Positions 1 to 32,000 of a stretch of 32,000 nucleotides of DNA are shown here, piece after piece. This DNA is from Acaryochloris thomasi RCC1774. Its GTDB lineage: Bacteria > Cyanobacteriota > Cyanobacteriia > Thermosynechococcales > Thermosynechococcaceae. The notes under the pieces were generated by a model that worked only from the letters and a program-made list of their open reading frames with translations, ran no database searches and was not told where the DNA came from. The stretch is from positions 90,001 through 122,000 of the forward strand of contig NZ_PQWO01000009.1 in the NCBI RefSeq assembly GCF_003231495.1, read 5' to 3'. Position 1 is the stretch's first letter. Every line of letters begins with the position of its first letter. The position numbers and the translations under genes are program-made.

Positions 1-31
1 GAGCGAGTGTACTGCAAAATGACGCCTCTCC

Positions 32-1045
32 CTAGGCTCGCTGACCCAGTTGATATGCCTTTGGGCTAACCGCAAACTGTCGTCGGAAGGCAGTGCTAAA
101 CGCTTCTGGGCTTCGATAGCCTACTGTGGCCGCAACCTTGGCAATAGTGAGTTCAGAGTTGTGCAGTAGTGATTGGGCCTGCTGCATTCGATGCTGTTGC
201 AGATAGCCAAACACCGTGGTGCCAAACAGTTGCCGGAAACCCTGATTGAGCTTGCGATCGTTGAGACCCACCTGACGAGCCAGATCGATCAAAGTGGGGG
301 GCTGTTTTGCTCGCTGGATCAAGATCTCCTTTGCCTGATGGAGCTGTTCAACATCCTGACTACACAAAAACATCGGAGTTGCATAAGGTTGTTCGTCTTG
401 CCAGACGGAAAATTGGGTAGTGAGTAATTCCAACGCCTTACTTTCTAAGTAGAGCTGCTGCATTAACCCTGTATAGGGACAGTGTAGGATTTGCCGAATC
501 TGTTGCTGTATAGATCGAGAGATTTGTCCCAGTGATTGATGAAATCGCTGAGTTCTGTCCCCCTCTAGTAGATGTTGTAAGGGTGCGGGCAGTCCTTTTA
601 TTCCCAGGTTGAAGGTACCAAAGTAGCTTGGATCTACGACAATCATGAGCACATGGATGGACTGATCGGCGGGCCATTCTTCAATTTCTGTGTGGCTGGG
701 GAGATGATAGAGGTAGTGGCAGTCCGAGACTTCCCGATAGTCACGACTGATATCTAGGGCATCCGGCGTTTGCACTCGAGATGTCCCTGACAAATAGAAC
801 TTAGCGACCAACGGGAAATTAGATTCATGTTCGATAACGTGGCGAATCGTCTGCCTGAGTCTACCCTGACGGATATATATTTCAAGTCCCTGACGGAGCT
901 GGAGGATGCGATCTCCGCCTTGCCCTAGCTGTTCCGGCAAATTGTGCTGAAAACCAGAATCTATGGGCTGATGAACTTGTTCACCCCGATGCTTGGCTTG
1001 TTCATACAAATCCTGAAAATCGGCATTGGTCAGCGTGATCGCCAT
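32..1045 (-). CDS. AraC-family transcriptional regulator, PchR-like (siderophore-responsive type)
   Basis: 337-aa ORF. The C-terminal AraC double HTH reads LARQVGLNDRKLNQGFRQLFGTTVFGYLQQHRMQQAQSLL...GYRSPEAFSTAFRRQFAVSPKAY. The central block ILHCPYTG...LYLESKALELL is shared with the paralog at 5833-6822. It lies next to iron-uptake genes. Confidence 0.85.
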   Translation of the reverse strand: MAITLTNADFQDLYEQAKHRGEQVHQPIDSGFQHNLPEQLGQGGDRILQLRQGLEIYIRQGRLRQTIRHVIEHESNFPLVAKFYLSGTSRVQTPDALDISRDYREVSDCHYLYHLPSHTEIEEWPADQSIHVLMIVVDPSYFGTFNLGIKGLPAPLQHLLEGDRTQRFHQSLGQISRSIQQQIRQILHCPYTGLMQQLYLESKALELLTTQFSVWQDEQPYATPMFLCSQDVEQLHQAKEILIQRAKQPPTLIDLARQVGLNDRKLNQGFRQLFGTTVFGYLQQHRMQQAQSLLHNSELTIAKVAATVGYRSPEAFSTAFRRQFAVSPKAYQLGQRA

Positions 1046-1157
1046 ATGTGCTGAAGGTTCAATTGCGATAGGTGAGAGTATTTCTCATTAATGGCAGTTT
1101 AACAGAAGCCCCTAGCTTGGAGCGATAGAATAGAGGCAACATTGGGGACTCTCGATT

Positions 1158-1868
1158 ATGACACCCTTAACTCGGCAACAGACTCTGGGCGAACAAGCGC
1201 AGATTCTGCCGTTGGAGAACGGAGATCACCTAACGCGGCCAGAATTCGAGCGTCGCTACCATGCGATGCCTCACAAAAAAAAAGCCGAACTGATCGAAGG
1301 AGTTGTCTACTTGCCCTCACCGCTTAGATTTAAAGTCCATGCTAGACCTCACGGTCATTTAATGACGTGGCTGGGGGTTTACGAAGCATCGACACCTCAT
1401 GTAGAGGTGGGGGACAATGCCACCGTCCGCTTAGATCTAGACAACGAACCTCAACCCGATGCGGTCCTGCTTATCGATACACCCGCTGGGGGAAACTGCC
1501 AACTCAGTACAGATGGCTATTTAGAGGGCGCTCCAGAATTAGTCGCGGAAGTCGCGGCGAGTACTGCGGCCTATGATTCATATGATAAAAAAGCAGCCTA
1601 TCGACGCAATGGGGTGCAGGAATATATTGTCTGGCAGGTATTAGATCAGAAGCTAGATTGGTTTAGCCTGCAGAATGGGGAATACGTTCCTCTACTAGCT
1701 GATGAGAAGGGCGTGATTCGCTCTCAAGTGTTTTCAGGATTGTGGCTGGCAGTACCTGATTTGCTGGCAGGAGAAATGGCAAAGGTTTTGGTGGTCTTAC
1801 AGCAAGGATTAAATGATTCTGAACATGGAACGTTTGTTGATTCCCTGTCGGGATATATTCAGGACTAA
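1158..1868 (+). CDS. Uma2-family (DUF820) restriction-endonuclease-like protein
   Basis: 236-aa ORF with the typical Uma2 pattern: AELIEGVVYLPSP, H...L, PQPDAVLL, PELVAEVAASTAAYDSYDKKAAYRRNGVQEYIVW. ATG start at 1158. Confidence 0.8.
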   Translation: MTPLTRQQTLGEQAQILPLENGDHLTRPEFERRYHAMPHKKKAELIEGVVYLPSPLRFKVHARPHGHLMTWLGVYEASTPHVEVGDNATVRLDLDNEPQPDAVLLIDTPAGGNCQLSTDGYLEGAPELVAEVAASTAAYDSYDKKAAYRRNGVQEYIVWQVLDQKLDWFSLQNGEYVPLLADEKGVIRSQVFSGLWLAVPDLLAGEMAKVLVVLQQGLNDSEHGTFVDSLSGYIQD

Positions 1869-1896
1869 AAATGAGTTGAGCCATAGTTTTAAAAAC

Positions 1897-3012
1897 TCAG
1901 CGTGAAAGTTGTTGGCGTAGGTCACTCAGAAAAAGGTCAGTACCCAGCGGACCCAACAGAGCATGACAGAGATAGACGGTGGTGAAGTAGACTTTCCCTT
2001 CTTTGCTGGCGGGTAGAGATTGTGCGATCGCATCTCCCTCCCAGGTCTTTCTAACAGTCTGCAACTGCCGTTCTTCAGGACTTCTCGCCTTAGCTGTAAT
2101 ATCGCTGTTAAACCCTTCAATCAAAATCCAGTCCGCCTTCAGCTCCGGGAGAGCTTCCAGCGAAATCACATGACTATCCTGGTCTGACTGGGCCAGTTCA
2201 GAGGGCACCAGCACCTGAAAGCCGACTTCCTCTAAAAGGGCACCACAGGAACTATTGGGGGTTTCAATGCGAACCCCTTGATTGATTTGTTCTGAGAGCA
2301 GCAGCAGAACGTTGGGTTGTCGGGTTACAAGGGGCTTAAAGTCTTGCTTCAGTTTTGCTAAGCGCTGCTCAGATTCAGCAATTACTGCTTCTGCCTTCTG
2401 AGATTTCTGGAGCGCTTGACCGAGGGCTTTTAGATCAGATTGCCAAGTGGTTTCGGCTCCGCTGTAGTCGAATAGTAGGGTGGGAGCAATTTTTGAGAGG
2501 AGGGCGTATTCATCTTTGTTTTTAGTGATGTCTCCAAGAATTAGGTCTGGTTTGAGCTTTGCGATCGCATCTAAAGAAGGACTCTCCGCTGTGCCAACAT
2601 TGAAGGGCTGCCCCGTCATCCGCTGCCCCAAATACGGAATTTGCTCACTGGGCTGATCAAAGCGCTCGGTCGGAAACGGAAAATATTCAGCATGGCCAAT
2701 CGGCTGGGTTTCAAGAGTTAATGACAGCTCCAGCAAACTTGGCCCCAGAGTCGCCACCTTTTGCGGTCGGCCACAAACTTGAGTCTCACCAGCCTCATGA
2801 GTAATCATTCGGCAGTCTCCGCCTGACGCACTGCTATCAGAAGATACTTGATTCGGTCGCTGACAGCCTGCAGTCAAAGCAACGAAGGCGGCAAAGAACG
2901 CAGATTTCCCGATTTGGATAAAATGACTCAGTGCGATTGAGCAAAGCCTTCGCCGCTCTCCCCCCAGAATTGGGGGGCCGGGGGGGCCAATGCAGGATTG
3001 AATGCGTTTCAT
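1897..3012 (-). CDS. Iron-siderophore ABC transporter substrate-binding lipoprotein (FecB/FhuD-like)
   Basis: 371-aa ORF with a lipobox (FVALTAGC) after a long N-region. The body resembles periplasmic binding protein family 8 (PDLILGD...; DWILIEGFN). It lies 82 nt downstream of the TonB-dependent receptor on the same strand. Confidence 0.8.
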   Translation of the reverse strand: MKRIQSCIGPPGPPILGGERRRLCSIALSHFIQIGKSAFFAAFVALTAGCQRPNQVSSDSSASGGDCRMITHEAGETQVCGRPQKVATLGPSLLELSLTLETQPIGHAEYFPFPTERFDQPSEQIPYLGQRMTGQPFNVGTAESPSLDAIAKLKPDLILGDITKNKDEYALLSKIAPTLLFDYSGAETTWQSDLKALGQALQKSQKAEAVIAESEQRLAKLKQDFKPLVTRQPNVLLLLSEQINQGVRIETPNSSCGALLEEVGFQVLVPSELAQSDQDSHVISLEALPELKADWILIEGFNSDITAKARSPEERQLQTVRKTWEGDAIAQSLPASKEGKVYFTTVYLCHALLGPLGTDLFLSDLRQQLSR

Positions 3013-3094
3013 CTCAAGATGTACATATACGTTAATAGCAGATCACTGGAGCCTACGGTCCAAAATATCCTCTCCAATTGCTCAGCCCACGACT

Positions 3095-5725
3095 CTAAAA
3101 CTCCACTGAGACCGAGCCAATCACCGTAAACGGAGCGCCCGGATCATTTCCCCGCACGCGCACAGGCGACGACGTATCAGCAATATAGTCAATATTAAAA
3201 ATATTGCGAAAATTGAGCGCAAACTTCCACTTGTCTCGCTTATAGAAAAGAGCCGCATTCGTCAAAAAATAGCTGTCTAGCTCAAAGGAATTCGCGAGAT
3301 CACCTGCCCTGCGATCGACAAAGTTAAAGCCCGCACCAAAACCTAACCCCTGCAAAGCACCCGTTTGAATCTCGTAGGTTGTCCACAAATTTGCGCTGTG
3401 GGCTGGCGCACTAGGGAGCTGATTCCCCACCGGAAAGACAGTGTCTTCACTAATCTCCGCATCAATATAGGCATAGGAACCCAAAATATTCCAGCCCGGT
3501 AAAATCTCTCCCACCACATCTAGCTCCACACCGCGACTCTTCTGCTTACCTGTCGCAATAAAGAAAAACGGATTATCAGGATCTGTGCTAGCCACATTGC
3601 GGCGCGTGATGTCGAAATAAGCCAGCGTAGCCGACAGCGCCCCCTGTAAAAATTCACCCTTGACCCCCACTTCAAATCCACTGCCAGACTCAAAGGGTAA
3701 AGGGTCGCCATCCACCGTCGTTGTATCTGCAATGCTGGGCGCAAACACCTCCGAATAGCTGCCATAGAGAGATATTTCAGGAATCGGCTGATAGACAAGC
3801 CCCACTCGGGGGGTAAAAGCTTCTTCGTTTTGCACCAGCTCAGCACTGGAAGGGTCGAAGGCATTGGGGTTGATAAACGTTTTCTGCCGGAACAGATCAA
3901 AGCGTCCCCCGGCCAGAAAAATCAGGTTGGGCAACAGCTTCACCTGATCCTGAAAAAAGACACCGAGCCGATCGGTCTCAGTACTCTGATCCGTCAAGAT
4001 CGGGAGCGTATCAAAATCAGGCCGGGGTGAAGCACCAAACACGGGCGCAAAGATATCGAGCGGGAGTGGATTTGCAAGATCGATCTGCGTCAGAGAATTG
4101 AAGTTATCGCTAGAGCGGTTCAGATCAACGCCAAACAGCAACTTATGATCGACGGGTCCGGTGGACACTTCACCGACGATATTGGTCTGCAGCGCAAAGT
4201 TTTCTGCCTCCTGTGGTTGAGCTGCAAAAAAGCGAGTAATTGTATTGGTGGTCTCATCAATAGCAAACGGGAAGGCCACCTCTAAAAGCGCATTCTGCTT
4301 CGTGTAGCGAAATTTGTTGCGGACCTTCCATTGATCGCTGAAGCGGTGTTCAAAGTCGTAGCCCACATTCAGCGACTCTTCCGTGCTGATGTCGTCCGGC
4401 TCATTGCTAATCTGATCAAACGGGATATCAGCGATCCCATCGCCCACCGCCGGAATGCCGAAAAAGGGAGGCCGTCGTTCATCCAGGTATTCCAGCTCAA
4501 AGGTCAGATCCGTTTGCTTGCTGATGTTCCATTTAAGAACGGGCGAAATGAAGAAGCGTCTCTGATTAACGTTGGTGTCTTGAAAATCTCCGCCGGACTG
4601 ATAGACCGCGTTGAGTCGGTAGCTCAGATTGCCGTCCTTGGTGACAGGGCCAGAAATATCGAGTCGAGGTCGAAACAAGCCTTGAGTCCCCCCCTGAACC
4701 TCGAAGTTATAGAAAGGTTCTTCGGTGGGCTGCTTGGTAACGATATTGATCAATCCACCCGGCGCGACATCCCCAAACAGAATTGAAGAGGGTCCCCGCA
4801 AGACTTCAACTTTTTCCAAATTGGCGGTCTCCGGGAAGGTTCCTCCTGCTCCAAACTGGCGGATGCCGTTACGTAGGATGGGCACACCCTGAAATCCGCG
4901 AATGCTAAAGACAGATTGCCGCCCGAGATCTCTGCCGCCCGAGACGACACCACTAAGATTCTGAAGGGCTTCATCTAAGCGAACCACCTGCTGAGAGTCA
5001 AGTAACTCACGCGGAAGCACCTGCACTGACTGAGGCGTATCGCGTAGCGGTGTATCGGTGCGGGTGGCGGTACTGGCTTCCGGGATAAAAAAGCCCTCTA
5101 AAGCCTTCTCTGCAGTGACCGTGATTTCAAGTTCTTCTTGATCGCCCGGTTCGGGTTCGGCGGGGGCAACAGCGGTTCCCGCCGCCACTGAGAACACAAG
5201 ATTTTGCGCCTCAGTACCTACTGTTGCGGTAGGTGCAGCGTCAGTTCCCGTGATCACAACCTGTACCTGATCCCCCTCAGCCTCGAGGACGCTGACTTGA
5301 GCGATCCCAGCGACCGGGTTGTCCTGGATAAAACCAGTGCCTTCTGGTAGCGCTAATACTGCATTTGGGATCAGCGTAGTGAGTTGATTCCCCTCTGCAA
5401 TGGGGGTGGGAAGGCCAAGTATTCCGGCTTCAGTTTCTAAAATGATGCTTAGGTTCTCAGCTCCGGACTCTAGACGAATACCCGTAATTTGAGTTAGAGA
5501 TGCTTCAACTTGTGCCCTCCACTCCGTCACGCTTGTTGCAGGCTTATTTTGTAACGGCTGTTCACCTTGCAGGAGAAGCGTCGTTTTTGTTAGCTGCAGG
5601 TCTTGAATGGCTTGCCCTTCGTTTGCCTTGGCTGGGGAGGGGGGCAACAAACCTAAGGTTGCGATTATTGAAGGTAGGCCGTAGGCCATCGCAACTACCA
5701 GTCCCCCCTGATACTTCTGACCCAT
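3095..5725 (-). CDS. TonB-dependent siderophore receptor with N-terminal AMIN-like extension
   Basis: 876-aa ORF. It has a signal peptide and an approx. 150-aa AMIN-like N-domain (ITGIRLESGAENLSIILETE...QVQVVITG). The plug follows (DTPQSVQVLPRELLDSQQV...LSGV...IRGF...EKVEVLRGPSSILFG). The beta-barrel ends in an aromatic residue (...TVIGSVSVEF). Confidence 0.9.
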   Translation of the reverse strand: MGQKYQGGLVVAMAYGLPSIIATLGLLPPSPAKANEGQAIQDLQLTKTTLLLQGEQPLQNKPATSVTEWRAQVEASLTQITGIRLESGAENLSIILETEAGILGLPTPIAEGNQLTTLIPNAVLALPEGTGFIQDNPVAGIAQVSVLEAEGDQVQVVITGTDAAPTATVGTEAQNLVFSVAAGTAVAPAEPEPGDQEELEITVTAEKALEGFFIPEASTATRTDTPLRDTPQSVQVLPRELLDSQQVVRLDEALQNLSGVVSGGRDLGRQSVFSIRGFQGVPILRNGIRQFGAGGTFPETANLEKVEVLRGPSSILFGDVAPGGLINIVTKQPTEEPFYNFEVQGGTQGLFRPRLDISGPVTKDGNLSYRLNAVYQSGGDFQDTNVNQRRFFISPVLKWNISKQTDLTFELEYLDERRPPFFGIPAVGDGIADIPFDQISNEPDDISTEESLNVGYDFEHRFSDQWKVRNKFRYTKQNALLEVAFPFAIDETTNTITRFFAAQPQEAENFALQTNIVGEVSTGPVDHKLLFGVDLNRSSDNFNSLTQIDLANPLPLDIFAPVFGASPRPDFDTLPILTDQSTETDRLGVFFQDQVKLLPNLIFLAGGRFDLFRQKTFINPNAFDPSSAELVQNEEAFTPRVGLVYQPIPEISLYGSYSEVFAPSIADTTTVDGDPLPFESGSGFEVGVKGEFLQGALSATLAYFDITRRNVASTDPDNPFFFIATGKQKSRGVELDVVGEILPGWNILGSYAYIDAEISEDTVFPVGNQLPSAPAHSANLWTTYEIQTGALQGLGFGAGFNFVDRRAGDLANSFELDSYFLTNAALFYKRDKWKFALNFRNIFNIDYIADTSSPVRVRGNDPGAPFTVIGSVSVEF

Positions 5726-5784
5726 ATCACTTTACCCACAACTTGAAATGTACAGGCATAGTAAAAGAATTACAGTTGCAGCAC

Positions 5785-5825
5785 CTTTGTGAACCGGACT
5801 TTTTTCTTTGTCAAACGGACTTTTT
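5785..5825 (-). promoter_or_regulatory. Tandem 20/21-nt direct repeat upstream of the receptor gene (candidate AraC/PchR-type operator overlapping -35-like hexamers)
   Basis: Read on the minus strand: AAAAAGTCCGTTTGACAAAG (5825-5806), then directly AAAAAAGTCCGGTTCACAAAG (5805-5785). 18/20 positions are identical. The units contain TTGACA and TTCACA. The repeat lies 60-100 nt upstream of the start codon at 5725 and just downstream of the AraC gene stop at 5833. Confidence 0.35.
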
Positions 5826-5832
5826 GCAATCT

Positions 5833-6822
5833 CTAGCCCCGGATGCTCAGTTGATAGGCCTTGGGACTGACAGAGAATTTACGTCGAAATGCGGTACTAA
5901 ATGCTTCTGGATTTCGGTAGCCCACTGAGGTTGCGATCGCAGCAACGGTCAGCCTTTCTTCCTCTAAAAGCTGCTTTGCCTGCTTCATCCGATAGTCCTG
6001 CAGATAGCCAAAAACTGTAGTACCAAAGAGTTGGCGAAAGCCCTGCTTCAGCTTGCGATCGTTTAGGCCCACCTGACGCGCTAGTTCAACTAAAAGAGGA
6101 GGGTTATCAGCATTGCGGATCAGCAACTCTTGGGCCTGATGCAGCCGCTCAACCTCATCGATAGGTAACTGTGAAGCAGAGAGAGCCTGCTGAGGCCACT
6201 GATCCAACTGGAGCGCCAGGAGTTCCAGTGCTTTACTTTCGAGGTAAAGCGCTTGGGTCATACCCATATAAGGACAGTGCAAGATTTGCTGCAGAAGCGA
6301 CCGCATTGCTGAAGAAATGGGCCCTAAGGATTGGTGAAACCGCTGGCCTCGCAAACTCTGCTGCAAGGGCTGGGGGAGAGCACTATCTTGATCCAAAAAG
6401 TGAAAGTAGCCAGGATCGGCATAAATCATCACCACTTTGATCGGTTCATCTGCATACCATTCTTCGACCTCTTTTAAGTCAGGAAGATGGTATAGGTAGC
6501 TATGCCCTTTCTGCTCAATATAGTGAGGGCAAACCTCTTTGACCCCTGGTGTCTCGACCGATGACAACCCAGACAGGATGAATTTAGCCGTGACTGGGAA
6601 GCTTAATTCGTGGACTTGCTTGACTCGAAGTGTCTGCTGTAGGCGACCTTCTGTGATCTCAACTGTCAGTCCACCTCGCAGATGAAACGATTGCCTAATC
6701 CCTTTGCCGAGGCGTTTGGGTAAAACGGCAGAACGCCCCCACCCCGCCTCTTGAACGGACGGCTGATCATCGGAGGTCTCACATAGTTCTGTAAATTCTG
6801 CTGCAGTGAGGGAAATCGTCAT
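5833..6822 (-). CDS. AraC-family transcriptional regulator, PchR-like (paralog of 32-1045)
   Basis: 329-aa ORF, collinear with the first regulator. Shared blocks include YLYHLP, EEW.AD, RFHQSLG.IS, QQILHCPY.G...LYLESKALELL and LARQVGLNDRKLKQGFRQLFGTTVFGYLQ. Confidence 0.85.
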   Translation of the reverse strand: MTISLTAAEFTELCETSDDQPSVQEAGWGRSAVLPKRLGKGIRQSFHLRGGLTVEITEGRLQQTLRVKQVHELSFPVTAKFILSGLSSVETPGVKEVCPHYIEQKGHSYLYHLPDLKEVEEWYADEPIKVVMIYADPGYFHFLDQDSALPQPLQQSLRGQRFHQSLGPISSAMRSLLQQILHCPYMGMTQALYLESKALELLALQLDQWPQQALSASQLPIDEVERLHQAQELLIRNADNPPLLVELARQVGLNDRKLKQGFRQLFGTTVFGYLQDYRMKQAKQLLEEERLTVAAIATSVGYRNPEAFSTAFRRKFSVSPKAYQLSIRG

Positions 6823-6972
6823 GCCAAGGTATCTTCCAGTGCGCGTACATCAGCTACCTATGAGGTGCATTCTTGTAAAAACAGACAGTAACCTCAACTA
6901 GCAAAAATGCCCCACTGCATTTATCCAAGTGACGGCGCTCCAATCAAGGGATCGCTGTCATCTTGGTATGGC

Positions 6973-7716
6973 CTACAGTGTTGCCCACTCGTCAGGCAGG
7001 ACATTGGCCTGTAGCTCGAAGGCACCGCTACCGTCAGGCGTCAGCACGTAAGCTATTCCTTGAGGGTCTGGATAGATGCCGGTTGCGGCCTCAAAAATAT
7101 CGTCATGACCCACGAGGATCGTGTTTTTACCATCTGCAGGTGTTGCCGTCAGTAGGGGGGTTACGTTGGCCTTCATCTCTTCCACTTGCGCGTCAGTGTA
7201 GTCTTCAAAGGGCAAGAAGTTGAGTTTTGAATTTTTTGTGTGTTGACCGAAGGCTAGGTCTGCTGTTTTCCAAGCGCGACAGTACTCGCTGGTAATGACT
7301 TCACCGACGGGGATATTTTTCTCTTTAAATGCTGCGCCAATATCTTTTGCCTGCTTTTCGCCCACATCGTTGAGCTTACGCTGGGTCTCGCAATCTGTGA
7401 GATTGAGATTGGGATCAGCCTGGTCGGCATAATCTTTTTCTGTCTGAGCGTGGCGGAAGTAGATGACATGCCCCCCTTCTTTAAGTGCGCTCAAAAGTTC
7501 TGGGCCACTCAGCTTGTCTTCAAAGTCTGCGTTTGCTTGCTCGCCCTCACTGTACTCTTCACCCTCGCCGCCTTCAGGAACCTCAGCCACAACAGGTGTT
7601 TCACTAGAACCTGCTTCACCTCCTCCGGTAGATGAAACATCACTACTACAGGCTGCCACGCTAACTGCTAGTCCTAGAGCTAGAAATAGCTCTACAGTTT
7701 TAGACTTCTTAATCAT
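6973..7716 (-). CDS. Histidine phosphatase superfamily lipoprotein with acidic linker
   Basis: 247-aa ORF with a lipoprotein signal (LGLAVSVAACSS) and an acidic low-complexity linker (EGGEGEEYSEGE). It has an RHA(Q)T catalytic-type motif (VIYFRHAQTE) and a distal GH motif (ILVGHDD). Confidence 0.7.
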   Translation of the reverse strand: MIKKSKTVELFLALGLAVSVAACSSDVSSTGGGEAGSSETPVVAEVPEGGEGEEYSEGEQANADFEDKLSGPELLSALKEGGHVIYFRHAQTEKDYADQADPNLNLTDCETQRKLNDVGEKQAKDIGAAFKEKNIPVGEVITSEYCRAWKTADLAFGQHTKNSKLNFLPFEDYTDAQVEEMKANVTPLLTATPADGKNTILVGHDDIFEAATGIYPDPQGIAYVLTPDGSGAFELQANVLPDEWATL

Positions 7717-7746
7717 TGGTCCTCACATTTTTGACGATTTTATTTC

Positions 7747-7765
7747 GTTAATGAGAGTTATTATC
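7747..7765. promoter_or_regulatory. Candidate Fur box
   Basis: GTTAATGAGAGTTATTATC matches the classical 19-bp Fur consensus GATAATGATAATCATTATC at 15/19 positions. It lies 31-49 nt upstream of the start codon at 7716. Confidence 0.45.
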
Positions 7766-8036
7766 ACCCAAGATGGGCTGCTTACAGCAAAAAATATCCT
7801 TTGAAATCCGCCAAAACTCTTCTAGCAGAGAAGTAGAGGGTTCTTTTGACTTTTTTTAGGAATCAGTTACTGAGAATCTTAAGAGCTTAAGAAGCCTAAA
7901 AACGTCAACGTATTGAGCAGACGACAGGACAGTCATCTGAGGTAAGAGCAGGACAGACGCAAGATAAGTCTTCTACTCAAGGTCAAAAATGCAGGGCACG
8001 GTGTTGGGTATTCTGTCCCTATATCTAATTTAGGGG

Positions 8037-8438
8037 TTAAGGGCGACGTGTTGCGATCGCAAGTTTAGCCCCATCAATCTTGCGGATCCGGTCCATTACA
8101 GCAACCACCTGACCATGCCCCACTTGCTGGTCGGCATTGATAATCACCGTGACCTTCTGCTCATCAGTGACCATGTCCCTGATCTGACCTTCTAGAGCAT
8201 CCAGCTCTAGCGGCTTCCGGTTAAGCGCAATTTCTCCATCTGGTTCGATAGAGACCGTTACTTTTGTTGAAATCTGAGGTTTAGCCGTGCTGGCCTGAGG
8301 CAAATTAACGGGCAATCCCTCGCTCTTATTCAGAAACAGCGTCGCCACAATAAAGAAGGTCAAAATCGCAAAGATCACATCAATCATGGGGACAATATTG
8401 ATCTGAGCGGGCAAATCGGGCTCATCGGGTAGCCGCAT
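8037..8438 (-). CDS. exbD: Biopolymer transport protein ExbD/TolR
   Basis: 133-aa ORF with the ExbD signature INIVPMIDVIFAILTFFIV and a single TM. It overlaps the exbB 3' end by 17 nt. Confidence 0.9.
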   Translation of the reverse strand: MRLPDEPDLPAQINIVPMIDVIFAILTFFIVATLFLNKSEGLPVNLPQASTAKPQISTKVTVSIEPDGEIALNRKPLELDALEGQIRDMVTDEQKVTVIINADQQVGHGQVVAVMDRIRKIDGAKLAIATRRP

Positions 8439-9096
8439 GGGTTAACCTCCCTCGTTCATATTGGTGACGATAGAGCAGCTCTAGCTGACCGCCATATTCC
8501 TGAATTAAAGCTAGCTCCTTCTGGTACATTCCCCGAAATGTATTGGCAAACATCAGCGTGACAATCGCAACCACCAAACCCGTGGCAGTCGAGATTAGAG
8601 CCTCGCTGATGCCTCCAGTTACGCCGGCCGTTTCACTTCCGCCAATATTACCCAGCGTCAGGGACGCAAATGAAGTGATTAAACCCGTCACCGTCCCCAG
8701 AAGACCCAGAAGTGGTGACACGCTAATAATGGTTTCAAACGCTGTACTAAATCGTTTCAGTGTCGGGATTTCAGCTTGTGCTTCACTCTCTAACGCCAGC
8801 CGGAACTCTTCCGGCGTTGGTGCATCCAAGTTCAATGCTGCTAGAAATATGCGAGCAATCGGTAGCTTGATGTTGTCTTTGATAACACCCATTGCTTCGT
8901 AGACATTGTCTAATCTGTAGAGCTTGAAGACCCTTTGAACGAGCTGCTCTTGCTGACGATTGGTCTTTAGCCAGAAAAATAGACGCTCTGCGATGAGTGC
9001 GATCGCAACCACCGAAAGTAGCATCAGGGGTATCATCACTACCCCACCCGCAAGGAAAAAGCGGCTGATTGTCATACCTGCACTCCTAGAATCCAT
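8422..9096 (-). CDS. exbB: MotA/TolQ/ExbB proton-channel protein
   Basis: 224-aa ORF with three TM segments and the conserved C-terminal core LLGLLGTVTGLI..F......GG.....GGISEALISTATGL. Confidence 0.9.
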   Translation of the reverse strand: MDSRSAGMTISRFFLAGGVVMIPLMLLSVVAIALIAERLFFWLKTNRQQEQLVQRVFKLYRLDNVYEAMGVIKDNIKLPIARIFLAALNLDAPTPEEFRLALESEAQAEIPTLKRFSTAFETIISVSPLLGLLGTVTGLITSFASLTLGNIGGSETAGVTGGISEALISTATGLVVAIVTLMFANTFRGMYQKELALIQEYGGQLELLYRHQYERGRLTHAATR

Positions 9097-9185
9097 ATCA
9101 AATCAGCTCACGCCCGTCTTACATAAGCAACAACAGCCCGCCAACTGAAGATTTTAGGGCAGCCTGAGCAGGGCGCAAACTATCG

Positions 9186-9204
9186 GTAAATGATACTACT
9201 TATC
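9186..9204. promoter_or_regulatory. Candidate Fur box in the exbB / tonB-like divergent intergenic region
   Basis: GTAAATGATACTACTTATC matches GATAATGATAATCATTATC at 14/19 positions. It lies in the 306-bp AT-rich spacer between divergent starts at 9096 (-) and 9403 (+). Confidence 0.35.
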
Positions 9205-9402
9205 AACAACAAGAGAAATATGCATTGACTAGAATTCATGATATTTTTCACTGACGCTCGGCTCCACAGTCGCATAAAACCTTTAAAACAAAGGCTTGAA
9301 AGGAGCTGCTTGCATCAGCGTTGAGTACTGATACAATTTATTCGATTGTCATTTAGTGCTGAACTTTGTATGATCTGTACTAATAATATTTGCTAACAGA
9401 AT

Positions 9403-11193
9403 ATGAGTCTTAATGGCATCTCAATTGCTCAGAGAGCGTCTGAAACTCGCTTGTTGAGAAAGTTTTTGGCTTTCAGTTTGCCAGGTTCCATTGCCCTACA
9501 CCTGCTGGTTTTGGGTGTAGGCTTCGCATTACCTAGCTACGTTGAAGAAGATTTGAGCGAAGATGATGCCATTGAAATCACGCTGATTGAAGATCCAGAA
9601 TTTGTTGAGGAACCTGATCTCATTGAGCCTCCTGCAGAAGAAGTGCAAGAGGTAGAGCCAGAGGCAGAGCAGGAGGTCAACGAAACCGAGCTATTGCCTC
9701 AGTCAGTTGCCATCAATCCTCCCCCTGAAAAAATAAAGCCTATTGAACCAGAACCGAAGCTAGAAGAGCCTGAGGTTAAGCCGTCACCCGAGCCAGAAGC
9801 GCTAGAAGAAGCAGAGCCAAAGCTAGAAGAGAAAGCAGAAGTAGCGCCAGAGCTAGAAGAGCAAGCAGAAGCAGAACCGAAGCCAGAAGATGCGAAGCAA
9901 GCCAAAATAGAGCCACAGGAAAGCCAATCGCAGTCTGATAATAGCGAAAAGCTAGAGCCGGAAGTGTCTCCCCAAACAGGCGGAGCCGAGTCTGCAGATG
10001 ATTCTGCACAGACTCTGACCTCTAAGTTGGGCAATCTTCTGAGTCCGTTCACTTCTCCATCGAAAAGTACAGGTCAAGCCGCTGACTCTGGTAGCAGCAA
10101 TACAGGGAATACAGCGATTCCTGCCTCTAAGGGGAAAGGTAAATCCAAGACAGCCACTCAGAATCAATCGGGCAAAACGACGCAAGCCGTTGCTCCCAAA
10201 ACAATCAAGGAGCCTAGCGGTAAACCAGCCAAGTCCCGTGGGTCTGGGCGTGGACGGCTGGGAGGAATTGGCTATGAAAAAAGTGCCAAGACTAAGACCA
10301 CCGCTGGCATGACTGAACGAGTTGAGCTGATATACAACGACAAAGGCAAAGTCGTTGATATCAAAGCGCAAGGATCAACAGGAGATGCAGAACTCGATAA
10401 AGCGCTCGAGAAAGATCGTAAGAAATACCTGAAGCAGATTCAAAAGAAGATGAAGTCTTTACCTGCAGGACAGCAGCCGAAGACGATTAAGCTAAAGCAT
10501 GAAGCCGGCTATAAACTTAATGCCAAAGAAAAGGCCCAGAAAGCCAAGAATGAGGCTCTATCTGCACAAAGGCAACAAGAGCGCAATCTGCGGAGGGCGT
10601 CGCAACAGCAGCGAGCCAAGACTCAGAGGCTCAATCCAATTCAGAGAGGTGTCGATGTTAAGCCTTCGGCTTCGTCATCTACTTCTCCGGCTAAGCCGAA
10701 GCCATCTGCCCAGCAGTCTCAGCCTGCTCCAAAATCTCAGTCTGCTCCCAAAGCGAAACCTGCGGCTTCACCATCTACACCCTTACAACAAAAGTCTCAG
10801 CCTGCACCGAAGTCTCAACCCACGGTGCCAAAATCTAAGCCTTCCCTTGAGAAATTTATTCCACCTTCTTCTACTCAAAAGTCTCAGCCTGCTCCAAAAT
10901 CTCAACCGGCTTCTTCTCCTCCGAAGTCTCAGCCTGCTCCCAAGGCTAAACCACCTGCACAGCAGTCCAAGCCTGCAGCGCCGAAGCCAGTTGCACCCAA
11001 GCCAAAACCTGCAGCGCCAAAACCTGTGGTACCGAAACCTGTGGCTCCAAAATCGATCGCTCCTAAGCCAAAACCGGCGGCTCCAAGACCTAAGCCAGTA
11101 GCTCCAAAGCCAGTGGCCCCAAAACCTAAGCCGGTAGCCCCAGCCCCAAAGCCTAAACCAGTTTCTCCGATTGCAGCACCGGTGGGGGAATAG
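9403..11193 (+). CDS. TonB-like energy-transducer protein with atypical domain order
   Basis: 596-aa ORF. The N-terminal TM anchor carries an S-x3-H motif (GSIALHLLVL). An Glu/Pro-rich spacer follows (EPEPKLEEPEVKPSPEPE...). A short TonB_C-like segment lies near aa 280-345 (GMTERVELIYNDKGKVVDIKAQGSTGDAELDKAL). The protein ends in a 250-aa Lys/Gln/Pro tail with KSQPAPKSQ and KPVAPKPKPAAP repeats. Confidence 0.65.
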   Translation: MSLNGISIAQRASETRLLRKFLAFSLPGSIALHLLVLGVGFALPSYVEEDLSEDDAIEITLIEDPEFVEEPDLIEPPAEEVQEVEPEAEQEVNETELLPQSVAINPPPEKIKPIEPEPKLEEPEVKPSPEPEALEEAEPKLEEKAEVAPELEEQAEAEPKPEDAKQAKIEPQESQSQSDNSEKLEPEVSPQTGGAESADDSAQTLTSKLGNLLSPFTSPSKSTGQAADSGSSNTGNTAIPASKGKGKSKTATQNQSGKTTQAVAPKTIKEPSGKPAKSRGSGRGRLGGIGYEKSAKTKTTAGMTERVELIYNDKGKVVDIKAQGSTGDAELDKALEKDRKKYLKQIQKKMKSLPAGQQPKTIKLKHEAGYKLNAKEKAQKAKNEALSAQRQQERNLRRASQQQRAKTQRLNPIQRGVDVKPSASSSTSPAKPKPSAQQSQPAPKSQSAPKAKPAASPSTPLQQKSQPAPKSQPTVPKSKPSLEKFIPPSSTQKSQPAPKSQPASSPPKSQPAPKAKPPAQQSKPAAPKPVAPKPKPAAPKPVVPKPVAPKSIAPKPKPAAPRPKPVAPKPVAPKPKPVAPAPKPKPVSPIAAPVGE

Positions 11194-11269
11194 TCCTAGA
11201 TCTAAATCTTGCGTTGAGCATCCTTTGAGAAAAAAGAAAGCAACTTACTCGTTGAGGTATCAATGCCAC

Positions 11270-11640
11270 TGCAGCGATTCGGATACAAAGGGAAAGTCTG
11301 AGTCAACAAATTGCCTCAGCCAAAGCTGGAATCTTCACTCGTACGGCTCGTCGCATCGAAGCGTATACATCGTCCCCGCTGGGGACGTTCTCATAATTGG
11401 CAAACACGCCCAGGTCCACTGGATAGTTTATGGAAAAAGGAACTCAAGCCAATGCTTGAAGCAGAACCGTGTCTAGAGGCAACGACTCTATTTGAGACCG
11501 ATCCTCCAGGAGCCGTTTTACCCCCAGCGTTTCGACGACGGCCTTAGAACTGTGTAACGGCGGATATCGAAATGAAAAGTGACCCATGGTAAACCCAAAG
11601 GAGTGATGTTTGAGATCCGCTATGGTATTGCCTTTGGTGT
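11270..11640 (+). pseudogene. Decayed transposase N-terminal remnant (HTH plus linker of a DDE/rve-type transposase; family not assignable by eye)
   Basis: Transposase-like peptides are spread over three frames and interrupted by stops. They read LSQQIASAKAGIFTRTARRIEA (HTH-like), then RSHNWQTRPGPLDSLWKKELKPMLEAEPCLEATTLFE, then LRTV*RRISK*KVTHGKPKGVMFEIRYG. No intact ORF and no catalytic core are present. Confidence 0.4.
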
Positions 11641-11691
11641 GGTGCTATCTCCGTTAAGTTGTCAGTATCGGCAGGCCTGTTACGCTCTCAG

Positions 11692-12783
11692 TCAGTTTTG
11701 TTTGACAAGCTCGCAGACGCGATATTGCGGTACAGGAATCATCTCTATTTGTACGTTTCGTTCCTTTGCTGATTTAGAAGCGGTGAGAACAGTCCCATAC
11801 TCTTCAACTCTGACCCTGTACTGTCGCTCAATACCGTCAGCATCTTGATACTGAATCTTTACATCAGCCCACTTTGCATCGTCGGTCCATTTCTCCAACC
11901 ACATTTGTAGAAGCTGAATCGGAAGATAGCGCAGAAGTGAATATAAAGGTCGCTTTATGCCCGGCAACCCTTTTCGCTGGAGTCGGCCTGTTCTGGGATA
12001 GGTTAACCACTGCCATCCTTCCTGCATCCAGACTTCACGCTCAGCAATTTGCTCAAATTTGCCTAAACCTGACCAGCCCCGATAGAAGGGACGCATGTTA
12101 TGAATTGGACCTTCTCGGTGGATTAGGGAGGGCAGAATTTCATCTTCGAGGTGTCCCCAGAGCTGTCCTGTGGGTAAGTCTAATAGGGTTGGCGCGAATT
12201 TATGGCCGCCGAAGTGAGTGCTTTTCCAAACTCGCAATGACTCACTATTTGCAAAGTTTTGACGAAGCTTCCGGTATAGTGGAGTCCCAAATCGACCACA
12301 GGCCAAATCAACCTGAGTGTGGGTGCAGATCAGAATATCCCGGAGATGTTGGGTGGGCTGCAGATATTGATCAAATTCAGGTAGCGTATTCGCTTTCCCC
12401 ATTAAATGATCGAGAAGGGCTATGGCTAAGTGTGGGGTCTCAGAATCTGGGACTAGGTAGTCCTGCTTCTCGTATTGAGCAAAGTACGTCTGGGGTCGCC
12501 GATAGTAAATGATGCGGGTATAGCCAGGGCAGGAATATTCGGGGTCAGATGAGATCGCAACTGGCCTCAACTTAATCCCGTGCCGCAGAATCAGTTTCTT
12601 TAACAGAGGCAATAGCTGACTAATCAATGGATGCGTGGCAAACATCTCACGGGGCCAAGGCTGCGGAATTTCCATGACCAGCCAGTGATCTGCAGTCCCC
12701 GCCGTGCCAATGGGATCTTCACCATTCGCCTTAGAGACCAAGGAACAGTATCGGCAATCATTGAATAATTCTGTTGTGCCCAT
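11692..12783 (-). CDS. Sucrase/ferredoxin-like (thioredoxin-like [2Fe-2S], Apd1/Aim32-type) protein
   Basis: 363-aa ORF with the family N-terminus (CRYCS...GEDPIGTAGTADHWLVMEIPQPWP). It has a CX8C motif (CTHTQVDLAC, aa 153-162) and an HX3H motif (HFGGH, aa 190-194). Confidence 0.8.
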   Translation of the reverse strand: MGTTELFNDCRYCSLVSKANGEDPIGTAGTADHWLVMEIPQPWPREMFATHPLISQLLPLLKKLILRHGIKLRPVAISSDPEYSCPGYTRIIYYRRPQTYFAQYEKQDYLVPDSETPHLAIALLDHLMGKANTLPEFDQYLQPTQHLRDILICTHTQVDLACGRFGTPLYRKLRQNFANSESLRVWKSTHFGGHKFAPTLLDLPTGQLWGHLEDEILPSLIHREGPIHNMRPFYRGWSGLGKFEQIAEREVWMQEGWQWLTYPRTGRLQRKGLPGIKRPLYSLLRYLPIQLLQMWLEKWTDDAKWADVKIQYQDADGIERQYRVRVEEYGTVLTASKSAKERNVQIEMIPVPQYRVCELVKQN

Positions 12784-12883
12784 TTGATCTCGCTACTGAT
12801 AAGAAGAAAGCAGTGTTTCGATGCCCGTTTCGCCAACGCTCCCTTTCGTCGCAGCCGATTAAAAGCTAAAGCCGCAGATACAG

Positions 12884-12926
12884 TTAAGGGTATCGCTCAA
12901 TTCTAAAAGCTGAGCGACACCCTTAA
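12884..12926 (-). other. Long imperfect inverted repeat (16-bp arms, 15/16 paired, 11-nt loop) between the RTX gene stop and the next gene
   Basis: TTAAGGGTATCGCTCA (12884-12899) pairs with TGAGCGACACCCTTAA (12911-12926). No U-tract follows directly on the minus strand, so a terminator role is uncertain. Confidence 0.4.
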
Positions 12927-12956
12927 ACTAACTAACCTAGTGCACAACCTGGAGCC

Positions 12957-15068
12957 TTAGCCGAAGATTGACTCTTCAATCACAAAGTTGTCGGCTGTCA
13001 GCGGATCGCTGCCGTTGAGGATAGCAAATGCACCCCCATCACCAAAACCAGCTTCTGCACCATTTGTGTCATAAAACAGAGTCGTAGAGTCAGCACCAAA
13101 GATGATGCGTGCTCCGGTGGTGTCGGCATCACCAAATGAATCTACAACAGTGAAATCGGTGGCATCGCTGAAGCCTACACCTACATCACTTGTCAAAGCA
13201 GCAAAAGTTTCCGCTCCTAGTGAGATAGTGTCTTCTGCTACAGAGAACCCGCTAACGATATCTACACCTAGGTCCGCAAACGTCTGCTCACCAAAAGTGA
13301 AGAAACCAATCGTATCGCTATCTGCACCACCGATGACCAGATCATCACCAGTATTGCCAATGATGCGATCATCACCAGCGCCCCCCAAGATGGTGTCATC
13401 ATCAGCACCACCGAACAGGAGAATATCATTCCCAGCACCAGCGCTGATAACGTCTAGGCCGTCAGAACCATTAACGATATCGGCACCATTTCCAGTTTGA
13501 ATGACATCATCACCAGCACCGGCTAGGACAACATCGTCGCCGTTACCGCCAGTAATACTGTCATTGCCAGCATTACCTTGGAGGGAGTCGTCACCATTGC
13601 CGCCAGAAATCTGATCATCACCTTCAGCACCGGCTGCGATGTCATTTCCATTGCCGCCTTCAAGAATGACGCCTTCGCCACCTTCACCACCTTCACCACC
13701 TTCACCACCTTCACCGCCTTCGCCGCCAAAGCCACCGAAGAGATCTAGCTCACCAGCGAGTAAGAGATCATCACCACTACCACCTCTGATAGTGTCATTA
13801 CCTCCAGCGCCAGCAATAACATCATCACCGCGACCACCGTCTAAGAGATCGTCTCGGGTACTTCCCAAAAGAGTATCGTCGCCGCGACCACCAAAGGCCT
13901 CACCACCTTCAGTACTAACGGGACCGCCTTCACCAGCTTCACCGCCTTCGCCAGCTTCACCGCCTTCACCAGCTTCACCGCCTTCACCAGCTTCACCGCC
14001 TTCACCAGCTTCACCGCCTTCACCAGCTTCGCCGCCTTCGCTATCCGAAACTGACAGTTCAACGGTACTGTTTGCCGGATCGACGTCGTAAAGCTCACCA
14101 TCCTCAATAAAGAAATCTATGGTTTCAGTACCCTCGTCAATTCCATCTTCTAACAGCCTGAGAGTGAGGCTAGCGCCAGGCTCTGTTAGAGTCAGTTCGA
14201 TGTTGCTAGAAGAGAAGCCAGGTGGTCCAGCGAAGCCTTCCGGAGTTTCGGAGAGAATTGCCGGATCAAAGTCCAATGTATCCTGAGCAATATTAGAACT
14301 TCCAATAGCAATGGGGAGACCTTCTGGGGGAATATCGCCTTCAACATTGAAAGTAAAAGTGACTTCTTCACCTTCCGTAACCTCGGCAATATCGGCGGTG
14401 ATTCCAACTACCGGACCAGCTTCGCCGCCTTCGCCGCCTTCACCGCCTTCGCCGCCTTCACCGCCTTCACCGCCTTCACCGCCTTCACCGCCTTCGCCGC
14501 CTTCGCCGCCTTCACCGCCTAGCTCTATACTGTCAATCGCGATCACATCATCGCCACTACCACCTCTCAAGGTGTCATTTCCACGAGAGCCTTCAATGGT
14601 ATCGTTGCCACTTCCACCCTGGATGAAATCATTTCTACCACCACCAGTGACAACGTCGTCGCCAGCGCCTGCATTAATCGTATCTCCAGGGCGATCACTG
14701 CCACCAGACCCAGAAGAACGCCTGCCGCCAAAAATCACATCATCACCTGCTCCGGTCGTGATTGTATCTTGACCACGTCCTCCTTCAACAATGTCGTTCC
14801 CTCTGCCGCCACGAATTCGGTCATCGCCTCTGCCGCCATTAAGGATGTCATCACCATTTCCACCAACAAGCGTGTCATCCCCCTCATTGCCAGCCAAAAT
14901 ATCATTCCCACCAAGACCATTGATGAGATCGTTGCCCTCAGTACCGTTGAGGATGTCGTCTAATACAGTTCCATTAATCGTCATCGCTTCAATGCTCGAT
15001 AAATTTACATTTGAGGCTAAATTCTTTTCCCCACGAGAATCGTACAGTCGATCGCGCCTTATTGACAA
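12957..15068 (-). CDS. RTX-type calcium-binding exoprotein with (GGE)n/(GEGGEA)n tracts and a Calx-beta-like central domain
   Basis: 703-aa ORF with many hemolysin-type nonapeptide repeats (GGNGDDILNGGRGDDRIRGGRGNDIVEGGRGQDTI; GGNGDDVVLAGAGDDVIQTGNGADIV). It has three acidic Gly-Glu tracts and no Cys. The C-terminus resembles a T1SS-type signal region (...FAILNGSDPLTADNFVIEESIFG). Confidence 0.85.
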   Translation of the reverse strand: MSIRRDRLYDSRGEKNLASNVNLSSIEAMTINGTVLDDILNGTEGNDLINGLGGNDILAGNEGDDTLVGGNGDDILNGGRGDDRIRGGRGNDIVEGGRGQDTITTGAGDDVIFGGRRSSGSGGSDRPGDTINAGAGDDVVTGGGRNDFIQGGSGNDTIEGSRGNDTLRGGSGDDVIAIDSIELGGEGGEGGEGGEGGEGGEGGEGGEGGEGGEGGEAGPVVGITADIAEVTEGEEVTFTFNVEGDIPPEGLPIAIGSSNIAQDTLDFDPAILSETPEGFAGPPGFSSSNIELTLTEPGASLTLRLLEDGIDEGTETIDFFIEDGELYDVDPANSTVELSVSDSEGGEAGEGGEAGEGGEAGEGGEAGEGGEAGEGGEAGEGGPVSTEGGEAFGGRGDDTLLGSTRDDLLDGGRGDDVIAGAGGNDTIRGGSGDDLLLAGELDLFGGFGGEGGEGGEGGEGGEGGEGVILEGGNGNDIAAGAEGDDQISGGNGDDSLQGNAGNDSITGGNGDDVVLAGAGDDVIQTGNGADIVNGSDGLDVISAGAGNDILLFGGADDDTILGGAGDDRIIGNTGDDLVIGGADSDTIGFFTFGEQTFADLGVDIVSGFSVAEDTISLGAETFAALTSDVGVGFSDATDFTVVDSFGDADTTGARIIFGADSTTLFYDTNGAEAGFGDGGAFAILNGSDPLTADNFVIEESIFG
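13671..13737 (-). repeat. 9-bp in-frame microsatellite-like tract encoding (GGE)6
   Basis: The plus strand reads GCCTTCACC-type 9-mers repeated. The protein reads FGGEGGEGGEGGEGGEGGEG. Confidence 0.9.
13924..14040 (-). repeat. 18-bp in-frame tandem repeat encoding (GEGGEA)6
   Basis: The plus strand reads CACCGCCTTCACCAGCTT repeated about 6 times. The protein reads EGGEAGEGGEAGEGGEAGEGGEAGEGGEAGEGGEAGEGG. Confidence 0.9.
14418..14520 (-). repeat. 9-bp in-frame tract encoding (GGE)11
   Basis: The plus strand reads GCCGCCTTC / ACCGCCTTC 9-mers. The protein reads LGGEGGEGGEGGEGGEGGEGGEGGEGGEGGEGGEAG. Confidence 0.9.
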
Positions 15069-15488
15069 TTGATTTCAATAATTTTTTATTTTTCTTCTAG
15101 CAATATAAAAAGCAGGATGACTCTGTCGAGCTATTGATGCCTTTTGACTTGGAAGAGTTGATTCAGAGGCAGTCAGCAATTCATTGATACATCTGTTGTA
15201 TACAAAGCATTCTAGCCAATAAATCTAGAGCTCTATCGCCAGTGTTCTCGGTGCCTGCACTCTAGAAACAGAAGTCTATTTGAGAAGAGGATTGGTGCTA
15301 GGACTAGTGGGGCAGCGGCATTAATGAAAGCAAATTCAATTCCATTTGCACTTTATTGATAAAATATCCTTATAGATTATGGCTCTCTGTGAACCGATAG
15401 CTGTAAGGTCAATGACTACATATCGCAGGGGATGACGGGTATTAGTTCCGAACTTGCGTTGATTTATGAATGAGGATTGTTTGCACTG

Positions 15489-16154
15489 ATGATATTTACT
15501 CTTACTAACCTGCTACCACCGGAGGAAGTTACCTCAATTGTTAACCGCTTAGATCCAGAGGATTTTATCGATGGAAAGCTGACGGCTGGATGGGCTGCCA
15601 AGAGAGTAAAAGAGAACACGCAACTGGGGAGTAAGGTCAGCTACGGTAATGAGATTAAAGAGAAGCTGAAGCAAGCTTTGATCAAGCATCAAAAATTTCA
15701 GTCTGCAGCGCGACCCAAGACCGTGCATTCCATGCTCATCAGCCGCTACGAAGCAGGTATGTCTTACGGGGCACACGTTGATAACGCGCTGATGGGGAAC
15801 CATTTACGCTCTGATCTTTCCTTTACTATTTTCCTTAACTCACCCAAAGGCTATGAGGGCGGAGAACTGATCATTCAAGAGGCTGAGCAAGATCGTGCCA
15901 TTAAGCTTGAGGCTGGCTCGGTGATTGTTTATCCATCTTCGACTCTACATAGAGTTGCTGAAGTGAAAACGGGCGTTCGACTTGTCGCTGTGGGATGGGT
16001 TCAGAGTCTATTCCGCGATCCGGCCCAGAGAGAAATTCTCTATGATCTCGATCGCGCTCGTCGCTCTATCTTTAAAACCAGTGGCAAGTCTCAAGAATTT
16101 GACTGGATTGCGAAATCAATGTCAAACCTGATGCGGCAATGGTCTGATATGTAA
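15489..16154 (+). CDS. piuC: Fe(II)/2-oxoglutarate-dependent PKHD-type hydroxylase (PiuC/YbiX family)
   Basis: The track ORF starts at a TTG at 15477. The ATG at 15489 (MIFTLTNLLPPEEV...) fits the family N-terminus better. The HxD...H facial triad context is present (YGAHVDNA ... STLHRV) and the family C-terminus follows. Confidence 0.85.
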   Translation: MIFTLTNLLPPEEVTSIVNRLDPEDFIDGKLTAGWAAKRVKENTQLGSKVSYGNEIKEKLKQALIKHQKFQSAARPKTVHSMLISRYEAGMSYGAHVDNALMGNHLRSDLSFTIFLNSPKGYEGGELIIQEAEQDRAIKLEAGSVIVYPSSTLHRVAEVKTGVRLVAVGWVQSLFRDPAQREILYDLDRARRSIFKTSGKSQEFDWIAKSMSNLMRQWSDM

Positions 16155-16202
16155 TGAAGATAGGCAGTTAGCAACTTAAATCAAATCTCTGATTAGTTCT
16201 GG

Positions 16203-16238
16203 CAAAGCAGAGATAGATATCTATCTCTGCTTTGTTTT
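16203..16238 (+). terminator. Rho-independent terminator downstream of piuC
   Basis: Perfect 32-nt palindrome CAAAGCAGAGATAGAT|ATCTATCTCTGCTTTG (16203-16234) followed by TTTT (16235-16238). It lies 49 nt after the stop codon. Confidence 0.7.
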
Positions 16239-16296
16239 CTAGGCAGTAGAAGAGTTCTACTACTACCTAAAGCAAGACGGCTTCACAGCTAGATAG

Positions 16297-19200
16297 CTAA
16301 ATGACGGAGAAGTCGTCGGGCAAGGTAGCAACGTCTGAGACATCAGGCACAGTAACAAACTGATCTGCCGTCAGATTCTCAGCATCAACTCCAATCAAGC
16401 GGGCGAGAGTTTCACCTGTTTCTGTGACGCCTAGCGTTGTGATAAACCCATTTTGAGAAATATCGAGATCAGAGAAGGCTAATTCTCCGTCAACTAGGCC
16501 AATAAAGTCGGTGCCAGTGGTGAAGTCAAAGACAGTGTCTGTGCCGTCGCCGTTGCCAAAGACAAAGGTATCTTGGCCTCGACCACCGATGAGAATATCG
16601 TCGCCGGTCACACCCATCAGCACATCATTGCCACGTCCTCCGATAATGACATCACGATTGGCATCGCCACTGAGAACATCGTTGCCTTTACCTCCGATTA
16701 GAGTGTCATTATTTTCTCCGCCAGAGATGCGATCGTTCCCGTTTTGTCCCAGCAATACATCTCGGCCACGATTGCCATAAATCAGATCATTGCCTGAGCC
16801 ACCGAAGACTCGGTCGCTACCAGCTCCACCATGAATCTGATCGCTGCCTCCCTTAGCGATGATCAGGTCTTTGCTTCCTAGGCCTTTGATCGTATCGTCT
16901 CCATCAGTTCCTCTAAGGAAATCTCTACCCCCTGTTCCTACAATGTCAGGTGCAGCTCCGCCATCGTCAAGAACACTGACTGAAACCACCGCCGTATCTG
17001 TCCCGCCATTACCATCGCTGACATCGTAGGTGAAGCTATCATCACCGACAAAGCCATCATTGGGCGTGTAGGTCACAGTGCCATCGTCATTGAGAGCGGT
17101 TGTGCCGCTAGTGGCATCACCGACGGCATCAACCGTAATCGGATCTCCGTCAGGATCGGTGTCATTGGCAAGAACATTGACGATTGCTGCAACACCCGCA
17201 TCAGTCGTAACTGAATCATCAACCGCATCAGGGTTGCCGTTGGGGGCAATCACATCACTGACGGTGACATTGACTGTGGCGGTATCAGTGCCACCTTGGC
17301 CATCACTAACGTCATAGGTGAAGCTATCATCACCAACAAAGCCGTCATTAGGCGTGTAGGTCACAGTGCCGTCATCGTTGAGGGCCGCTATGCCACTAGT
17401 GGCGTCACCGACAGCATCAACAACAACCGCGCCGCCATCAGAGTCGGTGTCATTGGCAAGAACATCGATGATTGCTGCAACACCCGCATCAGTGGTGGCT
17501 GAATCATCGACCGCGTCAGGAGGAATGTTGGGAACAACCACTTCATTGACCGTGACGTTGACCGTGGCGGTATCGGTACCACCTTGACCATCGCTAACGT
17601 CATAGGTAAAGCTATCGTCACCAACAAATCCGTCATTGGGCGTGTAAGTAACGGTGCCGTCGTCGTTGAGAGCCGTTGTACCGCTGGTGGCATCACCGAC
17701 GGCATCGACAACAACGGTGCCACCATCGGAGTCGGTGTCATTAGCAAGCACATTGATGGTCGCTGCAACACCGGCGTCAGTAGTGGCAGTATCGTTCACC
17801 GCGTCAGGATCAACGTTGGGAACAACCACTTCATTGACCGTGACGTTGACCGTGGCGGTATCGGTACCACCTTGGCCATCGCTAACGTCATAGGTAAAGC
17901 TGTCGTCACCAACAAAACCATCATCGGGCGTGTAGGTTACGGTACCGTCATCATTGAGAGCCGTTGTGCCACTAGTGGGATCACCGACGGCATCGACAAC
18001 AACGGTGCCACCATCGGAGTCGGTGTCATTGGCGAGGACGTTAATAGTTGCCGCTTCACCAGCATTCGTCGTGGCGGTATCGTTCACCGCGTCAGGATCA
18101 ATGTTAGGAACAATTACTTCATTGACCGTGACGTTCACCGTGGCGGTATCAGTACCACCTTGGCCATCGCTAACGTCATAGGTAAAGCTGTCGTCACCAA
18201 CAAAACCATCATCGGGCGTGTAGGTTACAGTACCGTCATCGTTGAGAGCCGTTGTACCGCTGGTGGCATCACCGACGGCATCAACAACAACCGTGCCGCC
18301 ATCTGAATCGGTGTCATTGGCGAGTACGTTAATAGTTGCTGCAACACCGGCGTCAGTGGTGGCAGTATCGTTCACCGCGTCAGGGTCGACGTTGGGAACA
18401 ATTACTTCATTGACAGTAACGGTGACTGTGGCAGTATCAGTACCACCTTGTCCATCACTGATGTCATAGGTAAAGCTATCATCGCCAACAAAGCCGTCAT
18501 TGGGCGTGTAGGTGACATTGCCATTAACCGTGATGGCTGTTGTACCGTTAGCGGCATCACCGACGGCATCAACAACAACCGTTCCGCCATCTGAATCGGT
18601 GTCATTTGCGAGCACATTAATAGTTGCAACTCCGCCAGCGTCAATGGTGGCAGAATCATTAACTGCATCAGGATCGACGTTGGGAACAACTACTTCGTTG
18701 ACGGTGACGTTCACTGTGGCGGTATCTGTGCCACCATTACCATCGGTAACGTCATAGGTGAAGCTATCATCACCAACAAAGCCATCGTCTGGCGTGTAGG
18801 TAACGGTGCCATCATCGTTGAGAGCCGTTGTACCGCTGGTGGCATCACCGACTGCATTGACGGAAAGGACATCGCCGGCATCCGCATCGGTGTCGTTGGC
18901 GAGCACGTTGATCCCCACTGCGGCACCGGCGTCTGTTGTGGCCGTGTCATTTACAGCATCGGGGGGAGTATTAACAGGCACAGGCTCTTCAAAGAAGGTG
19001 ACTGTCACACTGTCAGAACCTGGTGCCAGGGTGGCGTCGTTTGCTCCTCCGTCGATAATCTCAAATGAGAATGAGAGGGTCTCATTTTCGCCTTCAACAT
19101 CTTGAGGGAATGCTTCTGCTCGTCCTTCGTTATCATCCACATTCGCTGTGGGAATGGTGATATTGGCTCCACTTCCGGTGACGCCGAATTCTACGAACTC

Positions 19201-19977
19201 AAATTCTGAGCCGAAGATGCTGGCGGGGTTAATCGTGACACCACTCGGTACATTACCTAAAAGACTGAAGCGCGTTAGACCAGCGACTCCTTCAGAACTT
19301 GTAAATCGAATAATGGGCGGATCCGTTGGATCGATAGGGTCGTCAGAGGTAAAGGTGATGACAAAGGGTGTTTCTTCACTCTCAACAAGGTCAGTTGTAT
19401 TGACGCTAACGGTAATCACAAAATGACCTGTGTAATTTTGCTGCAGTTCCTGGGAGAAGATGAATGCAGCTTGAGGCGTTCCTACTTGAACGTCTAACTC
19501 CCAATGAGCTTCTAAGTTAGTCCGACCAATACTTTGACTAGAGGCTGAGATATTCGCCCCAGTGAGTTGATGCAACTGCTGTAGAAACAGATGGCCCGTG
19601 GCTCCCTTTGCAACTTGACAGCCATATATGTGCAGGTCAGCTCCCTTGAGCACTTGCGACCAGCTTTTTATCTGCTCAAGATGTTGCTCAAGAGTCTCGA
19701 AACTAAGCTCGGTGTTCCCGAGCTGAAGACGCCCGGCTGAGCCGTGGGAAACAAGGTGCAAGTCAATGGGGCGGTCGTAATGTTCTAGGGCTGCAGAAAT
19801 TTGTGAGATACCGTCTTGGTCTGGCCTGAGAACAACAACGTGAGAATGGGGGCTTACGTCGTCTAACAGCATCTGAAGCTGATCAACGTTGGAGTCTACG
19901 ATAACCAGCGTCTGTTTGAGGGCTGGGCGTTGCAGATCGTTGCGATCGCACGATTGAAGCAAAGTAGTTGAATGCAT
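16297..19977 (-). CDS. Large DUF4347-headed, cadherin-like-repeat, RTX calcium-binding exoprotein (putative T1SS adhesin)
   Basis: 1226-aa ORF. The N-terminal DUF4347-like region reads LVIVDSNVDQ...LHLVSHGSAGRLQLG...LHIYGCQVA. A Calx-beta-like segment follows. Then come 7 repeats of about 96 aa (PDAVNDTATTDAG...INVLANDTDSDGG...TYTPNDGFVGDDSFTYDVSDGQGGTDTATVNVTV). RTX nonapeptides (GGSGNDLIYGNRGRDVLLGQNGNDRISGGENNDTLIGGKGNDVL) and a C-terminal secretion-type tail close the protein. Confidence 0.9.
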   Translation of the reverse strand: MHSTTLLQSCDRNDLQRPALKQTLVIVDSNVDQLQMLLDDVSPHSHVVVLRPDQDGISQISAALEHYDRPIDLHLVSHGSAGRLQLGNTELSFETLEQHLEQIKSWSQVLKGADLHIYGCQVAKGATGHLFLQQLHQLTGANISASSQSIGRTNLEAHWELDVQVGTPQAAFIFSQELQQNYTGHFVITVSVNTTDLVESEETPFVITFTSDDPIDPTDPPIIRFTSSEGVAGLTRFSLLGNVPSGVTINPASIFGSEFEFVEFGVTGSGANITIPTANVDDNEGRAEAFPQDVEGENETLSFSFEIIDGGANDATLAPGSDSVTVTFFEEPVPVNTPPDAVNDTATTDAGAAVGINVLANDTDADAGDVLSVNAVGDATSGTTALNDDGTVTYTPDDGFVGDDSFTYDVTDGNGGTDTATVNVTVNEVVVPNVDPDAVNDSATIDAGGVATINVLANDTDSDGGTVVVDAVGDAANGTTAITVNGNVTYTPNDGFVGDDSFTYDISDGQGGTDTATVTVTVNEVIVPNVDPDAVNDTATTDAGVAATINVLANDTDSDGGTVVVDAVGDATSGTTALNDDGTVTYTPDDGFVGDDSFTYDVSDGQGGTDTATVNVTVNEVIVPNIDPDAVNDTATTNAGEAATINVLANDTDSDGGTVVVDAVGDPTSGTTALNDDGTVTYTPDDGFVGDDSFTYDVSDGQGGTDTATVNVTVNEVVVPNVDPDAVNDTATTDAGVAATINVLANDTDSDGGTVVVDAVGDATSGTTALNDDGTVTYTPNDGFVGDDSFTYDVSDGQGGTDTATVNVTVNEVVVPNIPPDAVDDSATTDAGVAAIIDVLANDTDSDGGAVVVDAVGDATSGIAALNDDGTVTYTPNDGFVGDDSFTYDVSDGQGGTDTATVNVTVSDVIAPNGNPDAVDDSVTTDAGVAAIVNVLANDTDPDGDPITVDAVGDATSGTTALNDDGTVTYTPNDGFVGDDSFTYDVSDGNGGTDTAVVSVSVLDDGGAAPDIVGTGGRDFLRGTDGDDTIKGLGSKDLIIAKGGSDQIHGGAGSDRVFGGSGNDLIYGNRGRDVLLGQNGNDRISGGENNDTLIGGKGNDVLSGDANRDVIIGGRGNDVLMGVTGDDILIGGRGQDTFVFGNGDGTDTVFDFTTGTDFIGLVDGELAFSDLDISQNGFITTLGVTETGETLARLIGVDAENLTADQFVTVPDVSDVATLPDDFSVI
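16966..18966 (-). repeat. Seven tandem 288-bp (96-97 codon) coding repeats
   Basis: The protein repeats span aa 338-1004. Copies 3-5 differ by only a few residues. The periodicity also shows as a ladder of similar plus-strand shadow ORFs spaced 288 nt apart (17078, 17366, 17654, 17954, 18242, 18512, 18806). Confidence 0.9.
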
Positions 19978-20683
19978 CTTATGATTTTGACCTCAAACTA
20001 TTTCCAATTGGAGAATTGAACAAAAAAACAGAGAAAATATTAATGAGCATCAGAAATTCTGCCTCTTGAAATGCAGATATTCCATGCTTACCTAAAGCGA
20101 AAATCCAGAAATTAATAGCAGAGACTAGAGTAATTCCTTTAGAAGAGGGAGCATCTCCAAGCAAATAAATATCTCTAGTGAATGTTTATCTTTAAGAGAA
20201 GTTAGCGTCCAATTCAGATGACTAGCACTAACCATTCTTTATAGGAAAACTCACTCAATGAGGCCTCTTACTATTGAGTAAATCCACAAAGATTTAGCTT
20301 AGCGATTGGCACGGTTTTTAATTTGCACCTGTATATTCTTATACCAGACTATTGAATAGTATTCTCATTTAAATTCAGGTAGCCTAGATCACGTTTTCCC
20401 CAAAAATACTTTGAATAAAGGACTGCAGAAGATATAGAGGTCGGCCTATTATCAGAAGATTTTATTATTTAGTTGAAAAATTTCTTAGTAATACAGGCGC
20501 TGCCTATTATTTTCATCAAAAAGATAGCTTCTGCTTATGGAATAACACCCGACAAATAAATTGCATCTTACTGCGAGCATGAATTTCAGAATACGGGCAT
20601 CTGATCCGGTGGCTTAATCAAAGCTTTTTCTTGATCGTAATTTATGTTGATTTCATTGGCTTTCTATGTGCCAATACCAACAT

Positions 20684-21931
20684 TCAGTCTTTGATAAGTT
20701 GATTGAATATATCGACGGCCTGGGCTACGCCATTCTCAGCTTTAATTCTTTGACTAAGGCGAACGGCTCGTTCTTTAAATGGTTGATGGTTAATCGCTGC
20801 AGAAATAGATTTAGATAGGGCGTCAGCCGTTAGTTTATTCTGTCGGATTGGAGCAGGGCCAATGCCGAGCTTTTGGATGCGATCGCCCCAAAAAGGCTGA
20901 TCGGCAACAAATGGGGTGATAATCGTTGGCACGCCTGCCCTTAAGCTCGCTGCCGTTGTCCCTGAGCCGCCGTGATGAACAACTGCGGCCATCTGTGGGA
21001 ATAACCAATCATGGGAAACCGAATCAACTATGTATACATCTTTCGGTAGGTCTGTTTGACGCAAGCTACCCCAACCTGTGAGCAAAATGCCGCGTTGGTT
21101 TGATAAAGATAGTGCTTTGATTGCCAACTGGGTCAGTGCTGCGGGGCTTTGGCTTTTCATGCTGCCAAAGCCGATGTAAACAGGCGGTGGTCCTGCGGCA
21201 AGAAACTCTATCAGCTCTGCAGGAGGTTGCCAGTTCGACTGCTCTAAAACCCAGTACCCAGTCACATACCAGGAGTCGGGCCAGTCATGGGGTTTGGGGA
21301 CAACGGCATCACTGAAGCCAAACAACTGAGCTTTTTGATACTGCAACTGACGCCATGAGCGAGCGGGTGAAATTTGTAGATTTGCCTGCAGCCAATCTTT
21401 AACCGGAGGAGTCAGCGTTTGTCTTGAAATCTGCTTGACAACTTTATACGTCAATAAGTTGTACATCCCTCCGAGCTTGATGCCAGGCGGGATGACGGGG
21501 CTAGGGAACTCGCGTGTGATGCCAACCGGCTGAATTTTGGCGAGGAAGTGAGGAATTTGTAGCTTTTCGCCAAATGAAGCGCCGCCAAAGCTGAGAGGCG
21601 AATAAATCAAGGCGTCTGCCCCCTGACAGGCTTGCCATGAGTCATGAAGCTGCTGCTCAATAAAGGGTCGCATCAGTTTCCCGTAGAGGCGGATAAACTG
21701 AACGGGGTTTGACCCTTTTTTCATAATGTCTGCGCCAACTTCGCTGCCCAGCACCTGCTTAACATCTACCTCTAGAGGGTGGAACTCCAGAGCATGGGCA
21801 CCCACAAATTCAGAGAACGTCTTACTGCTGGCAACTCGGACCTGATGACCGGCAGCTTTTAAGCCTAGTCCCAGAGCAACGTAGGGCTGCACATCCCCTC
21901 GTGTTCCAGTGGCTAAAATTGTGACTTTCAT
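20684..21931 (-). CDS. GT1-family (MGT / sterol-glucosyltransferase-like) glycosyltransferase
   Basis: 415-aa ORF. The N-terminus MKVTILATGTRGDVQPYVALGLGLKAAGHQV is typical of the GT28-N/UDPGT type. The C-terminal nucleotide-sugar motif reads VVHHGGSGTTAASLRAGVPTIITPFVADQPFWG. Confidence 0.85.
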   Translation of the reverse strand: MKVTILATGTRGDVQPYVALGLGLKAAGHQVRVASSKTFSEFVGAHALEFHPLEVDVKQVLGSEVGADIMKKGSNPVQFIRLYGKLMRPFIEQQLHDSWQACQGADALIYSPLSFGGASFGEKLQIPHFLAKIQPVGITREFPSPVIPPGIKLGGMYNLLTYKVVKQISRQTLTPPVKDWLQANLQISPARSWRQLQYQKAQLFGFSDAVVPKPHDWPDSWYVTGYWVLEQSNWQPPAELIEFLAAGPPPVYIGFGSMKSQSPAALTQLAIKALSLSNQRGILLTGWGSLRQTDLPKDVYIVDSVSHDWLFPQMAAVVHHGGSGTTAASLRAGVPTIITPFVADQPFWGDRIQKLGIGPAPIRQNKLTADALSKSISAAINHQPFKERAVRLSQRIKAENGVAQAVDIFNQLIKD

Positions 21932-21961
21932 GAATGCCTTGCAAACATCTGAAAGAGTGCG

Positions 21962-22519
21962 TTAGGCAGCGTACTTTTGCCTTTGCCTGCGGACCAGAAA
22001 CATCAAACCTAAAATTGCAGCAGAACCTAGAACTGTGCTGGGTTCAGGGACAGAGGTATAGCTGATCTCTCCTGTTCCTTCAAGCTGAGTCACGGAACCA
22101 TCGCTGACGGTCGTTGTGTCATAGGTAAATAGGGACAGCTCTCCACTGGAGGGAGCTGGCGCAAAGGACAGGAAGGTGAAATCGGTCGGACCTGTTGTTT
22201 CTGCGGCATAATTTAGCCCGAGGAGCTGGTTGTCAGAGAAAACCGCTTCTGGACCCGCGACTGCATTGGCTTCAGAAAAATTTGTGCCGAGGAAGTCGAA
22301 GGACAGATTGGATACGGGTGCAAATTCATCTCCCGAGCCGGTGAGTCCAGAGTCGTCAAAATCGAAGGAACCAGAGAAACTCTCGCCGGATAGATCGCCC
22401 GTGACGTTATCAATACTAAAGGAGAGAGAAGCTGCGCGAGCCGCAGGAGCCGCAAGGGCTGTGGCAGAAATGGCTAAGCCAATGGCAAGGGAGAATGTAG
22501 GGTTCATAGAGATATCCAT
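21962..22519 (-). CDS. PEP-CTERM sorting-domain secreted protein
   Basis: 185-aa ORF with a signal peptide (LAISATALAAPAARA). The C-terminal VPEPSTVLGSAAILGLMFLVRRQRQ gives PEP, a TM segment and a basic tail. Confidence 0.85.
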   Translation of the reverse strand: MDISMNPTFSLAIGLAISATALAAPAARAASLSFSIDNVTGDLSGESFSGSFDFDDSGLTGSGDEFAPVSNLSFDFLGTNFSEANAVAGPEAVFSDNQLLGLNYAAETTGPTDFTFLSFAPAPSSGELSLFTYDTTTVSDGSVTQLEGTGEISYTSVPEPSTVLGSAAILGLMFLVRRQRQKYAA

Positions 22520-22792
22520 GTCAGAGCGATTTACTGTATCAATCCAAGCTTGCTGGGCACCGATGAACGGGAAAACCGCAAATTCAGCTATTTATCAGTT
22601 AGGGCTTTGCCCGTAAAAATCTAAGAATCTTTGAACAGTGTACAGGAAAAAGTTATTGACAATCGTTTTCTATAAGACATTAATGCTTTTTTTATAATGG
22701 AAGACTCCTGGCGTTCTAGGATTCTTCTGCCGAGAGTATTTGAGGATCATGTCGATGAGAGTATGTGTGTCACTACTGCCTAAGTCGGCATA

Positions 22793-23371
22793 CTAATGAT
22801 CATGCATATAGAGAACTTCTATACAAATAGGCAGTGAGCAGCCTTGATCAAACTCGCAACCTGCTGCGATGCCTGCGGTCACAATCTGCGAAGCTGAGGC
22901 GTTTTGTGCATAGGCTGCATGCATGGCCCCAAGGGCATATTGGCGGCCACTGCCGACGCTCCAGTACTGCCGATACTCGTTGACTTCTCTGAGCTTGCTG
23001 ATTTCAAAGAGACCGTGAGGATTCACGATGATGGCGTTGAACTGGCTGGATTCGACGGGCTGCTTATTATCACTGGTCTTGGTGTTGAGGAAGTAGTCTT
23101 TTTTCATGATCGAATGGAGTTCGAGCAGGGTTGAGTAAATCTCCATGCGATTTGAGAGTTGAAACCGGTCGGGATGCTTGAGAATGAGGTGATCCACCAT
23201 GTCAGAGAGGGTATTCCAGCCGACAATGCCGATGATGCTGTCGTTAACTTTGTGCAGTTTGTTGGCATTGGCGATGTGGGTTGATGTAGCGATGGTGGAG
23301 CCAAAACTGATTTGGGTATCACATGCGATCGCAACCTCTCCATTCTTAATCGCAGCGCAAACAACCGACAT
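22793..23371 (-). CDS. Proteasome/HslV-fold Ntn-hydrolase-like protein (Ser at the nucleophile position)
   Basis: 192-aa ORF that aligns by eye along its full length with HslV. [24 protein letters not shown] matches [35 protein letters not shown] matches [28 protein letters not shown] matches IAIGSGGPYAQAAARA. Residue 2 is Ser, which would be exposed after Met removal. Confidence 0.6.
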   Translation of the reverse strand: [192 protein letters not shown]

Positions 23372-23386
23372 ATATAGTTCTCCTGA

Positions 23387-23818
23387 TCATGAGTGAGATT
23401 TTTCAGTCGCAAAGAGTTGGGCCATATCTCTAAAGGCTTTGAACTCAAGGGCATTGCCGGAAGGATCGCGGAAAAACATCGTGGCCTGTTCCCCTGGCTG
23501 CCCTTCAAAACGAATGTAGGGTTCGATTTCAAACTGCACTCCGGCCTGAAGGAGGCGATCTCGTAATTGTTTCCAGTCCTCTAGCGTCAGTACCACCCCA
23601 AAGTGAGGAACCGGGACAGCGTGGCCATCGACGGGGTTCGAGTGAGCCTCAGCCTTGGGACTTAAATGAGCCACAATTTGGTGGCCGTAGAGATTGAAAT
23701 CAACCCAGTTTTTGGCACTACGGCCTTCGGGGCAGTTTAGGAGGCCGCCATAAAAATCTCGGGCGGTCTTAAGATCGTGGACAGGGAAAGCGATATGAAA
23801 GGGACGGAGTTCGTGCAT
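23387..23818 (-). CDS. VOC-family (glyoxalase/bleomycin-resistance/dioxygenase fold) protein
   Basis: 143-aa ORF with the typical VOC start [23 protein letters not shown] and C-terminal [12 protein letters not shown]. It starts 5 nt after the devC stop. Confidence 0.8.
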
Positions 23819-23823
23819 TGGGG

Positions 23824-25047
23824 TTAGAAAATATCGGCAGGATCAGCTTTTTTGAGTTTGCGAACTGCGATCGCACCTGCCGAGCTGCACATTAGAAAGG
23901 TCAACAAGAAAACCTGCAGCATCACATCAGGGCGCAGCACCAGCGGAATCTTTGTCAGGTAGCTGAGCAAACTATAGACGCCCACCGAAGCGGCTGTGCC
24001 AGGAATGAAGCCTAGAACTGCCAGCAGCATTGCTTCCTGCAGAACCACCATCAACAAGGCGCGATCAGCATAGCCCATCGCTTTGAGCGTGGCATATTCG
24101 GGCAGATGTTCGGCAACATCGGTGTATAAAACTTGGTATACAACAATCACCCCGACAATGAACCCCATCAACGCCCCGAAATTAAGGACAATGCCGCTAG
24201 GGTCAGACTCCCAGTAGGTCTTCTCCTTTATGATTAGCTCTTCGCGGGTAAACACTGAAACCGATGCAGGCAAATTCGCCTGCAACTGTCGCTGCACCTG
24301 GATTGGGTCAGAACCAGGCGCAAGTACCAGCAACCCTAAGCTCACGTCACGGAGGCGATCTTGACCGTAGCGCTGGGCATAGTTCCAGTCACTCATGATC
24401 ACGTGCCCCTTGGTGAACAAGGTGCTGCCAAGCTGAAAGTCACCGATCACTGAGACTCGACGCTGATCCATGACCGTGCGGACCTGATCCTGCTGGGCCA
24501 GTCGTTCTGAAATCGGTCCGAGGGAGGGCTGCGATAACCGATCAAAAAGAACGGTATCCGGTTCGCTTAGACGATTGAGCTGTTGATTCACTCCCGGTAA
24601 TTTAAAGACTGGCTGTGCTGGATTAAAGGCCAGTATTTTGACCTCATCAGGGAAAATAGAGTCGTCGGCTGGGTCAGTTGTTGATTTGCCGATTTTCTCT
24701 GGACTGACCCAGTTGGCCTCAGCGATATATAGCGGTCTGGCTGAGCGAACCCCAGCAACTGCATTCGCTTGATACAGGTAAACACGCGGGAAGGTGGAAC
24801 GTCCTAGGGCGCGAGTATAGGTCGAAATCATAAACAGCTCACCCTCTAGCTGTTCGTGGATCAGCGTAATCCCGTCAAAGAGGACCGCCCTCAAACCCAG
24901 TTGAGTGAACATGAGAATATTGGCAAAGCCAACCCCCGTGATCGCAATCACCAGCTTGACTTTTTGGTGGGTCAACTGCGCCCAGGCTAGATTGACTCTA
25001 GAGGATGCTAGCTTGAATGGCAGGGAAAAGCGCCGCTTCGGCTTCAT
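23824..25047 (-). CDS. devC: DevC-family ABC exporter permease (FtsX-like)
   Basis: 407-aa ORF. The N-terminus [32 protein letters not shown] matches DevC. A large periplasmic loop and a C-terminal FtsX-type 3-TM bundle follow. The start overlaps the devB stop (ATGA). Confidence 0.85.
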
Positions 25048-26225
25048 GGGCGATCTGACGCTAAAGCAATCGTGACGCGAACTTGCATATTCGTTAGGCC
25101 AGAGACCTTCTCATTATCGTCAGGATCAATACGAATGCTGACGTTGACAACCCTGGCATTATCATCAGTGGTGGGATTAGTCTCATCTGCCGCAATGGTG
25201 GGCTGGCCAATCTGGAGAGCAACCGTTTCTATCTGCCCTTGAATCTCACCCGCAAAGCCACCATATTCACTAATCATCGTGGCCTGTTGACCTTCGCTCA
25301 CCTTGGCTAAATCCGTCTCATAGACCTCGGCCTGCACGTACATTTGCTGGGTGCGACCCAACTCAACAATCCCGAGCTGCGTGTTGACCTGCTCACCAAC
25401 CTTCGTATTAATCCGCAGAATCTGGCCCCCGATGGGCGCTCTGACCTGAGTGTCTTCTAGATCCGCTTGGCGCTGTTCCACCTCAATCAAAGCCTGCTGT
25501 AGTTCAGCTTGGGCAATGGAAACATCGACGGGGCGCACCTGCTGCAGATCGGCGAGTCGAGCCTTTTCTTCTCTGATTTGAGCATTGAGCGTCGTGTCGA
25601 TTTTCTCTAGGGCAGCCTGTCGAGCGGCCACGGTCGCCTGAGCCGTTTCAAAATCCTGTCGGGCTGCTTCCAGCTCTGCTTTGTTAATGGCTCCTTCTTG
25701 CAAAAGCATCTGGCGTCGCCCGTAGGCTAAAGAGGCTTCTTGAAGCGTTGATTGGGCACTGGCAAGCTCTGCCTGTAGCTGTTTGCGCTCTGCCGGAAGC
25801 TGCACGTTAAGTCGTTCAATAACGGCCTGCTGAGCTGAGATCGCCCCCGGTTTTGCATCTGTCTGCTTTGCTTTCTTTAATCGGGCCTGCAGAAGTGAGA
25901 CGTTGGCGCGAGCAGCCTTGAGGTCTGCTAAACGACGGTCAGCCCCCTGCAGGATAGCAATCACCTGATTGGCCTGGACGCGATCTCCTTCTTTCACCAT
26001 AATCCGGTTAACGCGGCTGTCTTCAGCATTGGGAACAGAGAGCTTAATCACATCCCACTGAGGAATAATCTTGCCCCGCGCTACAACTGCTGTAGGAGCT
26101 TTGACCTCTTGGGCCTTAGTGGGCGGCTCTTTGAGTTGACCACAGCTAAAGATAAGAGGACTTAAGCCAATGGTCAACAATCCGATGGCTTTGAGAGGGA
26201 TGGGTAAGAAGGACAAAGGCAACAT
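25044..26225 (-). CDS. devB: DevB-family HlyD-type membrane fusion / periplasmic adaptor protein
   Basis: 393-aa ORF with an N-terminal anchor, a lipoyl-like segment (VARGKIIPQ...VKEGDRVQANQVIAIL), a long coiled-coil hairpin and a beta-barrel C-terminus. Confidence 0.85.
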   Translation of the reverse strand: MLPLSFLPIPLKAIGLLTIGLSPLIFSCGQLKEPPTKAQEVKAPTAVVARGKIIPQWDVIKLSVPNAEDSRVNRIMVKEGDRVQANQVIAILQGADRRLADLKAARANVSLLQARLKKAKQTDAKPGAISAQQAVIERLNVQLPAERKQLQAELASAQSTLQEASLAYGRRQMLLQEGAINKAELEAARQDFETAQATVAARQAALEKIDTTLNAQIREEKARLADLQQVRPVDVSIAQAELQQALIEVEQRQADLEDTQVRAPIGGQILRINTKVGEQVNTQLGIVELGRTQQMYVQAEVYETDLAKVSEGQQATMISEYGGFAGEIQGQIETVALQIGQPTIAADETNPTTDDNARVVNVSIRIDPDDNEKVSGLTNMQVRVTIALASDRP

Positions 26226-26226
26226 G

Positions 26227-27003
26227 CTAATGTTTCAGACCCTCGGGGCACAGGGCTTGGGCACAAAGTTCAGCAAGCGGTGGTTCAGCTCCCTGTAGGA
26301 AAAAGTGGTCGCCAGGAAACATGCGGAGGTTGAATTGTTCGCTGGTTTCAATCTGCCAATCCTCCAGCGTTGCAGGAGGTGCAACCGAATCGGCGAAGCT
26401 GCCTAGTGCAGTAATGGGAAAGGGAAGAGGAGCTTGAGGGTGGTACTCGTATGTTTCTAGTAGCTTAAAGTCTGCTCGAAGCGTAGGCAATAGAATCTGC
26501 ATGAGTTCTGGATGCTGTAGTATTGCTTCTGGCGTCCCTGCATAATGACGAAGTTCAGCAATAAATTGTTCGTCAGATACAGTGTGAATGGCGGGAGCCG
26601 TTGGCGGCAGGCTGGGGGCAGAGCGACCTGAGACGAAGAGGTGTTGCGGTAGAGGGGACTGATGCGATCGCAACCACCGCGCTAACTCAAAACTAATCAA
26701 AGCCCCCATACTGTGCCCAAAGAAAGCAAAAGGCCGATTTAAGTGGGGCAAAAGTGCTGCGCCTAGGTCTGCAATGAGGGACGGTAGAGTTTGGAACGGA
26801 CTTTCATTAAACCGCTGTCCTCGCCCCGGCAGTTCAACAGGACAAAGCTGGATTTGAGGTGATAAATGAGTCTGCCAGGATCGATACATTGCAGAACTTC
26901 CCCCGGCATAGGGGAAGCAAAAGAGATGAGCAACTCCTGGGCGGAGCATTTCAGGAAACCAGGGCTGCAGCTTCTTCGGTTCTGCTTTAATCATGGTTGT
27001 CAT
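26227..27003 (-). CDS. Type II thioesterase (NRPS/PKS editing TE)
   Basis: 258-aa ORF with LFCFPYAGGSSAMYRSW, the GHSMGA nucleophile elbow and a C-terminal FPGDHFF. Confidence 0.9.
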   Translation of the reverse strand: MTTMIKAEPKKLQPWFPEMLRPGVAHLFCFPYAGGSSAMYRSWQTHLSPQIQLCPVELPGRGQRFNESPFQTLPSLIADLGAALLPHLNRPFAFFGHSMGALISFELARWLRSHQSPLPQHLFVSGRSAPSLPPTAPAIHTVSDEQFIAELRHYAGTPEAILQHPELMQILLPTLRADFKLLETYEYHPQAPLPFPITALGSFADSVAPPATLEDWQIETSEQFNLRMFPGDHFFLQGAEPPLAELCAQALCPEGLKH

Positions 27004-27134
27004 GGGGTTTTTGGGAGATGCCTACATAGAATCGGATGTCTTTATCGTTGAGTTTTTGCTGTTTGTGCAGGCTAAGATAAAAAGGCCATACCACGGTACT
27101 TTGCAAGCGGTGTTGATTAACGGAGCAGCTACAC

Positions 27135-27401
27135 ATGCCTCAAGCGACTGTCAGTCAAGAAGAGTTTGGTGCAATTAGAGAGAACGTTCGCCATAACGAG
27201 AAAGCCATTGATGAGGTAAAAGTTGACCTCAAAGCATTCCGAGCTGAAACACAGGCGGAATTTAAAGACGTTCGAGAAGAACTCAAATCCCTCTCTGATA
27301 AAGTCGATGCCCTGGCACAGAGATTCGATGGATTAGGCTGGAAAGCATTACTTGGAATTGTGATCATTGTTGCGGCTAACGTTGCACTTAAGTATTTGTA
27401 G
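27135..27401 (+). CDS. Small tail-anchored coiled-coil protein, function unknown
   Basis: 88-aa ORF with GGAG 9 nt upstream of the ATG. It has an amphipathic, charged coiled-coil-like N-part and a single C-terminal TM (WKALLGIVIIVAANVALKYL). It is the only plus-strand gene inside the minus-strand NRPS locus. Confidence 0.5.
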   Translation: MPQATVSQEEFGAIRENVRHNEKAIDEVKVDLKAFRAETQAEFKDVREELKSLSDKVDALAQRFDGLGWKALLGIVIIVAANVALKYL

Positions 27402-27413
27402 ACTGAAATTACA

Positions 27414-27671
27414 CTACTGAATAGATCGCTCAGAGGTCTGAGCTTTCATTTTTTTCCGCAGGCTCAAAGGGCGCATATCGGTCCAGGTTTTTTCGATATG
27501 GTCGAGACAGGCTTGTTTATTGCCGCTGAAGCCTGCATCTTTCCAGCCCAGAGCGTTTTCTCGCTCTTCGGGCCAAATTGAATATTGTTCTTCATGGTTA
27601 ATGACAACCTTATAGCGTTGAGTCTCGTTGGCTTCCTCTGAATACATGAAACGTTCCTTGGTGTACATCAA
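27414..27671 (-). CDS. mbtH: MbtH-like protein
   Basis: Signature motifs are present: [10 protein letters not shown]...GW...G....[17 protein letters not shown]. The true start may be the ATG at 27668, or the ATG at 27647, which has an AAGGAA Shine-Dalgarno-like sequence upstream. Confidence 0.9.
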
Positions 27672-27714
27672 TAGGTGATCAAAATGTGCAAAATCATCTG
27701 ATTTGATAGGCGAA

Positions 27715-30700
27715 TTAGGACAACTGAGGCGTTAGCAGATCGAGAGTTGCCTCAGGCGACTGGCAATGCACAATTAACGTTTCCAATTGCTGAAGATAAT
27801 TTTGAGCTAGCCTCTCAACGGTATGACTACAATAAAGCCGGTCGCTGTAGCGCCATTGCAACATGAGCTGACCCGATTGAACAATGCCGCTGATATCAAG
27901 GAGATACATGCGCCGACTCGACGACGCATGACCTCGCCCAGGGAGGAAGGGAGCGGCTGCCAATGTATCGGTTTCAGAGAGAAGAGGATCCGTTTGTCCG
28001 AGATAGTTGAATCGAACTTGTGCAGGGGGCAGAGCTTGAAACTGCCGATGGATTTGGGCATCTGCACAGAGATAGCGCAGCAGCCCAAACCCCAGTCCCT
28101 GCTGTGGCAATTGCCTGAGCGTTGTTCTTACCTCTTGGATGGAGGCTCCTAAATCATCAGGTGTATTGAGACTGAAGGTGATTGGGTAAAGCGTCGTGAA
28201 CCAACCTATCGTTCGAGAGACATCCAAATCAGAGAATATATCTTGACGACCATGTCCTTCTAAATCTAGGCGGAGGTGAGAGTGGCCCGTCCATTGCCCA
28301 AGGGTCAGCACCAGCGCCGTTAGGAGTAAGTCGTTAATCTGAGTTTGATAGGTTGCCGGTGCCTTATTGAGTAGGGCTTGGGTCAATTCTGCTGAGAGAG
28401 AACACGCTTGGGTGCATTGATGAGATAAATCGGTATCTACCTGGTCAAAATCCTGAGATAGTGGAGGAGAAGGGAGTGGGTTTAGCCAATAACCGAGTTC
28501 CTGCCGTAGCGCTGAAGATTGTGCATAGTCCTGAAGGCGAGTGGCCCAGGTCTGGAATGACGTGGTTTTTGGCGGCAGACTAATCGGCTGCCCTTGCTGA
28601 AGCTGTTGATAGAGGCGGAGTAAATCCTCTAGAAAAATGCGCCAAGAGACCCCATCAATAATCAGGTGATGGCAAACCAAAAGCAAATACTCTGGGTATT
28701 GAGGGCCAAGCTTGAACAGGACCGCTCGAATTAATGGCCCTTTGGTGATGTCAAGACTAGCCTGGATTTTGCTGGCCTGATCGCTCAAGGTGGGGCCGTG
28801 CTCTTCTGGGGGTAAGTCAGGGAGTTCCACCACCGACAAAATTGGCTTAAGAGACGCTGCTCTGATCTCCTGTTGCCACCCTTCACTGGTCAGCGTATAG
28901 CTGGCTCGTAACCCATCATGGTGCGTCAGGACTGTATCGAGTGAGGTCTCTAGATGTTGAATGACTAACGGCTGATCACTCTGTAAGAAAGTGGCCTGGT
29001 TCCAATGGTGCAGATCGGGGTTCTGTTGGGCCAAGAACCAATGCTGAATGGGGGTAAAGGGAACGGCTCCTGTCACAAGTCCCTGCTCGGCGGTAATCTC
29101 AACGGTGGTCTCTACGACCGTTGCTAATTCAGCAATGGTGGGATTTTCAAAGAGCTGCTTGGGGGTAAACCTCAGGCCCAGTTGGGTGGCGCGGCCTACC
29201 ATTTGTATGCAGAGGATGGAGTCTCCGCCAAGCTCAAAGAAGTTATCGTGAATGCTGATCGAGTCTTGCCCTAAGACCTGGCTCCACAACTGCGCGAGGG
29301 TTTGTTCTTCTTTGGTACGGGGAGCTGTGAACTCTTGCGTTTCGGAGGCGATGGGTTGAGTTGCTAGGGTGTTGCGATCGCACTTTCCATTCGCCAATTT
29401 CGGCAGCGTTCTGACGACGGCTATCTGCGTTGGTATCATCTGCTCCGGGAGCTGATTCTGTAGATAGAGTCTCAGATTTGCACTGGTTGCCCCCGGCCAA
29501 ACCTGCGGAACGACGTAGGCCACTAACTGAGTATGGCCCTGTTCATGGGCGGTTAAAACCACTGCGGCCTCTTGAATCTGTTCATGATTGAGCAGCACCG
29601 CTTCAATCTCAGCGACCTCCACCCGAAAGCCCCGAACCTTGACCTGCAGATCCTGTCGCCCCAAAAATTCGATGGAGCCGTCGTAGCTGTAGCGAGCGCG
29701 GTCGCCAGTGCAGTAGAGCCTTGCCCCCGGTTGCTCACTAAAAGGATCAGGGATAAATGCTGTGGCGGTCAGTTGAGGCTGCTGCCAATAGCCTCGGGTT
29801 ACGCCTTGCCCGCCGATATAAAGCGTTCCAGCAATGCCCGGAGGGAGCGGCTGGAGTTCTTGATCTAAGACGTAGGCTTGGGTGTTGGCGAGGGGACGCC
29901 CCAACGGCATCGTCAAAGTATCACGGGGGTGATCGTCTTCAATGTGGGTGAGAACGCCGACGGTGGTTTCAGTGGGGCCGTAGTGATTGAGAATCTGGCA
30001 GTTCGGTGACAGCGCATGAATCTGATCCACCAGACGCCAGTTCAGAGCTTCGCCGCCTAAAATGATTTGCTGATGGGGGAGAACGGGCTGTGATCCGGCC
30101 AAGAGACTCCTTAGATGAGCAGGGACAATTTTCAAAACGTCAATGTCCTGGATATCTTCGGCAAAGGTCACGGCATCTAAGCAGCGTTCGGGGGCCAGAA
30201 TATGCAGGCTGTGACCGTGGCAAAGGCAGGGAAACAAGATGGTATGGCCTAAGTCAGCGGCTAAGGTAGAAGCTAATCCCCAATGTCCGGCCTTGGGACT
30301 GTTGATGCGTTCAGAAATACCGTGGATGTAATTTGTGAGCTGGCGATGTTCAACGCCGACGCCCTTGGGTTGCCCCGTGGAACCGGAGGTGAACATGATG
30401 TAGGCCAGATTCTCTGCTGTTGCGCTGGTGTTTGGAGGTGTGGTGGGTTGCTCTGCCAGGGAGGCAATATCTTGATCAAGATAGAAAACGGGTGTGTTTG
30501 GGGGGATGCGATGGTCGACCACCGGCCTTAGGCCATCGCAAAACTGTTCCAGCGTCAGAATCAATGTCGGCTCCACAATCTCAATGCGCTGCTGAAGGGC
30601 CACTGCCGGAACCCCAGCATCGACAGGGACATAGGCCGCTCCTGCTTTTAAGATGCTGAAGATGGCGATGATTAGATCCGCGTTGCGATCGCCATACACG

Positions 30701-32000
30701 ATCACCCGATGTTCAGGGCCAATCCCAAGACTTTGCAAATAGTGGGCGAGCTGGTTCGATCGTTCGTCGAGTTGCTGATAGGTCAACTGCTGGGCAACAT
30801 CGACAAGCGCAGTTTGATTGGGGGTCAATGCAGCCTGGGATGCAAACCAGTCATGGACCGTTGGAAAAGGTGCAGGTGATGTCTGGGATGAATGCTTCGG
30901 GATTAGACCTGGTAAGGTCAAATGTTCCACGGCTTGATTAGGTGTTGCGATCGCAACGTCTAGAAGCGCCTCAAACAAGACGGCAATTTGCTCAATGCCT
31001 TGCTCTGTGAACTGCTGCAAATCGTTATGCCATTCTAGATACAGAGCCTCACCCTGCTGAATACAGTGAAGCTGAAGCTCAAAGGGATGGAGGTAGCTGG
31101 CCTGCAAGAGCGGCTGCAACGATAGCTCAGAGGTCTTGATTTCAGTGGGCCATTGCGTGTACTCAAAACTGATGCGAGGTAGAGAATCACCAGGACTGAA
31201 ATATTCTTGGTACTGCTTTAGTTCTTGAGTGCGGCTTTCAACATCCTTAAGCACATGAGTAAAAGACTGTCCGGCGGTGAGATTGATCTGCACAGGTAAC
31301 GCTTTGGCAATCAAACCTGCAACTTCTTCTAGTTCTGCGTACTTCCGCCCATCTAAGATAAGGGCTAGTTTGAAGTCGGCGGCATCGGTTAACCGCGAGA
31401 TCAAGAGCTGAAAGGTGGCAAGGTAGATGCTCCGAGTAGAAATTCCTTGATTCTGGACGAACTGAGTGACCTTAGCTACGATATGCGGGGCTAAGGTACG
31501 CGAAATGCATTGAGGGGTAAACCCCACTTCTCTGGATGGCTGGATGGCGAAGGGTAATTTAAGACTCTTAGCCGGGGATTGCCTCTCCCAATACTGACGG
31601 CCTGCAGCAGTCTCTTCTGATTCTAGTAACTCGTTTTGCCATTCCGCGAGGTCTGCATACTGCATGGGTTCGGTGGCTAGAGTCAATTGCTCACAGCCAT
31701 AGAGATCGGCTAATTCTTGGCTGAGCTGTTGCCAAGTTGCGGCATCTGTACACAGTGCGGGGAGTGCTAACACTAAGAAGGCTTGCTCGTGGTAGGGAAG
31801 CAATATGGCTTGCAAACAGGCTCCTGAAGAGAGATCGGGTAGAGCAGAGGGCCAAGTCTTTAAAAATTGATGCAGTTCTGTGCGATCGGTGGAGACGCCC
31901 TTCGCTTGCCAATGCTTTAGGGGCAGTGGGGTGACTTCTTCGATCACCATTAGCGGGACGTTCATGCCGTCCAAAGATTGAAAGCTGGTGTGCAGAATTT
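27715..32000 (-). CDS. Non-ribosomal peptide synthetase, 5'-partial in window: C-like(degenerate)-A-T-E
   Basis: The frame stays open to the window edge (..ILHTSFQSL upstream of the first listed codon, which resembles the C2 motif). The C-like domain covers approx. 30924-32000, with [11 protein letters not shown] (31732-31764) in place of HHxxxDG. The A domain covers approx. 29365-30867 ([66 protein letters not shown]). The PCP motif is FFELGGDSI with Ser at 29218-29220. The E domain covers 27718-29082 (PIQHWF, HHLIIDG at 28651-28671, [23 protein letters not shown]). Confidence 0.95.

Follow-up and report, generated by a model that had tools for sequence, protein, structure and literature searches.

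A DevA-less devB-devC pair between a thioesterase gene and a VOC-BPH gene pair at a siderophore-type NRPS locus of Acaryochloris thomasi RCC1774

From where does a DevBC exporter obtain its ATPase when no devA gene is found next to it, and do the two genes that take the place of devA have anything to do with the pump? This question is raised by a run of five minus-strand genes (positions 22793-27003) in a 32-kb stretch of Acaryochloris thomasi RCC1774 DNA, here termed the window (Table 1). The genes and junctions reported in the initial annotation agree exactly with the open reading frame list and the sequence, the four junctions measuring 1, -4, 5 and 15 nt. The TAG stop of the thioesterase (TEII) gene is followed after 1 nt by the ATG of devB, devB ends and devC begins within a shared ATGA (25044-25047), 5 nt lie between the TAA of devC and the ATG of the VOC gene, and the TGA of the latter is separated from the ATG of the last gene by 15 nt containing AGGAG. 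The five assigned families (TEII, DevB, DevC, VOC and Ntn hydrolase) are likewise backed by TIGRFAM/Pfam profiles scoring above their cut-offs (248.7 bits versus 129 for DevB, 350.6 versus 290.35 for DevC) or at 4.5e-50. The five genes nevertheless do not form a single functional module but consist of three separable parts, namely TEII, devB-devC and a VOC-BPH pair.

Table 1. Features of the window discussed in the text
Feature	Position	Strand	Basis or remark
Siderophore periplasmic binding protein	1897-3012	-	PF01497; 27% identity to CctB
AMIN-domain TonB-dependent receptor	3095-5725	-	PF00593, PF07715, PF11741; 26% identity to CctA
ExbD	8037-8438	-	PF02472
ExbB	8422-9096	-	PF01618
Pro/Lys-rich ORF, putative TonB-like	9403-11193	+	position and composition only
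CctD-like Suc_Fer protein	11692-12783	-	PF06999; 46% identity to CctD
BPH-family proteasome homologue, Ser-1 nucleophile	22793-23371	-	PF00227; PDB 5OVU/5OVS; second gene of VOC-BPH pair
VOC-fold (glyoxalase/Fos-like) probable metalloenzyme	23387-23818	-	PF00903; first gene of VOC-BPH pair
DevC permease (devC), FtsX/MacB-type, without fused ATPase	23824-25047	-	TIGR01185
DevB-family membrane fusion protein (devB), periplasmic adaptor	25044-26225	-	TIGR02971
Type II thioesterase (TEII), NRPS editing enzyme	26227-27003	-	PF00975 4.5e-50; GHSMG and GDHFF motifs in translation
Small gene, coiled coil and C-terminal hydrophobic helix	27135-27401	+	homologues full-length
MbtH-like protein	27414-27671	-	PF03621 3.9e-21
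NRPS C-A-PCP-C, last synthetase of siderophore-type cluster	27715-31974	-	1419-aa ORF, start listed at 31974

Three tests bear out the earlier statements that devBC lacks an adjacent devA and that the window is devoid of an ABC ATPase, be it intact or a remnant. Walker A and ABC-signature motifs are absent from every relevant open frame in the six frames of the window, the sole matches residing in frames of at most 64 codons or in an RTX-repeat protein. A phmmer search of the window ORFs of at least 50 aa with a genuine DevA from Acaryochloris marina yielded no match at E<=1e-5, and tblastn of the 32 kb with CctJ, the DevA homologue from the cyanochelin cassette, yielded none at E<=1e-3, so the window does not contain a devA pseudogene remnant either. 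Among DevC relatives of 50-68% identity, devA directly follows devC in all cases with enough readable downstream sequence (L056-L064, L066 and L067) and the same applies to six of the seven annotated cyanobacterial plasmid loci. In the nearest clade, devA is missing but the genes are intact; this clade comprises the window, a 97% identical locus from a metagenome-assembled genome (L052) and locus L054/55 (89% identity), which has a different downstream context and no VOC-BPH.

It is highly improbable that devBC is a decaying, non-working remnant of a devBCA operon after loss of devA. Such decay does happen, as illustrated by the DevA-less locus L083 with a fragmented devB on a Nostoc flagelliforme plasmid, but in the window both devB and devC are full length. 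Compared with L054, dN/dS amounts to 0.062 for devB and to 0.048 for devC at a dS of 1.25, and the values stay between 0.048 and 0.065 over dS 0.12 to 1.25 in three assemblies and two genomic contexts; at about 0.05, they show that the pair is maintained by purifying selection. Nearly all highly conserved columns of DevC are kept, with seven mostly conservative substitutions over 149 columns of at least 90% conservation. Identity to the family consensus reaches 85% in the cytoplasmic coupling-helix segment, but only 38% in the N-terminal cytoplasmic 29 residues, for which canonical members score 45-76%. Judged from the retained coupling helix and conserved columns, DevC still looks fit for an ATPase partner. 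Even less credible is a DevBC that runs without any ATPase, as a passive or proton-driven conduit, a mechanistic class that would be new among MacB-type transporters. All that speaks for it is the adjacent ATPase missing in three assemblies, while, to our knowledge, the characterised FtsX/MacB-type permeases are all driven by a cytoplasmic nucleotide-binding domain and the coupling helix contacting this domain is conserved in the window DevC. It is, moreover, common for the components of ABC systems to have their genes at separate loci (PMC6161253; CctI). Of the two options put forward in the initial annotation, an ATPase encoded elsewhere thus appears to fit best, given intact genes, purifying selection, the conserved coupling helix and published precedents. 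Between systems whose DevC proteins share only 38-46% identity with that of the window, the DevA proteins are still 63-69% identical, making cross-pairing plausible.

The other option placed the VOC and Ntn proteins in the position of DevA as a variant module for export, maturation or immunity. This is contradicted by the distribution of the two genes. An intact VOC gene is located directly upstream of the BPH gene in the window and in five other distinct cyanobacterial loci (eight loci in all), and in L007 a VOC pseudogene remnant precedes an intact BPH gene. TEII-VOC-BPH arrangements without devBC are found in L001, L002/3 and L006, and VOC-BPH without any NRPS nearby in L004/5 and L053. The devC-VOC-Ntn triplet, for which a co-occurrence check had been proposed, was found only in the window and in L052. 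In an unbootstrapped neighbour-joining tree of BPH proteins, those of the window and L052 group within the TEII-VOC-BPH clade, a placement that suggests an insertion of devBC; repeated precise loss of devBC in the relatives is disfavoured, by this unbootstrapped tree alone. The flanks of devBC (1 and 5 nt) are very tight, which is unusual if the insertion is recent. VOC-BPH is an independent conserved pair of Acaryochloris-like cyanobacteria that probably predates the devBC insertion and lies outside the pump.

The Ntn protein had been described as HslV-like. It reaches only 25.6 bits on the HslV equivalog model (cut-off 157.75), and an identity as HslV was rejected. Instead, it matches BPH, with E-values of 1.2e-33 for Cm-BPH (PDB 5OVU) and 2.1e-26 for PDB 5OVS, and its S2, D18, K38, G51 and S141 are conserved and equivalent to Thr/Ser-1, Asp-17, Lys-37, Gly-50 and Ser-139 of Td-BPH (PMC5777263). 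It may instead belong to the neighbouring "CPH" cluster (PMC8665760). A signal peptide is absent from the protein, which appears to be cytoplasmic. For the VOC protein, the AF2 model (pLDDT 90.8) has its best structural match in PDB 3RRI, followed by FosA/FosB/FosX; TnmS1 is also among the matches. Residues H8, H72 and E125 are invariant and presumably correspond to the metal ligands of Fos enzymes. The family of the window VOC protein maintains 70-77% identity over Proteobacteria, Bacteroidota and Planctomycetota, and in the two non-cyanobacterial genomes examined the gene resides beside sucAB-lpd or a Usp gene rather than an NRPS. As the pair is independent of devBC and the Ntn protein is a BPH, VOC and BPH are no stand-in for DevA.

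These observations also render it unlikely that the five genes make up one dedicated module, in which VOC and BPH would mature, deacylate or detoxify the NRPS product or serve self-protection while DevBC exports it, so that the unusual genes in the place of devA would have a functional meaning. The tight 5- and 15-nt junctions and the AGGAG ahead of the BPH gene would suit such a module, as would the finding that, in four lineages, orthologous NRPS clusters end in TEII followed by VOC-BPH. The VOC fold includes antibiotic-binding and resistance proteins, with TnmS1 and FosA/B as cases in point, and the Ntn-hydrolase acylases PvdQ and CcsQ, although from a different Ntn family, mature lipo-siderophores (bioRxiv 10.64898/2026.07.24.740629). 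Against this stand the VOC-BPH loci remote from any NRPS, the majority of VOC-BPH loci lacking devBC, the VOC pseudogene beside an intact BPH gene, the spread of the VOC family over phyla and contexts, and the apparently cytoplasmic location of BPH as opposed to the periplasmic PvdQ and CcsQ.

TEII is part of the NRPS-MbtH siderophore cluster, which appears to run past the window end. NRPS orthologues with Condensation/AMP-binding/PP-binding/Condensation domains are located downstream of a TauD hydroxylase in L001 and L002, MbtH and TEII are contiguous in these two loci, and TEII follows MbtH there and in L006. In the window, NRPS-MbtH is parted from TEII by the small gene on the opposite strand (full-length homologues of 79-106 aa, E down to 1.2e-21), and the five-gene run, which may be co-transcribed, therefore needs a promoter of its own within 27004-27134. 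A promoter and terminator scan of 22300-27800 gave a signal at chance level. Two AraC regulators and a PiuC-like dioxygenase are also encoded in the window, and glycosyltransferase and PEP-CTERM genes lie downstream of the run. In an alternative reading, DevBC with a trans-acting ATPase exports a glycolipid or other lipid linked to the latter genes, or serves as a general drug or toxin exporter, its adjacency to the NRPS being an accident of insertion. The founding members DevBCA and HgdBC indeed handle heterocyst glycolipids (PMC6161253), the order TEII-devB-devC-VOC-BPH-PEP-CTERM-GT is kept in L052, and the devBC genes of L054/55 adjoin SRPBCC and cellulose-synthase-like genes rather than an NRPS. 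Furthermore, the DevBCA-like CctGHJ are present in Leptolyngbya and absent in Phormidesmis (bioRxiv 10.64898/2026.07.30.741596), whose cyanochelin cluster works without DevBCA, implying that such pumps may be accessory or serve another substrate. Still, we judge a non-siderophore substrate improbable, since the best annotated plasmid match of DevB/DevC is CctG/CctH of the cyanochelin cassette, an independent metagenomic contig (L065) has MbtH upstream of devBC, and the devB start 1 nt past the TEII stop argues for joint expression with an NRPS accessory gene.

Rather probably, then, the run is a composite of an NRPS thioesterase, an inserted DevA-less devBC siderophore pump with a trans-acting ATPase, and a pre-existing VOC-BPH pair. 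In the lineage leading to this genome, the devB-devC pair, already without devA, would have been inserted between TEII and the gene after it. A DevC dimer in the inner membrane may be bridged by DevB to a TolC/HgdD-type outer-membrane channel; no TolC-type gene was found in the 32-kb window. ATP hydrolysis would fall to a nucleotide-binding protein of the DevA type whose gene lies elsewhere in the genome, the simplest source being devA of a paralogous devBCA operon. Judged from position only, this tripartite pump of the DevBCA/MacAB type might expel the siderophore, its precursor or a recycled form of it across the outer membrane, as has been proposed for CctGHJ and cyanochelin B and as PvdRT-OpmQ does with pyoverdine.

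With DevBCA-HgdD, MacAB-TolC and PvdRT-OpmQ, the last an exporter of the siderophore pyoverdine, the window pair shares an adaptor and an FtsX-type permease that has four helices and a large periplasmic domain. MacB and PvdT combine permease and ATPase in one fused protein and DevBCA encodes the ATPase in the next gene, whereas in the window it is neither fused nor adjacent. HgdB-HgdC (All5347/All5346) of Anabaena sp. PCC 7120 likewise are a devB-like and devC-like pair in a cluster without an ATPase gene, for which DevA or another ATPase has been proposed to act in trans and TolC/HgdD as the outer-membrane partner (PMC6161253). The likeness considered here is one of gene arrangement: HgdBC belongs to a heterocyst glycolipid island and to glycolipid-layer formation, the window pair to an NRPS siderophore locus of an Acaryochloris-related cyanobacterium. 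CctG-CctH-CctJ (Leptolyngbya sp. NIES-3755 plasmid AP017310.1) is a DevB/DevC pump beside a siderophore cluster, and identities reach 54% for DevB/CctG, 46% for DevC/CctH and 46% for the Suc_Fer protein/CctD. Both loci feature a TonB-dependent receptor with an AMIN domain, a binding protein and a CctD-type Suc_Fer protein, but the receptor and the binding protein of the window share only about 26-27% identity with CctA and CctB, CctC (MFS) and CctE/F (permeases) are missing from the window, and CctJ directly follows CctH while the window has no counterpart. The import ATPase CctI of the cassette is chromosomal and can act in trans (bioRxiv 10.64898/2026.07.30.741596). The DevA-less devBC at the end of a siderophore cluster is real, but a fresh example of arrangements already described. 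The VOC protein shares its fold with PDB 3RRI, an Alicyclobacillus protein of unknown function, and with FosA/FosB/FosX, but its identity to the Fos enzymes is only about 20% and it reaches none of the NCBIfam cut-offs. Compared with BPH of known structure (PDB 5OVS, 5OVT, 5OVU), the window protein has all catalytic residues and a pore-loop segment that is less acidic in the alignment than that of Cm-BPH; a Ser-1 nucleophile has been reported for all BPH outside Betaproteobacteria, including Cyanobacteria (PMC5777263). Published BPH contexts are argG, the pyruvate dehydrogenase operon and Hsp33 (PMC5777263), unlike the neighbourhood of the window-type BPH, in which a VOC-fold gene is the constant partner at a siderophore or isiA/flavodoxin locus. 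This pairing, always beside iron-stress genes, is the sole new lead.

The five minus-strand genes of the run, for TEII, DevB, DevC, a VOC protein and an Ntn hydrolase referred to here as BPH, lie exactly where the initial annotation had placed them, and Pfam and NCBIfam profiles agree with the DevB, DevC, PF00903 and PF00227 families it had named. The junctions read from the sequence are tight: TEII and devB meet in TAG-c-ATG, devB and devC overlap in ATGA, devC and the VOC gene are parted by 5 nt from stop to start (TAA-cccca-ATG), and 15 nt including AGGAG lie between the TGA of the VOC gene and the ATG of the BPH gene. Tight packing is no proof of a single functional module, and the five genes are in fact three separable units, namely TEII, devBC and VOC-BPH.

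Features of the five-gene run and its immediate flanks, with positions counted within the window
Feature	Position	Strand	Match or description
TEII	26227-27003	-	PF00975, 4.5e-50, 171.4 bits
devB	25044-26225	-	TIGR02971, 248.7 bits (cut-off 129)
devC	23824-25047	-	TIGR01185, 350.6 bits (cut-off 290.35)
VOC	23387-23818	-	PF00903, 38.2 bits (cut-off 20.6)
Ntn hydrolase (BPH)	22793-23371	-	PF00227
Small ORF, 88 aa	27135-27401	+	coiled coil and C-terminal hydrophobic helix; between MbtH and TEII
PEP-CTERM protein and macrolide/Rgt-type glycosyltransferase	20684-22519	-	after BPH, 274-nt gap

This separability is apparent from the contigs that carry the closest BPH homologues. An NRPS-TauD-NRPS-MbtH-TEII-VOC-BPH order without devBC is present in loci L001, L002/3 and L006, an HSP70-like-VOC-BPH order without NRPS in L004/5, and in L053 VOC-BPH stands alone next to a Pcb/IsiA-like gene. 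Locus L007 from an uncultured cyanobacterium contains a VOC remnant of 59 residues with an in-frame stop (6874-7050) and an intact BPH gene (7125-7703), so BPH does not strictly need the VOC protein. The complete TEII-devB-devC-VOC-BPH order, continued by the genes for the PEP-CTERM protein and the glycosyltransferase, is confined to the window and to L052, a 6.2-kb contig of GCA_039814705.1 that is 97% identical to it. The co-occurrence of a devC-VOC-Ntn triplet that had been proposed as a check is thus found nowhere else, and the notion of a variant export, maturation or immunity module tied to the NRPS is not supported, as VOC-BPH occurs both without devBC and without NRPS. One dedicated five-gene module, for which the close spacing of the genes would speak, is unlikely in view of these arrangements. 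Outside the group, this VOC gene was found near BPH in none of about 40 loci of Proteobacteria, Acidobacteriota, Verrucomicrobiota and others, nor in a distant Leptolyngbyaceae locus. In a neighbor-joining tree of BPH the window and L052 are nested within the TEII-VOC-BPH clade; by parsimony, devBC may have been inserted between TEII and VOC, a reading that is indicative only because the tree carries no bootstrap values. Large RTX/cadherin-like proteins with hemolysin-type calcium-binding repeats are encoded in the window (12957-15068 and 16297-19977, both on the minus strand) and recur beside VOC-BPH in L007 (7839-9890) and L053 (1335-2627 and 6204-8357). The G+C content falls to 0.39 at window positions 20001-21000, compared with about 0.50 elsewhere, and the dip covers the intergenic DNA that separates the glycosyltransferase gene from the RTX-like gene.

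TEII is a stand-alone PF00975 protein of about 250 aa with a GHSMG (GxSxG) motif, adjoins NRPS and MbtH genes and is accordingly a type II thioesterase of the NRPS/PKS kind. In L001, L002 and L006 the TEII gene likewise comes after MbtH. The small plus-strand ORF between the two genes in the window is probably a real gene, since full-length homologues of 79-106 aa exist (E down to 1e-21); in L001 and L002 it is absent and MbtH and TEII are contiguous. As this gene parts MbtH from TEII, the five-gene run must have a promoter of its own. A scan of positions 22300-27800 for promoters and terminators gave matches at chance level only, and an Rfam search of the window gave none.

DevB matches its family profile over the full length and is a DevB-family membrane fusion protein, and DevC carries the C-terminal FtsX domain of DevC permeases (PF02687, 8.4e-17). 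A DevA gene that would complete a DevBCA-type exporter is not part of the operon. In line with the initial annotation, no ABC ATPase is encoded in the window: Walker A and ABC signature motifs are missing from all relevant open frames, phmmer with a genuine DevA from Acaryochloris marina gave no match, and tblastn with CctJ, the DevA homologue of the cyanochelin B transport cassette, revealed neither a match at E<=1e-3 nor a remnant. The nearest DevC homologues are those of L052 (97% identity) and of L054/L055 (89%), and in the latter no devA follows devB-devC either; next come an SRPBCC gene and cellulose-synthase-like genes in convergent orientation. In every 50-68% identical relative with enough readable downstream sequence, A. 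marina included, devA directly follows devC (L056-L064, L066 and L067). Among seven annotated plasmid loci of cyanobacteria, six show the same order. The exception is a plasmid of Nostoc flagelliforme with a fragmented devB (L083; NZ_CP024793.1, 673931-681070), where devB-devC without devA precedes a gene for L-lactate dehydrogenase; the two pieces of devB suggest decay. A metagenome scan with DevC yielded 15 loci, the closest at 57% identity. On metagenomic contig L065, some 1.2 kb separate an MbtH gene (2-265) from a downstream devB-devC pair (1490-4072) that is 51% identical to that of the window, and this is a further NRPS-linked DevBC. L065 at first looked DevA-less as well, but the contig stops only 294 nt past devC, and in its likely orthologue L064 DevA starts about 270 nt downstream.

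That devBC is a decaying remnant is very improbable: strong purifying selection acts on the DevA-less pair, with dN/dS values of 0.048 for devC (at dS 1.25) and 0.062 for devB. That DevBC works as an ATP-independent pump is hardly credible; the coupling helix is conserved, the cytoplasmic TM2-TM3 segment of DevC being 85% identical to the family consensus, and DevC deviates at only seven of 149 highly conserved columns, mostly by conservative changes. DevA proteins are 63-69% identical between systems whose DevC proteins share 38-46% with the window DevC, and a paralogous DevA could therefore plausibly serve the latter. A gene for a TolC/HgdD-type outer-membrane partner is likewise absent from the 32-kb window. 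Such partners are usually unlinked to their pump genes. In Anabaena, the promiscuous HgdD is shared by several pumps (PMC6161253). We favor, with moderate confidence, a reading in which TEII would serve the NRPS, DevB and DevC would combine with an unlinked TolC-type channel and with a DevA-type ATPase encoded in trans into a MacAB-like tripartite pump for siderophore export, and VOC-BPH would be a separate, stress-linked pair of cytoplasmic proteins that has no more than the transcript in common with the pump. The identities of the genes, the lack of devA, the separability of the units, the purifying selection and the conserved coupling helix are shown, and the substrate, the channel, the ATPase in trans and co-transcription are inferred.

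The Ntn protein had been labeled HslV-like, a name that has to be given up. It scores far below the HslV cut-offs (25.6 versus 157.75 bits for TIGR03692, 26.6 versus 137 for NF003964), hslU is absent from the window, and the only PDB matches at E<=0.01 are two BPH structures, 5OVU (1.2e-33) and 5OVS (2.1e-26). HslV has been reported missing from Cyanobacteria (PMC3235984). Residues S2, D18, K38, G51 and S141 are conserved in an alignment of 37 homologues, and the catalytic set is invariant or nearly so in both alignments made (A1 and A2), as expected for a BPH; the counterparts in Td-BPH are Thr/Ser-1, Asp-17, Lys-37, Gly-50 and Ser-139, and, outside the Betaproteobacteria, a nucleophilic Ser-1 is reported to mark every BPH, those of cyanobacteria among them (PMC5777263). 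Judged by its sequence, the protein is thus a BPH rather than an HslV. Assignment to the "CPH" cluster that neighbors BPH (PMC8665760) may be an alternative. No AAA+ gene lies next to BPH in the window. A role as self-resistance copy of a proteasome-inhibitor target was dismissed, given the siderophore hallmarks of the locus, the occurrence of the pair without NRPS and the reported lack of cyanobacterial HslV, as was a PvdQ-like deacylase role, because PvdQ is of another Ntn family and BPH lacks a signal peptide. Several BPH homologues (P0001, P0083 and P0087), with the 97% identical orthologue among them, bear the name "MFS transporter" at NCBI, which looks like a propagated mis-annotation.

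The VOC protein belongs to a very large family (more than 8000 matches). Identities of 70-77% among members from Proteobacteria, Bacteroidota and Planctomycetota indicate a conserved general function and not cluster-specific tailoring. PF00903 and the paired beta-alpha-beta-beta-beta fold place it in the VOC superfamily. A Foldseek search with its AF2 model (pLDDT 90.8) returned 3RRI (E = 6e-13), followed by FosA/FosB/FosX and glyoxalase I. Residues H8, H72 and E125 are invariant and presumably sit at the metal-ligand positions of the Fos enzymes, so the protein is probably a metalloenzyme. The likeness is limited to fold and metal ligands: a FosA/FosB fosfomycin-resistance transferase was rejected (best score 18.4 bits versus a cut-off of 171), and in NCBIfam the protein stays below every specific cut-off. 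Elsewhere, related VOC genes follow sucA-sucB-lpd in Croceibacterium (L074, 5001-5420) and follow and overlap a Usp gene in Roseimaritima (L075, 5001-5435).

The genomic contexts published for BPH comprise argG, Hsp33 and the pyruvate dehydrogenase operon (PMC5777263), the last of them reported for betaproteobacterial BPH. VOC and BPH are hence both linked elsewhere to 2-oxoacid dehydrogenase or stress contexts. VOC-BPH adjoins iron-limitation genes in every locus seen: some loci have a siderophore NRPS together with PiuC-like genes, the others IsiA/Pcb-like antenna genes, a Pcb-PsaL fusion among them, with flavodoxin and a thioredoxin-reductase-like gene. In L004 (6048-12548), the neighbors of VOC-BPH are genes for a long-chain flavodoxin and a thioredoxin-reductase-like protein as well as three IsiA/Pcb-type antenna genes, of which one carries a PsaL fusion, and the whole looks like an iron-stress island. 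We tentatively suggest that in Acaryochloris-like cyanobacteria the conserved VOC-BPH pair might be a module for iron starvation or oxidative stress, in which a Fos/glyoxalase-like metalloenzyme and an ATP-independent Ser-1 BPH peptidase would act together, although this is rather doubtful. If true, BPH would gain its first functional partner and physiological condition. The pairing in iron-stress neighborhoods is the only truly new lead obtained here and offers a cheap experimental way into BPH function.

The window is a siderophore locus. It encodes two AraC regulators, a periplasmic binding protein (PF01497), an AMIN-domain TonB-dependent receptor (PF11741, PF07715 and PF00593), ExbB/ExbD, a Suc_Fer-like protein (PF06999) and a PiuC-like dioxygenase; a Pro/Lys-rich ORF (9403-11193) is read as TonB-like from position and composition only. 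Among annotated plasmids, the best match to DevC is on the cyanochelin B plasmid from Leptolyngbya NIES-3755, whose cassette encodes CctA through CctH and CctJ. By blastp, window proteins share 26% identity with CctA, 27% with CctB, 46% with CctD, 54% with CctG (DevB) and 46% with CctH (DevC), such that the set of receptor, binding protein, CctD-like protein and DevB/DevC-like pair is complete, whereas the MFS exporter CctC, the permeases CctE/F and CctJ (DevA) have no counterpart (tblastn, E<=1e-3). The cyanochelin cluster of Phormidesmis lacks DevBCA-like genes (bioRxiv 10.64898/2026.07.30.741596). A DevBC substrate other than the siderophore appears improbable. Beside the siderophore binding protein gene (1897-3012, minus strand), neither a FecCD-type permease nor a FecE-type ATPase is encoded in the 32 kb, the tblastn with CctE/F being empty; in the uptake ABC system, too, the membrane and ATPase parts are therefore separated from the rest. 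This resembles the cyanochelin system, where the import ATPase CctI is chromosomal and permeases and ATPase can come in trans (bioRxiv 10.64898/2026.07.30.741596). For genome mining, the locus shows that a DevBC-type pump in a cyanobacterial siderophore cluster can lack a part by design and that an ATPase gene absent from the cluster is no ground for calling a transporter broken or exotic. Like the window pair, hgdB-hgdC of Anabaena lacks an ATPase gene in its cluster, and DevA or another ATPase has been proposed to act in trans (PMC6161253). After hgdBC, ours is a second, independent lineage that keeps a DevA-less DevBC under strong purifying selection, which turns ATPase sharing between paralogous MacB-type pumps into a concrete, testable question. 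Precedents thus exist both for DevBC pumps in siderophore clusters and for DevBC pairs without DevA, and the combination of the two is a new instance.

Follow-up and report, generated by a model that had tools for sequence, protein, structure and literature searches.

A predicted Ser-1 BPH-family proteasome homologue and its VOC-gene neighbour among cyanobacterial iron-limitation genes

Why should a gene for a proteasome-like hydrolase close an NRPS-linked operon? The question is raised by the ORF at 22793..23371 on the minus strand of the window, the whole 32-kb stretch of DNA analysed here. The original prediction took its 192-aa product for an orphan HslV-like Ntn hydrolase with a Ser nucleophile, and proposed for it either a role in maturation of the NRPS product, or target-mimic self-resistance, or a stand-alone existence as a compartmental protease. 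Below we place the protein in a family and then use its gene neighbourhoods to weigh these roles.

Family, start and active site of the 22793..23371 product

The gene ends a same-strand run that reads, on the minus strand, NRPS, MbtH, thioesterase, DevB, DevC, VOC and BPH. The run comprises an NRPS module of C-A-T-C architecture (27715..31974; 77% identical to the NRPS of locus L001 and 45% to one NRPS of the cyanochelin B cluster), an MbtH-like protein (27414..27671; 79% identical to a PF03621-annotated gene in L001), a stand-alone, type II-like thioesterase (26227..27003; PF00975), a DevB-family membrane fusion protein (25044..26225; TIGR02971), a DevC-type ABC exporter permease (23824..25047; TIGR01185, 350 bits), a VOC/glyoxalase-fold protein (23387..23818) and the ORF itself. 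From the thioesterase to the ORF, neighbouring genes overlap by 4 nt or lie 1-15 nt apart, and a gap of 273 nt follows before the next gene, which agrees with the predicted position as last gene of an NRPS-linked operon. A promoter and terminator scan of 22400-27800 gave counts no higher than those in shuffled sequence, with no terminator found after the ORF.

The ORF begins MSVVCAAIK. Its ATG (23369-23371) is the earliest start codon past the upstream stop, with no in-frame start further upstream, and a Shine-Dalgarno AGGAG read from the sequence (23380..23384, minus strand) precedes it with an 8-nt spacer, inside the 15 nt that separate it from the VOC stop codon (23387-23389). The N-terminus is therefore Met-Ser, without a propeptide, and the Ser nucleophile sits directly after Met as predicted. 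No AAA+/HslU partner was found among the window ORFs of at least 100 aa, or in related loci; for the window, its absence had been noted from the start.

The proteasome-type Ntn fold is well supported. PF00227 (Proteasome) is the sole Pfam family to score above its curated cut-off on the product (E 2.3e-7, 31.1 bits versus a cut-off of 22.4), and an AF2 model (mean pLDDT 85.7, pTM 0.85) retrieved only proteasome-family chains in Foldseek, the six best of them all BPH (TM 0.84-0.91), with HslV chains at TM 0.63-0.77. A phmmer search against the PDB ranked the chains in the same way (BPH at E 1.2e-33 for 5ovu and 2.1e-26 for 5ovs/5ovt, HslV at 0.07), and homologues run as an unbroken series down to the BPH of Variovorax and Aquabacterium. 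HslV identity itself was ruled out, with 26.6 bits on NF003964 (cut-off 137) and 25.6 bits on TIGR03692 (cut-off 157.75). The full-length resemblance to HslV on which the original prediction was built is thus real but distant, and the protein is no orphan: judged by its sequence together with its modelled fold and a family alignment, the product is a Ser-1 member of BPH, an already described, HslV-derived family of proteasome homologues. The phylogenetic placement among HslV, Anbu, BPH and connectase that the original prediction had called for thus comes out as BPH. The occurrence of BPH in cyanobacteria, its Ser-1 outside Betaproteobacteria and its want of an ATPase partner have all been reported (Fuchs et al. 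2018, PMC5777263). Some NCBI records carry the wrong label 'MFS transporter' for proteins of this clade.

The predicted catalytic set consists of Ser-1 (ORF residue 2), Asp17 (D18), Lys37 (K38), Gly50 (G51) for the oxyanion and a GSG motif (residues 140-142) that corresponds to the one holding Ser139 in BPH; the Lys of ANKLHKV, singled out earlier as lying near the Lys33 position, is K38. D18, K38, G51, G140 and G142 vary in none of 193 distinct family members, 185 of which keep S141; at position 2, 106 have Ser and 86 have Thr. This invariance, which includes the cyanobacterial clade, argues for selection on catalysis. It bears directly on the idea that BPH assembles into a catalytically idle ring, one that works not by hydrolysis but as a regulator, a scaffold or a cage of chaperone-like kind. 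Purified BPH gave no measurable proteolysis of standard substrates under many conditions, and in proteasomes Thr-1 is a better nucleophile than Ser-1 (PMC5777263), both as an idle ring would have it. However, besides the conservation of the catalytic residues, Thr-1 BPH forms a mechanism-based morpholino adduct with epoxomicin (PMC5777263), and we consider an idle ring improbable. Epoxomicin and MG132 bind BPH active sites covalently, a labelling demonstrated for Thr-1 BPH alone (PMC5777263), so that the putative label 'peptidase' draws on active-site geometry and on the inhibitor labelling of Thr-1 relatives. Because no activity was detectable, BPH was suggested to depend on some unknown cofactor, activator or substrate-delivery factor, or on a specialised substrate (Fuchs et al. 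2018, PMC5777263).

The upstream VOC gene and the cyanobacterial pore loop

The neighbourhood of cyanobacterial BPH has a constant element. A gene for a 143-aa VOC-fold protein with invariant H8, H46, H51, H72, E31 and E110 (23387..23818 in the window, minus strand) lies immediately upstream of BPH in seven of the eight cyanobacterial lineages (window/L088, L001, L002/L003, L004/L005, L006, L086 and L087), at a spacing of 0-64 nt: the gaps over the seven are 0, 0, 0, 0, 6, 13-15 and 64 nt. BPH is 73-97% identical across these loci. None of about 80 loci with non-cyanobacterial BPH has a VOC gene of this family next to it; at L101, a distant BPH (52% identical) has a member of another VOC subfamily 3 nt upstream. 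BPH is tightly coupled to the upstream gene of this VOC metalloenzyme, and the coupling is probably translational.

The VOC family itself offers few clues. An NCBIfam search with the VOC protein found nothing, its best PDB match (3RRI) is an uncharacterised structural-genomics protein, and a literature search on COG3565, which we take to be the COG of this family, returned nothing relevant. Elsewhere the family is encoded after sucAB-lpd (Croceibacterium), a Usp gene (Roseimaritima) or, in another bacterium, an amine oxidase gene; these contexts are unrelated and share no common theme, so the VOC protein provides no functional anchor. What can be said is that the family is 70-77% identical across phyla and unrelated contexts, with invariant His and Glu of metal-ligand type. 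This is what would be expected of an enzyme family and not of a product-specific binder, and the view of the VOC protein as a sequestration-type resistance fold is not supported.

A second peculiarity concerns the pore loop. A neighbour-joining bipartition separates the cyanobacterial BPH set exactly, and the window protein appears by sequence to belong to this small, cyanobacteria-only subclade; JGI metagenomes yielded no further members, only three relatives at 52-57% identity. In the window protein the loop lies near residues 96-104 and carries a net charge of +1. Its net charge is 0 or +1 in all 22 entries of the cyanobacterial clade versus -1 to -7 in all 164 other parsable entries (the pattern was unmatched in 29 more). 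The loop, between H2 and S7, is elongated to 9 residues here versus mostly 8 in other BPH, and residues 104-109 of the AF2 model have pLDDT below 50, like the disordered loop of Td-BPH. The cyanobacterial clade has, as far as alignment can tell, replaced the acidic pore loop of BPH by one that is neutral or slightly basic.

It is tempting to connect these two peculiarities. The VOC protein could be the missing functional partner of BPH, the two forming a dedicated two-component system in iron-starved cyanobacteria with which the re-charged pore loop co-evolved, for example in the processing of a peptide siderophore or of one particular iron protein. We regard this as speculative and rather unlikely; if true, the cassette would be the first experimental handle on BPH protease function.

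Iron-limitation settings and the proposed role

What is the setting of the pair? Besides the NRPS operon, the window contains an iron-siderophore uptake block on the minus strand (1897..9096), encoding a FhuD-like binding protein (1897-3012), a TonB-dependent receptor with an AMIN domain (3095-5725), an AraC regulator (5833-6822; one of two in the window), ExbD (8037-8438) and ExbB (8422-9096). A PiuC/YbiX-type Fe2+/2-oxoglutarate dioxygenase is encoded at 15477..16154 on the plus strand; in L001 the gene of a homologue with 75% identity to it comes immediately after BPH. The best plasmid match of the window NRPS is the cyanochelin B cluster. With its AMIN-TonB receptor, ExbBD, FhuD-like protein and MbtH, the NRPS cluster of the window is siderophore-like in gene content, and no marker of a proteasome-inhibitor cluster was found among the genes visible in the window.

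The other loci point in the same direction. In L001 and L002 the gene order is NRPS, TauD, NRPS, MbtH, thioesterase, VOC, BPH. In L006 the pair is flanked by two FecCD permeases, ABC ATPases and a UPF0014 (FetB-like) protein. L004/L005 and L086 encode CP43/IsiA-like proteins, and L004/L005 a flavodoxin as well. No NRPS is visible near the pair in L004/L005, L086 and L087, on contigs of 5.7 to 57 kb; in such NRPS-free settings the pair is accompanied by isiA and flavodoxin, or by RTX genes. A Fur-box scan with the E. coli consensus gave intergenic matches in the ExbB promoter (9186) and upstream of MbtH in L001, and further ones upstream of BPH in L007 and upstream of the Hsp70-like gene that precedes the pair in L004, all at 14-15 of 19 positions and thus too weak to count as evidence. 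By gene neighbourhood, the VOC-BPH pair appears consistently among iron-limitation genes, be it at the end of a cyanochelin-like NRPS siderophore cluster, next to siderophore transporters, or with isiA and flavodoxin.

Our preferred reading, which we hold with moderate confidence, is that VOC and BPH constitute a portable, iron-stress-linked module built around an ATP-independent compartmental peptidase. By analogy with the family, Met1 would be cut off by methionine aminopeptidase, and the amine and hydroxyl of the freed Ser-1, assisted by Asp17, Lys37 and an oxyanion hole at Gly50, would attack peptide bonds; like the tetradecameric double ring with 7-fold symmetry that marks BPH, the subunits may form a closed double ring with the active sites inside and no need of an ATPase. 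The two genes would accompany the iron-starvation response as a stress module, BPH removing peptides or damaged or unfolded proteins without ATP and the VOC enzyme detoxifying or converting a small molecule. On this reading, the pair would serve neither to build the NRPS product nor to confer resistance specifically against it. Since the pair closes an NRPS siderophore operon of cyanochelin-like type in the window, it is most likely transcribed together with that operon under iron scarcity, and BPH genes are known from stress-linked operons (PMC5777263). Of the three roles originally proposed, the stand-alone compartmental protease comes closest, but it leaves both the conserved VOC partner and the link to iron stress out of account.

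The NRPS-linked loci can also be read as the sign of a function within the siderophore pathway. As an amidase, BPH, possibly with the VOC protein, would trim a leader or acyl group of the NRPS product, as PvdQ and CcsQ do, or free the iron of the ferric peptide siderophore by cleaving it in the cytoplasm after import. The pair lies 3' of an NRPS thioesterase in four of the eight cyanobacterial lineages, which would suit a pathway-specific role too: window/L088, L001, L002 and L006 share the order NRPS, MbtH, thioesterase, VOC, BPH (in L006 with the thioesterase at the contig end), which persists even though the NRPS proteins are just 67-77% identical. The siderophore permease genes beside the pair in L006 would fit as well, and the pore loop has changed in precisely the cyanobacterial clade, as would suit a change of substrate. 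Ntn-hydrolase acylases are, moreover, established siderophore maturation enzymes, the cyanobacterial CcsQ being tied to cyanochelin C (bioRxiv 10.64898/2026.07.24.740629), and a narrow substrate range has been suspected for BPH (PMC5777263). However, the pair is also found away from any visible NRPS, in the company of isiA and flavodoxin or of RTX genes, and BPH is absent from the characterised cyanochelin B cluster and was not found on the Leptolyngbya NIES-3755 plasmid that carries it (the sole plasmid match for BPH is a Ralstonia megaplasmid). Furthermore, BPH has no signal peptide, while the known siderophore acylases are periplasmic and belong to the unrelated penicillin-acylase Ntn family, and a 14-subunit cage would be an odd design for a small-molecule substrate. 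We therefore consider a pathway amidase possible though unlikely, and maturation of the NRPS product, as originally suggested, is weakened in particular by the NRPS-free loci and the BPH-less cyanochelin B plasmid.

The same NRPS-free loci leave target-mimic self-resistance unsupported. Here BPH would be an inhibitor-insensitive extra copy or a decoy against a proteasome-inhibiting NRPS product, and the VOC protein would sequester the compound. The salinosporamide cluster is known to encode extra beta subunits, binding-type resistance proteins exist within the VOC fold, and a BPH-directed inhibitor is chemically conceivable since epoxomicin and MG132 bind BPH active sites. Yet the cluster is siderophore-like, not only in its TonB, ExbBD, FhuD and MbtH proteins but also in the TauD of the syntenic loci and in the homology of its NRPS to a cyanochelin B NRPS, and the gene is not confined to biosynthetic clusters, the pair standing with no NRPS in view at L004/L005, L086 and L087. 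Both the conservation of the VOC enzyme family and the fact that a second BPH copy was seen in none of the loci examined speak against it further, and we judge self-resistance highly improbable.

The structure of BPH has been solved, yet the family is without a known substrate, partner or physiological role; the VOC neighbour, the altered pore loop and the iron/siderophore setting together make its function experimentally approachable. While the BPH family itself has been described, we found none of three features of cyanobacterial BPH in the literature searched: the VOC coupling, the loss of the acidic pore loop and the iron-limitation setting. For genome mining, the locus is a reminder that a proteasome inhibitor or a resistance gene should not be assumed whenever a proteasome-family gene closes an NRPS cluster.

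Comparison with known systems

The closest relatives are the structurally characterised BPH proteins of Thiobacillus denitrificans (5OVS/5OVT) and Cupriavidus metallidurans (5OVU), both from Fuchs et al. 2018 (PMC5777263). The window protein shares with them the fold (TM 0.84-0.91), a similar length, the nucleophile right after Met, the conserved Asp17, Lys37, Gly50 and GSG, an elongated pore loop that is disordered in the model, and the lack of an AAA+ partner; its Ser-1 is typical of BPH outside Betaproteobacteria. It is, however, just 37-42% identical to betaproteobacterial BPH, and its pore loop is neutral or slightly basic, whereas the loop and inner cavity of the family are highly acidic. 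Its gene follows a VOC gene in iron/siderophore loci. Of 86 loci examined, by contrast, 51 have BPH behind the gene for a 2-oxoacid dehydrogenase E2 in a PDC-type operon, and argG and Hsp33 are among the neighbours already published (PMC5777263).

HslV, the evolutionary parent of BPH, resembles the window protein in its catalytic constellation and in its Ntn fold, which likewise lacks the C-terminal S12/H5 elements. It differs in its Thr-1, its short basic pore region, its hexameric rings and its obligate HslU, encoded next door; the window has no adjacent hslU, and the sequence similarity is marginal. The SalI-type beta subunits likewise are proteasome-family proteins encoded within a natural-product cluster, but they are true 20S beta subunits with propeptides, from hosts that have a 20S proteasome with a sensitive housekeeping copy, and the cluster here is siderophore-like, with the gene also found at loci without an NRPS in view.

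With PvdQ and CcsQ the likeness lies in the position of an Ntn hydrolase gene in or beside an NRPS siderophore cluster, and a functional analogy is possible. PvdQ and CcsQ are large, two-chain, periplasmic enzymes of the penicillin/cephalosporin acylase type, with a signal peptide and autoproteolytic activation, whereas the window protein is a 192-aa PF00227 member whose N-terminus is itself the nucleophile. The enzymes described for cyanochelin C as 'novel cyanobacterial acyl hydrolases' likewise proved to be of the PvdQ/cephalosporin-acylase type and so of another family (bioRxiv 10.64898/2026.07.24.740629).

Finally, CPH (Fuchs, Alva & Lupas 2021, PMC8665760) is, like the window protein, a group I proteasome homologue found in cyanobacteria. 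CPH radiates from BPH, occurs also in Firmicutes, Actinobacteria and phages, and clusters apart from BPH (PMC8665760). The representative of CPH is WP_008185288. The window protein, for its part, has strong and continuous links to BPH, and is probably a BPH.

Family assignment and active site

The 192-aa ORF at 22793-23371 (minus strand; N-terminus MSVVCAAIK) had been described in the original prediction as an orphan HslV-like hydrolase with Ser1 placed directly after Met. In the window sequence no other start codon lies between the preceding stop and its ATG. The stop codon of the upstream glyoxalase-fold (VOC) gene is 15 nt away from this ATG, and the gap contains an AGGAG motif (23380-23384, minus strand) at a distance of 8 nt from the ATG. 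The N-terminus is therefore Met-Ser without a propeptide, as proposed. The specificity of MetAP permits removal of Met when Ser occupies position 2, and Ser-1 would be free once Met is removed. For the bacterial proteasome homologue (BPH) of Cupriavidus metallidurans, Met removal has been demonstrated directly (PMC5777263).

The proteasome-type Ntn hydrolase assignment was accurate: PF00227 (Proteasome) matches residues 6-166 above the Pfam gathering score (E 2.3e-7). The HslV identity did not hold, with the NCBIfam HslV equivalogs, whose cut-offs are 137 and 158 bits, scoring only ~26. A PDB sequence search returned two strong matches, both BPH (E 1.2e-33 and 2.1e-26), whereas HslV did no better than E ~0.07. 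The AlphaFold2 model, built from a 23-sequence alignment (mean pLDDT 85.7, pTM 0.85), also recovered the proposed fold: its top six Foldseek matches in the PDB are all BPH chains (5OVS, 5OVT, 5OVU; TM 0.84-0.91), followed by HslV chains at TM 0.63-0.77.

In an alignment of 193 distinct BPH-family members, D18, K38, G51, G140 and G142 are invariant and 185 members have S141; at position 2, 106 carry Ser and 86 Thr. K38 is the Lys of ANKLHKV that had been placed near the Lys33 position, and the catalytic positions match Asp-17, Lys-37, Gly-50 and Ser-139 of the Thiobacillus denitrificans protein, Td-BPH (PMC5777263). The query is a Ser-1 BPH whose catalytic apparatus is complete, and given the invariance of the catalytic residues a role as a non-catalytic ring is very unlikely. 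Fuchs, Alva & Lupas additionally defined a cyanobacterial proteasome homologue, CPH, as a small cluster radiating from BPH (PMC8665760). Since the similarity to BPH is strong and continuous, the sequence argues for BPH rather than CPH, although the CPH cluster may overlap this clade.

Several family members (P0001, P0083, P0087), including the 97%-identical relative, carry the NCBI record name 'MFS transporter', an annotation error that conceals the family from keyword searches. In L008/L094, L011 and others the Ser/Thr split departs from the published taxonomic rule: Thr-1 occurs in some non-betaproteobacterial BPHs (Parasphingorhabdus, MTVICAA), and Ser-1 (MSTVVVAR) in many loci assigned to the betaproteobacterium Rubrivivax. 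C5, C17 (adjoining catalytic D18), C172 and C178 (the last two on either side of the EFD motif) are invariant in the cyanobacterial clade.

A siderophore island with BPH in its operon

Upstream of BPH, a run of genes on the same minus strand comprises an NRPS of domain order C-A-T-C (27715-31974), an MbtH-like gene (27414-27671), a thioesterase (26227-27003), DevB (25044-26225), DevC (23824-25047) and, directly upstream, VOC (23387-23818). From thioesterase to BPH, neighbouring genes either overlap by 4 nt or leave 1-15 nt between them, and BPH is co-oriented with the siderophore operon at near-zero spacing. The 410-nt MbtH-thioesterase gap, whose other strand carries an ORF of 88 aa (27135-27401, plus), could harbour a promoter within the operon that serves its thioesterase-to-BPH part. 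No DevA ATPase follows DevB-DevC here or in the related locus L088; the VOC-BPH pair takes the position that devA has in devBCA operons, and the annotated ORFs of the 32-kb window include no ABC ATPase.

Elsewhere the window encodes an FhuD-like binding protein, two AraC regulators, ExbB, ExbD, a PiuC/YbiX-type dioxygenase and a TonB-dependent receptor (3095-5725, minus strand) with an N-terminal AMIN domain (PF11741, residues 83-177). A 2026 preprint reports AMIN-domain TonB receptors from cyanobacteria alone and links them to cyanochelin uptake. Such receptors have been described, together with DevBCA pumps, as components of the cyanochelin transport cassette (bioRxiv 10.64898/2026.07.30.741596). 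Among plasmids, the window NRPS is best matched (45% identity) by an NRPS from the cyanochelin B cluster, which Leptolyngbya sp. NIES-3755 carries on plasmid 2 (cluster position from PMC12628792); the NRPS, TauD, NRPS arrangement of that cluster is also that of the syntenic loci L001 and L002. With a cyanochelin-like NRPS and AMIN-TonB/DevBCA-type transport genes, the window is therefore a cyanobacterial siderophore biosynthesis and uptake island, its product most likely of the beta-hydroxy-aspartate type. A 596-aa ORF divergent from ExbB (9403-11193, plus strand) has no Pfam or NCBIfam match, and the intergenic region between the two holds a Fur-consensus-like site (9186-9204; 14/19 against the E. 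coli consensus).

The VOC-BPH pair and its proposed role

In a database of 5.8 billion protein clusters, only ~10 share 69% identity or more with the query; the next are marine proteobacterial-type sequences at no more than 60%, and an exact bipartition of the neighbour-joining tree splits off the cyanobacterial set. Within this clade BPH is tightly coupled to VOC. The order thioesterase, DevB, DevC, VOC is shared by the window and L088 (BPH 97% identical), with a PEP-CTERM protein and a glycosyltransferase as further neighbours, while L001 (83%) and L002/L003 (76%) have NRPS, TauD, NRPS, MbtH, thioesterase and VOC upstream, with convergent PiuC-like genes in L001. The Acaryochloris MAG locus L006 (78%) has thioesterase and VOC, together with a UPF0014 (FetB-like) gene and ABC ATPase, two FecCD permeases, a second ABC ATPase and a flavoprotein. 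In the TARA loci L004/L005 (74-76%) an Hsp70-like gene and VOC precede BPH, near a flavoprotein, three CP43/IsiA-like genes and flavodoxin. VOC is likewise upstream in L086 (79%; one CP43/IsiA-like gene) and L087 (80%; RTX proteins); in L007 (72%) no VOC adjoins BPH, and a two-domain VOC lies a few kb upstream together with a DJ-1/PfpI gene. The VOC-to-BPH gap is 0 nt in four cyanobacterial lineages and 6, 13-15 or 64 nt in the other lineages that have the pair. Every cyanobacterial locus with readable neighbours, except L087 and L007, has iron-related genes beside BPH.

A VOC profile search found no window-type VOC in ~80 non-cyanobacterial BPH loci. Directly upstream of BPH in 86 loci we found a 2-oxoacid dehydrogenase E2 component in 51 (the published PDC-type operon context), VOC in 7, RibD in 6 and otherwise singletons. 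Among the seven, L101 (1153-2154) pairs a non-cyanobacterial BPH (52% identical) with a VOC of another subfamily (PF00903, E 4e-12) only 3 nt upstream; DsbC and a CMD/AhpD-like gene flank the two, and the pairing may have arisen here independently. RTX/cadherin-repeat large proteins recur near BPH in four independent lineages (window 12957-15068 and 16297-19977, minus strand; L007 7839-9890; L086 1335-2627 and 6204-8357; L087 656-3139 and 4719-5657). A 318-aa thioredoxin-reductase-like Pyr_redox_2 flavoprotein, which could be a ferric-siderophore or ferredoxin-type reductase, recurs close to the pair in two lineages (L004 6048-7004; L005 1085-2041; L006 6598-7554).

VOC itself belongs to PF00903, with no NCBIfam family found; its only informative PDB relative is 3RRI (E 1e-13), an uncharacterised structural-genomics protein. 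The family is very large (>8000 candidates scored), with 70-77% identical relatives in Sphingomonas, Croceibacterium, Bacteroidota, Planctomycetes and Gemmatimonadales and mutually unrelated contexts outside BPH loci. In Croceibacterium (L096, 1-5420) a 73%-identical VOC lies directly behind sucA, sucB and lpd, mirroring betaproteobacterial BPH behind the pyruvate dehydrogenase E2 gene; the parallel is confined to this one case among differing VOC contexts. H8, H46, H51, H72, E31 and E110 do not vary and H66 and E125 hardly do, a pattern that would be expected if VOC were a metal-dependent enzyme acting on a universal substrate and that seems unlike a bleomycin-type binding protein tuned to a single natural product. 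Target-mimic resistance, one of the original suggestions for this gene, is accordingly extremely improbable: the setting is a siderophore island, no proteasome-inhibitor cluster markers are among the genes visible in the window, and the pair also occurs at loci with no NRPS in view.

We delimited the pore loop, singled out as the hallmark of BPH (PMC5777263), by the conserved motifs YFL and P-x-ES on its two sides. Among entries with a parsable loop, the net loop charge runs from -1 to -7 in every non-cyanobacterial one (164 entries) and is 0 or +1 throughout the cyanobacterial clade (22 entries) (29 further entries, without a match to the loop pattern, are outside this count); the query loop, NTKTSDNKQ, carries +1. 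Loop length is retained in the clade, and the charge change coincides exactly with the VOC-linked clade. The loop core (residues 104-109) is the sole model segment with pLDDT <50, paralleling the disordered loop of Td-BPH crystals (PMC5777263).

This coincidence, and the retention of VOC-BPH right behind the NRPS thioesterase in four lineages, would suit a pathway-specific amidase acting in maturation or in intracellular iron release from the peptide siderophore. We consider this unlikely: some VOC-BPH loci have no NRPS in view, the cyanochelin B cluster has no BPH, and known siderophore acylases belong to a different, periplasmic Ntn family. Since VOC-BPH moves as a unit between different settings (the tail of an NRPS operon, a locus of siderophore permeases, isiA/flavodoxin loci), we favour a portable iron-stress module over an NRPS-pathway enzyme. 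In such a module, iron limitation would induce VOC-BPH, and BPH subunits would assemble into a double ring that cleaves peptides or unfolded proteins independently of ATP. Iron starvation in cyanobacteria comes with oxidative stress, and a stress/electrophile theme loosely fits the neighbours in L007 (DJ-1/PfpI, VOC), L094 (AhpC, GFA) and L101 (DsbC, CMD/AhpD-like).

Comparison with the published BPH family

BPH structures, solved by Fuchs et al. in 2018, are tetradecameric double rings with an elongated, highly acidic pore loop; the same study reported BPHs beyond Betaproteobacteria, naming Cyanobacteria, and Ser-1 in the non-betaproteobacterial proteins (PMC5777263). An AAA+ partner was absent from operons and pull-downs, and the active site was labelled by epoxomicin and MG132 while proteolysis of standard substrates was undetectable, for which a specialised substrate or unknown cofactor was suggested (PMC5777263). 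Because that work already reports them, being an orphan, having Ser1 and lacking HslU are family traits and not novelties: what seemed striking in the query is standard for BPH. The published contexts are argG, the pyruvate dehydrogenase operon and Hsp33, with an uncapped-proteasome-like role proposed in stress-linked operons (PMC5777263). In the literature searched, the VOC-BPH cassette specific to cyanobacteria, the loss of pore-loop acidity in its clade and its consistent placement in iron-limitation/siderophore loci (L087 and L007 excepted) appear novel, and the cyanobacterial pair is chiefly valuable as a lead to the function of the BPH family.
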